Source of the DNA: Acidobacteriota bacterium | Lineage (GTDB): Bacteria; Acidobacteriota; UBA6911; RPQK01; JAJDTT01 | Direction: 5' to 3' | Assembly: GCA_965263035.1 (NCBI GenBank) | Contig: OZ253580.1 | Coordinates: 1,856,001 to 1,920,000, forward strand | Length of the DNA: 64,000 nt | Shown: one piece after another, positions 1 to 64,000 of the stretch | Numbering within the stretch: position 1 is the first letter of the stretch | Layout of the letters: every line of letters begins with the position of its first letter | Notes under the pieces: model-generated | The model's database searches: none | Told to the model about the DNA's origin: nothing | The model's input: only the letters and a program-made list of their open reading frames with translations | Position numbers and translations under genes: made by a program

Positions 1-711
1 GGTATCCTGTTTCGGGGCGCCCCCTGGCTGACCCTGCGCAGCTCGGCCTACCGTGGATTTCGGGCCCCGACGCTGAACGAGCTCTATCGCCCCTTCCGGG
101 TGGGCAACGTCATCACCGCCGAGAACCCCGATCTGGGCGAGGAACACTTGTGGGGAGGAGAGTTGGGAGCCGACCTCCATCCGTCCAGCAACGTGCTGTT
201 CCGGATCAACGGTTTCTGGAACTCGCTTCGGGATCCGGTGGGAAACGCCACCGTCTCCGTCGGTCCCCAGTTCATCCAACGCCAGCGGCGGAATCTGGGA
301 CAGGTCTGGGTCCGGGGCCTGGAGTTGGAGACGGGCCTGCAGGGCGACATCCCGTGGAGCCTGAGGATGGGCTACCTCTACTCCCAGACCGAAGTGGGTG
401 AGACCGGCCTGTGGCTGCCCCAGGTCCCCCGCCATCAGTTCACGGCGGAGATCCGTTACGACGGGCCGTTCAACGCGTCTCTTCAGGGAAGATGGGGCGG
501 GGATCAGTTCGAGGACGATCGCAACACCATGATCCTGGAGCGCTTCTTTCTCCTGGGCGCCAGCGTCCGAAAACCGTTGGGCGAATCGCTGGAGATCTTT
601 CTGGCGATCGAGAATCTCCTGGACCAGGACTACGTGGTTCGGCTGACGCCGTTGCCCTCACTGGGCACCCCCCGCCTGATCTATGCCGGCATTCAACTCC
701 GGCTGAGGTAG
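1..711 (+). CDS. TonB-dependent receptor, C-terminal part (5' truncated by window)
   Basis: Frame open from base 1: GFRAPTLNELY motif, ENLLDQDY...GTPRLIYAGIQLRL C-terminal beta-strand typical of TonB receptors. Confidence 0.85.
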   Translation, partial: GILFRGAPWLTLRSSAYRGFRAPTLNELYRPFRVGNVITAENPDLGEEHLWGGELGADLHPSSNVLFRINGFWNSLRDPVGNATVSVGPQFIQRQRRNLGQVWVRGLELETGLQGDIPWSLRMGYLYSQTEVGETGLWLPQVPRHQFTAEIRYDGPFNASLQGRWGGDQFEDDRNTMILERFFLLGASVRKPLGESLEIFLAIENLLDQDYVVRLTPLPSLGTPRLIYAGIQLRLR

Positions 712-746
712 CGGATCGCCCCTGATCCGGTAAGGTGCACCAGGAA

Positions 747-896
747 GGGCGACTTTCTTGTCGCCCGCTGGGAGAGGAGATTTTCTTGTCGCCGACTCTT
801 CACGGAGGGTTGTTGCTGTGCGATTCGGCGGCCGGAAAGTGTAGAGTGGGGACTCCGTCCCCCCTACCCCCCTAATCGGCGGCAAGAAAACCGCCG
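747..896. repeat. REP-like palindromic units (GGCGAC-N6-GTCGCC-GCTCC family), left part of the array split by IS110
   Basis: gggcgactttcttgtcgccc 747-766; tgggagaggagattttcttgtcgccga 769-795; opposite-orientation tcggcggcaagaaaaccgccg 876-896. Confidence 0.75.
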
Positions 897-904
897 CTTG
901 TCTG

Positions 905-1078
905 TTTAAATGGGGCCGTCCGGGTCGCTCATGAGCGACCCGGACGGCGGTGGCTGGACCGTACCGCCGCGGACTGTTACGAACCGTATGGGAGTGAGGT
1001 CGGCCACCGTCTTTCCCGATGTCCTGAATGGATACGAGGGCATCAAGGCCCGAATGACAAGCACAGGAGACAGGAAAG
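905..1078 (+). ncRNA. IS110 bridge RNA (predicted; ends approximate)
   Basis: 5' 34-bp palindrome 915-948; target guides accgccgc 963-970 and atgggag 988-994; donor guides atggatac 1028-1035 and gacaag 1056-1061, each matching a junction. Confidence 0.85.
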
Positions 1079-2026
1079 ATGAAACAGCATACCGTAGGCA
1101 TCGACATCTCGAAAGCGCACCTGGACGCGCACCGGCTGGCCGACGGCCATTCCGCCCAGTTCGACAATGACCCGGCCGGCTTCCGGGCGCTGATTGATTG
1201 GATCGGAACTCCGGTCGAGTGCATCGCGTACGAGGCCACCGGTCCCTACCACCGGGACCTCGAGGAAGCGCTGTCCAAAGCGAAGCTGCCGCTGGCGAAG
1301 GTGAACCCCTGGCAGGCGCGGCGCTTCGCCGAGGCGACCGGGAGCCGCGCCAAGACCGACGCCGTAGACGCTCGGAAACTGGCCCAGCTGGCCGCCACGC
1401 TGGAGCCGCGCCGGACCCAGGTGCCGTCCAAAACGCAACGCCGGCTCCAGGATCTGCAGACGTCCCGGGACGCGCTGATGCGCCAGCGCACGGCCGCGCT
1501 CAACCGCCGCCGACAGCTCCGCGAACCCCTGCTCAAACAGCAGAACCAGATCCAGATCAACATGTTCGAGCGCCACCTGCGCGCCATCGACCGCAAATTG
1601 CAGACGCTGATTGCGGCCGACGAGGCGCGGGCCCGCAAGTTGGAGATCCTCACCTCCATCCCGGGGATCGCGGCCACCACCGCCGCCGGTCTGCTGGCCG
1701 AGATGCCCGAGCTGGGCGCCCTCAGCGGCAAGGCCGCCGCCAGTCTGGCCGGGCTGGCCGCCGTTCCGCGCGAGTCGGGGGCTTGGCAGGGCCGGGCCTT
1801 CATCCGGGGCGGACGGGCGCGGGCGCGACGGCTCCTGTACATGCCGGCGGTGGCCGCCCTGCGCTGGAACCCCGACTTGGCCGAGGTGTACCGGAGGCTG
1901 AGCGAGCGCGGCAAGCCCGGCAAGGTGGCCCTCGTCGCCGTCATGCGCAAGCTTATCGTCCTGGCCAACACCCTCGTCCGGCAGGACCGCACCTGGTTGC
2001 CCGTAGCGCCCCGAGCGACCTTCTGA
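1079..2026 (+). CDS. IS110-family DEDD recombinase/transposase
   Basis: VGIDISK, YEATG, KTDAVD (DEDD); SIPGI and RESG (catalytic Ser) motifs; 315 aa. Confidence 0.95.
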   Translation: MKQHTVGIDISKAHLDAHRLADGHSAQFDNDPAGFRALIDWIGTPVECIAYEATGPYHRDLEEALSKAKLPLAKVNPWQARRFAEATGSRAKTDAVDARKLAQLAATLEPRRTQVPSKTQRRLQDLQTSRDALMRQRTAALNRRRQLREPLLKQQNQIQINMFERHLRAIDRKLQTLIAADEARARKLEILTSIPGIAATTAAGLLAEMPELGALSGKAAASLAGLAAVPRESGAWQGRAFIRGGRARARRLLYMPAVAALRWNPDLAEVYRRLSERGKPGKVALVAVMRKLIVLANTLVRQDRTWLPVAPRATF

Positions 2027-2450
2027 GGCCACGGAGAGACCCCGTGAGGAAAGGGAGCGTGTGGACCCCCTGATGGCCGTCTGTCGAACTTCCGGTCAAG
2101 TCTGGCCGGAAGCTTGCTTACGGCCATGAAAGCTCTTCACGCCCTGGGGAGCGCCGGGTCACCCGAAGGGCCGCAGCGAAGCGGAGGAGCCGGAGGCTTG
2201 ACCCGACGCTCCCCAGGGCGTATCCGGACCTCCCGGAGGACTGACGTCGACGATCTCAGGTCCCTCGATCCAGTTATCGGTCCACTCATCGCCCCCTGCA
2301 CGGCGCCCGCTGGATCCAGCTCGATCTCCGCCTCACCTCCGGCGGAAGAACGCTCCTCCTAACCCTGTGCCCTTTGGACCGGACAGATCACGTACTAACG
2401 ACACGGGATGGAAACACCGATTAGCACCCACCACTTGCAACATGGATACT

Positions 2451-2504
2451 CCCATTCGGCGACAAGAAAGTCGCCGCTCCAGTCGCCGCTCCAGTCGCCG
2501 CTCC
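2451..2504. repeat. REP unit plus tandem 12-bp repeat (gtcgccgctcca x~3), right part of the split array
   Basis: tcggcgacaagaaagtcgccgctcca gtcgccgctcca gtcgccgctcc. Confidence 0.75.
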
Positions 2505-3922
2505 TACCCGTTCAGGTGGACGACCACCATCTTGGACTCGGTCATCTCTTCGACCGCGTAACGGGGGCCTTCCTTGCCCATGCCGCTATCCTTGAGGCCT
2601 CCGTAGGGCATGAGGTCGGCCCTCCATTGGGGGCCCCAGTTGATGTGCAGGTTGCCGCTGTCCACTTCCTGGGCGAATCGCATGGCCCGATCGATGTCCT
2701 GAGTGAAGATAGCCGCCGAGAGGCCGTAGCGAGTGTCGTTGGCCATGGCTATGGCCTGATCGATGTCGTCGAAGCGACTCACGGCCACGGCGGGACCGAA
2801 GAGCTCGTCGCAACTGATCCGCATGGCCGGGTCCACGTCGGCCAGGATGGCCGGTTCCACCAGGGCCCCGTTGCGGGCTCCTCCGGTGAGCAGCCGGGCT
2901 CCGCCGTTCGCCGCTTCCTGAATCCAGTTGGACACGCGGATGGCGTCCGATTCCCGAACCAACGGCCCCATGGTGATCCCTTCCTGGAGCTGATCTCCGA
3001 TGCGAATCCCCTCGACGCCGGTCTTGAGGCGGTCCAGGAACTCGTCGTAGATCCGGTCCGCGGCCAGCACCCGCTGCGCCGAGATGCAGACCTGTCCCGC
3101 GTTGGCGAATCCGGTGGCCACCGTGGCCGCGGCCACCTTGTCCAGATCGGCGTCGTCCATCACCAACAGCGGGGCGTTGGACCCCAGTTCCATGGTGACC
3201 TTTTTCATTCCGGCCACCCTGCAGATATGATCTCCCACTTCGTAGCTGCCGGTGAAGCTGATCTTGCGGACTCGAGGGTCGCCCGAGAGAAAGTCGCCCA
3301 CCTCGCTGCCGGGACCCGTCAGGCAGGCCAGGGCCTGGGGCGGCGTCCCCGCCTCCAGCAGAATCTCCACCAGCTTGAGCGCCGACAGGGGAGTGTCGGT
3401 GGCCGGTTTGACCACTACGGAGTTTCCGGCGGCCAGTGCGGGTCCCACCTTGTGGCAGACCAGATGCAACGGAAAGTTGAACGGGGTGATGGCCACCACC
3501 ACACCGCAGGGAACCCGCAGGGTGAACCCCAGGCGTCCGGCGCAGCCGGGCGCCGCGTCCAGCGGAAGGACCTCACCGGTGATCCTCTTGGCCTCTTCTC
3601 CCGAGAGCCGGATGATCTCGGCGGCTCGTACCGCTTCGATCCGGGCTTCCGCCAGGATCTTCCCCTCTTCGGAACTGATGGTCCGGGCCAGATCCTCCGC
3701 CCGCTCCTCCATGATGTCCGCCGCCTTGGTCAGGATTCGCGACCGGTCGTACGCCGGCAGGTTCCGCATCACGCGGGCCCCCTCGACGGCGCCGGCCAAG
3801 GCTGCATCCACGTCGGCGGGCCGGGCCTTGGGAACGGTGTCCACCACCGAGTCGTCGTAAGGATTCCTGACTTCGATCAGTTGGGGCGTCTCGGTCCACT
3901 CACCTTGTACGAACATTCTCAT
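2504..3922 (-). CDS. Aldehyde dehydrogenase family protein
   Basis: ITPFNFP, FTGS, MELGSN, GQVCIS, ELFGP, YGGLKDSGMGKEG motifs. Confidence 0.95.
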   Translation of the reverse strand: MRMFVQGEWTETPQLIEVRNPYDDSVVDTVPKARPADVDAALAGAVEGARVMRNLPAYDRSRILTKAADIMEERAEDLARTISSEEGKILAEARIEAVRAAEIIRLSGEEAKRITGEVLPLDAAPGCAGRLGFTLRVPCGVVVAITPFNFPLHLVCHKVGPALAAGNSVVVKPATDTPLSALKLVEILLEAGTPPQALACLTGPGSEVGDFLSGDPRVRKISFTGSYEVGDHICRVAGMKKVTMELGSNAPLLVMDDADLDKVAAATVATGFANAGQVCISAQRVLAADRIYDEFLDRLKTGVEGIRIGDQLQEGITMGPLVRESDAIRVSNWIQEAANGGARLLTGGARNGALVEPAILADVDPAMRISCDELFGPAVAVSRFDDIDQAIAMANDTRYGLSAAIFTQDIDRAMRFAQEVDSGNLHINWGPQWRADLMPYGGLKDSGMGKEGPRYAVEEMTESKMVVVHLNG

Positions 3923-4011
3923 GGCTTTTTCTCCTTACCGTTCCGGTTCAAAAACTCGGCGCCAGATCACCCGGCTGGTGCATGGCGGGACGTTCACCGT
4001 TGGCGGTCACA

Positions 4012-5478
4012 CTATCGAAAGCGGAGGGAGTAGAGATCCGCGTCCCGCATCACGATTTTCAGCCGAACCGGCTCGCCGGCGATCCGGTTCAAGGTATCCC
4101 GAGTCGCCTTCGGGTGACTCCGATCCCACTTGACCGTGTGCTCGACCTCGTCTCCAAAGATCAGTGGCGAGTCTTCCAGCGAGAAACCGGGAACCGGGTT
4201 GCCATGGAGGTCCTGGACCTCGATCCGGATGCTTCCTGCGGCCGAGGTGGAAAAGTTCAAGACCAGATCGTTGCCCTCGAAGATCAACGGTTTGGTCACC
4301 ATCTCTCCGCCCTTGTAGCCGGCGTGGAGAGAGGCGAACCCATCCATGCGTACGGTCATGCGCTCCAGATGGGCACTGGGTGACGTGTAGTTCCGCGCCA
4401 CGTAAAGGGAGATTTCGTCGTCGCCCGTGGGGACGACGCCGGAGGACACCATGTTGGTCCGATGCACCCAATTCTTGGGGTCCCGGCCCGGCCGAATGAA
4501 GGCCTGTCCGAACCGCCGGTCCCAGTGCACCCCGTCACGGCTGGTCATGAACACGCCGTCGGAGACCCCGGCCCCCGCCGCGTTGTCGTGGTACGTCCTC
4601 CACGGAACGAAGCGCTTGGGAAAGGCCAGATAGATCTGGGGAGCCCGGAAGTAGGGTTGGGTGGCGTTGGTGTAAAAGTGCTCCCTCGGTGCCCCTCCGT
4701 AGTCGGCCCACTCCCCCTTCGTCCAGTGAATGAAATCCTTGGAGGTGGCGCATTTGACGGTGCGGACCCCGTCCGTGAAATCCCGGTAAATAGCCACGTA
4801 AAGTTCCCGAACCGGATCCCAGAAGGGCACGTTCAACGAATCGAAGGCGCCGTCGCTGATGACCGGCTCTTCCTGGATCTTGGTCCAATGGATGCCGTCG
4901 GGCGAAGCCAGTGCCAGCAGCGGTCCGCCCGCCAGCGCCTTGTAACGCTGGGACGGATCGGCTTCCGAGTTGCCGTCCTTGAAGGGAGCGAAGTTGTGCC
5001 CGCCCTTTCCGGTCCAGACGATGTTGTTGTCCTTGGAGCCTTCGAACTCGATCAGGCCCAGAGAAGGTCGAGTCCAGTGGATGCCGTCCTTGCTCTCGAC
5101 GTAGCAGGAGACCTCCTCGTGCTCCGGGATCACCGTCTCGCCGGGAGCCACAAACTGGGGGAAGGTATAGCCGGCGTGACTGCTGCCGCGATAGTACATG
5201 CGGTAGAGGTCGCCGTCCTTGAAGACGGTGTGGTAGAGCGAAGTCGTCCCCTCCCACGGTTTGTCGAACTTGAGCACGGTCCCTGCCGGCCGGGGCTCCT
5301 GAAGCTGGAGCCGCACTCCCTTCATGGAATCGATGAGGTATTCGTCGACGAAGAGTTCCAAGCTGGAGCCGATGTCCAGCGGCTTCACTTTCTGACCGTG
5401 GCTGGAAGCCTGGGGTTCAACCGAAACCAGCGCCAGCAGGACCAACAAGCCCATGGATTGCGGATATCGCCTATTCAT
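4012..5478 (-). CDS. Secreted beta-propeller glycoside-hydrolase-like protein (GH32/GH43-like fold, uncharacterised)
   Basis: Signal peptide; LFVD, YRMYY, SKDGIHWTRP Asp-box-like repeats, RMDGFAS, DLYSLRF C-terminus; start taken after GGAGG. Confidence 0.7.
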   Translation of the reverse strand: MNRRYPQSMGLLVLLALVSVEPQASSHGQKVKPLDIGSSLELFVDEYLIDSMKGVRLQLQEPRPAGTVLKFDKPWEGTTSLYHTVFKDGDLYRMYYRGSSHAGYTFPQFVAPGETVIPEHEEVSCYVESKDGIHWTRPSLGLIEFEGSKDNNIVWTGKGGHNFAPFKDGNSEADPSQRYKALAGGPLLALASPDGIHWTKIQEEPVISDGAFDSLNVPFWDPVRELYVAIYRDFTDGVRTVKCATSKDFIHWTKGEWADYGGAPREHFYTNATQPYFRAPQIYLAFPKRFVPWRTYHDNAAGAGVSDGVFMTSRDGVHWDRRFGQAFIRPGRDPKNWVHRTNMVSSGVVPTGDDEISLYVARNYTSPSAHLERMTVRMDGFASLHAGYKGGEMVTKPLIFEGNDLVLNFSTSAAGSIRIEVQDLHGNPVPGFSLEDSPLIFGDEVEHTVKWDRSHPKATRDTLNRIAGEPVRLKIVMRDADLYSLRFR

Positions 5479-5610
5479 CTCGTCCTCCCGTACGTTCCTG
5501 TCTCGGATGCCGGCCCGAAGCATACGCCGTAGGTGGGAGCGAAGAAAGAGGAACGAGGAAAGAGAGACGAGGAGCCCGTGAGACCGCCGAGCGCCTCTTG
5601 CGGCGGGTTT

Positions 5611-6045
5611 CTAACCGCCCGGACCGTCCGCGCTGAAGTAGGCTTCCAGGGAATTCAGCTGATCCGCCAACTCCTCGATGTGATGCTGAAGCAGATTGCG
5701 AACCGACAACAGCCCGGTGACACGATTCTCCGAGTCCACCACCGGCAGGTGCCGGATGTGGCGGGAGACCATGAGCTCCAGGGCCTCTCCCGCTTCCGCC
5801 TCCTCCCCGATCGTCTGGACGGCCGTCGTCATAACCTCGCGAACGGTGGTGGCTTCAGAATCCAACCGGGGCACGACGACTCTCAGCATCACGTCCCGTT
5901 CGGAGAAGATTCCGACCAACTCATCCCCCTCCAGGACGACGGCGGCGCCGATTCTGGCGTTTCGCATGGACATGGCGGCCGAGAGCACCGTCGAGTCGAC
6001 TGCCACACTGGGAGGCGGAACTTGCGCCAATTTGATCACCTTCAT
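5611..6045 (-). CDS. CBS domain protein
   Basis: LVGIFSERD, VREVMT, IRHLPVVD, GLLSVRNL tandem CBS motifs. Confidence 0.9.
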   Translation of the reverse strand: MKVIKLAQVPPPSVAVDSTVLSAAMSMRNARIGAAVVLEGDELVGIFSERDVMLRVVVPRLDSEATTVREVMTTAVQTIGEEAEAGEALELMVSRHIRHLPVVDSENRVTGLLSVRNLLQHHIEELADQLNSLEAYFSADGPGG

Positions 6046-6162
6046 TCCAACACCTCTCCAATCCGCAATAATTCAAGGCAGGAATGGGCCGAGTATAACA
6101 CAGCGTCTGCCGGAAGAGCCCCGGAATCCACTGTCGAAGACAAGCCGGGAGAGGTCGGACGA

Positions 6163-6864
6163 TCACATGACGACCGGCCCGGAGACCTCTTCATCTTCTT
6201 CGATCTCCAGGACTTCGGCCGCCCGGATCCAGCGCTTGCGCCGCTGGAAATAGACGCCGGCCGCGATGACGCCCAGAATCAGTCCGATGGCGTGGGTCCG
6301 ATAGCTGACCTGAGGTTGAACGGCAGCAGGCAGGAGGAGGATCAGAGCCACACCCAGGCTTCGCATCACCCGTTTCTTCAGGGGGAGGCTCCGCTCCACC
6401 AGGATGTAGACGGTCAACCAGAATCCGGCCATCACGTGGGTCATGCCCGAAGCTCCCACCAGGTGAACCTCGGGGGAATAGGTCAGAAGGGAGAGGTAAT
6501 TGGTGACGCCGCTCAGAACGATGACGCCCAGGGGATAGACTCCGAAGCCGAAGTAACCGTAGAGGAGGTAGCCGAAGAAGATCACGAAGGGAAGATTGGA
6601 GCACAGATGCATCCAATTGGAATGGACGGCCAGAGCGGAGAATAGCCGCCAATATTCCTGCTGGTCCATGACCCTTGCCGGCACGGCCGCCAAGAGTCGA
6701 GAGAGCTCAGGAGAGTCCCTCCATACGAGGATGGAGACGAACAGGATGACCATCGCGCTGGTGGCCGCGACCAAGCCGCTGTTTTCCGCCGGCTTCCGCG
6801 AGAGGAGGGTCCGCTTGACCACGATCCGTGGCTGTGTCCAGTTGAATTCCGTTGACATGGGCAA
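6163..6864 (-). CDS. Rhomboid-family intramembrane serine protease
   Basis: YWRL, HxxxxHxxxN, GASG, HAIG; multiple TM helices. Confidence 0.9.
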   Translation of the reverse strand: MPMSTEFNWTQPRIVVKRTLLSRKPAENSGLVAATSAMVILFVSILVWRDSPELSRLLAAVPARVMDQQEYWRLFSALAVHSNWMHLCSNLPFVIFFGYLLYGYFGFGVYPLGVIVLSGVTNYLSLLTYSPEVHLVGASGMTHVMAGFWLTVYILVERSLPLKKRVMRSLGVALILLLPAAVQPQVSYRTHAIGLILGVIAAGVYFQRRKRWIRAAEVLEIEEDEEVSGPVVM

Positions 6865-7023
6865 TGTACCGGCGGTTTTCCATCATAGGAGCGGGGACCC
6901 TCGGGTTCAACGAGAGGGAGGCGTGGAATCCTCGGTTGGGCCCGTTCGGGTACGTTTCCGGGGTCTGTGCCGTGCTAACATCGACGCAGCCGGCTTGGTC
7001 TTTGCGTCCGTGAGACGTCACTC

Positions 7024-7434
7024 ATGAGTTGTTTGCGAAGTCCCGTCCCCTCCGACATCAAGGTGCTGAGAAAGCTCTGGCCGCGGCTGTCCGATGCGGC
7101 TCTGGAAGCGCAAATCCGTGGGCCCCGGCTCCGAATCATTGAAGCCGGAGGGAAGCCGGTGGGTTTTCTCAAGTTCCACGTGATCTGGGAATCGCTCCCC
7201 TTCATCGAGCTCATCGTGATCCTGGAATCGGAACGGGGTCTCGGCTACGGCACCCGGGCGGTGAGGGAGTGGGAGCGGCAGATGGCGGAACGCGGCTTCG
7301 ACCTGGTGGTCATGTCCACTCAGGCCTCCGCCACGGCCCAGCACTTCTGGCGCAAGCTCGGCTACCGGGATTGCGGCGCGCTCACGATACGGGACCAGCC
7401 CGCCGAGATCTTCATGCAGCGTCGCCTCTCGTAG
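7024..7434 (+). CDS. GNAT N-acetyltransferase
   Basis: RGLGYG acetyl-CoA motif, AQHFWRKLGY. Confidence 0.9.
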   Translation: MSCLRSPVPSDIKVLRKLWPRLSDAALEAQIRGPRLRIIEAGGKPVGFLKFHVIWESLPFIELIVILESERGLGYGTRAVREWERQMAERGFDLVVMSTQASATAQHFWRKLGYRDCGALTIRDQPAEIFMQRRLS

Positions 7435-7544
7435 GGACACCCCTTGTGTGCGGTCGCCCATCCTTCCGTCAGCCGTATTTCGAAGCCGGTCGAATGTCGT
7501 GGCGACTTTCGAGACGGACTGCTAAAGTCGGAAAACTCAAGCAC

Positions 7545-7618
7545 GCGCCCGTAGCTCAGATGGACAGAGCAACGGACTTCTAATCCGTGGGTCGGGGGTT
7601 CGAATCCCTCCGGGCGCG
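7545..7618 (+). tRNA. tRNA-Arg(TCT), CCA not encoded
   Basis: GCGCCCG...CGGGCGC acceptor stem, TAGCTCAG, anticodon arm ACGGA-CTTCTAA-TCCGT, GGTTCGAATCC. Confidence 0.97.
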
Positions 7619-8499
7619 CTACCGGTCTACGACGAGATTGCCCGTCTTTCAGGCGAGCGTCTGATCATGACCGATCCATTCGAACCAAAGGCGTGCTCCG
7701 AAATCGATGCGAAACCGGACTTGGTCGGCTGGCCGGTTCAAGCTCCCTCGGATCTCGGTCCGACCTCCGAGCGCGGCATTGCGCTACGAGAATTCCCGCC
7801 GAAGGCCACACATCGGCGCCAACGTATTCACGAGCGGTTCCGGACTTGGCCGTTTGAGCGCGACGCCGAGAACTCCTTCACCCGGGCAACCGCACGAATG
7901 GCTCGAACACTTTGACCCGGGGACGAGCAAATCCTCAACCGCGACGCCGTCGCGCCGCAGGACTTCGAGGTGGGAAGCGCCTCGCCGACGTTCCGATTGC
8001 CTCCGGACGCGACCGTTCGTTCTACGAACTTGGCCTGATGCAGTGTAAGAACGACATGGGCGAACTCGGCGCGTTCGTTCCGGACGCCACGACGACCGAC
8101 CATCAGGAGGCGGAGCGTCACCCGATCCGAATACACTTGCCTTGAATCTTCCTGGTACGTCATGAATTGGTTTCCGCGTTGGCTCGGTCAACGACGCGGC
8201 GTGGCTTTCGATGGCGTCGGCGTGTGACTGCTCGTACGCATTGGCGTGGAGGAGCGGTTGCAAAAAACGTGCCGGACGTACGTAACAGCAGTCAACGATC
8301 CGGCCACCTCCATCGTGCATTCGACCCAAGTTCAGAGCAAGGAGTTATTGGAGCAGTGCCAAGAGCGATTCGAACTTAAGCAGGGTGGCGGTACGTGTGG
8401 ACAGTCGCCATGGAACTGCGCCCGCATACCTCCACGTGACCATGCGCCAGCCCGCCAGACCTCGTGAAGAAACCAGCGCCAGATTCTTGAAGACTTGAT

Positions 8500-9864
8500 A
8501 CGCCGAAAAATATTCACGAGGTCAGGGATCCGATTCACGTGTTCGTCCGCTTGGACAGCGATGAGCGGAAGGTCCTGGATTCCCGACCGCTTCAAAGGCT
8601 GCGCCATATTCACCAATTGGCCATGAGCTACCTTGTGTATCCGGGAGCGACGCACAAGAGATTCGAACACTCCTTGGGGGTCATGGAACTCGCAGGCCGC
8701 GTTTTTGACGTAGTTACGAGGCCGGAGAATACGACGGATGAGATTCGAAATCTTCTGGAACCCATTTCCGTCCCCGACAAGCTTGCCTACTGGCGGCGGG
8801 TGTTGCGGATGGCCGCTCTCTGCCACGATGTCGGCCACCTCCCGTTCTCGCATTCGACTGAAAGACTGCTGCCGGATGGCTGGAATCACGAACACCTGAC
8901 AAGGGAATTCATCTCCAGCAAGGAAATGGAAAAGATATGGTGCTCCACGACTCCACCGCTCCGAACTGAGGATGTCGTCAAGCTGGCGGTGGGCCCGAAA
9001 AAAGTCGATGACCTGAACTTCAACGACTGGGAAACCATTCTCTCAGAAATCATCGTCGGGGATGCATTCGGCGTGGACCGTATGGACTACCTCCTGCGCG
9101 ATTCGCATCACGCAGGAGTCGCATACGGCAAGTTTGACCATTACCGGTTGATCGATACGCTTCGTATTCTTCCGAAACCACGGTCACAGGAGGAGGAGGG
9201 CTCTCAAGAGCCAGTGCTCGGCGTGGAGGAAGGCGGCATTCAATCGGCCGAAGCTCTCATGCTGGCGCGCTACTTCATGTTCTCCCAGGTTTATTTGCAT
9301 CCTGTCCGTCGAAGCTATGACATACATCTGGAGGACTTTCTGAAGGAACGGCTCCCTGGTGGCTTTTTCTCCACCGACCCGGAAGACCATTTGAAAATTA
9401 CGGACAACGAGATCACCGCCGAGTTACGGGAAGCCGCGGCAGCGAAAGATGCGCGTGGTCATTTGCATGCCCGCCGAATCGTGCGACGGGAGCACTTCAA
9501 GCAACTGTATGAGCGGAATCCTGACGACGTCCAGATCAACCCTGAATCTGGTGACGCAATTTTCGGGCCTTTGTGTGATGAGTTCGGCCAAGAATGCTTC
9601 CGACGGGATCGTTACTACCAGCAGGGCGGTGCACCAGATTTTCCGGTGCTTCTGCGGGACGGTCGTTTGGCGTCTTCTCTTTCCATCTCTGCCGTATTGA
9701 AGACTCTACCGATTCTGTCGGTCGATTTCATATTCGCAGATCGTTCCATCTTTTATGAAGCCGACACCTGGTTAAAAAACAATCGCCAACAGATTATTCG
9801 GCCCTTGGAAGAGGATAAGGAGGAGAGTAATGGACAGAATGGCGAAGGCCGCGTTGATCGCTGA
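8500..9864 (+). CDS. HD-domain dNTP triphosphohydrolase-like protein (SAMHD1/YdhJ/YwfO-like); start uncertain (ACG 8500 vs GTG 8539)
   Basis: HEVRDPIH, LQRLRHIHQL, GATHKRFEHSLG, LCHDVGHLPFSH, DRMDYLLRDS, MFSQVYLHP. Confidence 0.9.
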   Translation, partial: TPKNIHEVRDPIHVFVRLDSDERKVLDSRPLQRLRHIHQLAMSYLVYPGATHKRFEHSLGVMELAGRVFDVVTRPENTTDEIRNLLEPISVPDKLAYWRRVLRMAALCHDVGHLPFSHSTERLLPDGWNHEHLTREFISSKEMEKIWCSTTPPLRTEDVVKLAVGPKKVDDLNFNDWETILSEIIVGDAFGVDRMDYLLRDSHHAGVAYGKFDHYRLIDTLRILPKPRSQEEEGSQEPVLGVEEGGIQSAEALMLARYFMFSQVYLHPVRRSYDIHLEDFLKERLPGGFFSTDPEDHLKITDNEITAELREAAAAKDARGHLHARRIVRREHFKQLYERNPDDVQINPESGDAIFGPLCDEFGQECFRRDRYYQQGGAPDFPVLLRDGRLASSLSISAVLKTLPILSVDFIFADRSIFYEADTWLKNNRQQIIRPLEEDKEESNGQNGEGRVDR

Positions 9865-10372
9865 GTTGATTGAAAGATTGAGGCAAGAGGGAAGCTGGTG
9901 CGGAGAAACCCATGTGCAAAAGGCAGTCTATTTTCTGCAGAACCTCATGGACGTTCCTCTGCAATTCGATTTCATTCTGTACAAGCATGGTCCGTTTTCG
10001 TTCGATCTGAGAGACGAACTCACGGCCTTGCGCGCAGACGGCTTACTGAGACTGGAAACCCGGGGATTGTATGGTGCACGGATAGCCGCCACAGATCAGA
10101 GCATCTACATCCGGGAGTTCTACCCACGAACCTTGTCCAGACACAATAAGGTTATCGATTTCACATCTGGACAGATCGGGAAAAAAGGAGTTGTCGAACT
10201 GGAGCGACTGGCCACGGCCCTGTATGTGACCAGGCAATCCGGTCATCAGGCTTCGATTGATAACAGGGTGAAGACACTGGTCACCCTCAAACCCCACATA
10301 CCGGAAGAGGAGGCTCAGAAAGCCGTCTCGTTCGTGGACCACATGATCGAACTCGCGCACGACATGAGTTGA
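9830..10372 (+). CDS. YwgA/SocA(Panacea)-like winged-helix protein
   Basis: VQKAVYFLQ...FILYKHGPFSFDL...LERLATALY pattern; strong RBS aaggagg; overlaps HD gene by 35 bp. Confidence 0.65.
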   Translation: MDRMAKAALIAELIERLRQEGSWCGETHVQKAVYFLQNLMDVPLQFDFILYKHGPFSFDLRDELTALRADGLLRLETRGLYGARIAATDQSIYIREFYPRTLSRHNKVIDFTSGQIGKKGVVELERLATALYVTRQSGHQASIDNRVKTLVTLKPHIPEEEAQKAVSFVDHMIELAHDMS

Positions 10373-10443
10373 AGCCTGTACGGGCGATGTCGAGTCGCGA
10401 CGCGAAGCTCGGAAACCATCGGGAGGGACGCTACGCGGGACTT

Positions 10444-10531
10444 CGGAGGGGGAACTTCCAGTCCCCCTTGTGCCCCCCGGATCGGCGACTGGAAAGTCGC
10501 CGATCCGGGGGGCTGGAATGCCGCCGCTCCG
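10444..10531. repeat. REP-like units and 18-bp perfect hairpin between convergent genes (possible terminator)
   Basis: ccccccggatcggcgact-ggaa-agtcgccgatccgggggg 10473-10512; same GGCGAC-N6-GTCGCC/GCCGCTCC family as 747-2504. Confidence 0.7.
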
Positions 10532-10537
10532 CTCTCA

Positions 10538-11980
10538 TCAGAAGTTGTAGCCCATGGCGAGGTTGAACTGGTCGAGGCCGGTCTTGGCGCGGTTCCGGTT
10601 CCACTGATAGTCGGCTTTGACTACGATATTGGAAATCGGCTTGAGCTCCAGGCCCAAGGTGTGGAACGACCGGTCCCGTGCAGGATTACGAAGGTATCCG
10701 GCAGGCACCTGAGCCTGGGTGTCGAGAGTCTCGGCCCGATAGTAGGGCATCAGCCTCACGTCTTCCCGTACCCGGGAAAGCAGGTTGTAACCGAATTGAA
10801 GATAACCTCCCTGCTGAGTCTCACCCACCGAATCCATCCCGGTGTATCCGAGAGCCTGATTCAGTTCGGCCACGTCGTCCAGGGAGGCTCGGGCATAGAG
10901 ACCTCTCAGGTCGAAGCCCTCCATCCGGATCTGAGCGTGAAGCTCCCCGATCCTGGTCCCCAGGTCCAAATCTTGTCCGTCGAACGTCAGCCCCTGACCC
11001 GAGCCCCCGTTGTAGATGGACCCACCGAAGAAGACTCCCGGAGTCGGATTCAGATCGACCCGCGCCACTACGGCCATGTGGGAGGCCTTCGCCTTGTACC
11101 CCTTTTGCCGGCCGCCCCGCAGGCCATTGGAGCTGAACTTCGAACCCAGCAGACCATTCACCACGTAGACGCGGTAGTCGACCATCCCCGCGGACCCGAC
11201 GAAGCCGAACCCGTTCTCCCGCCAGGTGCTGGGCAGGATCCGGCGTTCGGTCTCCGGCCGATTGGCTCCCACGAAGACCGTGGGTTCATGAAGCTCGTTG
11301 ACCAGACCCATGGGCAGCAGGAGCAATCCTCCCCGGAGGGTCAGGTGATCGTTGACCAAGAAGTCCAGGTAGGCAAACTCGACCGACGTGGATCCTCCGA
11401 GGCTGGTGGATCCATGCTCGATCTCGATCTCCGAGTTGAAGACGAAGCGATCGTTGAACCGATAGCCGGCGTAGAGGATGGCCCGGAGAAAATCGAGTTC
11501 AGAGGTCTTGGAGACGGTGTCTCCAGACTCGTTATGAACACTGAAATTATTGTAGAGCATCTCACCGTAGCCGGCGATGGAGACACCCTGTTGCTTCCGA
11601 TAAATAGTGGCTGCCGCAGGACCGAGTCCTTTGCTGCGAGCCTGATCATCCGTGATCTCGATCTCCGGCTCGCCGCTGCGTAAACGTTCCACTTCGATGG
11701 CGAGAATGTCGACCTGACGCCGGACTTCCGCCAGTTCCTCGTCTGAAGATGCCTGTTTCTCAGATTTGGGGACCGCCTCCGGCTGTGGAGTCCTCTCCTT
11801 CTCGAGTTTCTCCAACCTCCGCTTCAACTCTTCGATCTGGGCCTTCAGATCTTGCTTGCCGGTGCCCATTACCGGCGGCAAGAGGGCGGCCAGCAACAGG
11901 CCAGCCACAAAATACTTCCACCATCGGTTACGCATTCTTGATCTTGTCTTCCCGTACATGCGAATCTCCCTGTGTTCCAT
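10538..11980 (-). CDS. Outer-membrane porin-like protein (OprO/OprP-like fold, probably metal-regulated)
   Basis: Signal peptide, coiled coil, GYGEMLYN, RAILYAGYRF, NSEIEIEH, HEPT, C-terminal GYNF. Confidence 0.7.
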   Translation of the reverse strand: MEHREIRMYGKTRSRMRNRWWKYFVAGLLLAALLPPVMGTGKQDLKAQIEELKRRLEKLEKERTPQPEAVPKSEKQASSDEELAEVRRQVDILAIEVERLRSGEPEIEITDDQARSKGLGPAAATIYRKQQGVSIAGYGEMLYNNFSVHNESGDTVSKTSELDFLRAILYAGYRFNDRFVFNSEIEIEHGSTSLGGSTSVEFAYLDFLVNDHLTLRGGLLLLPMGLVNELHEPTVFVGANRPETERRILPSTWRENGFGFVGSAGMVDYRVYVVNGLLGSKFSSNGLRGGRQKGYKAKASHMAVVARVDLNPTPGVFFGGSIYNGGSGQGLTFDGQDLDLGTRIGELHAQIRMEGFDLRGLYARASLDDVAELNQALGYTGMDSVGETQQGGYLQFGYNLLSRVREDVRLMPYYRAETLDTQAQVPAGYLRNPARDRSFHTLGLELKPISNIVVKADYQWNRNRAKTGLDQFNLAMGYNF

Positions 11981-12169
11981 AGGTGGAACTCAACCCCGTC
12001 CAGTTGTCACCGTTGATGGAGGAAAGCTATAGTGAGGATTGGTCTTTGCTCAAAGGCCGAAAAATCGAATCGGGGTGCGCCGATGCCACCGGTGTACCCC
12101 ACCCCCTCAATTCATTCCCCCGGATGCTTCAACATTCAACGCCTCATGCCCGCGTGCCGCGAGCATCTT

Positions 12170-12188
12170 ATTGAAATTGGATTTCAAC
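12170..12188. promoter_or_regulatory. AT-rich palindrome, candidate Fur-type operator
   Basis: TTGAAAT-tgg-ATTTCAA in the divergent intergenic region upstream of the porin. Confidence 0.5.
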
Positions 12189-12228
12189 TTCAACCCATGT
12201 CTCCATTTTTTCTTGGAAAGGTCGAACC

Positions 12229-13872
12229 ATGAACAAGCTGCTTGTGATCGCACTGCTGTTGAGCACCGCCGCGGAAGCCGAGGCCGGGGAGAAGGCCAAG
12301 ACCTCCCCCTTCACCGAACCCCAGAAACGGGCCAAGCGGATCCGCGCCAACAACGGGGCTTGGAATCCCATCGTCGACGTCACCGACGTATTTCCTGGAA
12401 ATCGGGCGTTGGATCGCCAGGGTGTCTTCAAGCTGTTCGACGCCGCCATCGGAGTCCAGCTTCGTGTCGAGCAGGCGGAGAGATCCGCACCCCTGCTGGA
12501 GGCGACGGCGGAGTGGGAGCAGGGGAAGTTCATCGGCCCCCTGTTCATCTGGAGAGCCGGCGGACTGCTCCACATGATCTACGAATGCTCAAGGGCGGAG
12601 GCCACGGCCTACGCCACCAGCACCGACGGTTACCATTGGACACGTCCGGAACTGGGCCAGGTCGAATTCGACGGGTCGTCGGCCAACAACCTCCTGCGAA
12701 ACGGCATCCGGGGTGCCACGGGTGTCTTCATCGACCCCCAGGCGCCGGCGGCGGAACGCTTCAAGGCCATGGGCGGCGACATGGCCTGGTACGACCCGGA
12801 GACCCTGCAGCCCCTTGACGGCGAGGAGGCCATGCGACGCTGGAACCGCCTAGTCTATGAGAAGGACACGTACAAGGGGCCTCGAGCGGAGATCTGGGGG
12901 CGCACCCTGGGCTGGATCTCGGCGGACGGCCGGGACTGGAAACCGCTGGAGAAGGCCCTGGGCAACCGTCCCGTCAACGGCGGCATCTCCGCCCACTACG
13001 ACGAGGCCAACGGCGAGTACATCGCCTACCAGCAGATCATGGGCAACACCGCCGAGCTGATTCCGGGGATCGGCACCGCCCGGATCGAGGAGGAGACGCA
13101 GCGCCGCACCATCGGGTTCTCGCGGACCAAGGACTTCCGGACCTGGCCGGCTCCCAAGCTGATCCTGGCTCCCGACGCCCAGGATGACCTGGACATCTCC
13201 TTTTATGGCGCCAACTACTTCCCCTATCCAGGGCGTACCGACCTTCACGTCATGGTCATCCCCGTCTACCACCAGCGGAACGACCACGTGGACACCCAGA
13301 TCGCCTTCAGCCGCGACGGCCTCTTCTGGACCCGGCCCGAGCGGCGGGCCATCCACCCTGTAGGCCCCCCCGGCAGCGGGGAAGATTGCCAGGTGCACAC
13401 TTGGCGCAACGGCATGCTGGAGCTTCCCGACGGCCACTGGGCGGTGCCCTACACGGGAATGTCCAGCCTCCACAACGTCTACGGGCAGGACCATCTCTTT
13501 CCCCAGGGACGGCCCATTCAGATCCGCTACGCGTTGTGGAAACCGAACCGCTTCTGCGGGATCGAGGCGGAGAGCGAAGGCCGGTTCACGATTCCCTCGA
13601 TCTACCGGCACGGGAACGAGCTGCGTCTGAACTACCGGTGCGCTCCGGGGGGCTGGATCAGCGTGGAGTTGCTGACCAAGAGCCCGTCCATGAATCAGGC
13701 CGATCTGCCGCCCATCGAGGGCTTCACCTTTGCCGACTGCGACCGCCTGACGGGCGACGAGTCCGATCGAGTCGTGACCTGGAAGGGTAAGCGCGATCTC
13801 TCCGGAATCGGAGAGACGGTGGCGATTCGCATCCGGATGTACCAGGCCAAGGTCTTCGCCTACAAGTTCTAA
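12229..13872 (+). CDS. Secreted beta-propeller glycoside-hydrolase-like protein
   Basis: Signal peptide; STDGYHWTRP, SRDGLFWTR repeats; C-terminal AKVFAYKF; paralog of 4012 and 28145 genes. Confidence 0.7.
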   Translation: MNKLLVIALLLSTAAEAEAGEKAKTSPFTEPQKRAKRIRANNGAWNPIVDVTDVFPGNRALDRQGVFKLFDAAIGVQLRVEQAERSAPLLEATAEWEQGKFIGPLFIWRAGGLLHMIYECSRAEATAYATSTDGYHWTRPELGQVEFDGSSANNLLRNGIRGATGVFIDPQAPAAERFKAMGGDMAWYDPETLQPLDGEEAMRRWNRLVYEKDTYKGPRAEIWGRTLGWISADGRDWKPLEKALGNRPVNGGISAHYDEANGEYIAYQQIMGNTAELIPGIGTARIEEETQRRTIGFSRTKDFRTWPAPKLILAPDAQDDLDISFYGANYFPYPGRTDLHVMVIPVYHQRNDHVDTQIAFSRDGLFWTRPERRAIHPVGPPGSGEDCQVHTWRNGMLELPDGHWAVPYTGMSSLHNVYGQDHLFPQGRPIQIRYALWKPNRFCGIEAESEGRFTIPSIYRHGNELRLNYRCAPGGWISVELLTKSPSMNQADLPPIEGFTFADCDRLTGDESDRVVTWKGKRDLSGIGETVAIRIRMYQAKVFAYKF

Positions 13873-13957
13873 TGCGATCCCGTTCGGCTGGACATGGGAA
13901 AAAAACAGCGTCTATGATGCATAGGTAGTCGTTCCAACTTTTGCGGAGTCAAAGATC

Positions 13958-15268
13958 ATGAAAACCCTGCTCTCCCTGGTCCTGCTCTTTTCGGCCGCGG
14001 CGCCCCTTCAAGCGGGCAATTGGCCCCAATTCCGGGGCCCCAGTTTCAACGGGTCGACCCCCGAAAAGGGTTTGCCGACCCAATGGTCGCCAACCGAGAA
14101 CATCGCGTGGAGCGCGACCTTGCCCGGACCCAGTGCGGCTACGCCCGCCGTCTGGAAGGATCACGTCTTCGTTTCCAGCACGGACACGAAGTCCAATACG
14201 CTGAAGGCCCTCTGCTTTGACCGGGCCAGCGGCAAGCTGCTCTGGCAAAGGGACTTCGCCACCGGGATCAACAGGGACAGCCGGAGCGACTTCGCCTCGC
14301 CCTCTCCCGCCACCGACGGCAAGCTGGTCGTCTTCTTCTATGGCAATGGGGAGATGGCGGCGTTCGACTTTTCGGGGCATCAGCTCTGGCGGCGCCAGAT
14401 CGAGAAAGACTACGGCGAATTCGCCTTCTTCTGGACCTTCTCGTCCAGTCCGCTCCTCTTCGACGGCAAGCTCTACCTCCAGGTGCTGCAGCGGGACGTC
14501 CCCATCGAGGGACGCGGTTTGAAGGACCGCAAGAACCGGTCGTACATCCTGGCCATGAAACCCGAAACCGGCGAGACCCTGTGGCGCAGCTTCCGCCCCA
14601 GCCAGGCGGTGGCCGAGTCTCGCGAGGCCTTCACCTCCCCCGTCCCCTTTGTCCACAACGGGCGCCGCGAATTGTTGGTGGTTGGCGGCGACGACCTGAG
14701 CGGCCACGACCTGGAGACCGGCAAGGAACTTTGGCGGTGGGGGACCTGGAATCCCACGCGCATCCGGCACTGGCGCCTGGTCCCCTCCCCCGTGGCCAAC
14801 CAGGACGTGATCCTGGCCTGCGCCCCCAAGCGGGATCCCATCTACGCCATCAAGACGGGCGGAGTCGGAACGCTGGACGACAGCTCCATCGCCTGGGTCA
14901 GCAAGGACGTCCGGCCGGTGACCTCCGACGTACCCACACCCGCGTACTACGACGGAGACTTCTTCGTCCTGAGCGACGTGCGGAAGTCCCTCTCTCGAGT
15001 CGAGCCCAAGACGGGCAAGGTGAAATGGACGATTCCGACGCCGGGCCGCAGCAAATACGAGGCCTCGCCCCTGGCCGGTGACGGCAAGATCTACCTGATC
15101 AATTTCGACGGAGACGTGGTGATTGTGGACGCGGCAGGAGGAGAGGTCCTCAACCAGATCGCCATGGGCGACGCCGAGGACGCCCCGGTCCGCTCGACCG
15201 TGGTGGCAGCCCAGGGTCACCTATTCGTCCGGACCAACCGGACCCTGTTCTGCGTCGGCCAGAACTGA
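13958..15268 (+). CDS. PQQ-binding-like beta-propeller protein (BamB-like)
   Basis: NWPQFRGP N-terminus, repeated GKLLW/ASP motifs. Confidence 0.85.
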   Translation: MKTLLSLVLLFSAAAPLQAGNWPQFRGPSFNGSTPEKGLPTQWSPTENIAWSATLPGPSAATPAVWKDHVFVSSTDTKSNTLKALCFDRASGKLLWQRDFATGINRDSRSDFASPSPATDGKLVVFFYGNGEMAAFDFSGHQLWRRQIEKDYGEFAFFWTFSSSPLLFDGKLYLQVLQRDVPIEGRGLKDRKNRSYILAMKPETGETLWRSFRPSQAVAESREAFTSPVPFVHNGRRELLVVGGDDLSGHDLETGKELWRWGTWNPTRIRHWRLVPSPVANQDVILACAPKRDPIYAIKTGGVGTLDDSSIAWVSKDVRPVTSDVPTPAYYDGDFFVLSDVRKSLSRVEPKTGKVKWTIPTPGRSKYEASPLAGDGKIYLINFDGDVVIVDAAGGEVLNQIAMGDAEDAPVRSTVVAAQGHLFVRTNRTLFCVGQN

Positions 15269-15280
15269 CCCGGCAGCGCG

Positions 15281-16378
15281 CTACGCGAGTTTGCCCCGGC
15301 CAACCAGCGGCCAGACCGTCTCCACGCGGCCGTCCCGGATCCCGTACAGGACGTCGTGCAGAAAGACCGTCGAGTCCGAGTATCCGGGAATGATCTCGAT
15401 CTTGTCCCCCACCCGGGGCGATTCGCTGGGCTCGGCCAACCGGATGATTCCGTGCTCGGCCGACATCACGAACTCCCGGGCCGCGATCCCTCCCAGGACT
15501 TTGGGGGCGGAGGAGGCTCGGCTCATGGTCTTGAATCCGGCGTCGCAGATGATGCGGGTGGGATGGGGGCGGCTGGTCACGGTGGACAGGATGGTCAGTG
15601 CGAACTCGTGCTCCACGCCGTAGTCGTGACGGTATGTGATGTCGCAGTAGACGCCGCCTCCCGCCTCGATCTCCGTGATTCCGGGAACGAAAGCGCTGAT
15701 CCAGTAGGTCCCGGTGCCGCCGCAACTGACGATTTCAACCGGAATCCCCGCGTTCCGGATGGCTTGGGCGGTGTCCGTCAGCTTCCCCAGGGCCTCCTCG
15801 ACCAGGAGCTTCCTCTTTCCCAGGTCCGACTCGCCCAGCACCTGGGCCTCCCAGGTCTGCAATCCGGCGAAGCGCACGTGCCGCAGTTGGGCGATCCGGC
15901 GGGCCAGGTCCACGGTGGGTTCTCCCGGCAAGACTCCGGCGCGCTGCATTCCCACGTCCACCTCGATCAGGATCCGGGGACGGACGCCCTTCACACCCGC
16001 GGCGCGGTCGATGGCCTGGGCGTTCTCGAATTGGTCCACACAGACCATCACGTCGGCCCGGCGGCAGACGTTGACCAGACGGTCGATCTTCGCCGGACCC
16101 ACGATCTGGTTGGCCACGAGGATGTCGTGGATGCCGGCGGCGGCCATGACCTCCGCCTCCCCCAGCTTGGCGCAGGTGATTCCGTGGGCTCCCGCTTCCA
16201 GGCACAGATTCGCCAGGGCCGGCGTCTTCATCGCCTTGGTGTGGGGGCGCCATCCCACCTTGGCGTCGCGAACGATAGTGGCCGCCATGCGGTCGATGTT
16301 GCGCTGAAGGATATCCAGATCCACCATCAGTGCCGGCGTATCCAGCGCCTCCCTGGGTTGTCCCACCAAACTGTTCAC
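15281..16378 (-). CDS. DSD1-family PLP enzyme (D-threonine aldolase/D-serine dehydratase-like)
   Basis: LDTPAL, RPHTK, CAKLGEAE, GGTGT, DAGFK, SAEHG. Confidence 0.9.
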   Translation of the reverse strand: MNSLVGQPREALDTPALMVDLDILQRNIDRMAATIVRDAKVGWRPHTKAMKTPALANLCLEAGAHGITCAKLGEAEVMAAAGIHDILVANQIVGPAKIDRLVNVCRRADVMVCVDQFENAQAIDRAAGVKGVRPRILIEVDVGMQRAGVLPGEPTVDLARRIAQLRHVRFAGLQTWEAQVLGESDLGKRKLLVEEALGKLTDTAQAIRNAGIPVEIVSCGGTGTYWISAFVPGITEIEAGGGVYCDITYRHDYGVEHEFALTILSTVTSRPHPTRIICDAGFKTMSRASSAPKVLGGIAAREFVMSAEHGIIRLAEPSESPRVGDKIEIIPGYSDSTVFLHDVLYGIRDGRVETVWPLVGRGKLA

Positions 16379-16560
16379 GGAGCCTTCCTCCCGCCTGATT
16401 TCCGCTTGGCCATCCGGCGCGGCAACACCAATGGCATCGATTCCATCCAGTTTACTACGGTACTGTCCTGCGGCGGGTAATCGGACAACGTCCAGAGCGC
16501 ACCTTCTCCTGCCGGTGTCCCGATGGACAGTCTCCCGGCCGGAGAAGTAGAATTCCGGCT

Positions 16561-17640
16561 ATGTCTCGTCTGACTTCCATCGTCGCGATTGTACTCGCCC
16601 TCGGGACCACGCTCCCAGGCCAATCCCAGACCCGGCGCTACCTTTACATGAGTACGCCGGACGGAGCTCAGGTGGAGGGCCGATCCGGCACCGGAATCCT
16701 CATTTTCGACATCGACACCGGCCACAAGTTCGTCCGGAGGATCCACCTTCCCATCTTCCAGGAAGGCCTGCGCGGCTTCACCGGGAGCCTGATCAATCAC
16801 GCCGTCTACTACTCCACGACCAACCACCGTCTGGGAGCCTTCGATCTGGAAACGGAGAAGATCCTCTGGGAGAACACCTTCGCGCCGGGATGCTGCGACC
16901 GCTCTTCCATCACCATGGACGGCAAGAAGATCTACGCACCCACCGGATTCTGGCACACGGAGGAAGACGCCGGATTCGTCGTGATCGATGCCCGGAACGG
17001 AGAATTCATCAAGCGGATTCCCGTAGGCCCGAACGCCCACAACAGCATCGTGAGCCTGGACGGACGGCACGTCTTCCTGGGAACCCGGACCATGCTGACC
17101 ATGTTCGACACCCGGGACGACAGCATCGTCCGCCAGATCCCGAACGTGGGCGAGTACATGATCTTTCCGTACACCGTCACGCGAGACCACAGCCTGGCCT
17201 TCGTCTGCCTGGGGAAGCACGTGGGGTTCGACGTGGTCGATCTGAAACAGGGCAAACTCCTGCACCGGGTCTTCGCCGGCGAGGAGAAAATTCGCCATCG
17301 GACCCATGGCGCCGGCCTGACCCCCAACCAGAAGGAACTGTGGATCAGCGACCAGTCGGGCCGAAAGCTCTTCTACTTCGACGCCACCCGGATGCCGCCC
17401 CGGGAGATGGGACACGTGAATCTTTCCATCGGAGGCCACGGCTGGGTCACCTTCAGCCTGGACGGCAAGTACGTCTACTCCCACGCGCCCGACATCTTCG
17501 ACGCCAGGACCAAGAAGCGTGTCGGCATCTTCCGGGATGAAGACGGCCGCCCCTTTGCCAGCTCCAAGTTCATCGAGGTGCATTTCCGGGACGGCAAGGT
17601 CGTCACCATGGGGAACGAGTTCGGACTCGGCCGTCATTGA
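16561..17640 (+). CDS. Secreted YncE-like beta-propeller protein
   Basis: Signal peptide; DGKKIY, SLDGRHVF, HGAGLTP repeats. Confidence 0.75.
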   Translation: MSRLTSIVAIVLALGTTLPGQSQTRRYLYMSTPDGAQVEGRSGTGILIFDIDTGHKFVRRIHLPIFQEGLRGFTGSLINHAVYYSTTNHRLGAFDLETEKILWENTFAPGCCDRSSITMDGKKIYAPTGFWHTEEDAGFVVIDARNGEFIKRIPVGPNAHNSIVSLDGRHVFLGTRTMLTMFDTRDDSIVRQIPNVGEYMIFPYTVTRDHSLAFVCLGKHVGFDVVDLKQGKLLHRVFAGEEKIRHRTHGAGLTPNQKELWISDQSGRKLFYFDATRMPPREMGHVNLSIGGHGWVTFSLDGKYVYSHAPDIFDARTKKRVGIFRDEDGRPFASSKFIEVHFRDGKVVTMGNEFGLGRH

Positions 17641-17666
17641 TCCGTATTTCTCACCGGAGGTCCATC

Positions 17667-18824
17667 ATGAAACGACGCTTCCGTGCCCGAAGACTCAGCC
17701 GCCGCGGGATGGTGAACTCAACCCTCCTGGGCTTGGCCGGGATCGGAACGGCGAAGGCATCGCCGTTCCGAGCGCCGGCATCAGCCGGAAGCGAGGAAAC
17801 GGACCACCTCGTCAACATGGACCAGGTGGAGCGCTTCGTCGCCGTCGACAACAAGTGCGCTTGGCCCAACCTGACCCTGATGCCCGACGATTCCATCGTC
17901 GCCACCATCTTCGGGAGTCCCTGCCACGGCTTCTGCGACGGGGCCGCCGAGTGCTGGAAAAGCGACGACGGAGGCCGCATGTGGAGCTTCGTGAGCATAC
18001 CGGCCCCCAACGAACCGGGCACCAACCGCAAGGACTTGGCGGCCGGACTCACGCCCAAGGGCTCCTTCGTGGTCCTCTGCAGCGGCTCCAAGGTGGCCCC
18101 TCCCGATCCGGTCACCCGCATGAGACCCATTCTGCAATCCGTGGTCTGCCGGTCCACGGACGGCCTCAAGACCTGGACCTGCCGGAGCAGCCTGGAACTG
18201 CCTCCCGGCGCGGACCACGTCATCCCCTTCGGCGACATCGCCGCTCTGCCCGGGGGACGGCTCGCCGTGACCGGATATACCGGCGACCACATCCGGACGA
18301 ACACGGCCTGGATCTTCTTCAGCGATGACGACGGACGCACCTGGGGCAACCCCCGCCCCCTGGGGGTGGACGACTTCAACGAGTCGACTCTGCTCGTCAC
18401 CGGAGGAAACCGGCTCCTGGCCGCCACCCGGACCCTGGGGAACAGCCACACCCACATCTCGGTCTCGGAAGACGCCGGACAGACCTGGAGGCATCTGGGA
18501 CCCGCATCCCTTCCGGGACAGATGCCGGCCAATCTCATCCGGTTGCAGAACGGGGGGATCCTCCTCACTTACGGATCCCGGCTGCGGGGAATGTTGGGCG
18601 TCTTCGCCCGCATCAGCCGCGATGAGGGCCTGACCTGGGGGGCGCCGAGGGTGCTCTTCAACACCACGGTGCGCCGGGCGAACACGCGGCCCGGCGGCGT
18701 TGACGGCGGCTACCCCTCCAGCGTGCAGTTGAAAGACGGCACCATCGTCACCGCCTACTACTGCCAGCGGATCCCCATGCATCAGCGCTACCACATGGGG
18801 GTGGTCCGGTGGCGGGTCTCATAG
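17667..18824 (+). CDS. Sialidase/BNR-repeat protein with Tat-like signal
   Basis: SRRGM signal; Asp boxes SDDGGRMW, SDDDGRTW, SEDAGQTW, SRDEGLTW; DGGYPSSV. Confidence 0.85.
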   Translation: MKRRFRARRLSRRGMVNSTLLGLAGIGTAKASPFRAPASAGSEETDHLVNMDQVERFVAVDNKCAWPNLTLMPDDSIVATIFGSPCHGFCDGAAECWKSDDGGRMWSFVSIPAPNEPGTNRKDLAAGLTPKGSFVVLCSGSKVAPPDPVTRMRPILQSVVCRSTDGLKTWTCRSSLELPPGADHVIPFGDIAALPGGRLAVTGYTGDHIRTNTAWIFFSDDDGRTWGNPRPLGVDDFNESTLLVTGGNRLLAATRTLGNSHTHISVSEDAGQTWRHLGPASLPGQMPANLIRLQNGGILLTYGSRLRGMLGVFARISRDEGLTWGAPRVLFNTTVRRANTRPGGVDGGYPSSVQLKDGTIVTAYYCQRIPMHQRYHMGVVRWRVS

Positions 18825-19964
18825 ATCGGCCGGCGCCGCATACGGGCCGCCGGTGGCGCGCAGGGCCATCTTCTCCCGGGTCATTCGGACCGCGTAGCCT
18901 TCCGCCGCGGCGTTGAGCCTGGCCATGGCTGAGGCGGGCAGCTTCAACTCGGTCCCCTTGAGATTCTCCTCGACGTGCTCCGGTTTCTCCCCACCGGCGA
19001 GGACGCTGGTGACCTCAGGATGGGCGGCCACCCAGGCCACACACACCTGGGGCCGGGTCACCCCCAGTTCCCGGGCCACCTCATCCAGAACCTTGACCAT
19101 GTCCATGAGAGCGGACCCTTCAGGAACCTCCCTTCCCGGCACCAGGCTACCCCCACCCAACGGACTGAAGGCCATGAGTCCCAGGTTTCCCCGCCGAATC
19201 AGAGGGAACAGCCCCTCGACGATGAGGCTTCTGCGGTCCCCGGCCACGACGGTGAAGTAGTCCTGGAGCCCGGCCAAGGGCGCTCTGCCGGGTTGATTCC
19301 CCAATTCCAACAGTTCCTCCACCTGCCTCGGCAGGTGATTGGAGACTCCCCAGTACCGGATCTTTCCCGACTCGACCAGGGCGGTCATGGCGGCTGCGAT
19401 TTCCTCCATGTGCGCTTTGGTCGGAGCATCCTGATCGGGCGTTTCTTCATTGGAGGAAGGGGTTTTCCGGTCCGGACTGTGGAGCAGATAGATGTCGATG
19501 TAGTCGGTTCCCAGCCGCTTGAGACTGGCTTCCACCTTGGTTCTCAGGATCGGCTCGGTGAAGGCGATCTTCTCTCCCTCGACCCGGGGATAGGCCTTGG
19601 TAGAGATGACGACCTCGTGCCGGCGGCCCGCAATCCCGTGGCCCAGAGCGATCTCCGACTCGCCTGACCCATAGGCCTCGGCCGTGTCGAAGAAATTGAT
19701 CCCCACGTCGATGCAGTGGCGCAAAAGATCGTGTGCCTCTTTGCTGTCCCCCTCGCGGGACAGATGGGTCCGGAAGGCGGTCCCCTGACACATCTTGGAG
19801 ACCCACAGATCGGTGTGGCCGAATCTCACCAGGTGGGAAGGACGATCGGTAGTCTCGGCCGGAGGCGACGTGGCGCAGCCGACTTTGGACAGACCCAGGA
19901 CTGTCGATCCTGCGGCGGCCCCGAGAGTCGTGAGGAAACGTCTTCGATCCGTGTCTGTCGGCAT
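18819..19964 (-). CDS. Aldo/keto reductase with Tat signal
   Basis: DRRRFL; GINFFDTAEAYG, SLKRLGTDYIDIYLLH, GKIRYWGVSN. Confidence 0.9.
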   Translation of the reverse strand: MPTDTDRRRFLTTLGAAAGSTVLGLSKVGCATSPPAETTDRPSHLVRFGHTDLWVSKMCQGTAFRTHLSREGDSKEAHDLLRHCIDVGINFFDTAEAYGSGESEIALGHGIAGRRHEVVISTKAYPRVEGEKIAFTEPILRTKVEASLKRLGTDYIDIYLLHSPDRKTPSSNEETPDQDAPTKAHMEEIAAAMTALVESGKIRYWGVSNHLPRQVEELLELGNQPGRAPLAGLQDYFTVVAGDRRSLIVEGLFPLIRRGNLGLMAFSPLGGGSLVPGREVPEGSALMDMVKVLDEVARELGVTRPQVCVAWVAAHPEVTSVLAGGEKPEHVEENLKGTELKLPASAMARLNAAAEGYAVRMTREKMALRATGGPYAAPADL

Positions 19965-20008
19965 TGCCAGCTCCGTTGGTAGTCGGCGGCAGGAGGCGCC
20001 GCGGACGC

Positions 20009-21451
20009 TCACGCGATGATGTCGTGGACCACCTTCCCATGCACGTCGGTCAGGCGGAAGTCCCGGCCCGAATACCGGTAGGTGAGCCGCTCATGGTCGA
20101 GCCCCATGAGATGGAGGATGGTGGCATGGAGGTCGTGGACGTGCACCCGGTTCTCCACCGCCGTGAGCCCGAACTGGTCGGTGGCGCCGTAGCTGAAGCC
20201 CCCCTTGACGCCGCCGCCGGCCATCCAGACGGTGAAACCGTAATGGTCGTGGTCCCGTCCCTTCTGGCCCTCCGAGGTGGGCGCCCGGCCGAACTCGCCG
20301 CCCCAGATCACCAGGGTCTCGTCCAGCATGCCCCGCTGTTTCAGATCCTTGATCAGGGCCGCGATCCCCCGGTCGCAGGCATCGGCCAGCGCCTTGTGTC
20401 CACCGGCGATGTCGTTGTGCCCCGTGTCCCAGGCGATGTCATAGTGATCGATGGAGTGGGACACCTGAACCATCCGTACTCCGCGCTCCACCAGCCGCCG
20501 GGCCAGCAGACACCCCTTGGCATATTCGCTGTCACCGTAGAGTTCCAGCGTGGCTTTGCTCTCCTGCGAGAGATCGAAGGCCTCGGGCGCCGCGAACTGC
20601 ATGCGGAAGGCCATCTCCATGGCCTGAATGCTGCTTTCCAGGTGGTGGTCCTGCTGCTGCCGCTCCAGGTCGAGGCGGTTGAGGCGGGTCAGGAGATCGA
20701 TCTGCCGCCGCTGTTCTGTCCGGGGCAGCCAGTTGTTCTTGAGATCGCTCAAGATTCGGTCCGGCTTCATCTCGTGCAGGTTCACGTAGGTTCCGGCATA
20801 GGCCCCGGGGAGGAAGGAGTTCCCCCAGTTCGCCAGCTTGCCGCGCGGCTGGCCTCGAGGGCTCATGGCCACGAACCCCGGCAGATCCTGATTATCGGAA
20901 CCCAGTCCGTAGACCAGCCAGGAACCCATGCTGGGCCGGCTCGGCTGCAGGTGGCCCAGGTTCATCATCAGGATGGCGCCGGCGTGCTCCGGGATGTCCG
21001 TGTGCATGGAATGGATGAAGCAGATGTCGTCGACGCACTCACCCACATGGGGAAAGATTTCGCTGACCCACTTGCCGCACTCGCCGTACTGCTTGAACCC
21101 GAAGGGAGAGGGGAAGAGCCCGTTCTTGGTATTCCGAAGGGACTTCCGGTCAACGATTTCGGGGCGCTTTCCCTGGTATTTCCGGATCTCGGGTTTGTAG
21201 TCGAAGGTGTCGACCTGGGAGGGTCCGCCGGGCATGAAAAGTTGGATCACGCGCTTGGCCCGGGGAGCGAAGTGGGGAGCCTTGGGGGCCAAATGCGAAC
21301 CCTTCGCCGCAAGGGTCGCCCCCGAAACCCGGGTCCCCAGACCGCCGTCCTCGGCCAGGACACCGGCGAGTCCCAGGACGCCGAATCCCGCGCCCAGCCG
21401 GTGCAGCATGTCACGTCGATCGAATGGCGGTGGTTGCGGCAGATGGAACAA
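20009..21451 (-). CDS. DUF1501 domain protein
   Basis: AKRVIQLFMPGGPSQVDTFDYKP, WGGEFGRAP, GRDH, HDLHATILHLMG. Confidence 0.92.
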   Translation of the reverse strand: MFHLPQPPPFDRRDMLHRLGAGFGVLGLAGVLAEDGGLGTRVSGATLAAKGSHLAPKAPHFAPRAKRVIQLFMPGGPSQVDTFDYKPEIRKYQGKRPEIVDRKSLRNTKNGLFPSPFGFKQYGECGKWVSEIFPHVGECVDDICFIHSMHTDIPEHAGAILMMNLGHLQPSRPSMGSWLVYGLGSDNQDLPGFVAMSPRGQPRGKLANWGNSFLPGAYAGTYVNLHEMKPDRILSDLKNNWLPRTEQRRQIDLLTRLNRLDLERQQQDHHLESSIQAMEMAFRMQFAAPEAFDLSQESKATLELYGDSEYAKGCLLARRLVERGVRMVQVSHSIDHYDIAWDTGHNDIAGGHKALADACDRGIAALIKDLKQRGMLDETLVIWGGEFGRAPTSEGQKGRDHDHYGFTVWMAGGGVKGGFSYGATDQFGLTAVENRVHVHDLHATILHLMGLDHERLTYRYSGRDFRLTDVHGKVVHDIIA

Positions 21452-21522
21452 GGTTCGAAACTCCTGAATGCTTGGCGCCTATTGTTGCACGATCCTGGCC
21501 TCGCCGGAAGAGGACGGACAGT

Positions 21523-23883
21523 TTACCGAACGTACATGAACTCGTTGGAACTCATGAGCACCTGGCCGTAACGCTCCCAGGGGGTCAGCTCCGAACCTGA
21601 CGAAGACTCGGCCCGCAAGAACCGAAGGCCCAAGCGGGTTTCCTCCTCGCTCGGGGACCGGCCGAACAGGAGACGGTAGGCGCGCCCGATTCTCTCCGAG
21701 TCATCGTCGGAGTCGTTTTCGAGCCTCTTGGAGAGCGCCTTGGCCCGATCCACCATGAAGGGGCTGTTCATCAGAAAGAGAAACTGTTGCGGCACGATAC
21801 TGGTGCCCCGCTCGGGGACGGTGGCCCGCATGATGGGAAAATCGAACAGCCGCAGGAACTGATCGGAGCCGGACTGGTCGCCGTTGCGGCTGACCTTGGC
21901 GTAGAGCGTACGCCGCCGGCTGCCGGTGATGTCGTCCACCGGTGGACCACCCATCTCCAGGTCCAATTCCCGAGTCACGGCCAGAAGGGAGTCCCGCCAC
22001 GACTCCACGTCCATTCTCCGGGGGTTCATGCGCCAGAGCAGCTCGTTGTCGCTGTCGACGGCAAAGGCCCGAGCATCGAACCGGCTGCTCATCTGATAGG
22101 TGGCCGAAGTCATGATCAGACGGTGCAGCGACTTGAGCGACCAACCCGACTCCATGAAGCCGGCAGCCAGCCAGTTCAGCATCTCCTCATGGGTCGGTTC
22201 CCGGCCCAGCGTTCCAAAGTTCCCGGGCGACCGGACCAGCGCCTTGCCGAAATGATGCATCCAGACCCGATTGACCATCACCCGTGCCGTCAGGGGGTTG
22301 GCCGAGCTGGCGACGGCCTCGGCCAACTCGATGCGCCCGCTTCCGTGGGTGAACCGGGGCGTATCCACACCGGTAAGGACCCTCAGGAAACGCCGCGGCG
22401 CCATATCCCCCGGTTTTCGAAGGTTTCCGCGAGTGGCCACGGGCATGTCCTGGTTCCCGGTCTCGGCCAGAACATGGGCAAAATCGTACTTGGGCGGCGT
22501 GCCTTCCTTGAGTTTTTCGACCTCCGCCTTCCACTGCTTGACCAGTTCCTCCTCTTCGGCTGACAGCTTCCGCTTCTCTTCCCGGGCCCGAGCCCGGAGG
22601 TCCCCCTCTCTCTTCTGTGCCGCCTTGATCTTTTCCTGGTAGTCGTCATAGGCCTCGACCACGCCCTCCGGAACCAGCGGCAGCTCACCGCTCATGGTGT
22701 TGTCGAAGATCCCGGCCAGGGAGTAGTAGTCCTGCTGGGGAATGGGATCGAACTTGTGGTCGTGACAACGGGCGCAGGAGACCGTGACGGCCATGAAGCC
22801 GCGAGTCAGAGTGTCGATCCGGTCGTCCAGGGTCTCGCCTCTGGCCTGGGCCACACTGTCGGGATCACCGCCATCGGACGAATAGTAGGGTCCCAGGGCG
22901 AAGAATCCGGTGGCCACGGCGTCTTCGGTGTCGCCCACCAGGTCACCGCTGATCTGAAGCCTGACGAAACGGTCATAGGGCAGATCTTGGTTGAAGGCGG
23001 AAACGACCCAATCCCGGTAGCGCCAAGCTTGGGTCAGTTCCCGGTTCCGCCGATCCAGAAATCCGCCGAACCCGTCGCTGTACCGGGCCACGTCCAGCCA
23101 ATGTCGAGCCCAACGTTCGCCGTAGCGGACGGAGCCGAGAAGCTCAGTGATCTTCTGCTCCACGGCTCCTTGCGGATCTCGCCGGGCCGCTTCCACGAAC
23201 TCAGCCGCCTCGTCCGGAGTCGGCGGCAGTCCCACCAGATCCAGGTGCATTCTTCGGACCAGGGCTCCCGGGTCCGCCGGCGGAGCCATTTCAAGACCCA
23301 GCGATTCCAGCTTCGCCAGGACGAAGGAGTCGATGGGATTCCGTACCCGCGACTCGGCCGATACCTTCGGCGGCGGCGGCTTTCGGACCGGTTCCCAGGC
23401 CCAGTGACCGGCGCGGATCTTCTCCCAGTCCGGCTCATCACCTTCGGAAGCCGGCGGGGATGCGGCCGCCTGTGCCTCCGGCCAGGGTGCACCCAGCCGG
23501 ACCCACTCCACCAAGTCGGCGACCTCACGCTCCTTGAGCTTTCCACCGGGCGGCATCTGTATCGAATCTCCCCGAACCGCTCGGATCAGCAGACTCTCAT
23601 CGGGGCGGTGAGGAATGATGGCGGGTCCCCGATTGCCCCCCTTCAACAGTCCCGCCCGTTTATCGAGTCTCAGATTCCCCTGCGGTTGGTCGATTGCGGC
23701 CCCATGGCAGGCGAAACAGTGTTTCGACAGGAGAGGCCGCACCCGGCGCTCGAAAAACTCCAGCCGGGATGGCTCTTCCGTCTGGGCGGCCAAGCTGACG
23801 CCCGAGCCGATCCAGGACGTTCCCAGGACGGACCAAGCGAACAGGAACTGGATACAGGAGTGTCTCAGCCCCAGTAAGACCAT
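21523..23883 (-). CDS. PSD1/planctomycete cytochrome c protein (PSCyt1 + DUF1549 + DUF1553)
   Basis: CFACH, HWAW, YGERWARHWLDVARY, CARCHDHKFD, ARVMVNRVW, EFMYV. Confidence 0.92.
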   Translation of the reverse strand: MVLLGLRHSCIQFLFAWSVLGTSWIGSGVSLAAQTEEPSRLEFFERRVRPLLSKHCFACHGAAIDQPQGNLRLDKRAGLLKGGNRGPAIIPHRPDESLLIRAVRGDSIQMPPGGKLKEREVADLVEWVRLGAPWPEAQAAASPPASEGDEPDWEKIRAGHWAWEPVRKPPPPKVSAESRVRNPIDSFVLAKLESLGLEMAPPADPGALVRRMHLDLVGLPPTPDEAAEFVEAARRDPQGAVEQKITELLGSVRYGERWARHWLDVARYSDGFGGFLDRRNRELTQAWRYRDWVVSAFNQDLPYDRFVRLQISGDLVGDTEDAVATGFFALGPYYSSDGGDPDSVAQARGETLDDRIDTLTRGFMAVTVSCARCHDHKFDPIPQQDYYSLAGIFDNTMSGELPLVPEGVVEAYDDYQEKIKAAQKREGDLRARAREEKRKLSAEEEELVKQWKAEVEKLKEGTPPKYDFAHVLAETGNQDMPVATRGNLRKPGDMAPRRFLRVLTGVDTPRFTHGSGRIELAEAVASSANPLTARVMVNRVWMHHFGKALVRSPGNFGTLGREPTHEEMLNWLAAGFMESGWSLKSLHRLIMTSATYQMSSRFDARAFAVDSDNELLWRMNPRRMDVESWRDSLLAVTRELDLEMGGPPVDDITGSRRRTLYAKVSRNGDQSGSDQFLRLFDFPIMRATVPERGTSIVPQQFLFLMNSPFMVDRAKALSKRLENDSDDDSERIGRAYRLLFGRSPSEEETRLGLRFLRAESSSGSELTPWERYGQVLMSSNEFMYVR

Positions 23884-23914
23884 GTTTCTCGTCGTAGGCT
23901 TCGACCGGGCTACG

Positions 23915-26900
23915 CTAGAACTCGTAGCGCAGACCGAACTGCATCACCCGCGGTGGAATCATCACCTGAGAGTAGTTGCCGAAGCTCCCAGGGAAGACGA
24001 AGGAGAGGGTTTCCCATGCGTTGGCGTTGAACCGGACGCTGTTGGTCAGGTTGAATACCTCGGCCCGAAACTGAACGCTGTGACCCTCGAATGGCATCGG
24101 AAAGCGCTTTCCGAGCGCCATGTCGATGGAGAAAATCCCGTCCCCGCGCAGGTTGTTGCGTTGCCCGACTTCGCCGGGCAGAACCTGCCTGAACGAAGCC
24201 AGGGCCGCTGCCGGATCGCTGAAGACGTTCGGTCCACTGCCCCCTCCGATCAGCCTCGCGTTCTTCGTGTTCGTCTGCTCCGGCACCTGTCCGTCGGTTT
24301 CGGCAAAGTGTTGGTAGCAGTAGCAGGTCGGCCACGCCAGACCGTTCAGCACACTGAGGGGCAGGCCCGACGTCACGCGCATCAGGCCGCTGACCTGCCA
24401 GCCGCCGAGCAGGGCCTGGCCCGCCGGCCCCAGGTCGGGAAGGAGGGCCTTCCCTCGGCCGACGGGCAACTCGGCCACCCAGTTGGCGTTCCATTGGTGG
24501 CGCATATCGAAGTCGGAAACGGCCCGCTGCGCCTCCCGGTCCCAGGAGTTGATGACGCTGAATGCCGACCAGTAGGTGTCGCCCGGAATCTGACCGAACC
24601 GTTGACCCTGGGTGCGACGGGCGCTGACGGACACCAGGTCCGTGGACTTGGACAACGTATAGTTCAGGTGGAACTGGAACCCCTTGGAGAAGGCTTTGCG
24701 CAACGACACCTGCATCGAATGATAGGTCGAGGTTCCGAAAGACCGGAGTGCATCGAAGGCCCAGAACTGGGGATTCATGAATGCACCCGGCCCCAGATCG
24801 CTACAGAACGGGGAGCAGGCATAGTCAATATAGTAGAGCGATGTGCCGGTATCGGGACTGCCGGACCGGATGACGTCGTAGACGCGCTGAGTCGCGGTTG
24901 CGTCCGGAGTGGCGGCTCCGGAATAGAGGCTTTCCCAGAACGCGATGGGCTGCACGGCCCCGGTCGGCGTCCCGCTCCGCGCCATGAGTTCGAGGTCCTG
25001 GAGCGCGTCCAGCAGATATCCGCCGGACACCGGATCCTTGAAGTTGGCGTACTGGGCTGAGGCGGTGTCGTTGACGAGCAGTCTGCGACCAAGTCGGCCG
25101 ACATAGCCGATCTCGATCAAATATCCTCCGTCCAACTCACGGGCCAGAGAAAAGGTGGGATTGATACTGTACGGTGGCACCACGCTGGAGTCGACACCCT
25201 GGCTCCATCCCAGTCCCATGGGGTTGGGGGTACCAGGTCCGCCTGGCGGAGGAGGCAGAATCCCTGCCGCTGGGAGATTCGAAAGCCCGGCGAAGCGAGG
25301 TGACGCCGCCACAGTGGAGATCTGGTTGGTCACCTTGCTGGTGAGGCCGAACGCATTCCGGTCGAGCATCTGCATCATGCCCATCCCGAAGCTGCTGTAG
25401 AAGATACCCGCCCCGGCCCGGATCGACGTCCTCCCCGGGCCGCCGAACAGCTTGCCCAAGAAACCATCCCCGAAATCCGGCGAGAAGGCCACGGCAAGCC
25501 GAGGCGAGAAATTCTTGTAGTGGGTGGCCCACAGCGGACCGCCTTGCGGGTCGTCCACTCCCACGAAGCCGATCGGCCCAGCATCGCGCGTGGGCCGGCC
25601 GCTCGCCGCCAGGTCCAGACGGTGGGCGATGTACTGGTCGAGACCCGGCGTGATGCTGACCTGCAGTCCATTCACCTCCCGTACCGGCGGCATGATCGAC
25701 CAACGCAGGCCAGCCGTGACCGTCAGGCCCGGTTGGACGCGCCAAGTGTCCTGGAGGTAGAGCTCGAATTGTTCCGCCCCGAAAGTTCGGCTGACAGGAT
25801 CTCCCAGCGACAAAGGATTGCCGGCCAGGTCGTAATTGTAATTCGCATCGAAGAAGTTGAGGACCCCGAGGGCAGTCGCCATCGTCTCCCGGTAAATTCC
25901 CGGGTTGGCCGGCGCCACGGCGAGTGGCCCGTCGAATACCGTGGGGGCGTCGAACAATGCCCACGCGGCCTGCTTCGCAAAATGAAAGCTGTTGCCGTAG
26001 CTCAAACGTTGGTTCCGTGTTGAGAAGAATACTCCGCCGAACTGCAGGGTGTGCGATCCACGTATAACGGAGAAGTCTCCCGCCACAGTCTGCGTCGGCA
26101 AATAGGTGTCCCTGGGCGTCGTCGAACCCTCCATATCGTCGATGATGCTATCTCCGAGACTTGCCCTGGATTCCGTCTGAACGCCCGAAATGACCAACTT
26201 CTGGCCAGTGAATCCATAGCGGAACGTGCCCAGGACGTTGGTCCCGAACGTGCCGTCGTATCCGACTGCCCACCCGCGGCTGGTGTCCGCGGTCTCCCGG
26301 TTCGGGGGCTGGCCGGGAAACTGGGGCACGCTTGAGATGCTGTCGTTCTGGTAGTTGGTGCGCAGGAACATGCGGTGCCCACCGTTCCGATCCAAGTTCC
26401 AATCCAGCTTCGAGATGAACGTGTTCCAGACCAGGGGAGTCGAGGCCGCGAACCGGAATCCAGCCGTGTTCAGACCGTCTCCGACGGTGGAGTCGTTGGG
26501 TTCCGGAAAGGAACTGAAGTACTGGAGGGTGGCAGGATTGGGACCGGTCCCCAGTGGATCGATCCGGCTACTGATGAATTCCGGGCTCAGCGTCTGTATT
26601 TCCCCGCTGGCGCTCCTGTAGCGGACGAATCCATCGCGCATCGATGCCGTCGGAACTCGGCGCACCGCGCTGCCCTCGCTGGCGTCCCGGCGGCCTTCGT
26701 AGTTGACGAAATAGAAGAAACGATCATTCTTGACGGGACCGCCGACCGAGGCTCCGAAGACATTTCGGATGAGCTTCGGACGATCGACGCCGGCCCTGTT
26801 GTTGAAGAAATCATTCGCCGCCGTAACCGTGTTCCGGTGGTATTCGTAGAGCGATCCATGGATCTCGTTGGACCCGCTCTTCGTCACCAGCGACACCTGC

Positions 26901-27625
26901 GCGCCCGACGAGCGGCCCTGGTCGGCATTCGCCGTGGTCGTCACGACGCGGAATTCCTGGATCGAATCCAGCGTGTTGCGAAGGACGCTGGTGAAGGGCA
27001 GGCGTCCGTCCTGGTCGTTCACGTCGACCCCGTCCAGCGTCACGTTCGACTGGTCGCTCTGGGCTCCGTTGACGGAACCGTTCCTGATATCTCCCGACAA
27101 TTGGGCGTCCAGCGGGTCCGCGGTAAGGAACGTGACACCCGCCTGCAGCGAGAGCAGGCCGGCCGGGTTTCGCGCATTCAACGGCAATTGACCGATCGGC
27201 TTGGTTCCGAACGCGTTTCCGACCGATGCATCGGTAGTGTTCAACTGTCTGGCCGCTGCGGACACCGTGATGGATTCCTCGAGCGCCTCGACGTCGAATC
27301 TCACGGGAATCTCGACCTTGGTGTTGACGAGCAACGTGACACCTTGAATAGTCACCGATTTGAAGCCCGGCTGAGACGCTGACAGCGTGTAGGAACCGGG
27401 TGGGAGCTGGGCAAAGACGTAAAGCCCCTCGTCGCTCGACAATACGGTTCGCAGGAGACCGTTCGCCTCGTTGGTGACGGTGACCTCCGCACCAGGCAGG
27501 ACGCCCCCGGTCTCGTCAGTGACCACCCCGCTCAGACTGCTTGACTGAGCGTAGGAATATGGAGCGGCGACGAGGATCGTCACCAGGAAGGCCAGGAACG
27601 GAGAGTAGACGTGCAATGGTTTCAT
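23915..27625 (-). CDS. Oar-like TonB-dependent receptor with carboxypeptidase-regulatory-like N-domain
   Basis: GVVTDETGGVLPGA, LPLNARN, KSGSNEIHG, FRAEVFNLTN, PRVMQFGLRYEF; start after AGGAG. Confidence 0.92.
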   Translation of the reverse strand: MKPLHVYSPFLAFLVTILVAAPYSYAQSSSLSGVVTDETGGVLPGAEVTVTNEANGLLRTVLSSDEGLYVFAQLPPGSYTLSASQPGFKSVTIQGVTLLVNTKVEIPVRFDVEALEESITVSAAARQLNTTDASVGNAFGTKPIGQLPLNARNPAGLLSLQAGVTFLTADPLDAQLSGDIRNGSVNGAQSDQSNVTLDGVDVNDQDGRLPFTSVLRNTLDSIQEFRVVTTTANADQGRSSGAQVSLVTKSGSNEIHGSLYEYHRNTVTAANDFFNNRAGVDRPKLIRNVFGASVGGPVKNDRFFYFVNYEGRRDASEGSAVRRVPTASMRDGFVRYRSASGEIQTLSPEFISSRIDPLGTGPNPATLQYFSSFPEPNDSTVGDGLNTAGFRFAASTPLVWNTFISKLDWNLDRNGGHRMFLRTNYQNDSISSVPQFPGQPPNRETADTSRGWAVGYDGTFGTNVLGTFRYGFTGQKLVISGVQTESRASLGDSIIDDMEGSTTPRDTYLPTQTVAGDFSVIRGSHTLQFGGVFFSTRNQRLSYGNSFHFAKQAAWALFDAPTVFDGPLAVAPANPGIYRETMATALGVLNFFDANYNYDLAGNPLSLGDPVSRTFGAEQFELYLQDTWRVQPGLTVTAGLRWSIMPPVREVNGLQVSITPGLDQYIAHRLDLAASGRPTRDAGPIGFVGVDDPQGGPLWATHYKNFSPRLAVAFSPDFGDGFLGKLFGGPGRTSIRAGAGIFYSSFGMGMMQMLDRNAFGLTSKVTNQISTVAASPRFAGLSNLPAAGILPPPPGGPGTPNPMGLGWSQGVDSSVVPPYSINPTFSLARELDGGYLIEIGYVGRLGRRLLVNDTASAQYANFKDPVSGGYLLDALQDLELMARSGTPTGAVQPIAFWESLYSGAATPDATATQRVYDVIRSGSPDTGTSLYYIDYACSPFCSDLGPGAFMNPQFWAFDALRSFGTSTYHSMQVSLRKAFSKGFQFHLNYTLSKSTDLVSVSARRTQGQRFGQIPGDTYWSAFSVINSWDREAQRAVSDFDMRHQWNANWVAELPVGRGKALLPDLGPAGQALLGGWQVSGLMRVTSGLPLSVLNGLAWPTCYCYQHFAETDGQVPEQTNTKNARLIGGGSGPNVFSDPAAALASFRQVLPGEVGQRNNLRGDGIFSIDMALGKRFPMPFEGHSVQFRAEVFNLTNSVRFNANAWETLSFVFPGSFGNYSQVMIPPRVMQFGLRYEF

Positions 27626-28144
27626 CGTGTGATTTCTCCTCACCAAGGCCGACGCCGGGACTGTCCCGGCATTTTTCTCCCTTTGATTGGCAGATCGATG
27701 GAGACTCGGATGAAATAATTCGAAAGAGAAATCATTTCCAAAAGATCCGGACACGCGACCACGCTTGATTGCGTCGAATTCCAGCTTCGCGGTGATACCG
27801 GCAATGGAAGCTCCCGGTTGGAACTGGGAGTGGCACAGCTTCCAATCTTTGCCTGCCGTGAAGGCCCGCCCAAGCTGGGTGAAGAAATTTTAACTCTTTG
27901 TGGCCGGTTGGCGCCCCCCCTGCTACAAGTTGCGATCTTCGCGACATGGAGCGCGATCTTATGTACCCCGAGGATAACAGACTGTGACCAATGGTTCACA
28001 CGGGGACGAATCTGGAGTTCGGGATCGGTTCGACGCCGGTGAGACCTCATTCAGAATTCCAATCCGGCAATTCGGGACACACTGTACGAAGATGAAATCC
28101 GCCGTCGGTCGTACCCCATGCGACTCCGAAAGAGAGGATAACCG

Positions 28145-29653
28145 ATGTCCCTGAAAATGGTGAGACCTCATCACGGACTCCTCCTCTTGATACTGGCTGG
28201 CGCCGGGCTCCACGCCTCACCCGAGACCATCGACGTGGGGTCCCGCAAGCAACTGTTCGTGGATGACCTCTATATCGAGTCGAGCTACGGAGTCCGGCTC
28301 ACCATGAACCCACCGTGGCAGGACCGGCGAATCCTCCTGGAGCCGGACCAGAACTGGGAGGGTCCCGGACAGGGTGGCTCCATCGGCCCCTATTCCAGCG
28401 TGCTCAAGGACAACGGGAAGATCCGCCTCTGGTATGACCAGCGCCAATACGGCGACGACCGTTTCCCGGACGTGCTGAGGGTCTGCTACGCCGAGTCCGA
28501 CGACGGTTTGGTGTTCGTCAAACCGCACCTGGGACTTTACGAGGCCGACGGGTCCCGCCAGAACAACATTGTGCTTCCCGGCAAGATCGGAGGCTCGTCC
28601 GTCTGGATCGATCCCCACGCTTCGCCAGAGCACCGGTACAAGAACCAAGCCAAGGTCTATCCATCCAACGAACTCCATCTCCACACCTCGCCGGACGGGT
28701 ATCGCTGGAAGCTCTTCTCCACGCTGGGTCCGGGTCCAGGCGGCTGGGACACCCAGAGCATCATTTTCTGGGATCCGCCGTCGTCGCGTTACCTCCTGTT
28801 CACCCGGTACTGGACCCGATTCGAAGACCGGAACCGGAACTTTCGCTCGGTGCGCCGCCTGGAGTCCCGCGACCTCGTCCACTGGACCAATCAGAGCATC
28901 GTAGTGGGCCCGGACGCCATCGACCGGAGGACCCATGCCACACCCACCGGCCAGCCGCCGGTGGACTACTACGGTGCCGACGTCTTCCGGTACGAGGAAG
29001 CGGACCAGGTCTACATCCTCCTGGCCCAAGCCTTCTGGCACTGGAAGCCGAGACCCCCCGTGTCCGGATTGGGTCCCAGCGCCATGGATGTGCGCCTGCT
29101 CGTAAGCCGGGACGGGAAACAATTCCGGCGGGTGGGAGAGAGAAAGCCCTTCCTTCGGATGGGACCTCCCGGAAGCTTCGACTCGGCCCGGGTCTGGACC
29201 CTGCCCCACCCCGTTCGCTTGGGTGACGAACTCTGGATCTACTACAACGGGTCCAACCAGGACCATGACCGGCAGTTGGATCCAGAGTCTTCCAGTCACC
29301 GGACGGGCATCGGCCGGGCCGTCATGAGGCTGGACGGCTTCGTATCCGTGGACGCGCCGTACGGCGGCGGCCGCTTCACCACTCCGCCGATCCGTTTCAG
29401 CGGGTCACGACTGGAATTGAACCTGGACACAGGTGGGGGAGGTCAGGCTGTGGTGGAGATTCTGGACGAATCGGGGCGAACCGTACCCGGTTTCTCGCGC
29501 GAGGAGGCGCTGCCCCTGAACGGGAACTCGGTCCGCCTGCCGGTGCGCTGGAAAGGAGACCCGGACTTGGAGAAACTGGCGGGCCAGCCGGTCCGCCTCC
29601 GGTTCCGTCTTCAGGATTGCAAGCTCTACGCCTTTCAGTTCAAGGAGAACTAA
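28145..29653 (+). CDS. Secreted beta-propeller glycoside-hydrolase-like protein
   Basis: RKQLFVDD, ESDDGL, SRDG, RLDGFVS, KLYAFQF; paralog of 4012 and 12229 genes. Confidence 0.7.
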   Translation: MSLKMVRPHHGLLLLILAGAGLHASPETIDVGSRKQLFVDDLYIESSYGVRLTMNPPWQDRRILLEPDQNWEGPGQGGSIGPYSSVLKDNGKIRLWYDQRQYGDDRFPDVLRVCYAESDDGLVFVKPHLGLYEADGSRQNNIVLPGKIGGSSVWIDPHASPEHRYKNQAKVYPSNELHLHTSPDGYRWKLFSTLGPGPGGWDTQSIIFWDPPSSRYLLFTRYWTRFEDRNRNFRSVRRLESRDLVHWTNQSIVVGPDAIDRRTHATPTGQPPVDYYGADVFRYEEADQVYILLAQAFWHWKPRPPVSGLGPSAMDVRLLVSRDGKQFRRVGERKPFLRMGPPGSFDSARVWTLPHPVRLGDELWIYYNGSNQDHDRQLDPESSSHRTGIGRAVMRLDGFVSVDAPYGGGRFTTPPIRFSGSRLELNLDTGGGGQAVVEILDESGRTVPGFSREEALPLNGNSVRLPVRWKGDPDLEKLAGQPVRLRFRLQDCKLYAFQFKEN

Positions 29654-29713
29654 CCAGGCGGAAAACGGAATCGAGATCACTCAGGTTGCCAACACCAGGA
29701 AATGGATCTGCCC

Positions 29714-29876
29714 AGGAGCCTGCGCCGCAGAAATTGATCTACTGCGAAAGTGGTAGAATCGGTCCATATTTCCCCGATTTCTCGGCGAATAGCACAACTA
29801 TGCACCTCAAAATCGAGAAAATCTGGCCTCGATTCCCCACTTTCTCGCTACGATCATTTCTACCGCGCAGACTCCT
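29714..29876 (+). mobile_element. 163-bp MITE, copy 1
   Basis: AGGAGCCTGCGC...GCGCAGACTCCT imperfect ~25-bp TIRs; near-identical to four other copies. Confidence 0.9.
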
Positions 29877-30861
29877 AGCCCATTGAATTTCGACCTCCAG
29901 ACACTCCGAGGGGATCTCTCCGGCGGTATCACCTCCGCGGTGGTGACGCTGCCGGTCGCATTGGCCTTCGGCGTGGCGTCGGGCCTGGGGGCGGCCGCGG
30001 GCTTGTACGGCGCTATTGCCGCCGGCTTTTTCGCGGCTCTGTTCGGCGGAACGCGGGCACGATTCACGCGTTGCCCGGGGTGGTGGCCAACATCAATGGC
30101 AGCGCCTTTGCCATCGCCTCCCTGACGCTGGTTGTCGTATCGATCTGGCCCCGGCGCCTGGCGAGACTGCTGCCCGCTCCCCTGCTGGCCCTGGTTGGCG
30201 GGACACTGGTGGGCCTGTTGTGGCTCAGTGACGCCCCCGTCATCGGACCCGTGCCTGGAGGCCTGCCGGAACCGCAGTTGATCTTCCCCTCCGCCGGCTT
30301 CATGGCGGGTGCCCTCCAACCCGCGCTCATTCTTGCCCTGCTCGCCTCCGCGAACAGCCTTCTCACGTCCCTGGTCGCCGATTTCCCTAACTGGCGGACA
30401 CCACAATCCCAACCGGGAACTGGTGGGTCAGGGGATCGGCAACATGGTCGCGGGACTCATCGGAGGCGTGCCCGGAGCCGGGGCCACCATGGGAACCGCC
30501 ATCAACATACGGGCCGGCGCCCTGACCCGGGCATCGGGGGCCTTTTCCGCGGTGGTCCTGCTGGTGTTTCTATTGGGTCTTGGCCATTACGTGGAGCCGA
30601 TTCCCCGGGCCGTTCTCGCGGGCCTCCTGATCAAGGTCGGCTGGGACATCGTCGACTGGAATCTTCTCACCCGGCTTCACCGCATCCGGCGCGAACACGC
30701 GGCAGTCATGCTGATCACGCTGGGCCTGACGGTGTTCGTCGACCTGGTGACCGGCATCGCCATCGGGCTGATCGCCGCGGGAATGACTCACGCACGGCAG
30801 TTGGAACGCCTGGAGATGGACAGCGTCGTCTCGGTTCCGCTGCTGGACCAGACCTTCTTTT

Positions 30862-30990
30862 GGGGCCTATATATCTGACTTGACGTCAGCACACAGTTCC
30901 GGCGCCACGCTCGGCCCACTGGCCCACGTTTCGGCACCCAGGGCAAGAACCCCCGCCCTGAGAATGTTCAGGGCTGCATTATGGTCCCTG
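30862..30990 (-). ncRNA. Putative TnpB omega-RNA overlapping the tnpB 3' end (boundaries uncertain)
   Basis: Minus-strand stems cagggc/gccctg, ggtgcc/ggcgcc with inner ggcc/ggcc, ctgac-gtcaa-gtcag; position typical of TnpB omega-RNAs. Confidence 0.55.
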
Positions 30991-32033
30991 TCCATTCTGA
31001 GATCACAGGCTGAGCAGCGATACGTCTCGCTCCTTCCCGGTCGATTCCGGGCACCACAACGGTGACAGTCCTGCGACGTGTATTGTGGGTTGACTTCCAC
31101 GAACTCCCGACCGGCCCACTCTGCCTTGTACTGGAGTTGATTCCGCAGCAGCCCCCATTGCTGTGAGAGCATCTCCCGATTCAAGCCCTTCGTCGTCATC
31201 CCCTTGATGTCCAACTTCTCCACCGCAATCAGTCCGTTCTTGCGGATGATCTCAGTGGTCTGCCGGTGACAGGAATTCCGGTTGCGTACACCCTCCCGGA
31301 AACGCATTCCCGCCAACCGGCGGACTCTCTTCTTCCTCCGGTTCGACCCCCGCCGGCACCGAGCAATCTTTCTCTGTTGCCGCCTGATCTCCGCCCAGTC
31401 CCGGGTGTTGCGTTCGATTCGTTCACCGGTGGACATAACCGCCCGCTTGCGGACACCCAGGTCGATTCCGACCGCCGATGCACACTTCGGCAGCGGCTGC
31501 TTCTCGACTTCATAGGTCAGATCCACGTACACCCGATTCGGCTTGCGGACGATCCGCAACGCCTTCAGTTCACCATCGGGCAAGGGCCGGGCCGGGAACA
31601 ACCGAATCGTCGGAAAGCCCTGGGGACGGATGGCGTATCCCCGGGCCCGCTTTTTCACCATCGTCGTCCTGGGATCGACGATATCAATGGTCTCCATCCT
31701 GGAGATCGGTCGGAACCGGGGATACCCAGGATCCTCTCCCGCCTTGGAGCGCCGGAAGAAGGCCTGGAAGGCTGGCTCCAAGCGAAACAACATCCCCCTC
31801 TCGGCCTTGACGGCAATGGCCCCGAGCCCGTCCGGATCGTTTCTCCGCTGCTGCGTCAAACCCCGCAACTGGTCATACAGAGTCACGGATTTCTCATCCT
31901 TCTCCCAGGTGTCCTTACGCTCCTCCAGGGCGGAGTTGTAGAGGCGGTTCAAAACTGATCTGATCCAATCCAGACGCCGAAGCCCTCCCTTGGACATCTT
32001 GGCTCGGCACTGAAATGTTGTGTGAACCTTCAC
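30867..32033 (-). CDS. tnpB: RNA-guided endonuclease TnpB
   Basis: LYNSALEER, GYPRFR, VGIDLG (RuvC-I D), IAVEKL (RuvC-II E), TSQDCHRCG..CSAC zinc finger, DRDHNAALNI (RuvC-III D). Confidence 0.95.
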   Translation of the reverse strand: MKVHTTFQCRAKMSKGGLRRLDWIRSVLNRLYNSALEERKDTWEKDEKSVTLYDQLRGLTQQRRNDPDGLGAIAVKAERGMLFRLEPAFQAFFRRSKAGEDPGYPRFRPISRMETIDIVDPRTTMVKKRARGYAIRPQGFPTIRLFPARPLPDGELKALRIVRKPNRVYVDLTYEVEKQPLPKCASAVGIDLGVRKRAVMSTGERIERNTRDWAEIRRQQRKIARCRRGSNRRKKRVRRLAGMRFREGVRNRNSCHRQTTEIIRKNGLIAVEKLDIKGMTTKGLNREMLSQQWGLLRNQLQYKAEWAGREFVEVNPQYTSQDCHRCGARNRPGRSETYRCSACDLRMDRDHNAALNILRAGVLALGAETWASGPSVAPELCADVKSDI

Positions 32034-32504
32034 AGTATATATGTTAATACATCTGCATGACGATCCATCAAGTTAGATATATAAGCCCCCTTCTTTTCCC
32101 TTCCTAAGGGACCGTCCGGATCGGACCCCTATTTGGCTCGAGTCGGTCTGTTGGCGCTCAAGGGCAGCTTTACTGTCGCCTCCTCCAACCGATTGGCCCG
32201 CGCGATCAGCGCCGACATCAAGGATCACGATGTCGTCATTTTCGACTTCTCTCAGGCCACGTACTTCGACGACAGCGCGGCCATGGTGATCAAGAAGCTG
32301 ATGGACATCGCTCGGGAAGAACAGACTGGGCTAATCGTGATGGGCCTCTCCGGCTCGGTTGCGAAAACCCTTCAGGCCCTCGCCGTCTTACGGGAGGTGC
32401 CGGAGAGTCGAGTCGTTTCGACGCTGGACGAGGCGCGGCAGGCGGCAAAAGATCTCCTCGGCGGTTGACGCCAGCGAGTTCGTCTTGGACAGCCGGCGCG
32501 TGCT

Positions 32505-32667
32505 AGGAGCCTGCGCCGCAGAAATTGATCTACTGCGAAAGCGGTAGAATCGATCCATATTTCCTCGATTTCTCGGCGAATAGAACAACTATGCACCTCA
32601 AAATCGAGAAAATCCGGCCTCGATTCCCCACTTTCTCGCTACGATCATTTCTACCGCGCAGACTCCT
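32505..32667 (+). mobile_element. 163-bp MITE, copy 2
   Basis: Same sequence; flanks CT|...|AG; end overlaps the ferritin stop codon. Confidence 0.9.
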
Positions 32668-33091
32668 AGAGGGGCCAATCCCGGAGCAGCCGCTCGGTTT
32701 CTTCCGAGTGCGTCGTTTCGTCGCGCACGATGTCTTCGAGCTGGACCACCAATCCCTTGTCACCCAACTCTTCCGCCTGTCGGGCCCGCTCCGTATAGTC
32801 CCGCGTCGCCTTCTGTTCGGCAACCAGGACCTGTTCGACCATCTCCTTGTTCGTGGCAGCCGCCGGAACCGGCCGGGGCACCGTGGCCGGCTCGCCGCCC
32901 AGGGCCACGATCTTGTTCGCCAGGTACTGCGCATGCAGCTGCTCGTCGGCCACTTCACCGAGAAAGAACTGAGACAACTGCGGCCTGTAGGGACCCGTCG
33001 TCTTGGCGGCGTAGGTCAGATATTGGATGATCGCACCCAGTTCTCCGGCCAAGTCTTCATTCAGATTCTCGATCATCTCCTGCTTGGTCAT
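32666..33091 (-). CDS. Ferritin-like (bacterioferritin/Dps-like) protein
   Basis: LNEDLAGELGAIIQY, DEQLHA, LGGEP, EQKA..Y, DETTH diiron motifs. Confidence 0.88.
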   Translation of the reverse strand: MTKQEMIENLNEDLAGELGAIIQYLTYAAKTTGPYRPQLSQFFLGEVADEQLHAQYLANKIVALGGEPATVPRPVPAAATNKEMVEQVLVAEQKATRDYTERARQAEELGDKGLVVQLEDIVRDETTHSEETERLLRDWPL

Positions 33092-33441
33092 GTTCCGCTC
33101 CCTTCCTGCCTCTTTGACTGGTCGTCGCTCTATTCATGATACATCCGTGGTCGCCGACCTTGAGGCGGTCCGGATTTTCCCACTTTTTTCGGGGCGTCAG
33201 TCGAAAGCCGCCGCAGTGCTCGCCCCGGTCTCGTGTTCCGCGACGTGATTGCAGGCGATGCCTGCTGCACCCTCAGGTGCCGATGGCGTGGCTGGTGTAT
33301 CTTTAACTCTCCCGCGGAAGCGGATCGAAGGTAGCGTTGGAGGCTGAATTCGCAGCTCGGTCGAATCGATGCTGTTCGATGGAACGGGTATTTCAGGCGG
33401 GAGCCAATGCCGCGTCCTGCCGCAGTTGGAAAGGTTTTGAC

Positions 33442-34224
33442 ATGCGTGACAAACCAGAATCGGTTCCTATGGTCGTCGATCTCGAAGGGAGGACGGCGGT
33501 CGTCACCGGCGGCGGCACGGGCATCGGGCGGGCAGTTTCTATCGGTCTCGCCCGCTGCGGTGCATCGGTGGTGGTCAATTTCAGCCGAAGCACGCGGGAG
33601 GCCGAAGAAACCGTAGAGGAGGTCCGGCGAGCGGGCGGCCAGGCGATCGCCGTGCGGGCGGACGTGACCGACGAGCAGCAGGTGGCGGATCTCATGACCG
33701 CCGCCGTGGAGAGATTCGGCGGCCTGGACATCCTGGTGGCCAACGCCGGAGCTCCCGGTCAAGGCCGTCTGACCAGCGAACTGACCGAGGAACAATGGGA
33801 GCATGATCTGGCCACCAACTGCCGGAGCGCCTTCTTCTGCGTCAAGCACGCCATGGCCCATCTGCCCGACGGGCGCGGCCGCATCATCCTCACCGGGTCC
33901 ATGAGCGCCCGCACCGGCGCCACGCCGGGCGCCCTGACCTACGTCGCCTCCAAGGCCGCCCTCGAAGGCATGACCCGCAACTGGGCCCAGGAATTCGGAC
34001 CTCGCGGCATTACCGTCAACACCATCGCACCCGGCATCGTCCGCACCCGCCTCCATGCCCGGGCCTCCGCGGAACGCTACCAGTACCTGATCGGGCGAAT
34101 TCCGCTGGGGCGCGACGGACAACCTGAGGATTGCGTCGGCGCTTTTCTGTTGCTGGCCGGAGACGACGGAGCCTTCATCACGGGGCAGGTCATCGAGGTG
34201 GGCGGCGGAATGCTGGCTTCGTGA
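33442..34224 (+). CDS. SDR-family oxidoreductase
   Basis: TGGGTGIG, NAG, YVASK, VNTIAPG. Confidence 0.92.
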   Translation: MRDKPESVPMVVDLEGRTAVVTGGGTGIGRAVSIGLARCGASVVVNFSRSTREAEETVEEVRRAGGQAIAVRADVTDEQQVADLMTAAVERFGGLDILVANAGAPGQGRLTSELTEEQWEHDLATNCRSAFFCVKHAMAHLPDGRGRIILTGSMSARTGATPGALTYVASKAALEGMTRNWAQEFGPRGITVNTIAPGIVRTRLHARASAERYQYLIGRIPLGRDGQPEDCVGAFLLLAGDDGAFITGQVIEVGGGMLAS

Positions 34225-34365
34225 CCGGACCGGACCTCGTCCAGCCATTCCGACGAAGGTGGAAGGGGTGCGCATCGCGCGGGCGGTGAAACCCAGGTTG
34301 CGGCGGAACCTGAGAAAGGAGTCCTGCCCGGAGCCCCGGCCACCTTCGCCGGGCGCCGACGCACC

Positions 34366-35436
34366 TCACCGCTGGGAGCGGATCAGCAGGTAAAGAAAAG
34401 TGGGGCCTCCCAGCAGGGCGGTCAGGACGCCCACCGGAAGCTCCACACCCCCGATGAGCCTGGACCGCACCAGGCAGTCACAGACCAGCAGGAACCCGCC
34501 CCCCACCAGCAGCGAAGCCGCCATCACGATTCGCTGGTCCGTTCCCACCAGGCGGCGGACCATGTGCGGCACGATCAGCCCCACGAAACCGATGGGCCCC
34601 ACTGCCGAAACGATTCCGGCGATGGCCAGGGAGCCGAACGCGAAGACCAGGATCCGGACCCGCCGGACGGAGACGCCTCGTCCCGCCGCGTAGTCATCTC
34701 CCAGCGCCAGGGGGTTGAGCTGGTGCGACAGCCAGACGATCACCGCCACGCCCGGCAGAACAAACGGGAGAATGCTCCAGAGGTCGCTCCAGACGTAAAG
34801 GGAGTTCAGGCTTCCCATCAGCCAGTGATCCAACACATGCAGGTCATAGGGATTGGCGGCCTGATGACGCATCAACAGGATGAGGGCGCCACAGATCAGG
34901 TTCACCGTGACTCCGGCCAGCAACAGGGTCGCCATGCTGAGGCGTCCGGCCAGTCGGGCGATGCCGTAGATCAGGACGATGTCCAGGACCGCCGCCAGAT
35001 AGGCGGCCACCTGAATCGGGGAGAAGGGCCCCCAGGCGAGCCCCGACCCGAATCCGATGACGGCGCAGAAGGCGCCGACGGCGGCCGCCGTGGAGATTCC
35101 CAGAGTCGACGGCGCCACCAGGGGATTGCGCAGGATCGCCTGCAGCGCCGCCCCGATGACCGCCAGTCCGGCTCCCGCAACGACACCCATCCAGGAGCGG
35201 AGAATCCGATTGGAGACGATGCTGCGCAGGACCTGATTCTGATCCCGGTCGGGCAGATCATCCGGCAAGGGGGCCATGAAGCCGTGCCGGAAAATCAGTC
35301 CCAATCCCGACTGCGTATCGACCTCTTCGGCTCCGAAAAACGGGGAGACCACGAGAGCCGTGACCAGAAAAAGGGAGCACAACCCCACGGTTCTCCAGAC
35401 TTGGACCCTGCGGCCGATGGCCACACCACTATTCAT
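34366..35436 (-). CDS. btuC: FecCD/BtuC-family ABC permease
   Basis: QAILRNPLVAPSTLGIS, GPIGFVGLIVPH, ELPVGVLTALLGGP; in a B12-riboswitch operon. Confidence 0.85.
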   Translation of the reverse strand: MNSGVAIGRRVQVWRTVGLCSLFLVTALVVSPFFGAEEVDTQSGLGLIFRHGFMAPLPDDLPDRDQNQVLRSIVSNRILRSWMGVVAGAGLAVIGAALQAILRNPLVAPSTLGISTAAAVGAFCAVIGFGSGLAWGPFSPIQVAAYLAAVLDIVLIYGIARLAGRLSMATLLLAGVTVNLICGALILLMRHQAANPYDLHVLDHWLMGSLNSLYVWSDLWSILPFVLPGVAVIVWLSHQLNPLALGDDYAAGRGVSVRRVRILVFAFGSLAIAGIVSAVGPIGFVGLIVPHMVRRLVGTDQRIVMAASLLVGGGFLLVCDCLVRSRLIGGVELPVGVLTALLGGPTFLYLLIRSQR

Positions 35437-36290
35437 CTCTGGCTCTCCGGGAGCTCTCGGAACTGGAAGCCCGGCAGCACCACGGGAAGTCCGCTTCGCG
35501 TATCCCGGGTGACGTCGACGTCGCTTCCGTAGGATTCCGCCACCAGGGCCTGGGTCAACACCTGTTCGGGTCTGCCCCGGGCCCGGATCCTTCGGTCCGA
35601 GAGCAGATAGATGACGTCGGCGAATCGTGAGGCCAGATTCAGGTCGTGGGTGATGCAGAGAATGCCTCTGCCGGCTCGGGCCAATCGCCGGAGCCGTTGC
35701 GAAAAGGTCGCCAGATGGTGGACGTCCAGCCCCTTCCCCGGTTCGTCCAGCAGCAAAAGCGAGCTTTGCTGGGCCAGGATCCCGGCCAGGAGAACCGCTT
35801 GCTGCTCGCCGCCGCTGAGCGATTCGAACACCCGATTCCTCAGGTCCGCCACTCCCATCCGTTCCAGCGCCTGGCCCACGATCTCCCGGTCCTGCTCACC
35901 GGGGAGAGTCCACCATCGCTGGTGGGGAAAGCGGCCCAGAAGAACCACCTCCTGCACGGTGTACCCGTCGGGAGGCAGAACCTCCTGAGGAAGATAGGCG
36001 ACGGTCCGGGCCCGGCCCACGGGGGACATGCCGGCCAGGTCCTGCAGCCGTCCTTCAGTCCCGGACCGAAGGTGCACGGTCCCCGTCGTCGGCTGCAACA
36101 GACCGGCCAGGATCTTCATCAGGGTGCTCTTGCCGGCCCCGTTGGGACCGATGAGCATGGTGAGCGATCCCGGCTCGACCGACAGCTGCACGTCCTCCAG
36201 CAACGATTGCTGCCCTGCGTAACGGAACGCCACTCCCTGAGCCGTCAGCGAAATTGAATCGTCCAGCGTTTCCCCCTCCTCTTTCCTCAC
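35433..36290 (-). CDS. btuD: ABC ATPase (BtuD/FecE-like)
   Basis: GPNGAGKST, LSGGE, LLLDEP, THDLN. Confidence 0.88.
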   Translation of the reverse strand: MRKEEGETLDDSISLTAQGVAFRYAGQQSLLEDVQLSVEPGSLTMLIGPNGAGKSTLMKILAGLLQPTTGTVHLRSGTEGRLQDLAGMSPVGRARTVAYLPQEVLPPDGYTVQEVVLLGRFPHQRWWTLPGEQDREIVGQALERMGVADLRNRVFESLSGGEQQAVLLAGILAQQSSLLLLDEPGKGLDVHHLATFSQRLRRLARAGRGILCITHDLNLASRFADVIYLLSDRRIRARGRPEQVLTQALVAESYGSDVDVTRDTRSGLPVVLPGFQFRELPESQR

Positions 36291-37189
36291 TCTTCACCGC
36301 CATGGATGGCCCGGGCGATGAGCCGGGCGGCCTGGGGCAGGCGTGGCCCCGAACGCATGAGGAAGCTTCCATTCAACACCCGGACCCGTCCGTTTCGTAC
36401 CGCCGGCAACGTGGGGTGCATCCGCCACTCCTCCAGGAACCCGTTTCGCACGTCCGCCGGAAGTTGGTCCCGGGAATCCAGCACCAGGATGACCTGAGGC
36501 CGGCGCACCAGAATCGTCTCCAGGCTCACCATGGGCCATGGCTGTTCCACGTCGGCGGTAATGGAGCGGGCGCCCGCCAGCTCCACCAATTCGGTCAGGA
36601 AGGAACCCTTCCCCGCGGAGAACACCTGGTGGCTCTTGCTGCCCATCACCAGCAGGACGTCGAGACGAGGCCGTCCGGCATACCGTTCCCGGATCTCCTC
36701 CAACTCTCGCCTCAGCCGCGTGGCCACGAGCTCTCCGGCCCGGAAATCTCCCAACGCATCCGCCAACAGGACAGGAGCTTGGAGCACATCCCGGACCGAT
36801 GTCGATTCCAGGGCCAGAAAACGAATCTGCTGCCGGCGCGCGATGCGCTCCAGCTTGAACCCCTTCCCCAGCGCCACGATCAGATCCGGCCGGAGGGCAA
36901 GGATCTTCTCCACGTTCGGCTCGACGGCGGTCCCGGCCACGGGCAGCCGGACGGCCTCGGCGGGGTGATCGCAGTGGGGCGACACCCCCACGATCCGGTC
37001 CTGCAGATCCATGGCAAACAGGAATTCCACGATGCTGGGACCGTAGGCGATGACCCGCCGAACCTCAGCTTCCGGTTCCGAAGCGGGAGACGCCCCGCCC
37101 GGACGACCGGATCGTTGTTCCTGGCATCCCGCCAGCAGGAGAACCGGCAAGAGAATCCGCAGGGCCCGCTCGACTCGATTCGTCTGCAC
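36287..37189 (-). CDS. btuF: Helical-backbone substrate-binding lipoprotein (BtuF-like)
   Basis: LAGC lipobox, PNVEKILALRPDL, LPAVRNGRV, RSGPRL. Confidence 0.85.
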   Translation of the reverse strand: MQTNRVERALRILLPVLLLAGCQEQRSGRPGGASPASEPEAEVRRVIAYGPSIVEFLFAMDLQDRIVGVSPHCDHPAEAVRLPVAGTAVEPNVEKILALRPDLIVALGKGFKLERIARRQQIRFLALESTSVRDVLQAPVLLADALGDFRAGELVATRLRRELEEIRERYAGRPRLDVLLVMGSKSHQVFSAGKGSFLTELVELAGARSITADVEQPWPMVSLETILVRRPQVILVLDSRDQLPADVRNGFLEEWRMHPTLPAVRNGRVRVLNGSFLMRSGPRLPQAARLIARAIHGGEE

Positions 37190-37250
37190 TTCTCAAGTCC
37201 ACCCGCCCTCGGCTCTCCGCAGAACTCTTCGCCTGGATTCTCACGAACTG

Positions 37251-39287
37251 CTAGAGGATCGGCAGCCGGATACCGACTCTGGCGTTGAATTTCGGAGAAG
37301 GATAGAAGGCCCGTTCCGCCGGAAAGCCGCCCAGAACACCGTACTCCGAATACTCGTGGCTCATGATGTTGTTGAAATCCGCGAACAGAGTAAAGCGGTC
37401 CCAGCGGTAGCTGATCCTCGAATTGAGCAGAAAGTATCCGTCGTGCTTCCCGAAGCGGTTGCTCCAGTCGCTGTGAAAGTACCTGGCGCCGACGTAGGTT
37501 CCGTTGATGCTGGCGGTCAACCTGGGGGAGAACTGCGCGAACAACTCGGCCGCCAGCTTGTGCGCGGCCACACCGGGAACCTGACGGCCCGCATACTGGC
37601 CGTCCTTGACCCGCGTCCGCACGACGCTGTAGTTGCCTCTCAGCGTTGCGATGCCGCGACTGATGCCGGTGGAGAACTCCAGTCCACGTCTTCGAGTCCG
37701 GTCCTCGAAGTTCTCGTTGGCGCCGAATCCGAACGCTCCTCCGGCAGGATTGTAGAAGATCTCCCGGTCGGCATCGATCTGGAAGAAGTTCAACTCCCCG
37801 AAGAAACTGCCGCCGAAATAGTGTCGCAAGCCCGTCTCCAGCCCGGCGGACGTCTGGGGAGTGATGCCGCTGTCGATGGTGTTGGTGAAGAAATTGAACA
37901 TCTCGTTCAGGACCGGGTACCGGAAGCTTCCGGAATAGCTGGCGTAGACGTACGTGTCGGGATTGAACCCGTAGTTGATTCCCGTCGTGAAGACGTTCCG
38001 ATCGTAGCTGGTCTGGTCGGACGTACTGGGCGCGAATCGAAAGTTGGCCCGGTCGTAGCGATAACCGGCCGACAGCGCCAGACTCTCCAACGGATAGAAC
38101 TCGTCATGGAGGTAGAATCCCTGATTCACTTTTTCGAGCTGAAACGAGTTGGTGGACTCGAAGCCTCCGAAATCGGACGTGTTCGCGATGTCCTCGGCCG
38201 CCTTGATCCAGTCGAATCCGATGCTCAGGTTGTTGGCGAGGCTGCCGATCCGCTCTCGTACCACCACTCGTGGGGACAGAGCCAGAGTGTCGGTCTGGGT
38301 CATCCCCTCGAAGGTCCCGCCGGAGAAGCGGCTGAAGAACGAGGACTCTCGTCTCCTGGCGGAGAAATCCAAGGTCAGGGAGCTCTGGCTCAAGAAGTTG
38401 ATTGTCGGCTGGAGCAGGACGTAGGTGTCATCGGTGTCGGCGAAGTCGGCCGGATTCAAGGTGTCCGTCCGGGCAGCTCCCGATTGGAACTGGCTCTCCC
38501 GGATCGCTCCGGGCAATCCAACGTCGTCGGTGTGGAAACCGCCGCTCACATCCAACCTTCCGAGATCGCCCAGGTTGAAGCCCAAACTGCCGCCCAGGTC
38601 TCCACCCTGAATATCGCTGTTGTCCCGATAGCCCTCGGACTGGAAATAGCTCCCGGAAGCGCCGTACGAAACACCATCCCAGGAGCCGCTGACTTGGCCA
38701 CTGGGACGTAGACTCTCGTAGCTGCCGCCCGACATCTCCAGCTCGAGGCGGATCGGGCCTTCTTCCCGGGTGATGATGTTGATCACTCCAGCACCGGCGT
38801 TGTCCCCGTAGAGAACGCTTCCCCGCCCCCCGCGCGTGACCTCGATCCGTTTGACCCTGTCCAATGGGATCTGGAGCCAGTCGACCGCGGTGGAAGCCGG
38901 CAGATTCACTCTACGCCCATCCACAAGGACCAGAGTATTGCTTCCGGCCGTTTCGCCGAATCCCCGGAGATCGACCGAGTAGTGGCGGCGGTTTCCCGTG
39001 ATGTCGGTAACCTGGACGTTGACCAGGGTTCGGAGCAGACCGGGAATATCGACGGCCGTGGATGCGGCAATGTCCTCTTGCGTGATCACCGTCACGTTCG
39101 CGGGAACCCGGACCGACTTCTCCCGATAGCGGCTCGCCGTCACGGTGACCTGCTCCGTCGTGGGCAGGCGCACCGGAGCAGTCTTGTCTTGGGCCGTCAC
39201 CAGTCCGATCAAAAAGCCGAACAGGCTGAGCCCGAATGCGAACCTGCGGGGCAGGTCCCGTGTTGTCAACAAGCAATCCTTATGCAT
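37251..39287 (-). CDS. btuB: TonB-dependent cobalamin receptor (BtuB-like)
   Basis: VTVTASR TonB box, LVLVDG, RIEVTRG..SVLYG..GVINIIT plug; downstream of a B12 riboswitch. Confidence 0.82.
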   Translation of the reverse strand: MHKDCLLTTRDLPRRFAFGLSLFGFLIGLVTAQDKTAPVRLPTTEQVTVTASRYREKSVRVPANVTVITQEDIAASTAVDIPGLLRTLVNVQVTDITGNRRHYSVDLRGFGETAGSNTLVLVDGRRVNLPASTAVDWLQIPLDRVKRIEVTRGGRGSVLYGDNAGAGVINIITREEGPIRLELEMSGGSYESLRPSGQVSGSWDGVSYGASGSYFQSEGYRDNSDIQGGDLGGSLGFNLGDLGRLDVSGGFHTDDVGLPGAIRESQFQSGAARTDTLNPADFADTDDTYVLLQPTINFLSQSSLTLDFSARRRESSFFSRFSGGTFEGMTQTDTLALSPRVVVRERIGSLANNLSIGFDWIKAAEDIANTSDFGGFESTNSFQLEKVNQGFYLHDEFYPLESLALSAGYRYDRANFRFAPSTSDQTSYDRNVFTTGINYGFNPDTYVYASYSGSFRYPVLNEMFNFFTNTIDSGITPQTSAGLETGLRHYFGGSFFGELNFFQIDADREIFYNPAGGAFGFGANENFEDRTRRRGLEFSTGISRGIATLRGNYSVVRTRVKDGQYAGRQVPGVAAHKLAAELFAQFSPRLTASINGTYVGARYFHSDWSNRFGKHDGYFLLNSRISYRWDRFTLFADFNNIMSHEYSEYGVLGGFPAERAFYPSPKFNARVGIRLPIL

Positions 39288-39555
39288 CGCGTTTCCCTCA
39301 CGTCCGCCAGGATCGCCGGGCAGGGCCAGTTGCCGTCCGGTAGAGGTTGGGGCTCGACGGCCGCAAGCCGGAGGCGGCCCAGGCTGGACTCGGAATCAAA
39401 CAACGTTGGGGCCGGCGATCCCGCGCACTTCGCGCCACTCTGGACCGATATGCGCACTGCGGGACAGCGGCCGGAAGAATGATCCCGAGGACGTCAGGAT
39501 GAATTGGGATTCATGAACACCTCCTGCCTCCCCGTCGGAAGCACCTAGAGGTCAT

Positions 39556-39720
39556 GATCGGGCCGGTCTCCTGGCTTGCAGCGGTCACCTCACGCCTTCC
39601 CATCCCCTGCGGCGGGACAGTGGCCCAATGTGGGTTCCCTTGCTGCTCACAGTTGCGAGGGCAGCGCCGGATTCTCACCGGTCTTCCCGTGCACCCAACC
39701 ACGACAGGTTTGGTAACGAT
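39556..39720 (-). promoter_or_regulatory. Cobalamin riboswitch
   Basis: Minus strand: GGGAAGACCGGTGAGAATCCGGCGCTGCCCTCGCAACTGTGA...GCCACTG...GGGAAGG...AGCCAGGAGACCGGCC. Confidence 0.95.
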
Positions 39721-39782
39721 GGACCAAGCACGATAGGGCGTCGTCGCATTGTCTGTCAAAAAACGATTCCACCTCTCAATTC

Positions 39783-40715
39783 TCATTTATCGCCCGCCCA
39801 GTACGTCCAACCGCTGCCCTGGTGGCCAAAATTGAAAAGCTCGGGATGCAGGATCTCCGCCAGGATCTCGGCGGATTCCACGACGCGGGGTCCAGGGCGA
39901 TTGAAGTACTGGTTCCCGTCGGTCACGAACACGCGTCCGTTCCGGACTGCGGCCAGTTGCGGCCATCCTGGATGGTTCACCAGCGGCGGCATCTCGCGAC
40001 AGGTGCGTTCGATATCGAAGCCACACGGCAATATGGCGATCACGTCGGGGTCGGCTGCTGCGAGCTGCTCGAACTCAAAATAGCCGGAGTGTTTCCCGGC
40101 CTCCCCGAAGAGGTTCGTCCCCCCGGCACAGTCGACGAGCTCAGGCATCCAGTTGGCCGCGCTCATCAGAGGGTCGATCCACTCAATACAGGCAATGGAC
40201 GGACGGGTTCGCACGGATCCGGTCCGGGCCCGAATCGCTCCGAGCCGATCCATGAGACGAGTCACGAGATCGTCACCGCGTCCCGGGTCGCCAAGGGCTG
40301 AGGCCACCTTTCGGATGTCCTCCCAGACGTCGCTCAGGGACATGGGTTCCAGGGAGACGATAGCGGGCTGCGAAGTGACGAGTTCGCAAACCGCCTTTTC
40401 CACGTCTTTCAGACTCACGGCGCAGACTTCGCATTGGGTCTGCGTGATGACCACAGTCGGCGCCAGACGATTCAGGAGGTCGGGATCGACACGGTATACG
40501 GACAGCCCTTCGGAGACGATGGTTCGGACCTGGTCGTCGATAGCCCGACTGACGGCACCCACTTCGACCTTGGAACTCGAACAAGTCGGAAGCCGACAGA
40601 CGGAGGAAGGATAGTCACACTCGTGGGATCGGCCTACCAGCTCGTCCTCGAAGCCGAGCCCACATACGATCTCCGTCGCACTGGCAATAAGCGAGACGAT
40701 CCGATTCGACATCAC
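39783..40715 (-). CDS. Cobalamin-binding/BtuF-like protein lacking an obvious signal peptide
   Basis: RIVSLIASATEI, GRSHECDYP, TQTQCEVCAV, EWIDP, PCGF, YFNRPGPR. Confidence 0.8.
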   Translation of the reverse strand: MMSNRIVSLIASATEIVCGLGFEDELVGRSHECDYPSSVCRLPTCSSSKVEVGAVSRAIDDQVRTIVSEGLSVYRVDPDLLNRLAPTVVITQTQCEVCAVSLKDVEKAVCELVTSQPAIVSLEPMSLSDVWEDIRKVASALGDPGRGDDLVTRLMDRLGAIRARTGSVRTRPSIACIEWIDPLMSAANWMPELVDCAGGTNLFGEAGKHSGYFEFEQLAAADPDVIAILPCGFDIERTCREMPPLVNHPGWPQLAAVRNGRVFVTDGNQYFNRPGPRVVESAEILAEILHPELFNFGHQGSGWTYWAGDK

Positions 40716-40721
40716 ACTTCG

Positions 40722-41327
40722 TCAAGCGCCAGGGGAGGCGAACGGGTATGCCCGGGCCGCCACCGGCTGTTTCAAGGCCACCCGGCTGAACAGCAGGGGG
40801 AGGAAGACGGCCATGCTGATCAACGTGTTCCGAAAATAGGGGATTCCTCTTACATAGCAGTCGGTGAGTCCGGCGAGCGTCTGCGGATAGAGTGTTCCTC
40901 CGCTGAATGCCCAGAGACCAAAATTGGTCACAAGGTAGAACCCCACCGACGAGATCAGTCCTGCAGCCGCCACCCGGGCCCATGACTGCTGGCCCCTCAG
41001 TGCCAAGCCCGTTGCGGCCACCAGGGCGACCGACAGATAGACCACCGGTTGAAACGAGTAGAACGCCCAATCGAACCGCCCGGTCAGCGCCCAGATGCCC
41101 AGGTCGCCGATCAGGTAAGTCGCAAAGGGGATCGCATAGACCATGATCTGCCGACCGTAGAAAGCCCCGCCGAAGATGCAGACCGGAAGAATCGGAGAGA
41201 AATTCCACGGGTAGGCGGTATTTTCGGGATCGATCGAGATTCCGAAATGAGAGAGTACGTAGGGCGCCAGCCGAGCGGCAAGGCCCAGGGCTAGGAGCGC
41301 CAGAATCAGGGAGAACCGAGGTTTCAT
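40722..41327 (-). CDS. DUF6580 putative membrane transporter (S-component-like)
   Basis: PWNFSPI..FGGA, FYLVTNF..W, YPQTLAGL..CY..GIPYFRN; ATGA overlap with upstream gene. Confidence 0.75.
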   Translation of the reverse strand: MKPRFSLILALLALGLAARLAPYVLSHFGISIDPENTAYPWNFSPILPVCIFGGAFYGRQIMVYAIPFATYLIGDLGIWALTGRFDWAFYSFQPVVYLSVALVAATGLALRGQQSWARVAAAGLISSVGFYLVTNFGLWAFSGGTLYPQTLAGLTDCYVRGIPYFRNTLISMAVFLPLLFSRVALKQPVAARAYPFASPGA

Positions 41328-42073
41328 CCATCTCCTCCTTTGGTTTGGGAGCATTGTGGCGCGTCCCCAGCACGGCGATCTGGAACGAGGTCGCAGAACG
41401 CGAAGTCGTCACGCTCGACGACTTCTCCCGGAGACATGCAAACGGACCGGCGGAAGATCGGTCCATTGAAAACGAAAGTATGAAACTCACCGTTCTCGCC
41501 GCACGGATCGACGCCGGCCGGGAGATCAGCCAGGAAAGCCGCATCCAGGACCGCCAGGTTCACGCAGACGATCACGGCCTCGAATCCATCCCTGATGAAC
41601 CGGCGTGCGAGCTTGCCGGTGTCCTGCTTCCAGAGCGGGAAGAAACACTTGAGATTCCAGGCCGCCAGCTGATTTTCGCGGTAGGTTCGAAGGTCTTCAA
41701 GAAAGATGTCGCCGAAGGCCACACGCCGTATCCCGGAAGCCTGCAAGCGAGCGAACGCATGCCCCATCTCCCGTTCGTAGACCGCGTTGGTGCAGACTCG
41801 CGGAACCGCGACTTCCGTCATGGGAATCCCGATGGCGCGGGACTGTTCCCTGAGAAGTGAGCGGCGGACACCGTGCATGCTGACCCGGTCGAAGTCGGCG
41901 TTGACCGTGGTCAAAAAGGACCTGACCACGTACCTTCGCGCGCGGTGGGTTTCCCACAAGGCGAGCGAGCTGTCCTTTCCCCCACTGAAGCACATGGCGA
42001 TGGCCTCGCCGTTCGTGTTCAGATTCGGGGCGCCTCTCGCTTCCGCTGATTGTTGCGATTGCACTCCGCTCAT
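41324..42073 (-). CDS. PP-loop ATP pyrophosphatase (diphthine-ammonia ligase/MJ0570-like)
   Basis: FSGGKDS, RVSMHGVR, FGDIFLED, DPCGENGEFHTF. Confidence 0.88.
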   Translation of the reverse strand: MSGVQSQQSAEARGAPNLNTNGEAIAMCFSGGKDSSLALWETHRARRYVVRSFLTTVNADFDRVSMHGVRRSLLREQSRAIGIPMTEVAVPRVCTNAVYEREMGHAFARLQASGIRRVAFGDIFLEDLRTYRENQLAAWNLKCFFPLWKQDTGKLARRFIRDGFEAVIVCVNLAVLDAAFLADLPAGVDPCGENGEFHTFVFNGPIFRRSVCMSPGEVVERDDFAFCDLVPDRRAGDAPQCSQTKGGDG

Positions 42074-42176
42074 GGTCCCTCGACCACGAACCGGATGTCC
42101 GACGAGGAGGAGGAAAGGCAGGCCGGCCCGGGCGACCCTATTCCCTCCCTCGAAGGTCCAGGTCCATGGAAATGAC

Positions 42177-42352
42177 GCCGGCAGGTCTTCGGACTCACGG
42201 GCAATTGGCTTTCGCCGATCCTACTGGCCGTCGCTTCCCAGTTCCTCGGAACCAGTGCTATGACGGCGGTCGTTCCCGTTTACCGCTGCGGGGCAGCCCC
42301 GGACTCTCACCGGGTTCCCTCTTTCCGCTCCGGCTGGCCGGAGCACCAACGC
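42177..42352 (-). promoter_or_regulatory. Cobalamin riboswitch
   Basis: Minus strand: AGGGAACCCGGTGAGAGTCCGGGGCTGCCCCGCAGCGGTAA...GCACTGG...CTGGGAAG...AGTCCGAAGACCTGCC. Confidence 0.95.
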
Positions 42353-42407
42353 GAAGTCAACGTAATCGAAGCAGCAGGCCGGGTCAAGCCCGCGGGGGCC
42401 GTTCACC

Positions 42408-43820
42408 ATGGTTCCAACCGCAGCCCGATGGGCTTCTGCCCCCGATGGCGGCGGCTGGGATAGAATCCGCTTCGTGCTCGGCTTGCGAGTCCTCTGGTCG
42501 ACCTATCTGCTGATCGCCGTTCCGTTCGCCGTTGCCCGGGATGTGGAAGCCGGCGTTTCCGATCCCGAGAAAGAATTCCCAGTTTCAAAGTCCGCTTCCC
42601 CGCCGGACACCCGGGCCGGACGCTTGAGGCAGAAGCGAATCGAGAAGCGATCCCGCGTCACTCCGCCTCGTGCCAGCGGATTCGAGAAAGCTCTTCTCTG
42701 GGTGGAAAAGAGGGGACTGGGGGTGTCGCGCAACACCGGTTCCGCTGGTGTCCATCCGGTGGTGGGGGTATTGGGACCCCGGTCCGGTGTCGGCCTGGGC
42801 GCCCGCTACTGGCGGCCGGACTTGGGGCGCAGCCAGCTCGATGCAGCCCTGACGGCAGGCTATTCCATCCGCGGATACCAACTGTATGACCTGCAGTTCG
42901 GCCGGATCCAGGACTTCGGTCCCGGGTTCGAACTCGACCCGGAAGACAACGGGATCCGGCAACGAACCGAGCCGGGCAACTCCACGGAACGACTCAGCGT
43001 CTTCGGCCGGGTCCGGTACCGCAACTTCCCCAGGCAGAACTATTTTGGACCGGGCGCCGACTCGAAGGAGGGAAACCGCAGCGATTACCGCCTGGAGGAG
43101 GTCTACTACGGAGGTGCAGTCCGATACCAGGCAAGTTCGTGGTTGCGGGGGGAGTTGGATCTGGGACTGCTGCAAGTGAACACGGGGCCTGGCACCGATC
43201 CCGACGCCGTTCCCATTGCAAGCGGTTTCGACGACGTCACGACCCCCGGCCTAGTCCACCAGCCCGGTTTCTTCCGGACGAGAGCCGCTCTCACCGTGGA
43301 CTTTCGGGACCAGCCGGAAAACACCCACTCGGGCAGCGTGGTGGACCTGTCCTGGTCCCGCCACACCCAAGTGGACGGGGCCGACTACCATTTCTCCGGC
43401 TTCGCGGCGCAGGCCCGTCAATATCTGCCGTTGGGCTCCCGCCAGCGGGTCCTGGCGCTACGGTTCCTGACCTCGACGAACCATCCCGAAAACGGCAGCC
43501 GGGTACCGTTCTACTTTCAGCCCACGCTGGGGGGGCCGCATATTCTGAGAGCCTTCAAGGATCAGCGTTTCCGGGATCGGAATCTGATCTACCTCTCGGC
43601 CGAGTATCGTTGGGAGGCGGCGCCGGCGCTGGAGCTGGCCCTGTTCTACGACGCCGGCAAGGTGTTTCGGAACCGATCCGCCTTCAACTTGATGGGCTTC
43701 CGGAAGAATGTGGGTTTCGGGTTCCGACTCAAGAGCCGGGACCGTGTTCTCATCAGGGTGGATTTGGTGAGAGGCCGGGAGGATACGCGGGTCCGCGTTA
43801 CCGTCGGTCCGGCGTTCTAG
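42408..43820 (+). CDS. Omp85 (BamA/TamA-family) outer-membrane beta-barrel
   Basis: VPFYFQPTLGG..LRAF..QRFRD, SAEYRW, FYDAGKV, GFGFR; start uncertain. Confidence 0.85.
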   Translation: MVPTAARWASAPDGGGWDRIRFVLGLRVLWSTYLLIAVPFAVARDVEAGVSDPEKEFPVSKSASPPDTRAGRLRQKRIEKRSRVTPPRASGFEKALLWVEKRGLGVSRNTGSAGVHPVVGVLGPRSGVGLGARYWRPDLGRSQLDAALTAGYSIRGYQLYDLQFGRIQDFGPGFELDPEDNGIRQRTEPGNSTERLSVFGRVRYRNFPRQNYFGPGADSKEGNRSDYRLEEVYYGGAVRYQASSWLRGELDLGLLQVNTGPGTDPDAVPIASGFDDVTTPGLVHQPGFFRTRAALTVDFRDQPENTHSGSVVDLSWSRHTQVDGADYHFSGFAAQARQYLPLGSRQRVLALRFLTSTNHPENGSRVPFYFQPTLGGPHILRAFKDQRFRDRNLIYLSAEYRWEAAPALELALFYDAGKVFRNRSAFNLMGFRKNVGFGFRLKSRDRVLIRVDLVRGREDTRVRVTVGPAF

Positions 43821-43981
43821 GAGCCTGCGCCGCAGAAATTAATCTACTGCGAAAGCGGTAGAATCGGTCCATATTTCCCCGATTTCTCGGCGAATAGAAC
43901 GACTATGCACCTCCAAATCGAGAAAATCTGGCCTCGATTCCCCGCTTTCTCGCTACGATCATTTCTACCGCGCAGACTCCT
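43819..43981 (+). mobile_element. 163-bp MITE, copy 3
   Basis: Same sequence; begins in the Omp85 TAG stop. Confidence 0.9.
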
Positions 43982-43990
43982 GGGGGAAAC

Positions 43991-45649
43991 TTGGAGTTGA
44001 AACGCTCACGGATCACGCCTCTGGTCCTGCTGCTGGGCTGCTTGACGGCCGGCTTCCCCCCGATCCAGGGGCAGCGATTTCTACCGGACGATCCGATCCG
44101 GACCGATGCCGACGATCTGCCCATTCCCATGCCCGAGTCCCGATCCCTCAGCCAGATCGCGGATCTGCTGGAGAATTCGTTCTCCAACCGGCCCGTCAAG
44201 GGGGAGGTCATCCTTCCGGCGCAGAACGTGAACACGCTGGGCGAGGTCCCCGATTCCAGCTGGTTTCAGAATCGGCTGGGAAGGCGACCCATGAGTCCGG
44301 CCGAGTTGGCGCGAGGTCCCAACCGGCAGGCGCCCGACGTTTCCCGGGCCTGGGAGATCGTTTCCGGAAAGACTGAGGGGATCACTCCCGGGTTCACCAT
44401 TCGCGACAGCCGGGCAGAAATCTATTTCATCAAGTTCGACCCAATTGAATATCCTCAACTGGCCACGTCTGCGGAGACCATCAGCACTCGATTCTTCCAT
44501 GCCTTCGGCTACCACGTCCCAGAGAACCACCTGGTTCGGGTCTCACCCGCGAATCTACAGGTGACGCCCGAGTCCATGCTGCGAGAGGGCCGGGGAAAGA
44601 AACGCGTCATGGTCCAGGCGGATGTGGTCCGGATTCTCCGCCTGGTTCCCAGGTTGCCGGATGGAAAAATCCAGGTGCTGGCCAGCCGGCGGCTGCCGGG
44701 CCGTCCCCTGGGGCCGTTCGAATACTTCGGAACCCGGAGCGACGACTCCAACGACGTCTTCCGGCACGAGAACCGGAGAGAGCTGCGAGGTCTCCGGATC
44801 TTCGCGGCCTGGTTGAACCACGACGATTCCCGAAGCATCAACACGTTGGACATGTACCTTCCCCGGGGCGAACAGGGATATGTGAAACACCATCTGCTGG
44901 ATTTCGGCTCCTGCCTGGGAAGCGGCACCATCGGGATGCAGAGTCTCCGGGGCGGCAACGAGTACTTGCTGGAGCGGAGTCCCATTCTCAAGACAGCCTT
45001 GACTCTGGGCATCTGGGACCGGCCCTGGAGTCGTGTGCACTACCCCGAGCACCCCGGTGTCGGGCGTTTTGAAGCGGACTACTTCCAGCCCCCAGATTGG
45101 AAACCCGAGTACCCCAACGCCGCCTTCGAACGCATGCTCCCGGAAGACGCCTTCTGGGCCGTCCGGATCCTGATGCGGTTGAGCGAGGAGTCGATTCGGG
45201 CGGTTGTGCGGACGGGACAACTGGTGGAGGCCGAGTCGGAGGAGTATCTGGTCCGGACGCTGCTGGAGCGCCGCCGAAAGATCGTCCGCCACTATTTGGC
45301 CGAAATCAACTCCCTGGATGAGTTTCGGGTCCGGGATCGAAGCGGTTTCCTGGTCCTGGAGTTTTCGGATCTGTCCCTGAGGGAGGCTCCGAACAGGAAC
45401 CGAACCTACCGCTACGTATGGTCCAAATTCGACAACGGAACCCAACCGGGTGAAGCCCTGGGTCCTGCCATGTCCTCGGCCGTCAACTCCATCGCCCTCC
45501 CCCGGGAAAGACCGGAATTCTTGATGGTGCGCATTCGACCCGTCTCAGACCAAGCGACCGGCGGATCTCACCCGGTTGACGTCTATCTGCGGACCCAGCC
45601 TGGGATGGCGGTGGTGGGCATCGACCGCAAAAAGAGCGCCGGGCGGTAG
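43991..45649 (+). CDS. Secreted hypothetical protein with atypical kinase-like motifs
   Basis: Signal peptide; KTEGITPG, FIKFD, AETI, WLNHDDSRSINT, LLDFGS. Confidence 0.6.
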   Translation: MELKRSRITPLVLLLGCLTAGFPPIQGQRFLPDDPIRTDADDLPIPMPESRSLSQIADLLENSFSNRPVKGEVILPAQNVNTLGEVPDSSWFQNRLGRRPMSPAELARGPNRQAPDVSRAWEIVSGKTEGITPGFTIRDSRAEIYFIKFDPIEYPQLATSAETISTRFFHAFGYHVPENHLVRVSPANLQVTPESMLREGRGKKRVMVQADVVRILRLVPRLPDGKIQVLASRRLPGRPLGPFEYFGTRSDDSNDVFRHENRRELRGLRIFAAWLNHDDSRSINTLDMYLPRGEQGYVKHHLLDFGSCLGSGTIGMQSLRGGNEYLLERSPILKTALTLGIWDRPWSRVHYPEHPGVGRFEADYFQPPDWKPEYPNAAFERMLPEDAFWAVRILMRLSEESIRAVVRTGQLVEAESEEYLVRTLLERRRKIVRHYLAEINSLDEFRVRDRSGFLVLEFSDLSLREAPNRNRTYRYVWSKFDNGTQPGEALGPAMSSAVNSIALPRERPEFLMVRIRPVSDQATGGSHPVDVYLRTQPGMAVVGIDRKKSAGR

Positions 45650-45667
45650 ACCGGCGCTTGGCGCCCC

Positions 45668-47107
45668 ATGGGTCTGATCGCAACGAGGACGCCCATGGCG
45701 GAAGTCGCCGGAGAAACCTATACTGACTTCTCCGTGAACCGACGTGAACTACTGTCTCTGATGGGCGCCGGATTCGGCACGGTCGGATTGTCCGGGTCCC
45801 TGGGAGCCTCCTCCCGGGGCAATCCTCTGTCGGCGGGAACCCCGCATTTCCCGGCCCGGGCCAAACACGTGATCTTTCTCTTCCTCAACGGCGGCCTCTC
45901 CCAAGTGGACAGCTTCGACCCCAAACCGGAACTGGACCGGTACGACGGGAAACCCATGCCCGGTCCCAAAACCCGGACCGACAGCGCCACCGGAAACCTG
46001 ATGAAGTCCCCGTTCCGATTCCGGCCACGCGGTGAGAGCGGCATCCTGGTGTCCGAGATCTTTCCCCGGATCGGAGGTCTCATCGACGACTTCTGCGTGA
46101 TCCGGTCCATGTATTCGGACAACGGCAATCACGTCCCGTCCCTCTACCTCATGAACTGCGGTCACCAGTTGGCCGGCCACCCTTCAATGGGCTCGTGGAT
46201 CACCTACGGACTGGGCTCGGAGAATGAGAACCTGCCCGCCTTCGTGGTCCTTTGTCCCGGGTATCCGGTGGGCGGACCCCAGCTTTGGTCCTCGGCCTTC
46301 CTGCCCAACTCGTACCAGGGGACCTACATCCCGAATAACGAGACCGACCCGGAGAAACTGGTCCGCAACGTCCGCAACTCCTCCTTCAGCCCGCACCAGC
46401 AGCGACGCCAGCTGGAGCTCCTGGACCGGATCAATCGGCGCTACCTGGACCGGATTGGCCATCAACCGCAGTTGGAATCGGGAATTCAAGCCATGGAGGT
46501 GGCCTTCCGAATGCAGATGGAGGCGCCGCTGGCACTGGACGTCACTCGAGAGGAGAGCTCGACGCGCTCCAGGTATGGCGACACCGATTTCGCCCGCGGC
46601 TGCTTGATGGCGCGCCGCCTCGTCGAGCACGGCGTGCGCATGGTCCAGGTCTTCTACGGCAAGTCCCAACCCTGGGACAGCCACGACGACATCCTGGACC
46701 ATCGGATCCTGGCCGCAGACGCGGATCGGGCCATCGCCGCCTTGATTCAGGACCTGAAGGCCCGAGGCCTGTTCGAAGAGACCCTTCTCATCGTGGGGAG
46801 CGAGTTCGGCCGAACCCCTATGATTCAGAACAGCGGACTAGTGAAGTACGGGTATGGCCGGGACCACAACGTCCACGGCTACACGACACTTCTGGCGGGG
46901 GCAGGTGTCCGGGGAGGGATGACGTACGGTTCCACCGACGACTTCGGTTTCAAGGCGGTGGAGAATCGCGTCCACCCCCACGACCTGCACGCCACAGTCA
47001 TGCACCTGCTGGGACTGGACCACACGAGGCTCACCTATAGGTACGGCGGGCGGGACTTTCGCCTGACCGACGTGGGCGGTAGGGTGATCGGGGAAATTCT
47101 GAGCTAG
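45668..47107 (+). CDS. DUF1501 domain protein
   Basis: AKHVIFLFLNGGLSQVDSFDPKP, WDSH, EFGRTP, GRDH. Confidence 0.92.
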   Translation: MGLIATRTPMAEVAGETYTDFSVNRRELLSLMGAGFGTVGLSGSLGASSRGNPLSAGTPHFPARAKHVIFLFLNGGLSQVDSFDPKPELDRYDGKPMPGPKTRTDSATGNLMKSPFRFRPRGESGILVSEIFPRIGGLIDDFCVIRSMYSDNGNHVPSLYLMNCGHQLAGHPSMGSWITYGLGSENENLPAFVVLCPGYPVGGPQLWSSAFLPNSYQGTYIPNNETDPEKLVRNVRNSSFSPHQQRRQLELLDRINRRYLDRIGHQPQLESGIQAMEVAFRMQMEAPLALDVTREESSTRSRYGDTDFARGCLMARRLVEHGVRMVQVFYGKSQPWDSHDDILDHRILAADADRAIAALIQDLKARGLFEETLLIVGSEFGRTPMIQNSGLVKYGYGRDHNVHGYTTLLAGAGVRGGMTYGSTDDFGFKAVENRVHPHDLHATVMHLLGLDHTRLTYRYGGRDFRLTDVGGRVIGEILS

Positions 47108-47210
47108 AAACGGGGAGCGCCATTGCAGGGATTCCCGCGACCGGCTCATCGGCCGGTGACCCGGGCAAATCCTGGAATGCGCCCCCCGGTGCAAAATGCG
47201 GGCTGGAATC

Positions 47211-47549
47211 CTACCAGCGACTTCGACCGCGGCTGCCGTAGCCGCCGCCGCCGCCGGCGCCACCACCGCCGCCGCCGCCACCGCCGTAGCCGCCGGACCG
47301 TTTCTCACGAGGGCGAGCCTCGTTGACCGTCAAGGTCCTTCCACCCAGTTGAGTGCCGTTCAAGGCGCTGATGGCTTTCTGGGCGTCCGCCTCGTCCATC
47401 TCGACGAAACCGAAACCCCGTGACTGACCGGTCATTCGATCCGTGATCACTCGAGCCGATTCCACGGGACCGTACTCGGAGAAGGTCTCCTCCAACCGGT
47501 CATCCGTGATTGCGTAGGGCAGGCCCCCTACATAGATGTTCTTCTTCAT
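47211..47549 (-). CDS. RRM RNA-binding protein with Gly-rich tail
   Basis: IYVGGL (RNP2), RGFGFVEM (RNP1), LTVNEARPR. Confidence 0.95.
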   Translation of the reverse strand: MKKNIYVGGLPYAITDDRLEETFSEYGPVESARVITDRMTGQSRGFGFVEMDEADAQKAISALNGTQLGGRTLTVNEARPREKRSGGYGGGGGGGGGAGGGGGYGSRGRSRW

Positions 47550-47755
47550 TTTCTCCTCCTATTTGGATGAAATGGAGCCATCCACGCTGAGACACCGATT
47601 GCAAAAGGAGCAGAGCAGGGCGCGATTGTGTGTGGTTCCACGATCCGACCGGTGATTCCTCAGGGAGTCTTTCGCAGGGATGAAACTAGTTCGGGCTCTC
47701 TACACCTGTCTGTGACACTACCTCTGGAGCCCTCTGTTGAAACAAGACGGGCGCT

Positions 47756-47784
47756 AGTATAGTCCTTCTTTCCATCGGTGTCAA
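47756..47784 (-). promoter_or_regulatory. Consensus sigma70 promoter of the RRM gene
   Basis: TTGACA-17 nt-TATACT on the minus strand. Confidence 0.8.
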
Positions 47785-47971
47785 AAGCTGCGGCGGCCCC
47801 TACGGATCGCTTCATATTCCCGCTCTTTCCCTCTTCTCTCTCTTCCCCCTCGATTCGGCGTCTCCTTGTCTTCAGGACGGCGAAAGCCGAGAATGGGGAG
47901 ACCGATCCGAAACCCAACCACGCCGAGCCGGTCCGCTGGCGGCTCCCGGAAAGCAACCCGAATCCGGCACT

Positions 47972-48134
47972 AGGAGTCTGCGCGGTAGGAATGATCTTAG
48001 CGAGAAAGTGGGGAATCGAGGCCAGATTTTCTCGATTTGGAGGTGCATAGTTGTTCTATTCGCCGAGAAATCGGGGAAATATGGACCGATTCTACCGCTT
48101 TCGCAGTAGATCAATTTCTGCCGCGCAGGCTCCT
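47972..48134 (-). mobile_element. 163-bp MITE, copy 4 (inverted)
   Basis: Reverse complement of the same sequence; flanks CT|...|AG. Confidence 0.9.
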
Positions 48135-48211
48135 AGACGTATGAATGGAATCGTCCATTGCGTCAAATCGGAAGCGTCCACCAGGCGCCGTCTTGAAGGA
48201 GTCCTGACAGG

Positions 48212-49276
48212 ATGAAGGGATCTCTGCTGACGCAACTGGTGGGGAGCTACAGCAAGCCCAGTTGGCTCATTCGGCACCACCGAGTCACGACTCCCTACGG
48301 CGACGACACCTTTTGGCGGCCGGAACCGGACGTCCTCCAAGACGCGCAGGACGACGCGACCCGGCTCGCCATCGCCGATCAGGAGAGAGCGGGACTGGAC
48401 GTGATCACGGACGGAGAAGAGAGGCGGCATCGTTTCGACTCCTATTTCCTCCGTTTCCACGGTCTCGATTCGACTCGGCTGGGCCAGTGGTCGATGGCGG
48501 ATCGGGACATGAGCTTCATCCGACTCGATCCAGCCCTGAAAGGGCGTCTGGGCCAGGCCTACGCACCCCGCGTCGTGGACAAGGTGGGCTGGCCGGGACC
48601 GACCGCCCTCAAAGATCTGCGTTTTCTGAAACGCCACACCTCACGTCCCGTGAAGATGACCGTGATCGGACCCCTGACGGCCGCCGCCCGCCTGGTCAAC
48701 GAGTACTACCCCGATGAGGAGGCGCTGGGAATGGACCTCGCTTCCGTCATCAACCGGGAACTGCGGGCTCTGGACGAGGAGGGCGCCGACGTCATCCAGC
48801 TGGATGAGCCCGATTTCCACTTCCGGGCCGACCAGGCCTGCCGTTGGGGGACCCGGGCCCTGGACGCGGCCCTGGAGGGGATCCGTTGCACCACCGCGGT
48901 CCACATCTGCTACGGCTACGCACTGATCGGACACAAGCAGGTCAACCCCCGCTACGCGCAGGCGCTGGAGGCGATTGCGGCTTCCCGAGCTCGACAGATC
49001 AGCCTGGAGTATGAACAGCCCGGTCACGAACCGGACCTCCTGTACCACTGCGGCGACAAGGAGGTCATCCTGGGACTGATCAATCTGGGTTCTCGGGAAG
49101 TGGAAACTCCGGACCACATCGCGCGGCGCCTCCGGGATGCGCTGGAAGTCGTCCCGGCGGAACGCTTGCGGGCAGCCCCGGACTGCGGCATGTGGTTCCT
49201 GCCGCGCGACGTGGCCTACGCCAAGCTGCAAGCCCTGGTGGCTGGGGTCGACAGGGTACGCGAGTCCGTGCTCTGA
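48212..49276 (+). CDS. Cobalamin-independent methionine synthase II-like (single-barrel MetE-like) protein
   Basis: VGSY, GLDVITDGE, IQLDEP, HICYG, LEYE, PDCG Zn ligands. Confidence 0.88.
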   Translation: MKGSLLTQLVGSYSKPSWLIRHHRVTTPYGDDTFWRPEPDVLQDAQDDATRLAIADQERAGLDVITDGEERRHRFDSYFLRFHGLDSTRLGQWSMADRDMSFIRLDPALKGRLGQAYAPRVVDKVGWPGPTALKDLRFLKRHTSRPVKMTVIGPLTAAARLVNEYYPDEEALGMDLASVINRELRALDEEGADVIQLDEPDFHFRADQACRWGTRALDAALEGIRCTTAVHICYGYALIGHKQVNPRYAQALEAIAASRARQISLEYEQPGHEPDLLYHCGDKEVILGLINLGSREVETPDHIARRLRDALEVVPAERLRAAPDCGMWFLPRDVAYAKLQALVAGVDRVRESVL

Positions 49277-49306
49277 CTCGCGGTCCTGACCCGTACAGGA
49301 GTCGAC

Positions 49307-50509
49307 ATGGAGCGTGTCGCGTTCACTCTGCAGATCAAGGAAGGGTACGAAGAGGAGTACGACCGGAGACATCTTGCCGTCTGGCCCGAGCTGATGGAGG
49401 AGATGGACAGGAGTGGCATCCATCGGACCTACATTTACCGGGAGGGCGCGACGGCATTCGTCTTCATGGAGACCGAAGACTATCGGCGTTGCACCGAATT
49501 CCTTTCCCTGGCTCCCGCGTCAAGGCGCTGGGAGGAATTCATGGCTCCGATTCTGGAGCGAGGCGCCGGCGAGCCCTATGACCCGGACCAGGCTTGGCCG
49601 TCGGGGTTGCCGGAGGTGTTTCGTTGGGAATCGACCCGAACGAGGTCCCAGATGCGCGGACTGACCGTTGCGGGGACCATGCCGGTGAGCGGCTCCACCT
49701 GGTCCTTCGTCGGCGCCACTCTGCGTGAGGCGGTCGAGATCTATCGCGCGCTGGGGATCCAGACGGTGGATCTCATCGCCGTCCCGGGCAATCCCGATCT
49801 ACCGCAACTGGCGAGCGAGCAGATCCTCCTCCAGCCGCGAGAACAAGCGCATCAGATCCTTGACCTGAGCGTGCCCGTCTCCAACCTCAACTACAACTTC
49901 GCCGCCAATTTCCACGAACGGGCCATCAACCATATAGACGCAGGGATCAGGAGAAGAAATCGGGAAGACTACGGGTCCGTGATCGAGTTCTGCCGGGCCT
50001 GCCGGATTCCCTCCGTTACGGTGCTTCCGGGAATCGTGCAGGAAGGATGGACTCGGGAAAAGGCCCTGGCCGTCGCGGCGGAAGAACTGCACCACATGTC
50101 CACCATGTCCCGGAAAGCAGGTATCACCACCACTTTCGAAGCCCACGTCGGGTCGATTCTGGAGTCACCCCTGGACACTCTGACCTTCATGCAGTCAAAC
50201 CCCGAATTGAAACTGACCCTGGACTACGGCCACTTCATCTGTCTGGGCTACGCTCAGGAGCAGGTGGACCCCCTCGTCCCGTACGCGGCCCACGTCCATC
50301 TCAGGCAGGCGGCCCCGAAGAAACTGCAGGCTCGATGGGATGAGGGGACGTTGGACTTCACCGGAATCATCGGCAAGCTCGCCTCGGCGAACTACACGGG
50401 ATTCCTGTCGCTCGAGTACGAGCACATGGAGGAGTGGTTGGACCTGGACCAGGCAGACGTCTTCACCGAAACCGTGAAGATGCGGAATCTATTGCGGTCC
50501 CTCGCCTGA
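49307..50509 (+). CDS. Fusion of L-rhamnose mutarotase-like domain and sugar-phosphate isomerase/epimerase TIM barrel
   Basis: N-terminal EEYDRRHLAVWPEL..RWEEFMAP..EVF; C-terminal FEAHVGS, TLDYGH, HVHLR, LSLEY. Confidence 0.75.
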   Translation: MERVAFTLQIKEGYEEEYDRRHLAVWPELMEEMDRSGIHRTYIYREGATAFVFMETEDYRRCTEFLSLAPASRRWEEFMAPILERGAGEPYDPDQAWPSGLPEVFRWESTRTRSQMRGLTVAGTMPVSGSTWSFVGATLREAVEIYRALGIQTVDLIAVPGNPDLPQLASEQILLQPREQAHQILDLSVPVSNLNYNFAANFHERAINHIDAGIRRRNREDYGSVIEFCRACRIPSVTVLPGIVQEGWTREKALAVAAEELHHMSTMSRKAGITTTFEAHVGSILESPLDTLTFMQSNPELKLTLDYGHFICLGYAQEQVDPLVPYAAHVHLRQAAPKKLQARWDEGTLDFTGIIGKLASANYTGFLSLEYEHMEEWLDLDQADVFTETVKMRNLLRSLA

Positions 50510-50547
50510 CTGCCGACGGACGACGCGCGTTCGAGGCCCAACCCGCC

Positions 50548-50710
50548 AGGAGCCTGCGCCGCAGAAATTGATCTACTGCGAAAGCGGTAGAATCGGTCCA
50601 TATTTCCCCGATTTCTCGGCGAATAGAACAACTATGCACCTCAAAATCGAGAAAATCTGGCCTCGATTCCCCACTTTCTCGCTACGATCATTTCTACCGC
50701 GCAGACTCCT
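50548..50710 (+). mobile_element. 163-bp MITE, copy 5
   Basis: Same sequence; end overlaps the DUF1501 stop. Confidence 0.9.
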
Positions 50711-52142
50711 AGACCAGAAGCTCGTTGAGGATCTCACCGTGCACGTCGGTGAGACTCATGTCCCGCCCGCCGAACCGGAAGGTCAGCTTGTCGTGATCCA
50801 GTCCGAGCTGATGGAGAATCGTGGCGTGGATGGAGTGGATGGAAGTGGACTTTTCGACCACTGAGTTTCCAAATTCGTCCGTCGTCCCGTAGGTGAAGCC
50901 TGGTTTGAAGCCCCCTCCGGCCAGGAAGATGGAGTAGCCGTTCACATGATGGTCGCGGCCCACACCCTCTTTGATCTTGGGAGTATGCGGGGTCCGGCCC
51001 ATCTCGCCGCCCCAAAGCACGATCGTGCTGTCGAGCAGCCCCCGCTGCTTCAAGTCCTGGATCAGCGCTCCGACGCCCTGATCGGTGATCATGGAGTTCT
51101 CCTCATGGTACTTCTTCAGATCGCTGTGCTGGTCCCAAGGAGAATTGTTGGCATGCGTCAGGGGACAGGCGACCTCCACGAAACGCACGCCCCTCTCCAC
51201 CAGACGCCGGGCACGGAGACACTGCAGACCGTAGAACTTCTTGTATTCGTTTGAGCTGTCGAGCCCGTACATCTTACGGGTAGCCTCGGCCTCGCCGCTC
51301 ACGTCGGCCAGTTCGGGCATCGCCGTCTGCAGATGAAACGCCGTCTCATAGTTCTTGATGACCGACTCGATGGCGCTGTCCCCGGTCGTGGCGGCGAACC
51401 TCATGCTCTGCTCCCGGAGCAGGTCGAGTTTGCGCCGCTGCACGGCCGGATGATCCGCCGGCATGATGTTTTCCATCACCGGGTTCCGCGCGCGCAGCAC
51501 GTTGGGCGCATGCGAAGCGGGCAGGAAGGAATTGCTGAAATTTTCCCAACCGCCGTTGGGCACCCTCAATCCATTGTCCAGCAGGACGTAGTTCGGCAGG
51601 TTGTCCCGCTCGCTGCCGAGGCCGTAGGAGACCCACGATCCGAAGCTGGGAGACCGCCCCGTGAGGCGCCCCGTGTGCATCAGTAGATTCTGCTGGCCGT
51701 GCAGCGGAACCTGACCCACCATGGAGCGGACCAGGCAGATGTCGTCCACTACCTTGGTGATGTGGGGGAACAGTTCACTGACCCAGATTCCGCTCTTGCC
51801 GCGCCGCTTGAACTCCCAGGGGGATCCCAACCAGACCCGGTCGGCCGTCGATTGCGACTTTTCCGAAACCGCCGACTTGCCGATCTCCTCTCCCTGGCGT
51901 TGATTCAACATGGGCTTGTAGTCGAACAGGTCGACGTGGCTCGGCCCCCCGTCCATGAAGCAGAAGATGACGTTCTTCGCTTTCGCGGGGAAATGGGTCT
52001 TGCCGTCGATCAACGAGGCTCCCAAGCCGTACTCTTCGGCCAGCAGCGCCGACAGAGCCAGGGCCCCGAAACCGGTGGAAGTCTTGCGCAACAATTCACG
52101 GCGGCTGATGGGTGGGTATTCGATCAGTCCTTTAGCGTACAT
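50709..52142 (-). CDS. DUF1501 domain protein
   Basis: SRRELL, AKNVIFCFMDGGPSHVDLFDYKP, WDQH, EMGRTP, GRDHH. Confidence 0.92.
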   Translation of the reverse strand: MYAKGLIEYPPISRRELLRKTSTGFGALALSALLAEEYGLGASLIDGKTHFPAKAKNVIFCFMDGGPSHVDLFDYKPMLNQRQGEEIGKSAVSEKSQSTADRVWLGSPWEFKRRGKSGIWVSELFPHITKVVDDICLVRSMVGQVPLHGQQNLLMHTGRLTGRSPSFGSWVSYGLGSERDNLPNYVLLDNGLRVPNGGWENFSNSFLPASHAPNVLRARNPVMENIMPADHPAVQRRKLDLLREQSMRFAATTGDSAIESVIKNYETAFHLQTAMPELADVSGEAEATRKMYGLDSSNEYKKFYGLQCLRARRLVERGVRFVEVACPLTHANNSPWDQHSDLKKYHEENSMITDQGVGALIQDLKQRGLLDSTIVLWGGEMGRTPHTPKIKEGVGRDHHVNGYSIFLAGGGFKPGFTYGTTDEFGNSVVEKSTSIHSIHATILHQLGLDHDKLTFRFGGRDMSLTDVHGEILNELLV

Positions 52143-55100
52143 AGATGAACTCCGTCGTATTGAAGAGGGCGTGGGCCGTGTCCTTCCAAACCGCCACTGA
52201 CTGCAGGAGGTCCTCCGAGGACTGGCTGCCATCAGAGCGGCTCTGATGAAGAGAGTTGAAATCATGAACCGCCTGGGTCCACCGGGTCAGTTCGCCCGCC
52301 TCCGGCTCCCGCCCCAGGGCATGCCGGAACATGACGGTCAGCCGCTGCTCAGGCGAGTCGTGGGAATTGGCGATCAACTGCCGGGCCCAGAATTCGGCCT
52401 GCCCCGCAACGAAGGGATCGTTGAGCATGGTCAGGGCCTGATTGGGCACATTGGTGACATCACGCCGGCCGGTGGGCATCTTCGGAATGGGCTTGTTGAA
52501 CGTCTCCAGGAACTTGTACGGCTCCATGATCGTGTTTCGGAGGTAGATGGAACGCCGTCCGTTCCCGTCCAAGGGCCCCGAGAAATAGGTCTGGTCCGCC
52601 TTGACCACCTTGCTCTTGGGCCGGTAGGGATCCACGAAACCGCCCAGGAGCTGACGATCGAGACGTCCGGAGACGACGAGCATGGCGTCCCGGATGGACT
52701 CGGCGTCCAGGCGGCGGAGCGGAAAATGGTGCAGCATCCGATTGGTGGGATCCACCTCACGGGCCCGGACACTGGCCTGATTCGACTGCTGAAACACCTG
52801 CGTCATCACCAGCATCCTGACCAACTTCTTCACCGACCAGCCCTCTTGGACGAAGCGGTCGGCGAGATAATCCAGCAACTCCGGGTGAGAGGGCCGGTCG
52901 CCGAGATGACCGAAGTCATCGGGGGTTCGGACAATTCCGGATCCGAAGACCCAGTGCCAGACCCGATTCACGAAGACGCGGGCCGTGAGAGGGTTCTCGG
53001 AACTGGCGATCAGCTGGGCCAGGTCCAGGCGCCCGCTACCCTTGGGGTCTGAGCCGTTGGACGGGCCCGACAGCACCCGGATATGCCCGCGCGGCACCCG
53101 CTCACCATAATCCGTGTACACGCCACGGACGTTGAGGCGGTAGTCGCGGCCCGGATCCAGGTCGGCCATGCTCAGGACCGTCACCGGGTCGACCAGCTTC
53201 TCCTCGGTCTCGCGGTAGGAAGCGACCAACTCCCAGATCTCTTTGCGGGCAAGCATGTTGCCGGGCAGCAGATGGTTCGGCAACAATCCAGCTTCCAGCA
53301 TCCAGTTGATCAAGAGGACATCCTCTTCGTCCGCGCGACCCTCGGCCCAGTCTTCCACCGACGCCGCAATCCACTCCCCGTAGCGGGCGGAGAGCTGTGG
53401 CGGATCGACGGGCGCCTCACCACCGAACAAGGGGGTGAACCGGCCCAGCTCATCGGCGGGCGATTCTTCGTTGTCGTGCAGGAACACCCGGGTCACGCCG
53501 AACCAACTCCGGGCATCCCGGGCTTCGGCCGCCGAGACGTCGGGCCCGAGTCCCACTCTCGGGGGAAAGTTGGGGTTCGAGGCCTTGGTCGCCAACTCGA
53601 TGTAGATTCGAGTCTCTGCGGACTCGTCTTGACCGGGCGAACGATTGGTTTTGGCGTCTGCCGTATTCGAATGGCGGATCCAGTGGGGACGGTGGTCCTT
53701 CAGATAAGTCTGCCGCTCCGTCCGGAACGAATTGTCCACGATCAGCCGTTGAGCGCTGTAGTCGCCGCCGATCACCTCCATGCTGAGGTAGGACCGGCCG
53801 GAATGATTCAGAAACGGGGTCCGGACCGCCCCGTTGAGCCGGGGCGAGAGCGCGTGTGTGAACAGTCCGGCGGGCAGGAGCATTTCCACCGCCCCGGAAC
53901 CCTCGAGCGCCACCGTGAAATCGCCGTTTTCGACCCAACCGTGGCGCACTCCGACCCCATCCACCGACCATCCCTCGGGAAGGTCTCTGCGGCCGAAGTC
54001 GGCAGCGAGGGAAAAGTCCCTGGCGTTGTTCTCAATTCGTTCCCGGCGAGCCTGCGAATATTCCCCGGCGAGCTTCCGCCAGGCCATTTCCAGTTGCTCA
54101 CCCTCGATCAGGGATTCCTGTATTTCCAACCAGGGAAAGAGGGGGCTGGACATGGTGTCCCGTGCAGCCGATTCGGCCGCTTCCTCCTCATCCTCTTTCG
54201 TGGTCTGTCCCTCGAAGGGCCTGGGACTGATCGCCTCCTCCCAGACGGCGAGACGAGCCCGGTCCAGATCCTGCGCCGCCTCTGCCGCATCCATCCGGCC
54301 TTCGACGACGGCTTGCGCCGCCATCAGGTACCGGGGGATCTGCCGCGCCTCCTCCAACCACCAGTCCGCCAGCGGCTTGCGGAGTGTCGTCTTCAAAGCC
54401 GCCAGCTCTTCCAGAACCTTCCGGTTGCGTTCCGGGAGGTCCAGCGTATGGGTCACCCAGCGTGAGCTCATGAACACGCCGCCCAGAGCGTAGTAGTCCT
54501 GCTGGGCGATGGCGTCATATTTGTGATTGTGGCAGCGGGCGCAGGCGACCGTGGTCGCCTGGAACGCCTTGGAGAAGGTGTCGACCTTGTTGTCGAGCAT
54601 CTCCTGGTGGATGCCGTTGAACATCAGGCTGTCCCCGTGACGGTTCTCACCCATCTGGAACCAGGTGGGGCCGATCATCGACTCGTTGATCTGCCTGGCG
54701 GCGTCGACTCGCGGCTGCGAGAGGAGATCGCCCGCAATGTGCTCGCGGACGAGCTGGTCGAAGGGGATGTCCGAATTGAAGGCGCGGATCAGATAGTTCC
54801 GATAACGCCACGAACCCTTGATCTCGGCATCCGTTTCATAGCCGTAGGTGTCGCTGTAACGAACCACGTCCATCCAGTGCCGCGCCCACTCCTCTCCAAA
54901 ATGGGACGAGTCCAACAGGCGGTCCACCTCCTGGGCGTAAGCGGCGTCAGGGTCGGGATTCCGGAGGAAGGCGGCGACTTCTTCGGGCTTCGGGGGAAGT
55001 CCTGTCAGCAGATAGCTCACCCGCCTCAACAGGGTGTGCCGATCGGCGCGCGGAGCCGGAGTCAGGCCATTCGCCTCCAGCTTGGCCAAGAGAAAGCGAT

Positions 55101-55671
55101 CGACGGGCTGGTCCGACCACTCCTCCCGTCGGACCTCCGGTACCGCCGGTTTCGAGACGGGCTGCAGGGACCACCAGCCGCTGCGGTCCCGGTAGACCTG
55201 CTCCCAATCGGTATGAGTCTCGTCCGCCGCGGCAGCTTCCGGCCCCGTGGAGTCCCCCGGAGCGGCCGCCCCCAGGCGCACCCATCTTTCGAAGACGTCG
55301 ATCAGCTCAGCGGACAGTTGTTCGCCGCCCAAGGGCATGGCCAACCCGGGCCCCTGGTGACGGATGGCTCGAATCAGAAGGCTCGCCTCGGGATCCCCCG
55401 GGATGATGGCCGGCCCCGACTTGCCGCCCTTCTCCCAACCATCCGGAGAGTCAAGCCGCAATTCTCCCTGCGCAAGATCGGCACGGTGGCAGACGAAACA
55501 GTTTTCGGCCAAAGCCGGACGGATGTTCCGCTCGAAGAATTCCCGGGCTTCGGGAGAGATATCGACCTTACCTGCCGCTGCAGCCTGAACCAGGCCGAAG
55601 ATGCAGAAGAGAATTCCTGCCAGGATCGGCGGCAGCAACCCATTGCCGGAACTGGAACTCGACCTCGACAT
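52132..55671 (-). CDS. PSD1/planctomycete cytochrome c protein (DUF1549/DUF1553) with large insert
   Basis: CFVCH, WWSL, FGEEWARHWMDVVRY, CARCHNHKYD, ARVFVNRVW, PSHPELLD. Confidence 0.92.
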   Translation of the reverse strand: MSRSSSSSGNGLLPPILAGILFCIFGLVQAAAAGKVDISPEAREFFERNIRPALAENCFVCHRADLAQGELRLDSPDGWEKGGKSGPAIIPGDPEASLLIRAIRHQGPGLAMPLGGEQLSAELIDVFERWVRLGAAAPGDSTGPEAAAADETHTDWEQVYRDRSGWWSLQPVSKPAVPEVRREEWSDQPVDRFLLAKLEANGLTPAPRADRHTLLRRVSYLLTGLPPKPEEVAAFLRNPDPDAAYAQEVDRLLDSSHFGEEWARHWMDVVRYSDTYGYETDAEIKGSWRYRNYLIRAFNSDIPFDQLVREHIAGDLLSQPRVDAARQINESMIGPTWFQMGENRHGDSLMFNGIHQEMLDNKVDTFSKAFQATTVACARCHNHKYDAIAQQDYYALGGVFMSSRWVTHTLDLPERNRKVLEELAALKTTLRKPLADWWLEEARQIPRYLMAAQAVVEGRMDAAEAAQDLDRARLAVWEEAISPRPFEGQTTKEDEEEAAESAARDTMSSPLFPWLEIQESLIEGEQLEMAWRKLAGEYSQARRERIENNARDFSLAADFGRRDLPEGWSVDGVGVRHGWVENGDFTVALEGSGAVEMLLPAGLFTHALSPRLNGAVRTPFLNHSGRSYLSMEVIGGDYSAQRLIVDNSFRTERQTYLKDHRPHWIRHSNTADAKTNRSPGQDESAETRIYIELATKASNPNFPPRVGLGPDVSAAEARDARSWFGVTRVFLHDNEESPADELGRFTPLFGGEAPVDPPQLSARYGEWIAASVEDWAEGRADEEDVLLINWMLEAGLLPNHLLPGNMLARKEIWELVASYRETEEKLVDPVTVLSMADLDPGRDYRLNVRGVYTDYGERVPRGHIRVLSGPSNGSDPKGSGRLDLAQLIASSENPLTARVFVNRVWHWVFGSGIVRTPDDFGHLGDRPSHPELLDYLADRFVQEGWSVKKLVRMLVMTQVFQQSNQASVRAREVDPTNRMLHHFPLRRLDAESIRDAMLVVSGRLDRQLLGGFVDPYRPKSKVVKADQTYFSGPLDGNGRRSIYLRNTIMEPYKFLETFNKPIPKMPTGRRDVTNVPNQALTMLNDPFVAGQAEFWARQLIANSHDSPEQRLTVMFRHALGREPEAGELTRWTQAVHDFNSLHQSRSDGSQSSEDLLQSVAVWKDTAHALFNTTEFIYVR

Positions 55672-55937
55672 GTGTGAACGACTCGTCTGTAAGAAGGTGG
55701 GGCTAGCCCAGCTGTCGGAGAGACACCGAAGAATTACCCGAGCACGGTACACGGTATTTTGACACCCGAACACCCGGCCATTTGGTTTGTACGTATGGCC
55801 CGTAGATTACGTTATCCTCTCCATCTCTGTCAATCGCCGGTGCGGGTCACAGACAGGCTCGCGCGTAAGCCTTTACTCCACGCTTCGGTCCAACCTATCA
55901 TGCCTTTGGCTCGCCGGCTGACTCCGGAGTCGATGAC

Positions 55938-56738
55938 ATGTTGGACAACCAGTCGAACCCGCGCCGCACCCTGGTCACCGGGGGCGCCAGTGGCTTCGGA
56001 CTCGCGACCGCTCAGGCCCTGCTGGAACTCGGCCACCAAGTGGCCATCGGGGACGTCGACTCCCAACAGCTGAAGTGTGCATTCCAGACCCTGAAACATC
56101 CCAATCTGCTGCCGATCGAACTCGACGTCACATGCGGAACGTCTGCGAGAGACGCAGTGGAGACCTGCCGGACACGGTTCGGAGGTCTGGATACGCTCAT
56201 CAACTCCGCAGGGGTGATCCACATGACCGCTCTGGAGGAGATCACGGAGGAAGAGTGGGATCACGTCATCGACGTGGACCTGAAGGGCACGTTTCTCTGC
56301 AGCCAGGCAGCTGCGCCCCTGTTGCGCCGGAGCGGACGGGGCCGCATCGTCAACCTCGGTTCGGATGCCGGCAGAATCGGTTGCCCACAGATCGTGCCCT
56401 ACTGTGCGGCGAAATTCGGCGTCGTGGGATTGACCAAATCCCTGGCGGCCGAGCTCGCCGCCGATGGCGTGACCGTCAACTGTGTGAGCCCGGTCGGGGT
56501 CTCCGCCACCGGAATGGGTCAATTCGTTCTCCAGAAGAAAATTGAACTCAGCGGGTTGGTTCCGGAAGACATCCTGGCTGCGACCGCGGCGGAGATCCCG
56601 CTGCAGCGCAATCCGACCACCGCGGACATCGTCAATGCGATCCTGTTCTTTCTGGCCGAGGAGTCGGCCTTTCTGACCGGAGTCGTCCTGGACGTGGATG
56701 GCGGAATGCTGAGCATTCTCCCGGTGCGGGGGACCTGA
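55938..56738 (+). CDS. SDR-family oxidoreductase
   Basis: TGGASGFG, NSAG, YCAAK. Confidence 0.92.
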   Translation: MLDNQSNPRRTLVTGGASGFGLATAQALLELGHQVAIGDVDSQQLKCAFQTLKHPNLLPIELDVTCGTSARDAVETCRTRFGGLDTLINSAGVIHMTALEEITEEEWDHVIDVDLKGTFLCSQAAAPLLRRSGRGRIVNLGSDAGRIGCPQIVPYCAAKFGVVGLTKSLAAELAADGVTVNCVSPVGVSATGMGQFVLQKKIELSGLVPEDILAATAAEIPLQRNPTTADIVNAILFFLAEESAFLTGVVLDVDGGMLSILPVRGT

Positions 56739-56807
56739 ACGGGCTCCGGTCCGGTATTGATCCGTCGCATCGGAGACTGAAGTCCGAGCAACGAGGAGGG
56801 AAACAAC

Positions 56808-58253
56808 ATGAGTGACCTGCAGCTGACGGCGGGGGTTGGGCGCATCGACATCACGCCGCCCGTGGGCTTCCGTTTGGAAGGAGCCATGCGCCGGGTGGAT
56901 CCTTCCGTGGGGGTCGAGTCGCCGCTCCTGGCCACGGCGCTGGTCCTGGCGGACGAGCGAACCAAGATCGTCCTCCTCGACTGCGACCTGGTCGGTTTCG
57001 ACATGCCGTTGGCGGCGAAGATCCGCCAGGTCATTGCCGACCGGGTCGGGACATCTCCCGGCTGCGTGGCAGTGGGCTGCACCCATACCCACAACGGCCC
57101 CTGTACCGCACGCGGCATCCTGGGTGGCGTGCATCACGTCGCCGGCGACCCGGCCGAGATTCAGGCCCTCGACGCCTATATCGAGGACCTGGTGAACCGC
57201 CTCGCCGGATTGGCGGTGCTTGCGGACGGCGACCGCAGGCCCGCGCGCGCGGCGGCTGGAAGCGGGCACGCCGCGGTGGCCGTGAACCGGGAGGAACGGG
57301 CGCCCGAGGACGGCCTCGTCGTGGTCGGGCGAAATCCCGACGGGACCACCGACCATAGTGTCGACGTTCTGCGGGTGGACGATCTCGACGGAAACCCCAT
57401 CGCCGTGGTAGCCAGCTATGCAGCCCATCCGGTGGTCATGGGCTACGAGACGTACCTCCTGAGCCAGGACTTTCCCGGCGTCGTCCGCCGAGTCGTGGAA
57501 CAGGCGACCGGAGCCACCTGCCTCTACCTCACCGGGGCCGCCGGGAACCAGGCGTGCTATTCATTTCTGCAGAGTGATTGGGGCGAAAAGGAACGTACCG
57601 GCGGAATCGTCGGCGCCGCCGCGCTGCAAGCATTCTACGGCATCGAGACGCGCCCCCACGAGGAAATCCGGGAACGCGGCCTCTCGCTCTCCCGGATCGC
57701 CCTCTACCACAAGGAATTCAAGGACGGCCCCACCCACAAGGTCCTGAGTGCGGCCAGCCGCCAGGTTGCGCTGCCCTTGCAGCCGCTGCCCTCCCTGGAT
57801 CAGGCGGAGGCCCAGTACGCCGAGGCCGCCGCCAATGTGAGGAAGCTGGTGGGAAAAGGCGCCGACACGACCGAGGTCTGTCCCGCCCAGTTGGTGGAGG
57901 TCTGGGCCAAGGGCGTCCTGGACAAGGTCAGGGCCGGCGTTCGGGAATACTCTTTGTCGTTCGATATCGTGGCCTTCCGGCTGGATGATTTCGTGCTGGT
58001 GGCGCAGCCGGGAGAGCCCTTCGTGGAGATCGGGTTGGGGGTCAAGAAACGATCCAAGGCCAAGCACACCATGTTCGGAGGGTACTGCAACGGGGTTCTG
58101 GCCTACCTGCCCACGGCCGCGACGGTGGCTCAGGGAGGCATGTCGGTGGAAGCGGCCGTCCGGACCTACGACATCCCGGCGCCTCCCGTGGCCGAAACGG
58201 TGGATCTCCTCGTCGAAGAGTATGGGGAACTCCTGAATGAGGTCGGCCTCTGA
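56808..58253 (+). CDS. Neutral/alkaline ceramidase-family hydrolase
   Basis: AGVGRIDITPP, THTHNGP, YAAHP, SQDFPG, GAAGN, PGEPF. Confidence 0.8.
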   Translation: MSDLQLTAGVGRIDITPPVGFRLEGAMRRVDPSVGVESPLLATALVLADERTKIVLLDCDLVGFDMPLAAKIRQVIADRVGTSPGCVAVGCTHTHNGPCTARGILGGVHHVAGDPAEIQALDAYIEDLVNRLAGLAVLADGDRRPARAAAGSGHAAVAVNREERAPEDGLVVVGRNPDGTTDHSVDVLRVDDLDGNPIAVVASYAAHPVVMGYETYLLSQDFPGVVRRVVEQATGATCLYLTGAAGNQACYSFLQSDWGEKERTGGIVGAAALQAFYGIETRPHEEIRERGLSLSRIALYHKEFKDGPTHKVLSAASRQVALPLQPLPSLDQAEAQYAEAAANVRKLVGKGADTTEVCPAQLVEVWAKGVLDKVRAGVREYSLSFDIVAFRLDDFVLVAQPGEPFVEIGLGVKKRSKAKHTMFGGYCNGVLAYLPTAATVAQGGMSVEAAVRTYDIPAPPVAETVDLLVEEYGELLNEVGL

Positions 58254-59322
58254 TCTGAATCCCGAGGATGGCTTGGTCTCCAGGCTCGGATATCCCGATT
58301 CTCGACCCGTTCGAGGCGGAGCAAATCGTTGGCGTCCTCCGTTCGCCGGCCTCGGGTCGATTCTGGCCGTCTTCATCGCCGCCGGCCTCGTCTTCTCCCA
58401 GCCCCGGCTCGACCTCCAGATTCTGGAGAAGTTCCAACAAGGCCGCTTTCAGGAAGCCTCGGTGCTGGCCCGCCGGGCCGTCGAGCGGGACGGCTCGAAT
58501 GCCGTCTACCAGGAACTCTACGGCATGGTGCTGGCCGCCCTGGAAAAGAACGAGGAGGCGGAGAAACATCTTCGCAGGGCGGTCGAACTGCGGCCCCGGC
58601 AGGCCGAGTTTCACTACAATCTGGCCCAATTCCTGCTCGACCGCCAAGAGGCGTCGGGACTGCACCCCTTCGATCCCAGGGCCAGGCGGCTCATGGAGGA
58701 CGCGATCACCCCGTTGAAGCGGGTGCTGGAACTGAGCCCCGGCAACGTCGAAGCGAGGATGTCCCTGGCGCGCAACTACAACAACCTGAACTTCAGCAAG
58801 ATGGCGCTCAAGGAGTATTCCACCGTCGCCTCCGGCGAACCGAACCGGTCCTGGCTCAATTTTCAGATGGGCATGCTTCATTCCAACCTGTCCAGCCCGG
58901 TGAAAGCGGTGGCCGCCTTCAGGAGAGAGATTGACCTCTATCCCGACCACGCCAGGGCCCGGCTGGAGCTCGCCGAGATCCTGCTGCAACAGGGGAAGGT
59001 GGAGGAGGCGAAGCGCCATCTGTTGCGGGCGGAACCCGGGCTCGAAGACTCCCTGAAACACCGCGCCTACTTCCTTCTGGCCAAAGTTCACAGGAATCTC
59101 GGTCAGGCCCACGATGCCTTGGCGGCCGTGCGCAGAAGCATCGACCTGTGTCCGTCGTTCATCGCTCCCAACTATCTTCTGGCCCAGCTCTACCGGGAGG
59201 CGGGAGAGCTCGACCTCGCACGGCGGACCTTGGAGCGGGTGGAACGGCTGAGATCGGAGGATTCGTCAGCGGCAGACCCCTTCGCCTTCCGGGAAGGCCA
59301 CTGTCCGGGGCGGACCCGATGA
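58237..59322 (+). CDS. Tetratricopeptide repeat protein
   Basis: Repeated helical TPR units (AVELRP..HYNLA, LELSP..ARMSLA); start uncertain. Confidence 0.8.
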   Translation: MRSASDLNPEDGLVSRLGYPDSRPVRGGANRWRPPFAGLGSILAVFIAAGLVFSQPRLDLQILEKFQQGRFQEASVLARRAVERDGSNAVYQELYGMVLAALEKNEEAEKHLRRAVELRPRQAEFHYNLAQFLLDRQEASGLHPFDPRARRLMEDAITPLKRVLELSPGNVEARMSLARNYNNLNFSKMALKEYSTVASGEPNRSWLNFQMGMLHSNLSSPVKAVAAFRREIDLYPDHARARLELAEILLQQGKVEEAKRHLLRAEPGLEDSLKHRAYFLLAKVHRNLGQAHDALAAVRRSIDLCPSFIAPNYLLAQLYREAGELDLARRTLERVERLRSEDSSAADPFAFREGHCPGRTR

Positions 59323-59389
59323 GAGACGGCCGCAGGTCCAGTCGGCTCGGTCCGGCCACCGCGGCACCGTCCGGAGTTCGATACCGAAT

Positions 59390-61042
59390 ATGCTGAGCCT
59401 GTGGCTGGTCCTCTCCTTATCCACGATCCGGTTCACCGACGTCGCCGAGACGGCGGGATTGGAGTTCCGCCACTTCAGCGGAAACCCGGAAAAGAAATTC
59501 CTGCTGGAAGTCGACGGCGGTGGAATCGCCTGGATCGACTACGACCGGGACGGTTGGCCCGATCTCTACCTGGTCAACGGCGGGCGCTGGGAGGAACTGC
59601 TGGCGGGAAAGCGGACCGTTTCCAATTCGCTCTTTCGCAACAACCGGGACGGCACTTTTTCCGACGTCACGGCTAAGGCCCGAGTCGGCGGCGGCGCCTG
59701 GGGAATGGGCGCGGCCGTGGCCGACTATGACAACGATGGCTGGCCCGACCTGTACGTGTGCAACTACGGCCCCAATGCGCTCTTTCGCAACAACGGCGAC
59801 GGCACCTTCACCGACGTGGCCTCGGAAGCGGGCACGGGCGATCCCCGTTGGGGCTCCAGCGCCGCCTTCGCCGACTACGACGGGGACGGCTGGCTGGACC
59901 TGTACCTCACCAATTACGTCAAGTTCGACCATCGCCGGCCCCCGGCGCCGACCTGCGGATACCGCGGCATCCAGGTCGCCTGCGGGCCCCAGGGACTGAC
60001 TCCGGACGGCGATGTCCTCTACCGCAACAACGGCGACGGCACCTTCACCGACGTGACCTCAGGCGCGGGGGTGGCGGTCCGGCCCGCTTTCGGACTGGGT
60101 GTCCTCTGGTTCGACTCGGACAACGACGGAGACCCGGACCTCTACGTCGCCAACGACTCCATGGCAAACTTCCTCTTCCTGAACCATGGGGACGGGACCT
60201 TCCAGGAGGCCGGGCTTCTTTCCTCCGTCGCCTATGACGAGGACGGCAAGGAGCAGGCCGGAATGGGGGTCGCCGCCGGCGACTACGATCGGGACGGACA
60301 CTTCGACCTCTACGTGACCAACTTCTCCGACGACTACAACACCCTCTACCGCAACCTGGGAAACGGTTTTTTTCGCGATGTCACCTACGCCGCGGGCCTG
60401 GGCACGGCCACTTGGCCGTTCCTGGCCTGGGGAACCGGTTTTGCGGACTTCGACAACGACGAGTGGGAAGACCTGTTCGTCTCCAACGGCCACATCTATC
60501 CCCAAGTCGATGACTACGAAATCGGATCGACCTACCTGGAGCGCAACCAGTTCTTCCTGAATCTCGGAAACGGCAAGTTCCAGGAGATCAAGGGCGCCTT
60601 CAAGGGAGGAGGAGAACGACCCCGTTCCAGCCGGGGCTCGGCCTTCGCCGACTATGACAACGACGGGGACCTGGACATCGGGATCAACAACCTGGACGGG
60701 GCCCCTTCACTGCTGAGGAACGACGGGCCTCAGAGCGCCCGGCACTGGCTGATCCTGGCCTTGGAAGGCGTGCGCTCGAACCGGAGCGCCATCGGGACCC
60801 GCGTGACTATGGAAACCGAGACCGGGAGACAGATGCGGGAGGTGTCCGGGGGCTCCAGCTACCAGGCCAGTAACGACCTGCGGGTCCATTTCGGGCTGGC
60901 CTCCGCTGGCCGTGTGCGGCTGCTGATGGTCCGGTGGCCCAGCGGAGAGGTCCAGAGGTTTCAGGACGTCGGCGCCGACCGGCACTACCGCCTCCGGGAA
61001 GGGGGGGAGCTCCAGCCGTTTGTAGCCGACCGGCGCGACTGA
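59390..61042 (+). CDS. CRTAC1-family protein (FG-GAP/VCBS repeats + ASPIC/UnbV)
   Basis: DYDxDGWxDLY repeats, NRSAIG, HFGL, VRWPSG. Confidence 0.92.
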   Translation: MLSLWLVLSLSTIRFTDVAETAGLEFRHFSGNPEKKFLLEVDGGGIAWIDYDRDGWPDLYLVNGGRWEELLAGKRTVSNSLFRNNRDGTFSDVTAKARVGGGAWGMGAAVADYDNDGWPDLYVCNYGPNALFRNNGDGTFTDVASEAGTGDPRWGSSAAFADYDGDGWLDLYLTNYVKFDHRRPPAPTCGYRGIQVACGPQGLTPDGDVLYRNNGDGTFTDVTSGAGVAVRPAFGLGVLWFDSDNDGDPDLYVANDSMANFLFLNHGDGTFQEAGLLSSVAYDEDGKEQAGMGVAAGDYDRDGHFDLYVTNFSDDYNTLYRNLGNGFFRDVTYAAGLGTATWPFLAWGTGFADFDNDEWEDLFVSNGHIYPQVDDYEIGSTYLERNQFFLNLGNGKFQEIKGAFKGGGERPRSSRGSAFADYDNDGDLDIGINNLDGAPSLLRNDGPQSARHWLILALEGVRSNRSAIGTRVTMETETGRQMREVSGGSSYQASNDLRVHFGLASAGRVRLLMVRWPSGEVQRFQDVGADRHYRLREGGELQPFVADRRD

Positions 61043-61097
61043 CGGCCGGTAAGGAAAATCGTCTTGGAGATCGTGCCGGCCCGGTGAAAAGTTCCGG

Positions 61098-61943
61098 CTA
61101 TCCCAGGATGTCTTCCGTGGCCGTCGTGATGACCTCATAGGCATCCGGCCGGCGATCCCGAAACATGAAGTAGCGGTTGCGGACCTCGTTCACCCGGTCC
61201 AACCCGATATCCCCGTAGATGACCGTCTCGCCGGACGCCGGGGCCTCGGCCACGATCCCGCCTTCGGGATCCACGATGATGCTCTTCCCGCCCAGAATGA
61301 AGGTTTCGCCGCCGGGAAGGTGAAGTTCTCCGACGGCATTGCAGGCGGCCACGTAGGCGCCGTTTTCGAAGGCCCGGGTGATGATCATGTGTTCCCAGAT
61401 CCCTCCCTCGGTGGTGGAGGCTCCGAAGGGCGCCAGGATCAGTTCCGCCCCGTTCAGGGCCAGGCAGCGGGCCGGTTCGGGCAACAGAGTGTCGTAGCAG
61501 AGCATGGTGCCGACCCGCCACTCGCCGACCGGCGCCACGGGAAACTTGGATCCGCCCCGGTAGAAGAGTTTTTCCAGGCCTCTCCGGGCCGGGACGTGGA
61601 CCTTCCGGTACTTGCTGACGATCTCGCCCTTCGGGTTCACCATCATGGAGGTGTTGTAGAAGAGGCCGGGACCCTGGCGCTCATAGATGGTGGACGCGAT
61701 GTGGACCCGGTGCTGCCGCGCCTTTTCCCGGACCGCCGCGGTGGCCTCCCCGTCCTCGCTGTCGGCCAGGTCGTAGAAGCTGTAGTCCACCGACAAGGGG
61801 AAATACCCGGTGCTCCAGAATTCGGGAAGGACCAGAAGTTCGGCCCCCTCGCCCGCCGCCTCGTCGATGAAGCGGGACGCTCGGGCAATGTTCTTGTCGA
61901 GTCCGCCGATGGCGCTCTCCATCTGTATCAGCGCTAGTCTCAT
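61098..61943 (-). CDS. Carbon-nitrogen hydrolase (nitrilase superfamily)
   Basis: LPEFW, YRKVH, LCYD catalytic E-K-C. Confidence 0.92.
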   Translation of the reverse strand: MRLALIQMESAIGGLDKNIARASRFIDEAAGEGAELLVLPEFWSTGYFPLSVDYSFYDLADSEDGEATAAVREKARQHRVHIASTIYERQGPGLFYNTSMMVNPKGEIVSKYRKVHVPARRGLEKLFYRGGSKFPVAPVGEWRVGTMLCYDTLLPEPARCLALNGAELILAPFGASTTEGGIWEHMIITRAFENGAYVAACNAVGELHLPGGETFILGGKSIIVDPEGGIVAEAPASGETVIYGDIGLDRVNEVRNRYFMFRDRRPDAYEVITTATEDILG

Positions 61944-62008
61944 GGTTCATGCCTCCCTTCCCCGCAGCCCGCCCGGACCAGGCTGCCATTGCCGCAGGTC
62001 TGCGGTGT

Positions 62009-63217
62009 CTAACCCAACTGAGTATTTCCGCCAGTCAGCCACTCCAGATTGAAACGGGCGAAGCTGATCCGTTCGTAGGGACTGTCGGCGCCATTTTCGT
62101 AAAGCAGGCCGACTGTGCCGTCCTCCAGCACCGCGAGGCAGGAATAGGCCGACGGGCCCGAATGAACGACTCTGGAGACGGACCAGGACTTCCCCGAGTC
62201 GAGACTCAACCGAACCGTCATGTTGACCCTGTCCTGGCGGTGGGCGGGGTTCGAGAACAGGAGCCGATCCTGGTCAGTGCCGCCGCCACCGGCATCATAC
62301 CGGATGAACGACGCCTGACATCTGGGTTCGATCAAAGCAGTGTCATGTCTCAGCTCCGACCAGGTCTCACCACCGTCGCTGGACGTGGCGACGGCGCGGC
62401 ATCCCCTTCCATGGTAGCTCCGCATGTTGAGCATCAGGTCTCCGTTGTCCAGCTCGACGACCTGGCATTCATTGGTGGCGGGTCCGGCGCCCGACCCCAT
62501 TGTCCAGGTGTAGCCCCCGTCGCCGCTGTAGGCAACGGATGAGAAATCCCCTGTGTGACCGGACTCATCCGTGCGGCGCGAATAACACGGTGCGACGAGA
62601 CGTCCATCTCTCGTCTGTACCCCCCGGCCCGGAGCGGCCATGACGGCCAGCCAACCCTCTCGGGTGAGTTGGTGTGTGATGTCCGCGGGTCCGGACCAGG
62701 TTTGTCCATCGTCTTCGCTGACGATGGCGTGCAGCGTGATGATCCGGCCGGTCCGGTCCGGTTTCACGCCTACGGGCAGGGTCTCGTTCGCCCGCTCCAG
62801 AGACTCGGAATCGGGCCAGACATGATCGTAGATCACCCAGACGTTTCCCGTCTGCCCATCCACCAGCAGGCAAGGATCGCAGGCCGCCCGGCGCCCGGGG
62901 AAGTCCGCGATGACGGTCATTTCCGACCAGGTCTCGCCTTGGTCCAAGCTGCGTTTCAGGACCAGATCGATGTTGTTGGGGGCATCTCCCGGTTCCTCCA
63001 CCCGAGCGTCACAGAGGGCCAGCAGCGTCCCCTTCACCGTCGTCACCAGGGCTGGAATCCGGTATTCCCGAACCCCGTTTGCGCCGGCGACGAAGAGGTC
63101 CTCTCGCCGGAAAAAGGGACCCGTCCGCAGGGGCGGCGACGGTCTGCAGAAAGACATCCCTCCCGTCGCCATGAGGGCCGACTTGAGAAAATCCCGGCGT
63201 TTCCATGCGTTACTCAT
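62009..63217 (-). CDS. Exo-alpha-sialidase (GH33) with Tat signal
   Basis: KRRDFL; YRIP motif; Asp boxes SLDQGETW, SEDDGQTW, SSDGGETW, SLDSGKSW; AYS. Confidence 0.92.
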   Translation of the reverse strand: MSNAWKRRDFLKSALMATGGMSFCRPSPPLRTGPFFRREDLFVAGANGVREYRIPALVTTVKGTLLALCDARVEEPGDAPNNIDLVLKRSLDQGETWSEMTVIADFPGRRAACDPCLLVDGQTGNVWVIYDHVWPDSESLERANETLPVGVKPDRTGRIITLHAIVSEDDGQTWSGPADITHQLTREGWLAVMAAPGRGVQTRDGRLVAPCYSRRTDESGHTGDFSSVAYSGDGGYTWTMGSGAGPATNECQVVELDNGDLMLNMRSYHGRGCRAVATSSDGGETWSELRHDTALIEPRCQASFIRYDAGGGGTDQDRLLFSNPAHRQDRVNMTVRLSLDSGKSWSVSRVVHSGPSAYSCLAVLEDGTVGLLYENGADSPYERISFARFNLEWLTGGNTQLG

Positions 63218-63241
63218 GCTGAATGCTCCCTTCGCTTGTAA

Positions 63242-64000
63242 TCAGGGTTCGTCCGCAACCGTTTCCTCGCGGGTCCCGATCCGATTGGCCGGCAAGTCAA
63301 AGAGTCGGCGGCTGGAAGCCGCCGCTCCCGCCTCCTCGATGGTCAGGATCCGGTTGGCGGGCAGCGCCTGCAGCGCCTGCGTCCGGCCGCTCGGCCAGTC
63401 GACCCGGAGGCGATCCACCGCGGAGGACCGACCCAACCCAAGATGCACCCGAGGATCCTGGCTTGACAGATAGCTGGCCGACCGCTGGACCTGAGTCACG
63501 ACGACCCGATCGCCGATATGGGCGGTGAGGCGAGTCCCGATACCGTCCCGATTGCTCTTGGTGCCGACCAGCTTCAGTAGCAGCCAGTTGTTTCGATTGC
63601 CGCCGTCGTTCCGAAGCAACTGCACACCCCCGGCGTTGTTGGTCACCAGCACGTCGACGTCGCCGTCGTTGTCGATGTCGGCAAAGGCCGCGCCCCGCCC
63701 CACGCCCTGGACCGAAAAGCAGTCCCCCGATTCCCGCGACCGTTCCCGGAACTTTCCCTCCTGATTGTCATAGAGGAGCTTCTCCTGGGGGAAGCTGGTG
63801 TCGTCCCGGTACTCGGCAATGCGGGGGATCACGTGCCCGTTCACGGCCATCACGTCCAGGTCGGCGTCGTTGTCATAGTCGAAGAAGCGGACCCCGAACC
63901 CCACCTTCAGAAAACTGTTCTTGCGGATGCCGGTGTGGCGCGTGACTTCCGCGAACGAACCATCCCCCGCGTTGCGGAACAGCGCGTTTCCCTCGGAGGT
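63242..64000 (-). CDS. CRTAC1-family protein, C-terminal part (5' end beyond window)
   Basis: DYDNDADLD, DIDNDGDVD, SNRDGIG, HLGLG, VDWPSG. Confidence 0.88.
   Translation of the reverse strand, partial: TSEGNALFRNAGDGSFAEVTRHTGIRKNSFLKVGFGVRFFDYDNDADLDVMAVNGHVIPRIAEYRDDTSFPQEKLLYDNQEGKFRERSRESGDCFSVQGVGRGAAFADIDNDGDVDVLVTNNAGGVQLLRNDGGNRNNWLLLKLVGTKSNRDGIGTRLTAHIGDRVVVTQVQRSASYLSSQDPRVHLGLGRSSAVDRLRVDWPSGRTQALQALPANRILTIEEAGAAASSRRLFDLPANRIGTREETVADEP

Follow-up and report, generated by a model that had tools for sequence, protein, structure and literature searches.

The question raised by positions 899-2450 of the window (by which we mean the whole stretch of 64,000 nucleotides that was analysed) is how a mobile element without terminal inverted repeats finds the sites into which it inserts. 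The answer that we consider very probable is that this segment is a complete insertion sequence of the IS110 group, of the IS621 kind, whose left end specifies a bridge RNA operating through the mechanism described below. The anatomy of the element, the boundaries common to its copies, the target sites, the covariation of three of the guides, the covarying stems and the catalytic residues can all be read directly in the DNA.

The element lies on the + strand and measures 1552 bp, the right CT core (2449-2450) being included, whereas the left copy of the core (897-898, +) directly precedes the first base of the element, an arrangement seen in 13 of 13 copies; the two CT copies are indeed present in all the copies of this genome. 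The ends (TGTCTG... and ...GGATACT) display no terminal inverted repeats and each junction contains the core only once. The left flank together with its core (890-898) reads ACCGCCGCT and is continued on the other side of the element by CCCAT (2451-2455), while the right end with its core (2442-2450) reads ATGGATACT and the element begins with TGTC (899-902). An earlier note on this DNA had reconstituted from these segments a target accgccg-CT-cccat and a donor atggata-CT-tgtc, and every one of its strings was found in place. The non-coding left end spans 180 bp as opposed to the 424 bp of the right end.

The genome contains 13 copies of the element plus one solo right-end fragment, nine of the matches being full-length, i.e., covering positions 1-1552. 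The first base is the same in all 13 copies having a left end and the last base is the same in all 12 copies having a right end as well as in the solo fragment, so that the different boundaries which, according to the earlier note, would speak against its reading were looked for and common ones were found; the other copies are likewise located at ACCGCCG-CT-CC-like sites, a point which that note had proposed to check. The left flank is ACCGCCG-CT in 9/13 copies, GCCGCCG-CT in one and ACCGACG-CT in three, and in these last three the left target guide carries a C → A change and reads ACCGACGC. The copies flanked by (A/G)CCGCCG-CT are inserted in REP-like hairpins, the left target being in every case formed by the 3′ arm of the hairpin. 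In the window, this hairpin (GGCGG-loop-CCGCC-GCT; 878-898, +) has a 6-bp GC stem whose 3′ arm and CT core (890-898) constitute the left target, while in the right flank (2451-2478, +) the CCCAT representing the right target comes before the next REP-like hairpin (2458-2478). A genome-wide count of the pattern GGCGR-N6-9-YCGCCGCT gives 266 occurrences.

Four guides corresponding to these target and donor sequences are found in the left end, each of them once within its 180 nt and in the expected order, those of the target loop preceding those of the donor loop. The left target guide (963-970, +) is ACCGCCGC, identical over 8 nt to the left flank (890-897), and the segment 988-994, ATGGGAG, is the 7-nt reverse complement of CT+CCCAT; the left donor guide (1028-1035, +) is ATGGATAC, the same 8 nt as in 2442-2449 of the right end, and GACAAG, the right donor guide (1056-1061, +), is the 6-nt reverse complement of CT+TGTC (897-902). 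The right target guide is readable up to 10 nt (985-994, +), in which case 9/10 positions agree with the right flank of the window copy, with one mismatch. Counting from the core, the unbroken match to the copy's own right guide extends over 7, 7, 6, 5, 5, 5, 5, 5, 4, 4, 2 and 2 of these 10 nt in the 12 copies of this genome having a right end. Furthermore, both left guides agree with the DNA through the core C only, their ninth base being a G (971 and 1036) as opposed to the T of the DNA. Thus, the claim of the earlier note that all four guides can be read against the insertion site holds for all the strings, with the qualification that the left guides miss the core T and that the matching to the right flank is loose.

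When the left end was shuffled 200,000 times at the mononucleotide level, single guides (in the order given above) turned up 963, 4054, 371 and 10635 times, and at least two of them together 294 times. Outside the left end, ACCGCCGC recurs at 1503 and 1679, both within the recombinase gene, and the segment 2027-2441 contains none of the target or donor guide strings, the donor itself being the sole guide match of the right end.

A further indication comes from the orthologs, which are found in Acidobacteriota MAGs (84-94% identity), in Ca. Foliamicus (64-69%) and in an alphaproteobacterial MAG (about 40-43%). With the guide positions taken from anchors chosen by eye and the register of the alphaproteobacterial loci corrected by hand, nine guide types taken together show agreement between left target guide and left flank at 60 of 63 non-core positions (shuffle mean 38.6; 3 of 100,000 shuffles as good), and eight types show agreement between right target guide and right flank at 36 of 48 positions (shuffle mean 24.0; 21 of 100,000 as good). 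The right-hand match is complete (8/8) at one ortholog locus, L038, and in the alphaproteobacterial loci CTCACG is faced by CGTGAG; in four ortholog loci it is limited to CTCC. The right donor guide exists in three variants, each in step with the bases at which the element begins: GACAAG is accompanied by TGTC, TACAAG by TGTA and GATAAG by TATC. On the other hand, the left donor guide is invariant, as is the right end, in every ortholog having a right end, and is therefore uninformative for covariation. Guide changes without effect on target choice had been named by the earlier note as an outcome contrary to its proposal; in nature, the guide variants accompany matching changes of the flanks. 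The left-end insert carried by one ortholog (L039) was considered as a possible coding sequence, and no convincing ORF was seen.

Two further dinucleotides are candidates for the handshake bases, according to the rule given in the available part of PMC11208158. The UG following the right target guide (995-996, +) has T as its first base in every ortholog listed, and its U could pair with donor position 7 (A2448). The CA following the right donor guide (1062-1063, +) is combined with a G at target position 7 in every Acidobacteriota and Foliamicus locus, the alphaproteobacterial loci having AA combined with a target T7; the C of the CA could pair with target position 7 (G896) of the window.

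The consensus fold obtained with RNAalifold consists of a 5′ stem-loop and, after it, two stem-loops having internal loops. Over 12 aligned sequences, and after two predicted pairs falling inside guides (columns 56-57 with 80-81) had been dropped beforehand, the consensus comprises 37 pairs with 99.3% of the cells paired and eight pairs changed on both sides in a compensatory manner, while the slid controls reach at most 53.7% paired. The 5′ stem-loop (915-948, +) is a perfect 17-nt inverted repeat, and its helix 1 includes five pairs with compensatory changes. The target-binding stem-loop (946-1011, +) has stems 946-953/1004-1011 and 957-960/998-1001 enclosing the internal loop 961-997; these two stems are invariant in the 12 aligned sequences and are supported by energy alone, without covariation, and a by-eye comparison places GGGG/CCCC and GATC/GATC at the same stems of the alphaproteobacterial ortholog. 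The donor-binding stem-loop (1012-1077, +) has stems 1012-1017/1073-1077 and 1022-1026/1064-1068 and an inner hairpin 1038-1041/1048-1051, compensatory changes being present in helices 4 and 6. An IS621-like donor loop is seen in the consensus fold only; the minimum-energy fold of the single sequence (z -5.35), in which the left donor guide occupies a hairpin loop and the donor region is unlike that of IS621, was set aside in favor of the consensus. In an initial alignment (A1) the first half was wrongly aligned for two alphaproteobacterial sequences, which were therefore omitted from its successor (A2) and from the pair counts. The order of the elements, the strand sense, the guide lengths and the consensus fold agree with the published bridge-RNA layout of IS621 (Durrant et al.), as the earlier note had maintained. 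In this layout the first loop serves the target and the second the donor, 5′ sides being paired with the bottom strand and 3′ sides with the top strand. Searching the left end against Rfam 15 with E up to 10 returned no family in 899-1078 except a weak and unrelated match to Scr4115 (E 8.6, 828-949), and a scan of 600-2800 at the same limit gave only chance-level miRNA/sRNA matches, those over 2133-2229 being due to the palindrome located there.

The recombinase gene (1079-2026, +) is an intact ORF of 315 amino acids. Its product matches PF01548 (E 8.9e-23, 81.2 bits) and PF02371 (E 9.4e-19, 68 bits), both above the curated cut-offs, and NCBIfam NF033542, "IS110 family RNA-guided transposase", with 207 bits vs a cut-off of 140; among the solved structures it matches IS621 (PDB 8wt6, E 2.5e-32 over 297 residues) and ISCro4 (PDB 9t56, E 1.4e-35, residues 3-299). 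The GID, EATG, KTDxVDA and ESG columns are identical in the HMMER alignment to IS621 and ISCro4, and D9, E52, D94, D97 and S233-G234 are found opposite D11, E60, D102, D105 and S241-G242 of IS621, the latter numbers being those given for the catalytic residues in the part of PMC11208158 available; the numbering of the PDB chain appears to be offset by 2 residues. The intact DEDD and Ser residues attributed to the protein by the earlier note are thus retained in the alignment to IS621. On the other hand, the novelty implied by that note was overstated, given that NCBIfam already names the family as RNA-guided; and of its description as a complete candidate programmable recombinase the completeness of the element and the integrity of its ORF stand, while the word "programmable" derives from homology and covariation.

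By homology with IS621, the element would be excised as a circle, in which the joined right and left ends would yield the donor ATGGATA-CT-TGTC and, probably, a weak σ70-type promoter. This junction promoter would drive the synthesis of a non-coding RNA of about 165 nt, extending roughly from 915 to 1078, which would fold into the 5′ stem-loop, the target-binding loop and the donor-binding loop, the former of these two loops presenting the guides 963-970 and 985/988-994 and the latter the guides 1028-1035 and 1056-1061. The 315-aa DEDD/Ser recombinase would bind this RNA, which in turn would pair with both DNAs, strand exchange taking place at the CT core. The natural target would be the 3′ arm of the REP-like hairpin together with the linker that follows it, ACCGCCG-CT-CC(C/T).... 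In this scheme transcription, protein-RNA binding, circle formation, present-day activity and reprogrammability are presumed from the resemblance to the characterized system.

The putative promoter would consist of a -35-like hexamer TTGCAA (2435-2440, +), located 10 nt short of the element's end, and of a -10-like hexamer TTAAAT (906-911, +), usable only after circle formation; in the joined ends the two are separated by 17 nt and match 4+4 of 12 positions, a score under the threshold applied in the standard scan. The Foliamicus orthologs have better hexamers than the window, namely TTGACA/TTGAAT and TTGACA/TGTAAT, the TTGACA occupying the position of TTGCAA. A standard promoter scan of the linear form showed no promoter-like site.

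Comparison with IS621 of Escherichia coli reveals extensive similarity. The two elements share both protein domains and the catalytic residues, the CT core, a left-end bridge RNA with the succession 5′ stem-loop → target loop → donor loop, the strand rules, guides of 8-9 nt on the 5′ sides and of 4-7 nt on the 3′ sides, and the insertion into REP elements; their left ends are also close in length (191 bp in IS621, 180 bp here). Nevertheless, the IS621 protein is only a distant relative of the present recombinase, the wild-type target of IS621, ATCAGGCCTAC, differs from ACCGCCG-CT-CCCAT and so do the donors, the right end is 424 bp long by itself as compared to the 298 bp of the right and left ends of IS621 together, the left guides miss the core T and the Acidobacteriota versions have, unlike IS621, a weak inner hairpin in the target loop or none. 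In the IS110 group the left end is typically, even if not by strict definition, the longer one (PMC11208160, in the part available), whereas here it is the shorter. A right end longer than the left is instead ascribed by the same portion of that paper to the IS1111 group, which also resembles our element in having a DEDD recombinase and an RNA-guided choice of site; however, IS1111 elements carry the RNA in the right end and have sub-terminal inverted repeats of 7-17 bp, while all four guides of the present element are in its left end and no sub-terminal pair was found among its 25 longest inverted repeats. The transposase of ISCro4 is the best match of solved structure and displays the same conserved motifs, a likeness that concerns the protein alone. 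Finally, ISPpu9 and ISPpu10 of Pseudomonas putida are described in the accessible parts of PMC12288879 and 10.64898/2026.03.19.712850 as multi-copy IS110-family elements residing in repetitive extragenic palindromes, the former with extra RNA-coding or non-coding sequence 3′ of the transposase; by this description they resemble our element in copy number and in palindrome insertion, hosts and repeats being unrelated.

The element is an intact, multi-copy member, new but ordinary, of a class that has been known since 2024, and it or its relatives may already be included among the predicted bridge RNAs and orthologues tabulated in the supplement of PMC11208160. While the knowledge of how such elements work is unchanged, what is added is a complete IS621-type bridge recombinase system from Acidobacteriota, with a compact protein of 315 aa and an RNA readable throughout, whose relatives in three phyla have the same donor ATGGATA-CT-TGTC and different target guides. 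These constitute a natural series, inclusive of a single-base change of the left guide with the matching change of the site, for asking which guide positions matter, and the system is a possible further orthologue for genome-engineering screens.

Could the four matches be mere by-products, i.e., captured REP-derived sequence or chance, with the protein alone reading the site? The genome is GC-rich, REP-like sequence is abundant (266 hairpins) and, as mentioned above, ACCGCCGC recurs within the recombinase gene itself; yet two or more guides together are rare in the shuffles (294 of 200,000), guides and flanks change jointly across nine and eight types, the guides lie within internal loops between covarying stems and two recombinases whose structures were solved together with their bridge RNAs are clear homologues of the protein, so that we regard this explanation as extremely improbable. 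Somewhat less improbable, albeit still unlikely, is that the bridge-RNA element is by now a fossil whose copies in this genome are immobile, the guide matches recording past insertions. In fact, the ORF is broken or badly diverged in four of the 13 copies (it stops at 30 aa in C1 and C4 and at 274 aa in B1, and 120 differences are present in B3), the right target guide of C1, C3 and C4 mismatches the first base after the core and the circle junction, sought in the assembled genome, gave 0 matches. The latter, however, is not expected in a chromosome assembly, and the ORF is kept at 315 aa in the other nine copies; moreover, the window copy and A2 have only 2 differences in 1552 bases and A3, A4 and A5, whose 10 differences relative to the window copy are identical, are one sequence at three different sites, which argues for recent moves.

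A more serious alternative, although one that we still hold to be rather doubtful, accepts the bridge RNA and concerns its specificity: the target would be chosen mainly by the left target guide and the REP hairpin, the right guide contributing only CT+CC, or about 4-5 nt, so that a 7-nt right guide would be over-precise and the real specificity broader. Indeed, six copies with identical RNA are followed by the right flanks CCCAT, CCCAA, CCTCT, CCCGT, CCCAT and CCTGT, the left target is invariably a hairpin 3′ arm, IS621 itself has a nine-base left guide as against a four-base right guide within an 11-bp target (PMC11208160, available part), and a rule of sequence plus structure is put forward for ISPpu10 in what is available of a preprint (10.64898/2026.03.19.712850). 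Against it is the covariation of the right guide with its flank beyond the core (36/48, equalled by 21 of 100,000 shuffles), including the 8/8 of L038 and the CGTGAG opposite CTCACG of the alphaproteobacterial loci, and the finding, in Extended Data Fig. 7 as accessible in PMC11208160, that the specificity of IS621 improves with extended right guides.

The right non-coding end (2027-2450, +), with its 424 bp, is unusually long for an element having the bridge RNA in the left end. The right ends of the orthologs range from about 60 to about 425 bp and, since some are as short as about 60-160 bp, the excess length is lineage-specific. It is at least partly accounted for by an inserted palindromic repeat (2139-2221, no strand assigned), of which copies or pieces exist at five places outside the IS copies and which is missing from the four shorter copies of the element (1474-1477 bp); one RNA-library contig skips 2141-2216. 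This palindrome is probably a separate small repeat extraneous to the machinery of the element.

Four public runs were examined as contigs only, and in all four the contigs depart from the window sequence, as loose ends, exactly at 898 and 2449. A joint from 896 to 2449, skipping exactly 1552 bases and present in 4/4 runs, was considered as a product of excision and discarded, its shorter sides consisting of 21-37 letters of REP-like sequence; it may stem from other, unoccupied REP sites. In the RNA library X17 a contig covering 918-1035 has a depth of 872 vs 55 for one covering 1037-1418, the two segments being roughly level in two DNA-type runs; this contrast is a hint only, in that contig depth cannot rank the parts of a gene and RNA libraries may contain DNA. 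The contig starts at 918/919 were likewise discarded as a transcription start, because contigs of the DNA runs begin there too and the assembly graph branches at variants in 912/915.

The copies of this genome comprise three co-resident variants of the target loop (A, B and C), and it is quite possible, though we would advance it tentatively, that natural reprogramming has here been caught in the act. Compared with its REP-targeting relatives (the A copies of the same genome and the orthologs L032 and L034), variant B differs in its guides by a single substitution in the left target guide, C967 to A in the numbering of the window, and its site, ACCGACG-CT-CCCTA, is located not in REP repeats but in an IS1182/IS5-like element, 38 bp into its left end. 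An empty site, ACCGACG-CT-CCCAAA, matching perfectly both variant B guides over 15 nt, exists in another partial copy of that IS1182/IS5-like element. The three ACCGACG copies reside in copies of one other IS and may descend from a single insertion followed by passive copying. Should the C967-to-A substitution have caused the jump, a single base change would suffice to open a new natural niche, in this case another mobile element. As to variants A and C, their right guides are fitted to two variants of the REP linker, CCCATTCG and CCTGTTCG.

The guide strings reported earlier in the left end of the 1552-bp IS110-family insertion sequence at 899–2450 are confirmed and their interpretation as an IS621-type bridge RNA is supported, the element being intact and a new representative of the bridge recombinases of IS621 type. 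Since such recombinases became known in 2024 and routine annotation already names the protein family after them, the finding is sound but ordinary; the most interesting feature of the element's copies in their own genome is the co-residence of guide variants.

The left flank (ACCGCCG-CT, 890–898) is seen in the sequence to be followed at 899 by the element's first bases, TGTC, and the element's end (ATGGATA-CT, 2442–2450) by CCCAT, from 2451. All the strings claimed as guides in the earlier note were found at the coordinates it had assigned to them, each only once in the 180-nt left end and in the order ACCGCCGC (left target guide, 963–970), ATGGGAG (right target guide, 988–994), ATGGATAC (left donor guide, 1028–1035) and GACAAG (right donor guide, 1056–1061). 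When the left end was shuffled 200000 times, chance produced these strings 963, 4054, 371 and 10635 times, respectively, and any two of them jointly 294 times. The claim that the four guides can be read against the element's own site holds for strings, order and strands but not for the core T, in whose position both left guides have a G (971 and 1036), the pairing extending through the core C; in the target guide of several orthologues this G after the core C is replaced by T.

The consensus fold obtained with RNAalifold from 12 distinct left ends comprises a 5′ stem-loop, a long stem around a 37-nt internal loop containing both target guides, and a second stem-loop in which the donor guides occupy internal loops flanking a small hairpin. 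After two spurious pairs within guides had been dropped, the 37 consensus pairs were 99.3% paired and eight of them showed changes in both partners; no slid control exceeded 53.7%. The two target-loop stems are invariant among these 12 sequences; their counterparts in the alphaproteobacterial orthologue are GGGG/CCCC and GATC/GATC, changes judged by eye to be compensatory. The consensus fold, the location of target and donor guides in internal loops and the guide–flank covariation bear out the IS621 layout proposed earlier; no Rfam model covers the left-end RNA. Durrant et al. report the architecture seen in the consensus fold for IS621 together with 103 orthologues, and the strand rules and guide lengths they give are those of the present element (PMC11208160). 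In the region 1064–1078, the 3′ arms of the two outer donor-loop stems, CAGGA (1064–1068) and GGAAA (1073–1077), overlap the purine-rich stretch immediately preceding the ATG at 1079, so that folding of the RNA could mask the ribosome-binding site.

The ORF at 1079–2026 encodes a 315-aa protein with the domains PF01548 and PF02371 that passes the NCBIfam model NF033542, "IS110 family RNA-guided transposase", scoring 207 bits where the cut-off is 140. Its residues 3–299 align with the solved recombinases of ISCro4 (9t56, E 1.4e-35) and IS621 (8wt6, E 2.5e-32). The DEDD and Ser residues, previously said to be intact, are kept, D9, E52, D94, D97 and S233-G234 falling in columns identical to IS621 residues that the structure paper names D11, E60, D102, D105 and S241-G242 (PMC11208158).

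The element's own genome, a single contig of 6.2 Mb, contains nine full-length copies (1–1552; among them B1, with a 274-aa ORF), three lacking ~76 nt of the right end, one truncated copy and one solo right-end fragment; the 315-aa ORF is intact in 9/13 copies. Boundaries and sites recur among them: all 13 left ends have the same first base, and the 12 right ends share their last base with one another and with the solo fragment; the left flank is ACCGCCG-CT in 9/13, GCCGCCG-CT in 1/13 and ACCGACG-CT in 3/13, and the right flank starts with CC in 11 of 12 copies. The boundaries are further supported by public sequencing runs, in all four of which contigs depart from the window sequence precisely at 898 and 2449. 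Matching of the right flank is loose, identical RNAs being found at CCCAT, CCCAA, CCTCT, CCCGT and CCTGT, and the predicted specificity is ACCGCCG-CT-CC(C/T). The left target lies in a REP-like hairpin (GGCGR-N6-9-YCGCCGCT, a pattern occurring 266 times in the genome), of which it forms the 3′ arm; ACCGCCGCTCC occurs 91 times against ~12 expected from composition. The two base differences between the window copy and A2, and the single sequence shared by A3, A4 and A5 at three loci, point to recent movement of the element.

When the 13 left ends are aligned, the donor loop is nearly constant and the target loop exists in three versions. Version A (six copies, including that of the window) has the guides ACCGCCGC and ATGGGAG. 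Version C (four copies) has the same left guide and a rewritten right target guide, whose reverse complement in C2, CTCCTTTTCG, matches the flank CTCCTCTTCT at 8/10 positions; an additional right-guide change in C1, C3 and C4 produces a mismatch at the first base past the core. Version B (three copies) has ACCGACGC as left and TTGGGAG as right target guide, and all three copies are found at ACCGACG-CT-CCCTA, 38 bp within the left end of another element, which we take, from reading its 506-aa transposase, to be IS1182/IS5-like. This host element, present in about 9–10 copies, lies to the right of the B copies (e.g., G000:C1:3693900–3695499). Since it could have spread a single insertion, the three B copies were tallied as one event. 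Four 90%-related host-element copies have ACCGAAG-CT-CCTTA at the site (one base different) and are empty, as is one partial copy with ACCGACG-CT-CCCAAA, a 15-nt match with both version B guides; partial empty copies are located near 1954209 and 4173830.

A scan of species-representative genomes returned 60 loci, with orthologues in Acidobacteriota MAGs (84–94% protein identity), in Ca. Foliamicus (64–69%) and, in dozens of copies, in one alphaproteobacterial MAG (about 40–43%). With guide windows set by anchors picked from alignments, and the alphaproteobacterial register moved one base by hand, the target loop was recognisable in 53 of the 59 loci examined (L031–L089; L090 was left out), the exceptions being L037, L057, L063, L075, L078 and L079. 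The donor is constant (right end ATGGATA-CT, guide AATGGATAC) and the right donor guide follows the element's first bases (TGTC/GACAAG, TGTA/TACAAG, TATC/GATAAG). The left target guide varies by lineage, matching its own left flank exactly as GTCGCCGCT (L031, L035, L036), GACGCCGCT (L038), CACGCCGCT (L039, L089), GCCCTCGCT (five Foliamicus loci) and the 9-nt TTCGTGTCT (most alphaproteobacterial copies), and, with various guides, with one mismatch in L033 and two in L040 and L045. With a single consensus flank used for each distinct guide, the left target guide agrees with the flank at 60/63 non-core positions (shuffle mean 38.6; 3 of 100000 as good) and the right target guide at 36/48 (shuffle mean 24.0; 21 of 100000 as good). 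Most copies of the alphaproteobacterial MAG (L047–L088) lie at TTCGTGT-CT-CACGGCAG, the element having expanded massively at a single repeated site.

According to the structural study, the two bases 3′ of each right-hand IS621 guide pair with positions 6–7 of the other DNA after strand exchange (PMC11208158). By analogy, candidate handshake bases that fit this rule can be read here: in all orthologues listed the right target guide is followed by U, opposite donor A7, and the right donor guide is followed by C where G occupies target position 7, and by A in the alphaproteobacterial loci, which have T at that position.

A standard promoter scan found no sigma-70-like site in the linear form; on the joined ends, TTGCAA (2435–2440) and TTAAAT (906–911) lie 17 nt apart, and Foliamicus orthologues have TTGACA with TTGAAT or TGTAAT at equivalent places. 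These hexamers would fit a junction promoter like that described as rebuilt in IS621 (PMC11208160). Three Acidobacteriota orthologues have ~640 bp of extra non-coding DNA between the first bases and the 5′ stem-loop, giving left ends of about 760–830 bp with no convincing ORF (L038, 1180–2000; L039, 1614–2440; L089, 1684–2440); this sequence would separate a junction promoter from the RNA. The left-flank REP hairpin and the T-rich element start (877–906) form the sole terminator-like site in 700–2700, a count no higher than in shuffles, and might protect the region of the bridge RNA against read-through.

The right end (2027–2450), at 424 bp, is longer than the left, the reverse of the usual IS110-group pattern (PMC11208160). 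Part of the excess is a near-perfect 83-nt palindrome with 23-nt arms (2139–2221, within a wider repeat, 2104–2233), missing from four shorter copies (1474–1477 bp) and represented by copies or pieces, 75–96% identical, at five genome places outside the IS copies; it seems to be an independent small repeat inserted into the element. The insertion lies within an intergenic REP array between the ORFs of 1–711 and 2504–3922. Reading their translations by eye, we take one neighbour for the terminal part of an ORF resembling outer-membrane receptors and the other, a convergent ORF of 472 aa, for an aldehyde-dehydrogenase-like one. Directly past the right-flank REP hairpin, the 12-mer AGTCGCCGCTCC is present in three exact tandem copies (2469–2504), each containing the target-like core CGCCGCTCC.

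What the first reader, a model, noticed from the sequence alone, without database searches (positions are those of the whole stretch)
30854..32097. Intact TnpB nuclease inside a TIR/8-bp-TSD cassette (DDE/IS1595-like ends) instead of IS200/IS605 ends
Seen: tnpB is the only gene in a 1228-bp unit bounded by 22-bp inverted repeats (ggggcctatatatctgacttga / tcaagttagatatataagcccc, 20/22). The unit is flanked by an exact CTTCTTTT duplication, and removing it restores the sulP reading frame (..QTFFSLPKG..). All three RuvC acidic residues and the zinc finger are intact, and the stop codon lies inside the TIR. Established: IS200/IS605 and IS607 elements, the usual TnpB hosts, have no TIRs and make no TSD. 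8-bp AT-rich TSDs with GGnnnnTAT-type ends are typical of IS1595-family DDE elements, which also form passenger-carrying non-autonomous derivatives. Inference: a TnpB captured by, and mobilised in trans by, a DDE transposase, a bacterial parallel to Fanzor capture by TIR transposons. I cannot check whether this has already been described.
Basis: partly seen in the sequence, partly recalled or inferred. Interest (0 to 1): 0.92.

Follow-up and report, generated by a model that had tools for sequence, protein, structure and literature searches.

The report
TnpB nuclease inside IS1595-type transposon
A small mobile element carrying only an RNA-guided nuclease gene (tnpB) has jumped into a sulfate-transporter gene using the inverted ends and 8-bp target duplication of an unrelated cut-and-paste transposon family, and its guide RNA and insertion sites suggest that the nuclease still works for the element.

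Summary
Window 30862-32089 is a 1228-bp element with 22-nt inverted ends (20/22), an intact tnpB as its only gene and an exact CTTCTTTT duplication. Three sister species have the uninterrupted sulP site with one copy of the 8-mer.

The element is non-autonomous. Related tnpB-only units with GGG(G/A)NTTATATA-type ends and different 8-bp duplications occur in this genome, in 5 of 8 other species of the genus, and in Chloroflexota and Proteobacteria. Transposase-bearing IS1595-family elements in the same genomes have the same kind of ends (up to 24/26) and 8-bp duplications. No Y1 TnpA is nearby.

Two further results:
- A covarying RNA structure overlaps the tnpB 3' end, and a loop pairs with the last 5 nt of the inverted repeat. 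RNA-library contigs pile up there.
- The base 5' of the duplication on the tnpB-start side is G in 49 of 52 insertions, against 5 of 17 for transposase-bearing elements. I read this as a candidate TAM imprint.

TnpBs in DDE transposons with inverted ends were published in 2023. IS1595 is not named in what I could read. I rate this a new variant of a known kind.

Caveats: the window's own subfamily has no identified cognate transposase, and one genome with many copies lacks an intact IS1595 transposase.

The parts
30854..30861 (+). Left copy of the 8-bp target-site duplication (CTTCTTTT). On the tnpB strand it is the first 8 nt after the element end.
   Evidence: The empty sites in G002, G003 and G007 have one copy.
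30842..30861 (-). Predicted guide segment of the omega RNA. It is the flank read out of the tnpB-3' end, made of the duplication plus the next 12 nt of sulP. This is an inference; the length is not measured.
   Evidence: The RNA scaffold ends at the last base of the element. The rule that the guide is the adjoining flank comes from canonical TnpB as described in PMC13565253 and PMC10711439 (passages).
30862..30883 (.). Inverted repeat at the tnpB-3' end (RE). It holds the stop codon and the last six codons of tnpB. Its last 5 nt pair with a loop of the RNA scaffold.
   Evidence: I1.
30862..30985 (-). Omega-RNA-like scaffold overlapping the 3' end of tnpB. It has two covarying stems, a terminal hairpin that uses the inner part of the repeat, and a pseudoknot to the repeat tip. 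The 5' end is not determined.
   Evidence: On 24 sequences, 91% of cells are paired against 40-50% when the partners are slid, and 13 of 24 pairs change on both sides. Fold energy is -59.9 kcal/mol, z = -3.58. RNA-library contig depth peaks here.
30867..32033 (-). tnpB, 388 aa, intact RuvC D191/E272/D350 and CxxC..CxxC zinc finger.
   Evidence: The closest named natural solved structure is ISDra2 TnpB (8exa/8h1j, E about 1e-27). dN/dS is 0.12-0.23 against other subfamilies of the genus.
32034..32063 (-). Promoter-like site just upstream of the tnpB start, inside the element. This is a consensus match only.
   Evidence: 1 site found, against 0.5 expected in shuffles.
32068..32089 (.). Inverted repeat at the tnpB-5' end (LE).
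   Evidence: I1.
32090..32097 (+). Right copy of the 8-bp target-site duplication.
32098..32098 (-). The base just outside the duplication on the tnpB-5' side. It is G on the tnpB strand and is the candidate last base of a TAM.
   Evidence: G at this position in 49 of 52 independent insertions, and never C. Controls are and statistics.
29883..30861 (+). 5' part of the interrupted sulP gene. It is itself damaged: about 255 bp present in sister species are missing, and the frame switches.
32090..32468 (+). 3' part of sulP (STAS domain region).

Best explanation
The unit is a non-autonomous transposon of the IS1595 type whose only gene is an active-looking tnpB.

Shown:
- It inserted into sulP by a mechanism that duplicates 8 bp.
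- It belongs to a family of tnpB-only units, 1.2-1.45 kb long, with ends beginning GGG(G/A)NTTATATA.
- Transposase-bearing IS1595-family elements in the same genomes have the same kind of ends and the same duplication length.

Inferred:
- An IS1595-family DDE transposase made elsewhere in the cell binds the two inverted ends and moves the unit by cut-and-paste.

Shown by covariation:
- The 3' end of tnpB together with the adjoining inverted repeat encodes a structured RNA that ends exactly at the element boundary.
- A loop of that RNA pairs with the last 5 nt of the repeat, so the repeat tip serves both the transposase and the RNA.

Inferred:
- Transcription runs on into the flank, so the guide is the 8-bp duplication plus the next bases.
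- When the element is excised and the site is resealed, or when an empty copy of the site is present, TnpB cuts that site. Repair from a copy that still holds the element then restores it, as proposed for IS200/IS605.
- The G just 5' of the duplication on the tnpB-start side would be the last base of the motif (TAM) that TnpB needs. Copies at sites without it would not persist.
For: **True insertion.** Empty sites with one 8-mer exist in G002, G003 and G007.

**Family of elements**
- This genome holds 14 DNA matches in at least 3 subfamilies, with 5 different exact duplications.
- The family is present in 6 of 9 genomes of the genus and in none of the 32 other relatives at E<=1e-20.
- Inverted ends of this type occur in 26 of 45 loci from Acidobacteriota, Chloroflexota, Alpha- and Gammaproteobacteria. 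Sixteen of these have an exact 8-bp duplication.

**Link to IS1595**
- This genome has 17 PF12762 matches. PF12762 is found in 8 of 9 genomes of the genus, including all 6 that carry the tnpB family.
- The transposases match DDE_Tnp_IS1595 at E 5e-38 and 1.3e-39. Zn_ribbon_IS1595 scores 25.2 and 20.7 bits against a cut-off of 25.4.
- Their elements have GGGGATTATATAC.. ends and exact 8-bp duplications.
- The subfamily-2 tnpB ends match them at 24 of 26 positions.
- The ends of the Caldilineaceae tnpB elements match an IS1595 element of a Bryobacterales genome at 22 of 26 positions.

**No IS605 machinery.** There are only 3 weak Y1_Tnp matches in 6.2 Mb, none near a copy.

**TnpB is maintained**
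- The catalytic and zinc residues are invariant.
- dN/dS is 0.12-0.23.
- G007 has many intact 397-aa frames.

**RNA**
- Structure counts support the fold.
- The loop/tip pairs change together: GGGGU with GCCCC, GGGAA with TTCCC, GGGAU with ATCCC.
- The tnpB stop lies 5-59 nt from the end in 19 of 19 elements.
- In two metatranscriptome runs, contig depth over 30826-30967 is 3,353-15,361. It is 27-185 over the rest of tnpB (31181-32103). Two runs of unrecorded kind are far flatter, within about 5-fold.

**TAM-like imprint**
- G at -1 in 36 of 39 sites, plus 13 new sites in G041 that are all G.
- The mirror position is C in only 13 of 39.
- Transposase-bearing IS1595 elements have G at -1 in 5 of 17.
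- Fisher p = 7e-8 and 4e-6.
Against: - No transposase-bearing element in this genome shares the inner half of the window's subfamily-1 ends (14 of 22 identical). Five PF12762 matches gave no recognisable ends.
- G041 (Caldilineaceae) has 70 ends of this type and many near-identical copies, but no PF12762 match. It has only a 62-residue relic of such a transposase. G045 has none either.
- tnpB and an IS1595 transposase were never found inside one pair of ends. Among about 100 tnpB loci, only L148 had a transposase match, about 1.6 kb away. No capture intermediate is seen.
- Copy B of this genome and the G006 copy have ends but no duplication.
- The RNA evidence comes from assembled contigs. These cannot show strand, ends or true level, and DNA can be present in RNA libraries.
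- I derived the RNA structure by eye from these same sequences, which favours it in the slid control.
- A one-base TAM is unusually short. The imprint could have another cause.
- Rfam has no match in the region.
- No experiment was done.
Confidence: 0.78

Rival explanations
1. The ends and the 8-bp duplication come from a transposase that is not of the IS1595 family, or from the element's own product. The likeness to IS1595 ends would then be shared ancestry or convergence in the outer 12 nt.
For: - G041 holds 70 ends and about 29 paired units, yet no intact IS1595 transposase.
- The window's subfamily shares only 14 of 22 positions with the known IS1595 ends.
- tnpB is never seen beside the transposase in one unit.
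Against: - Two independent end matches extend over the whole repeat: 24 of 26 in the same genome and 22 of 26 across phyla.
- The duplication length is the same.
- All 6 genomes of the genus that have the tnpB family also have PF12762.
- G041 keeps a relic of such a transposase.
- Orphaned non-autonomous elements are common (established knowledge of MITEs).
- No TnpB-family protein is known to make staggered 8-bp joins.
Confidence: 0.1
2. The G just outside the duplication reflects where and in which orientation the transposase inserts these particular elements, because their two ends differ. It would not reflect a TnpB motif.
For: - The bias is nearly absolute, even among near-identical and so presumably recent copies: 17 of 17 in G041 and 8 of 8 with a duplication in G007. 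That fits a rule applied at insertion.
- In several subfamilies the LE and RE differ at position 5 and in subterminal sequence.
Against: - Transposase-bearing elements of the same kind show no such base in either orientation: G at -1 in 5 of 17, C at +8 in 6 of 17.
- In G041 the two ends are identical over 23-26 nt, yet the bias holds.
- The position is exactly where a TAM would lie if the guide starts at the element boundary.
Confidence: 0.3
3. The window's copy is an immobile relic. Its subfamily has lost its partner, and tnpB is kept for another use or is not yet decayed.
For: - No cognate transposase was found for subfamily 1.
- The copies of subfamily 1 differ by 2-8%.
- One copy is internally deleted and one lacks a duplication.
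Against: - The site is empty in three sister species, so the insertion is younger than those splits.
- The ORF is intact with all catalytic residues.
- RNA-library contigs cover the RNA region at very high depth.
Confidence: 0.15
4. The inverted repeat and the duplication arose by chance around an ordinary IS200/IS605-type tnpB.
For: None beyond the general fact that short repeats occur by chance.
Against: - Empty sites exist.
- Dozens of copies carry different exact 8-bp duplications.
- The pattern control in G041 gave 70 matches against 0 for the reversed pattern.
Confidence: 0.01

Closest known systems
DDE-transposase-associated TnpB branches DDE-1 to DDE-6 (Altae-Tran et al. 2023, PMC10691335; section 9 read in full, other passages by search)
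   Same: - Prokaryotic TnpB sits inside inverted terminal repeats.
- The tnpB 3' end lies close to one end of the element.
- Solo tnpB units have ends like those of transposase-bearing units, and movement in trans is proposed.
   Different: - The main text names only IS630. A 2026 review (PMC13565253, passages) lists ISL2, IS630 and IS1031. 'IS1595' occurs 0 times in the main text.
- Those branches were defined by a DDE gene next to tnpB. Here tnpB was never inside one unit with the transposase.
Fanzor genes in eukaryotic TIR transposons (Bao and Jurka 2013, PMC3627910, listing and abstract only; Yoon et al. 2023, PMC10711439, passages)
   Same: - A TnpB-family nuclease is cargo of cut-and-paste elements with TIRs and TSDs.
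- There are non-autonomous copies that encode only the nuclease.
- The TIR forms part of the guide-RNA scaffold.
   Different: - This case is bacterial.
- The duplication is 8 bp of variable sequence, so it cannot be a fixed part of the scaffold or of the TAM.
- Here the scaffold appears to end at the element boundary.
IS200/IS605 family, tnpB-only (IS1341-type) elements
   Same: - tnpB is the only gene.
- An omega RNA overlaps the 3' end of the gene and ends at the element's right end.
- The protein is a typical ISDra2-like TnpB.
   Different: The family has no TIRs, makes no TSD and moves by a Y1 TnpA through hairpin ends (PMC13565253, passage). This element has 22-nt TIRs and an 8-bp TSD.
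IS1595 family insertion sequences and their passenger-carrying or shortened derivatives (group names such as ISNwi1 are recalled and come from no call)
   Same: - The ends begin GGG(G/A)NTTATATA.
- The duplications are 8 bp and AT-rich.
- DDE_Tnp_IS1595 transposases are co-resident.
   Different: - The element encodes no transposase, and its cargo is an RNA-guided nuclease.
- One end has been reshaped to serve as the 3' end of a structured RNA.

Membership tests
TnpB (OrfB_IS605 / Cas12f1-like TNB) RNA-guided nucleases | Match to the family profiles above the curated cut-offs | tested here: met
   PF01385 scores 53 bits (cut-off 30.5) and PF07282 scores 88.9 bits (cut-off 26.3). ISDra2 TnpB structures match at E about 1e-27.
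TnpB (OrfB_IS605 / Cas12f1-like TNB) RNA-guided nucleases | RuvC D-E-D triad and C4 zinc finger | tested here: met
   D191, E272, D350 and C323, C326, C340, C343 are invariant in 19 sequences.
TnpB (OrfB_IS605 / Cas12f1-like TNB) RNA-guided nucleases | Structured guide RNA overlapping the gene's 3' end and ending at the element boundary | tested here: met
   Covariation counts, fold z = -3.58 and an RNA-library depth peak. Strand and ends of the RNA are not shown.
TnpB (OrfB_IS605 / Cas12f1-like TNB) RNA-guided nucleases | RNA-guided, TAM-dependent DNA cleavage | not testable with these tools
   The only support is the indirect G imprint at 49 of 52 sites.
IS200/IS605 family | No terminal inverted repeats and no target-site duplication | tested here: not met
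   The element has a 22-nt TIR and an exact 8-bp TSD with empty sites in relatives.
IS200/IS605 family | Y1 (HUH) TnpA in the element or in the genome with matching ends | tested here: not met
   Three weak PF01797 matches in the genome, none at a copy of the element.
IS1595 family (as a non-autonomous derivative) | Ends like those of elements that encode a DDE_Tnp_IS1595 transposase | tested here: met
   - The outer 12 nt are shared by all subfamilies.
- Subfamily 2 matches at 24 of 26 positions.
- The window's subfamily matches at only 14 of 22.
IS1595 family (as a non-autonomous derivative) | 8-bp target-site duplication | tested here: met
   for tnpB units. for transposase-bearing units.
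IS1595 family (as a non-autonomous derivative) | Encodes a DDE_Tnp_IS1595 transposase | tested here: not met
   The unit holds only tnpB. Among about 100 tnpB loci, only L148 has a match to the transposase, and it lies about 1.6 kb away.
IS1595 family (as a non-autonomous derivative) | Mobilised by an IS1595 transposase | not testable with these tools
   This needs a transposition assay.
DDE-associated TnpB branches of Altae-Tran et al. 2023 | tnpB adjacent to a DDE transposase gene in members of the branch | tested here: not met
   Whether this clade is one of their branches cannot be told without their supplements.
DDE-associated TnpB branches of Altae-Tran et al. 2023 | Inverted terminal repeats, with the tnpB 3' end within 250 bp of an end | tested here: met
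   The stop lies 5-59 nt from the end in 19 of 19 elements.

The most novel reading that the evidence does not exclude
A whole clade of bacterial TnpBs, spread over at least three phyla, lives only as cargo of non-autonomous IS1595-type cut-and-paste elements and has adapted to them. The tip of the transposase's inverted repeat has become the pseudoknot partner at the 3' end of the guide RNA. The guide starts with the 8-bp target duplication. TnpB-dependent restoration or homing decides which insertions survive, which leaves a one-base TAM imprint (G, never C) beside the duplication in 49 of 52 insertions. If so, RNA-guided donor-site restoration would not be confined to scarless IS200/IS605 and IS607 transposition. 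It would also work for a DDE transposon in bacteria.
Probability: 0.45. Interest if true: 0.8.

Novelty: new variant of a known kind. Interest (0 to 1): 0.62.

Why it matters
TnpB is thought to help IS200/IS605 and IS607 elements persist by cutting the resealed donor site. A 2026 review argues that this gives little benefit to DDE cut-and-paste elements, and that this explains why the pairing is rare in prokaryotes (PMC13565253, passage).

The family described here is abundant and spans several phyla. It pairs an intact TnpB and its RNA with DDE-type ends, and an orientation-specific base at the insertion sites is what a TAM requirement would leave. This makes the question directly testable in bacteria. 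It offers a natural parallel to Fanzor in eukaryotic TIR transposons. It also gives compact TnpB/RNA pairs with a possibly very short TAM.

It also shows that searches relying on a transposase gene next to tnpB will miss such associations.

Tried and rejected
- **Rfam.** A scan of 30500-32500 at E<=1 gave no match, so no curated RNA family covers the region.
- **RNAalifold.** On 18 sequences that included distant ones, it gave only a weak consensus of -6.76 kcal/mol. I then wrote the structure by eye from the alignment and tested it with counts.
- **Terminal hairpin.** It could not be tested on one alignment, because its position shifts between subfamilies.
- **Cognate transposase for subfamily 1.**
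  - Generic inverted-repeat scans around five PF12762 matches found nothing above 11-13 nt.
  - Three solo ends of the ACTTGA type (genome 1498497, 2001940, 4593290) have no partner end.
- **Empty or excised sulP allele in public runs.** The joints seen skip 1411, 1450 and 1759 bases on short sides. None is at the exact boundaries, so they say nothing.
- **Tree.** The careful tree did not finish in 300 s, so I used the quick tree. Its deep forks are open, and it cannot show a single origin of the TIR association. Several rows labelled 'noTIR' inside TIR clades are probably misses of my pattern; L111 is one example.
- **sulP integrity.** Comparing with the G007 ORF gave a confusing result, because the longest ORF there runs out of frame. 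I report only the gap of about 255 bp seen.
- **Automatic stem finder.** It mis-parsed L125, L099 and L101. I do not count them for the pseudoknot.
- **Literature searches that found nothing on this pairing.** I searched TnpB+IS1595 (9 papers, none on it), ISNwi1 (2 unrelated papers), TnpB+ISXO2 (0 papers), and three broader searches.
Full report
**1. The observation**

- An inverted repeat of 22 nt, 20 of 22 complementary, lies at 30862-30883 and 32068-32089. It is the longest in the region.
- CTTCTTTT lies directly outside both arms.
- The only long ORF between the arms runs from 32033 to 30867 on the minus strand, 388 aa. It matches OrfB_IS605 and the Cas12f1-like TNB domain above Pfam's cut-offs.
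- Its stop codon lies in the repeat.
- In an alignment with 18 homologues, D191, E272, D350 and four cysteines are invariant.
- The nearest named natural protein with a solved structure is ISDra2 TnpB.

**2. The insertion is real**

I searched the eight other species of the genus held by the tool with 29900-32500.
- G002, G003 and G007 have the two sulP flanks abutting, and the two pieces overlap by 8-9 bases.
- Read out, G002 and G003 have a single CTTCTTTT and G007 has CTTCTTTG, in an open frame ..LLDQTFFALPKGPSGSDPYLARVGLLALKG...

The 8-bp duplication was therefore made by the insertion. The sulP of this genome also lacks about 255 bp that the three relatives have, so the gene is further decayed.

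**3. A family of tnpB-only elements**

- *This genome.* The 6.2-Mb genome has 14 DNA matches to the unit.
  - Full or nearly full copies carry other exact 8-bp duplications: ATTCGTTT, TATTTTAT and ATGAATAT.
  - A 649-bp internally deleted copy has TTGGGTTT.
  - One copy has ends but no duplication.
  - There are at least three subfamilies, 73-98% identical.
- *The genus.* The protein family is found in 6 of 9 genomes of the genus and in none of 32 further relatives at E<=1e-20. Of 20 loci, 14 gave a pair of ends and 10 an exact 8-bp duplication.
- *Beyond the genus.*
  - Record titles of close relatives name Acidobacteriota.
  - Homologues 37-56% identical in Bryobacterales, Terriglobia, Caldilineaceae, Dehalococcoidia, a Paracoccaceae genome and a gammaproteobacterial genome have ends of the same type. 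This holds in 26 of 45 loci, 16 with an exact 8-bp duplication.
  - Homologues at or below 39% identity from Deinococcus, Bacillota and Ktedonobacteria have none.
- *Tree.* In a quick tree, those form a clade of 19 rows that all lack such ends. The rows with ends are clustered (12 label changes against 21 in shuffles), but the deep forks are unresolved.

**4. The link to IS1595**

- *Transposases.*
  - The genome has 17 matches to DDE_Tnp_IS1595 and only 3 weak matches to the Y1 transposase of IS200/IS605.
  - Two of the transposases checked match DDE_Tnp_IS1595 at E 5e-38 and 1.3e-39. Their match to the family's zinc ribbon is near the cut-off.
- *Their elements.* Eight matches are copies of a 1762/1763-bp element with perfect 26-nt ends and exact 8-bp duplications. 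Three other element types of 1512-1627 bp have related ends.
- *Shared ends.*
  - All begin GGGGATTATAT, as the tnpB units begin GGGG(A/C)(T/C)TATAT.
  - Subfamily 2 of the tnpB units shares 24 of 26 positions with the 1762-bp element in G007, which also holds that element. It shares 20-22 of 26 in this genome.
- *Co-occurrence in the genus.* PF12762 is present in 8 of 9 genomes, including all 6 that have the tnpB family. These genomes are kin, so this is weak support.
- *A cross-phylum match.* The ends of the Caldilineaceae tnpB units match those of an IS1595 element in a Bryobacterales genome at 22 of 26 positions.

Evidence against the link:
- The window's own subfamily shares only 14 of 22 positions with the known ends, and I found no partner for it.
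- The Caldilineaceae genome has 70 ends but only a 62-residue relic of such a transposase. A Dehalococcoidia genome has none.
- tnpB and the transposase never share one unit.

**5. The RNA**

The tnpB stop lies 5-59 nt from the element end in 19 of 19 elements. In an alignment of the last 175 nt of 24 elements, I saw stems whose two sides change together and wrote them as one structure:
- a 6-bp stem;
- a second stem of 6+3+4 pairs;
- five pairs between the loop of the first stem and the last five bases of the element.

Counts support it.
- 91% of cells pair, against 40-50% when the partners are slid by 1-3 columns.
- 13 of 24 pairs change on both sides.
- The covariation score is 0.349, against 0.139 in shuffles (0 of 500 reach it).
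- Because I derived the structure from these sequences, the slid control is biased in its favour. The double changes do not carry that bias.

Other points:
- The loop and the tip change together: GGGGU with GCCCC, GGGAA with TTCCC, GGGAU with ATCCC. In rows ending TCCCC the fifth pair fails.
- The window's 124-nt segment folds at -59.9 kcal/mol, z = -3.58.
- Synonymous differences are mostly lower in the last 50 codons than in the rest of the gene.
- In contigs of two metatranscriptome runs, depth over 30826-30967 is 3,353-15,361. It is 27-185 over the rest of tnpB (31181-32103) and 0-43 in the sulP flanks. Two runs of unrecorded kind are far flatter. Contigs cannot give strand, ends or true level, so this is only a hint.

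**6. The insertion sites**

I oriented every insertion by tnpB.
- The base just outside the duplication on the tnpB-start side is G in 36 of 39 sites and A in 3.
- All 17 usable sites of the Caldilineaceae genome have G; 13 of them are new. In total G occurs at 49 of 52 sites, and C never.
- The first base of the duplication is A in 27 of 35.
- The mirror position would be C if the preference were symmetric. It is C in 13 of 39.
- In 17 insertions of transposase-bearing IS1595 elements, oriented by the transposase gene, G occurs at -1 in 5 and C at +8 in 6 (counted from its rows).
- Fisher tests give 7e-8 and 4e-6.

Since the RNA ends at the boundary, the guide would start with the duplication. 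In an empty site, this G would be the base next to the target, which is where a TAM lies. At the occupied 3' junction that base is the C of the repeat tip, which would protect the element from its own RNA. This reading is an inference. A rule of the transposase for these particular ends is the main rival.

**7. What is known**

- IS200/IS605 and IS607 have neither TIRs nor TSDs (PMC13565253, passage).
- Altae-Tran et al. 2023 describe six TnpB branches associated with DDE transposases, all with inverted terminal repeats. They also describe solo TnpBs with near-identical ends, and conclude that some TnpBs move in trans (PMC10691335; section 9 read in full).
- Their main text names IS630. The 2026 review adds ISL2 and IS1031. 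'IS1595' is absent from the main text.
- The review argues that TnpB should help DDE elements little.
- Yoon et al. 2023 report that in Fanzor elements the TIR and TSD form part of the guide-RNA scaffold (PMC10711439, passages).
- My searches found no paper on TnpB with IS1595 or ISXO2. I could not see supplements or ISfinder.

**8. Verdict**

The category is already in print, so the element is a new variant of a known kind.

New in this case, as far as I could check:
- the IS1595 family as carrier;
- the strictly non-autonomous state of a clade that spans several phyla;
- the pairing of the RNA with the repeat tip;
- the G beside the duplication.

Confidence is 0.78 that this is a trans-mobilised IS1595-type element with a working TnpB/RNA module. 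It is about 0.45 that the G is a TAM imprint of TnpB-dependent persistence.

Noticed in passing
window 29712-29878 and 32503-32670 (approximate): An interspersed repeat of about 165 bp flanks sulP on both sides. The genome search listed 40 scored matches at 95-100% identity, out of 207 first-look candidates. One copy also abuts a truncated tnpB copy (genome 571355).
   Followed up: partly
window about 30045-30060: sulP of this genome lacks about 255 bp that the orthologues of G002, G003 and G007 have, and its frame switches twice. The gene is decayed beyond the insertion, or the assembly has indels.
   Followed up: partly
genome G000:C1:1410204-1410852: A 649-bp internally deleted derivative keeps both ends, 275 nt of the RNA side and its own 8-bp duplication (TTGGGTTT). 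It has G at -1. It is a tnpB-less miniature element that still carries the RNA region.
   Followed up: partly
genome G000:C1:1740263-1742024 and 783316-784827: The IS1595 elements carry 500-700 bp beyond the transposase gene. The ORF fragments there read like the N-terminus of a DNA methyltransferase (..DLIYLDPPFNS..) and may be a remnant of a passenger gene.
   Followed up: no
genome G000:C1:2907203-2913185: A pair of IS1595-type ends lies 5983 bp apart around one transposase match, without a matching duplication. It may be a passenger-carrying or composite unit.
   Followed up: no
G041 (Caldilineaceae), e.g. L193, L196, L200, L211: This genome has 70 ends of the tnpB-element type, including miniature units of 222, 372, 706 and 776 bp. 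It has no intact IS1595 transposase, only a 62-residue relic at 2013182-2013370.
   Followed up: partly
genome G000:C1:2600571-2601949: This copy of the window's subfamily is 1379 bp rather than 1228 bp, and its tnpB match starts at residue 39, with a separate match to residues 2-48. There is an internal insertion or duplication near the 5' end.
   Followed up: no
window 31175-31184: Contigs of three public runs carry a 15-base insertion here relative to the window (two variants). This is a length polymorphism between copies or strains inside tnpB.
   Followed up: no
transposase-bearing IS1595 insertions, loci L015-L071: Oriented by the transposase gene, the base before the duplication is C in 9 of 17 and the base after it is G in 8 of 17. 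This may be a symmetric C..G preference, the opposite of the G seen beside tnpB units.
   Followed up: no

Follow-up and report, generated by a model that had tools for sequence, protein, structure and literature searches.

The sulP gene on the plus strand of the window, i.e. the 64,000-nt stretch of an Acidobacteriota genome analysed here, is interrupted by a tnpB gene lying between two inverted arms, which raises the question of what kind of mobile element carries this putative nuclease and which DNA its guide RNA would address. The initial annotation offered two answers: either an IS605-derived tnpB uses the transposon's own terminal inverted repeat (TIR) as a fixed guide, or the RNA scaffold extends through the TIR and leaves flanking host DNA to serve as the guide. 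Our analysis favours the second answer and, with a probability of about 0.72, this is a non-autonomous IS1595-family element that carries tnpB alone, has its right repeat in the scaffold and uses flanking host DNA as its guide.

The element and its insertion in sulP

The element (30862–32089, minus strand; subfamily A, copy c0) is 1228 bp long and carries tnpB and the omega-RNA as its sole cargo, and the similarity to other genomic copies ends at the outer ends of the inverted repeat. On the minus strand, its left TIR (LE, 32068–32089) comprises 22 nt and holds the TTGA of a TTGAT, while the right TIR (RE, 30862–30883) contains TCAA together with the 18-mer that had been proposed as the guide. 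The two are complementary at 20 of 22 positions (91 %) and form the longest inverted repeat detected by a repeat search within 30600–32350; for a 22-mer with two mismatches the chance expectation is about 2e-4 per 1.7 kb by a rough estimate, and the same repeat ends were found again on other copies. All minus-strand coordinates given by the initial annotation hold, i.e. an 18-nt arm (32089–32072), TTGAT (32071–32067), 33 nt (32066–32034) and the GTG start (32033) on one side, and a 3' region ending in ...GACGTCAA (TCAA at 30883–30880) followed by the second arm (30879–30862) on the other. Its caveat that TTGA and TCAA may simply be TIR sequence was well placed, since the repeat extends to 22 nt and includes both; the TTGAT lies within the element, which holds tnpB as its single gene. 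The right TIR also takes in the tnpB stop codon (30869–30867) in subfamily A.

What had gone unrecorded is that both arms are adjoined externally by a direct repeat of 8 bp, which is perfect and reads CTTCTTTT on the plus strand. This target-site duplication (TSD) has its RE-side copy at 30854–30861 (AAAAGAAG on the minus strand) and its LE-side copy at 32090–32097. The interrupted sulP (29883–32468, plus strand) encodes a Sulfate_transp domain up to 30861 and a STAS domain from 32133, and in-silico removal of the element and one TSD yields a single uninterrupted 316-aa reading frame that spans the sulP junction. Uninterrupted sulP sites with a single CTTCTTTT are present in two genomes of the same genus (L188 and L189). 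Contigs in data sets X1 (depth 49.6) and X3 (depth 2) connect 30751 to 32202; these were not counted as an empty allele. A promoter and terminator scan gave one promoter-like site on the minus strand (32063–32034) vs 0.5 expected from shuffles, which is uninformative.

The tnpB gene (30867–32033, minus strand) has a GTG start and encodes 388 aa with RuvC D/E/D motifs and a CxxC..CxxC zinc finger. The ORF matches the Pfam families OrfB_IS605 (PF01385, 53 bits) and Cas12f1-like_TNB (PF07282, 88.9 bits) above the curated cut-offs, and scores 194.2 bits with the NCBIfam model guided_TnpB (cut-off 100). When aligned to ISDra2 TnpB (8bf8, E 1e-27), its GIDLG, VEKL and DRDHNAA stand opposite GVDVG, GTEHL and DRDENAA, and D191, E272 and D350 align with the D, E and D of these motifs, i.e. 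the acidic residues that we take to be catalytic in ISDra2 TnpB. By its family profiles, RuvC D-E-D triad and zinc finger, the protein is a TnpB, for which RNA-guided, TAM-dependent cleavage is predicted. Several subfamilies with 75 % identity have intact ORFs of 386–391 aa that retain the catalytic residues. Descent of the clade from IS607-type TnpBs, an idea derived from the G-rich TAM described below, was dropped, as the NCBIfam IS200_TnpB model (155.6 bits, under its cut-off of 425) is favoured over IS607_TnpB (110.5 bits, cut-off 350).

Relationship to IS1595 insertion sequences

An 8-bp target-site duplication is described for the IS1595 family (PMC8101967). The tnpB elements with TIRs and TSDs are present in five genomes, and their 8-bp TSDs are perfect in 21 and show one mismatch in 3. 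A profile search of the genome detected 17 DDE_Tnp_IS1595 matches, all over the cut-off, and the transposase of locus L021 scores 178.7 bits with NCBIfam transpos_IS1595 (cut-off 75). The same genome harbours 11 complete IS1595 insertion sequences (ISs) of 1509–1763 bp, with perfect 8-bp TSDs and ends closely similar to those of the element, as well as about ten further tnpB-only copies or fragments. The ends probably also resemble the consensus of the ISNwi1 group of IS1595; a literature search for ISNwi1 returned two unrelated papers only.

Counted by eye, the tnpB elements of subfamily B have 23 of 27 TIR positions in common with the 1762-bp IS, while subfamily A (copy c0) agrees with autonomous IS1595 ends at 11 of the 12 outer positions, and at only 15 of 26 overall. 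A search of this genome gave no autonomous IS that carries the inner repeat of subfamily A and could thus be the helper of copy c0. None of the tnpB loci searched by tblastn contained an IS1595 transposase. Copies c3 and c4 are 99.84 % identical (two differences in 1244 nt) and occupy different sites with different TSDs. Six copies are broken (c2, c6, c7, c8, c9 and c10), c7 being internally deleted, and an end-pattern search, which overlooks this deleted c7, gave no short MITE-like derivatives. The element thus has IS1595-type inverted repeats and an 8-bp TSD, and complete IS1595s with very similar ends reside in the same genome. From the near-identical copies at different sites and the empty orthologous sites, we infer mobilization in trans by an IS1595 DDE transposase.

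In a metagenome scan, the best 80 loci mostly encode TnpBs that are 31–40 % identical. A first, stricter search found TIRs with a TSD in 0 of these 80, and a looser one found IS1595-type ends in L081 only, with the right end alone visible in L082, where the contig is cut; the metagenome loci added two lineages and nothing else. A phylum-wide search, in which at most four candidates were scored per genome so that copy numbers cannot be derived, gave 2 of 401 genomes at E <= 1e-80, i.e. the genome that contains the window and a second one from its genus.

The right repeat as a probable part of the omega-RNA

Covariation and folding indicate that a structured omega-RNA, encoded on the minus strand, overlaps the 3' end of tnpB and extends to the transposon end. 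In the scaffold alignment of 21 sequences, 96.5 % of the cells are paired vs 85.5 % in shuffles, and 13 pairs are changed on both sides, a number reached by 0 of 500 shuffles; the 139-nt RNA of c0 folds at −70.2 kcal/mol (z = −5.63). No Rfam family matched 30600–32300 at E up to 5. Stem 1 (CAGGGC/GCCCTG, 30939–30960) has 97.6 % of its cells paired and three pairs changed on both sides, and stem 2 (30901–30938), a long bipartite hairpin made up of helices 3–5, has 95–98 % and eight such pairs. Stem 3 (30868–30895) has TGTGTGCTGAC as its 5' arm and GTCAA as its loop, while the right TIR supplies the 3' arm with its inner 16 nt; several of the pairs are G-U. A hairpin of this build is formed in every subfamily, in spite of differing sequences, and the use of the inner right TIR as a 3' arm is the predicted fold in 19 of the 21 sequences, the exceptions being L046, with a shorter hairpin, and L032, a mutated copy with a different fold.

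The outermost six nucleotides of the right TIR (GGCCCC, 30862–30867), i.e. the presumed last bases of the scaffold, are predicted to form a pseudoknot with GGGGTT (30953–30948) within the stem 1 loop. Considered by itself, this pseudoknot has 93.7 % of its cells paired vs 89.1 % and a covariation score of 0.179 vs 0.102, each reached by 0 of 500 shuffles; however, only two of the six pairs change on both sides, which 173 of the 500 shuffles equal, and 80 % of the cells still pair when the partner is slid by −1, owing to the G-run. One pair changes from G-C to A-U in three sequences and the next from U-G to A-U or C-G, while subfamilies E, G, I and J carry one mismatch each. In the protein, the pseudoknot loop corresponds to G-V codons, and changes of the TIR end are accompanied by a switch of these codons to G-N, G-T or G-A. 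The pseudoknot alone therefore has modest support from the alignment.

Most likely, the scaffold is encoded by the tnpB 3' end together with the whole right repeat and runs to its last base, so that the guide would start at the first base outside the repeat and consist of the TSD and the adjoining flank. The predicted guide (30842–30861, minus strand), i.e. AAAAGAAG and the next 12 nt of sulP with a length assumed from other TnpBs, matches the uninterrupted sulP site of both same-genus genomes over the bases compared.

In two metatranscriptome runs of one study, the summed contig word depth over 30856–30959 was 26703 and 13167 (X15) and 7260 and 5137 (X16), compared with 27–137 for the tnpB body and 0.6–14 for the flanks, all of these being contig depths with all copies and organisms summed, which cannot rank the parts of a gene and from which RNA start, end and strand are not readable. 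In X1, the kind of which is not on record, the values were 1170 and 746 vs about 358. Uncovered stretches and runs with a small share were left out of account. These depths agree equally with a guide inside and a guide outside the TIR.

The first answer given above would have the scaffold end in ...GTCAA and the right-repeat 18-mer act as a fixed guide with TTGAT as TAM, targeting tnpB-less copies or related transposon ends. Its attraction is that TTGAT and TCAA adjoin the arms here, TCAA presumably being the end motif of ISDra2, and that the RNA peak ends no more than a few bases away from the end of the repeat, as would also be expected from a guide confined to the TIR. TTGAT, moreover, is the target motif of ISDra2 (PMC13565253). 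Yet contigs branch wherever copies diverge, so that their depth should drop at the end of the repeat in any case, and the 18-mer is itself paired within a hairpin and a terminal pseudoknot, both of which are conserved among lineages of differing sequence. TTGA and TCAA are restricted to subfamily A, other subfamilies (B, F, G, H, I and J) differing at those positions, and the genome search proposed along with this idea gave 0 TTGAT+18-mer sites at up to three mismatches, while seven of the eight 18-mer hits are TCAA-preceded element ends, all of them of tnpB-only elements. An ISDra2/IS605-type element is ruled out by the 22-nt TIR, the perfect 8-bp TSD and the LE flanks, which end in TTGAT in 0 of 24 cases and in G in 23 of 24; IS200/IS605 elements have neither TIRs nor TSDs (PMC13565253), and the canonical IS605 subterminal hairpins are indeed absent, as had been remarked. 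A guide made of the TIR itself is thus highly improbable, whereas the comparison supports the second answer, i.e. a scaffold that takes in the ctgac-gtcaa-gtcag hairpin and the whole TIR, and a guide of flanking host DNA.

Insertion sites, possible mechanism and known systems

Directly 5' of the LE-side TSD lies AAGGG (32098–32102, minus strand), a candidate TAM. Counting only insertions with both ends detected by pattern, which omits 17 of 40 right ends and includes the orthologous sites L017 and L026, position −1 is G in 23 of 24 tnpB elements vs 5 of 17 autonomous ISs (p = 8.6e-6), the first TSD base is A in 23/24 vs 8/17 (p = 5e-4) and position −5 is A in 15/24 vs 2/17 (p = 0.0014). Position −2 is G in 15 of the 24 tnpB elements, and the mirror positions in this set reach only 10/24 and 8/24. 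Judging from these sites, the orientation-specific ANNGG|A motif is likely to be a TAM, and we infer that it combines the TAM with a preferred first flanking base; alternatively, it could stem from another helper transposase with a target preference of its own.

A mechanism can be proposed in which an IS1595 DDE transposase moves the element in trans. The inner right repeat would provide the 3' arm of the last hairpin, and its outer 6 nt would pair with the stem 1 loop as a guide-proximal pseudoknot. TnpB and its omega-RNA might cut the uninterrupted sulP allele, in which AAGGG precedes the target, and spare the occupied site, which has CCCC in the place of the TAM; repair of the break from the occupied copy would then keep or spread the insertion, following the cut-and-repair logic described for IS605 and IS607. 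It is tempting to speculate that the ANNGG|A asymmetry arose because TnpB activity decides which DDE-element insertions survive, i.e. only copies landing with a TAM before the left-hand duplication would be able to cleave the allele without the insertion and to be regained through repair. The idea is tentative and rather doubtful, but if true, such a footprint of TAM-filtered persistence in a natural population would be the first for a bacterial DDE transposon. In a bolder form, TAM-bound TnpB would even steer the IS1595 transpososome to its sites.

The border between scaffold and guide might also lie farther out, if the scaffold absorbs the first duplication base or bases (the near-invariant A, perhaps AWW), with the guide displaced by 1–3 nt or by the whole TSD and the TAM shifted. 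An A directly follows the repeat in 36 of 40 right ends (by eye) and is the first base in 23 of 24 TSDs, and there are precedents, i.e. the right-flanking nucleotide of ISXfa1 is scaffold and Fanzor reRNAs reach about 15 nt past the TSD (PMC10711439). However, TSD positions 4–8 are variable, which makes a scaffold comprising the whole TSD unlikely, no pairing partner was found for the A, and the distant lineages L046, L049 and L082 have C, T and T, respectively, as their first flanking base, while G at −1 is kept in the two of these with an LE. We consider such a displaced border unlikely. Even less credible is that tnpB is inert or decaying cargo, with the hairpins as leftovers and ANNGG|A as the target preference of the moving IS1595 transposase. 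The broken copies are many, no helper was found for subfamily A and the autonomous ISs likewise favour AT-rich 8-mers flanked by G/C, all of which would suit inert cargo; it is at odds with the intact ORFs conserved across several subfamilies, with compensatory changes that keep RNA pairs even when altering the protein, and with the very high scaffold depth in the RNA libraries (contig depths, all copies and organisms summed). The site motif is, moreover, one-sided (23/24 vs 10/24 at the mirror position), and a two-fold symmetric DDE transpososome should not give a one-sided site motif.

If the element is indeed a tnpB-only IS1595 derivative with a guide in host DNA, it bears on a debated point. 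Most of what is known about TnpB comes from IS605 and IS607, which excise without a scar, and its use to bacterial cut-and-paste DDE elements is disputed; according to a review, these elements gain little from TnpB, the association being rare and its benefit doubtful (PMC13565253). The family of tnpB elements would offer a compact natural test case, as it comes with a clear family of helper ISs in its genomes, with numerous dated insertions and with orthologous sites that are empty. The right repeat appears to be dual-purpose, i.e. transposase site and guide-RNA scaffold, and the insertion-site motif of the tnpB elements differs from that of the helper ISs. In addition, the possible G-ending TAM (ANNGG) of a 388-aa TnpB may interest genome-editing work.

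Both DDE-borne TnpBs and TIR-absorbing Fanzor scaffolds are already published. The DDE-associated TnpBs and the solo TnpBs mobilized in trans of Altae-Tran et al. (2023, PMC10691335) likewise have a tnpB between the inverted terminal repeats of a DDE transposon, a tnpB 3' end within 250 bp of the transposon end and solo copies sharing ends with transposase-bearing elements; in contrast, the host family here is IS1595, and transposase and tnpB were never found together in one element. The DDE families named with TnpB in a review are ISL2, IS630 and IS1031 (PMC13565253), 'IS1595' is absent from the main text of PMC10691335, the supplement of which lists six DDE branches, perhaps with an IS1595-type one among them, and no paper about an IS1595-borne TnpB was found among the nine mentioning both, judged by titles and abstracts.

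The closest natural solved relative is the ISDra2 TnpB of IS200/IS605 (PDB 8bf8, 8ex9, 8h1j; E 1e-27, residues 31–368), with which the protein shares the domain order, the catalytic motifs and an omega-RNA over the gene 3' end; unlike ISDra2, the element has neither a Y1 TnpA nor a TTGAT target, bears TIRs and a TSD, and its predicted scaffold ends at a DDE-type repeat. The IS607 TnpB of ISXfa1 is similar in its G-rich TAM (GGG depleted in ISXfa1 vs the putative ANNGG here), its fixed first flanking base and a pseudoknot that connects a remote loop with the bases immediately preceding the guide, whereas ISXfa1 is mobilized by a serine recombinase and has no TIR or TSD (PMC10711439). Fanzor1 and Fanzor2* (Yoon et al. 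2023, PMC10711439) also belong to nuclease-only, non-autonomous elements of cut-and-paste transposons with TIRs and TSDs, in which the TIR is predicted to lie in the guide-RNA scaffold and the guide beyond the transposon end. Fanzor is eukaryotic, while the element described here is bacterial and encodes a TnpB of canonical size; a pseudoknot is reported to be absent from Fanzor1 reRNAs (PMC10711439) and is predicted here, and since the 8-bp TSD is variable here, it is more likely guide than scaffold. With these differences, the tnpB-only IS1595 element would be a bacterial parallel to the Fanzor elements.

Ends and insertion site of the tnpB element

The tnpB ORF (30867–32033, minus strand, 388 aa) was assigned to TnpB by Pfam and by NCBIfam (guided_TnpB, 194 bits), and its product is closest among natural solved proteins to ISDra2 TnpB (E 1e-27), the alignment covering the three RuvC motifs and the zinc finger. 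The best-scoring PDB entry, above natural ISDra2 TnpB, was 9yyg, an 'AI-designed RNA-guided nuclease' (E 5.8e-37). The protein is shorter than its paralogues by five residues (KGLKK) after the VEKL motif (around residue 281, 31150–31200), having the length of ISDra2 TnpB at this place; contigs of the public sequencing runs X3, X15 and X16 have 15 extra nt at 31175 or 31184.

On the minus strand, an arm (32089–32072) is followed by TTGAT (32071–32067), 33 nt and the GTG start at 32033, and the far end reads GTCAA, with TCAA at 30883–30880 and the second arm at 30879–30862, exactly as initially annotated. In a repeat search, no inverted repeat of the region was longer than this pair, which extends over 22 nt with 20/22 positions complementary (30862–30883 and 32068–32089); therefore, TTGA and TCAA belong to the repeat and are complementary to each other. 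Adjoining both arms on the outside is a perfect 8-bp direct repeat, missed in the initial annotation. According to sections of the literature, 8-bp target site duplications (TSDs) are usual around IS1595-family elements (PMC8101967), and IS200/IS605 elements lack both terminal inverted repeats (TIRs) and TSDs (PMC13565253).

Blastn of the element against its own 6.2-Mb genome found around ten further copies or fragments, with similarity not extending beyond the repeat's outer end. The two-ended copies bear differing perfect 8-bp duplications, and two copies of subfamily B differ at only 2 of 1244 positions, yet occupy separate sites. DDE_Tnp_IS1595 has 17 matches in the same genome, each exceeding the cut-off, and a pattern scan identified 11 complete ISs (1509–1763 bp) with ends starting GGGGATTATAT and perfect 8-bp TSDs, the transposase of one scoring 178.7 bits with NCBIfam transpos_IS1595. 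The tnpB elements start with GGGG(A/C)TTATAT; counted by eye, 23 of 27 end positions are identical between subfamily B and a 1762-bp IS, and the element studied here (subfamily A) matches autonomous IS ends at 11 of 12 outer positions and diverges at the inner ones. No IS1595 transposase was matched by tblastn at any tnpB locus, and no autonomous IS with the subfamily A inner repeat was found in the genome. Given the loci without transposase and the near-identical subfamily B copies at different sites, the tnpB elements are therefore non-autonomous IS1595-family elements, presumably moved in trans. The helper IS itself has extra sequence: in the 1762-bp autonomous IS (L021:1410–2125), the transposase stop is separated from the right end by about 700 bp.

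The element splits sulP between its Sulfate_transp (left) and STAS (right) parts, and removing it in a script together with one duplication restored a single 316-aa frame across the junction. The left flank was matched in seven genomes of the same genus, the site being uninterrupted with a single CTTCTTTT in two, reading CTTCTTTG in one and more diverged in four. Besides the insertion, the sulP frame shifts twice within 29883–30400 (moving from 0 to 2 around 30100 and returning around 30300–30380), reflecting either a decaying pseudogene or assembly indels. One X1 contig (depth 49.6) and one X3 contig (depth 2) join 30751 to 32202, skipping 1450 nt marked 'not known', and may stem from a relative, present in the same sample, with an uninterrupted sulP. 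On both sides of sulP (about 29714–29878 and 32530–32700) lies a repeat of around 165 bp with long terminal inverted repeats, which gave 187 blastn matches per query in the genome, many 95–99 % identical, and looks like a very high-copy MITE; judging from shared peptide read-through, it appears to have inserted also in the tnpB copies c2 and c6.

The right repeat and the omega-RNA

A structure proposed by eye was tested on 21 aligned sequences of 138 nt ending 8 nt past the right repeat. Overall, 96.5 % of cells were paired compared to 85.5 % in shuffles, both-sided changes occurred at 13 of 25 pairs, matched by none of 500 shuffles, and slid controls paired 34–46 % of cells. The predicted stems 1 and 2 are well supported. 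In every lineage, a hairpin with the inner right repeat as its 3′ arm is predicted 3′ of a conserved GAACTGT; 19 of the 21 sequences fold this way, the exceptions being L046 with a shorter version and the mutated copy L032 with none. The 5′ arm of the hairpin changed together with the 3′ arm, and the presence of several G-U pairs suggests pairing at the RNA level, not as DNA.

The outermost 6 nt of the right repeat could in turn pair with the stem 1 loop, which is GGGAAT where the end is AATTCCC (subfamily D) and GGGACT where it is AGTCCC (subfamily H), instead of GGGGTT, altering the encoded residues. Taken alone, this putative pseudoknot has modest support: pairing (93.7 % versus 89.1 %) and covariation score (0.179 versus 0.102) were each reached by 0/500 shuffles, but both-sided changes were found at only two pairs, which 173/500 shuffles equalled, and a slide of −1 leaves 80 % of cells paired owing to a G-run. 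A pseudoknot between a distant loop and the nucleotides directly 5′ of the guide is known for TnpB reRNAs, and TIRs within the scaffold are reported for Fanzor elements, both in passages of PMC10711439.

The scaffold thus most likely extends to the very end of the right repeat. The guide then begins with the duplication, here AAAAGAAG, and continues into sulP; over the bases compared, it agrees with the empty site of the relatives. We put the probability of this architecture at about 0.7. It agrees with the second proposal of the initial annotation, a scaffold through the TIR with host flank as guide. Its headline proposal, the 18-nt right repeat as a fixed guide with a TTGAT TAM and ends of IS605 origin, found no support, given a right repeat paired in the predicted hairpin and the presence of TIR and TSD. 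In addition, the genome contains no TTGAT followed by the 18-mer; at up to three mismatches the 18-mer occurs eight times, i.e. at seven subfamily A ends, all after TCAA, and at one unrelated site.

Twenty public runs contain the stretch or part of it, and four were compared as contigs, i.e. two metatranscriptomes of one study (X15 and X16) and two runs of unrecorded kind (X1 and X3). Depth in two bins over 30856–30959 was 26703 and 13167 in X15, 7260 and 5137 in X16, and 1170 and 746 in X1, compared to 27–107, 30–203 and about 358, respectively, over the tnpB body and 6–11 (X15) and 0.6–14 (X16) in the flanks, these contig depths summing all copies and organisms and being unsuited to ranking parts of a gene or to showing ends or strand. 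The high-depth interval is exactly stem 1 through the repeat end. This merely hints at an abundant RNA comprising the scaffold together with the repeat, and it fits a guide inside the repeat as well as one outside.

A one-sided insertion-site motif

Site motifs were compared in 24 elements oriented by tnpB, 21 with perfect TSDs and three with a single mismatch. The starting set was L046 and 40 distinct right ends, 17 of which had no recognisable left end and were omitted; two of the sites, L017 and L026, are orthologous. Position −1 is G in 23/24 tnpB elements and in 5/17 autonomous ISs (C in nine; Fisher p 8.6e-6), the first TSD base is A in 23/24 and 8/17 (p 5e-4), −5 is A in 15/24 and 2/17 (p 0.0014), and −2 is G in 15/24 and 4/17 (p 0.025). 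The mirror positions on the right are weak in the tnpB elements (10/24 and 8/24; compared to the left, p = 9e-5 and 8e-6). The distant lineages with a left end (L046 and L049) keep G at −1 and A at −5, but not the first TSD base.

A one-sided motif is not expected from a symmetric DDE transpososome. A TAM preceding the target at the empty site would leave such a motif, and at the occupied junction CCCC stands in its place, which would spare the element itself. Alternatively, a different helper with its own target preference could produce the site motif. We regard a TAM footprint, and with it a homing function, as a more tentative reading than the architecture.

Distribution and comparison with known systems

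When one genome per species was scanned, 26 loci were obtained, mostly in Acidobacteriota MAGs, with one in a Binatia and one in an alphaproteobacterial MAG; ends of the kind described above and 8-bp TSDs occur in most, with at least nine end types (A–J) differing in the inner repeat. Both IS1595-type ends were seen in only one of the best 80 metagenome loci, L081 (54 % identical protein), and the right one in L082. The clade is narrow, with 2 of 401 sampled genomes of the phylum matching at E ≤ 1e-80. The internally deleted subfamily A copy c7 (L017, genome 1409900–1411150), its right end 96.8 % identical to that of the copy studied here, shares an orthologous site with L026, a subfamily D element of another species; the flanks align on both sides (80–88 % identity) and the TSDs differ (AAACCCAA versus AAACGAAA). 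This combination may stem from gene conversion between copies after an old insertion or from re-occupation of the site.

DDE-associated TnpBs with inverted terminal repeats, and solo TnpBs with ends common to transposase-bearing elements, are already described in parts of PMC10691335, the main text of which does not mention IS1595, an earlier listing in its supplements being possible. ISL2, IS630 and IS1031 are the DDE hosts of TnpB named in a section of a review (PMC13565253). Judged by title and abstract, none of the literature naming both 'TnpB' and 'IS1595' concerned such elements, and no paper on Fanzor and IS1595 together was among the matches listed. To these systems, the present family adds a bacterial right repeat that probably doubles as guide-RNA scaffold, together with empty orthologous sites and a one-sided insertion-site motif.
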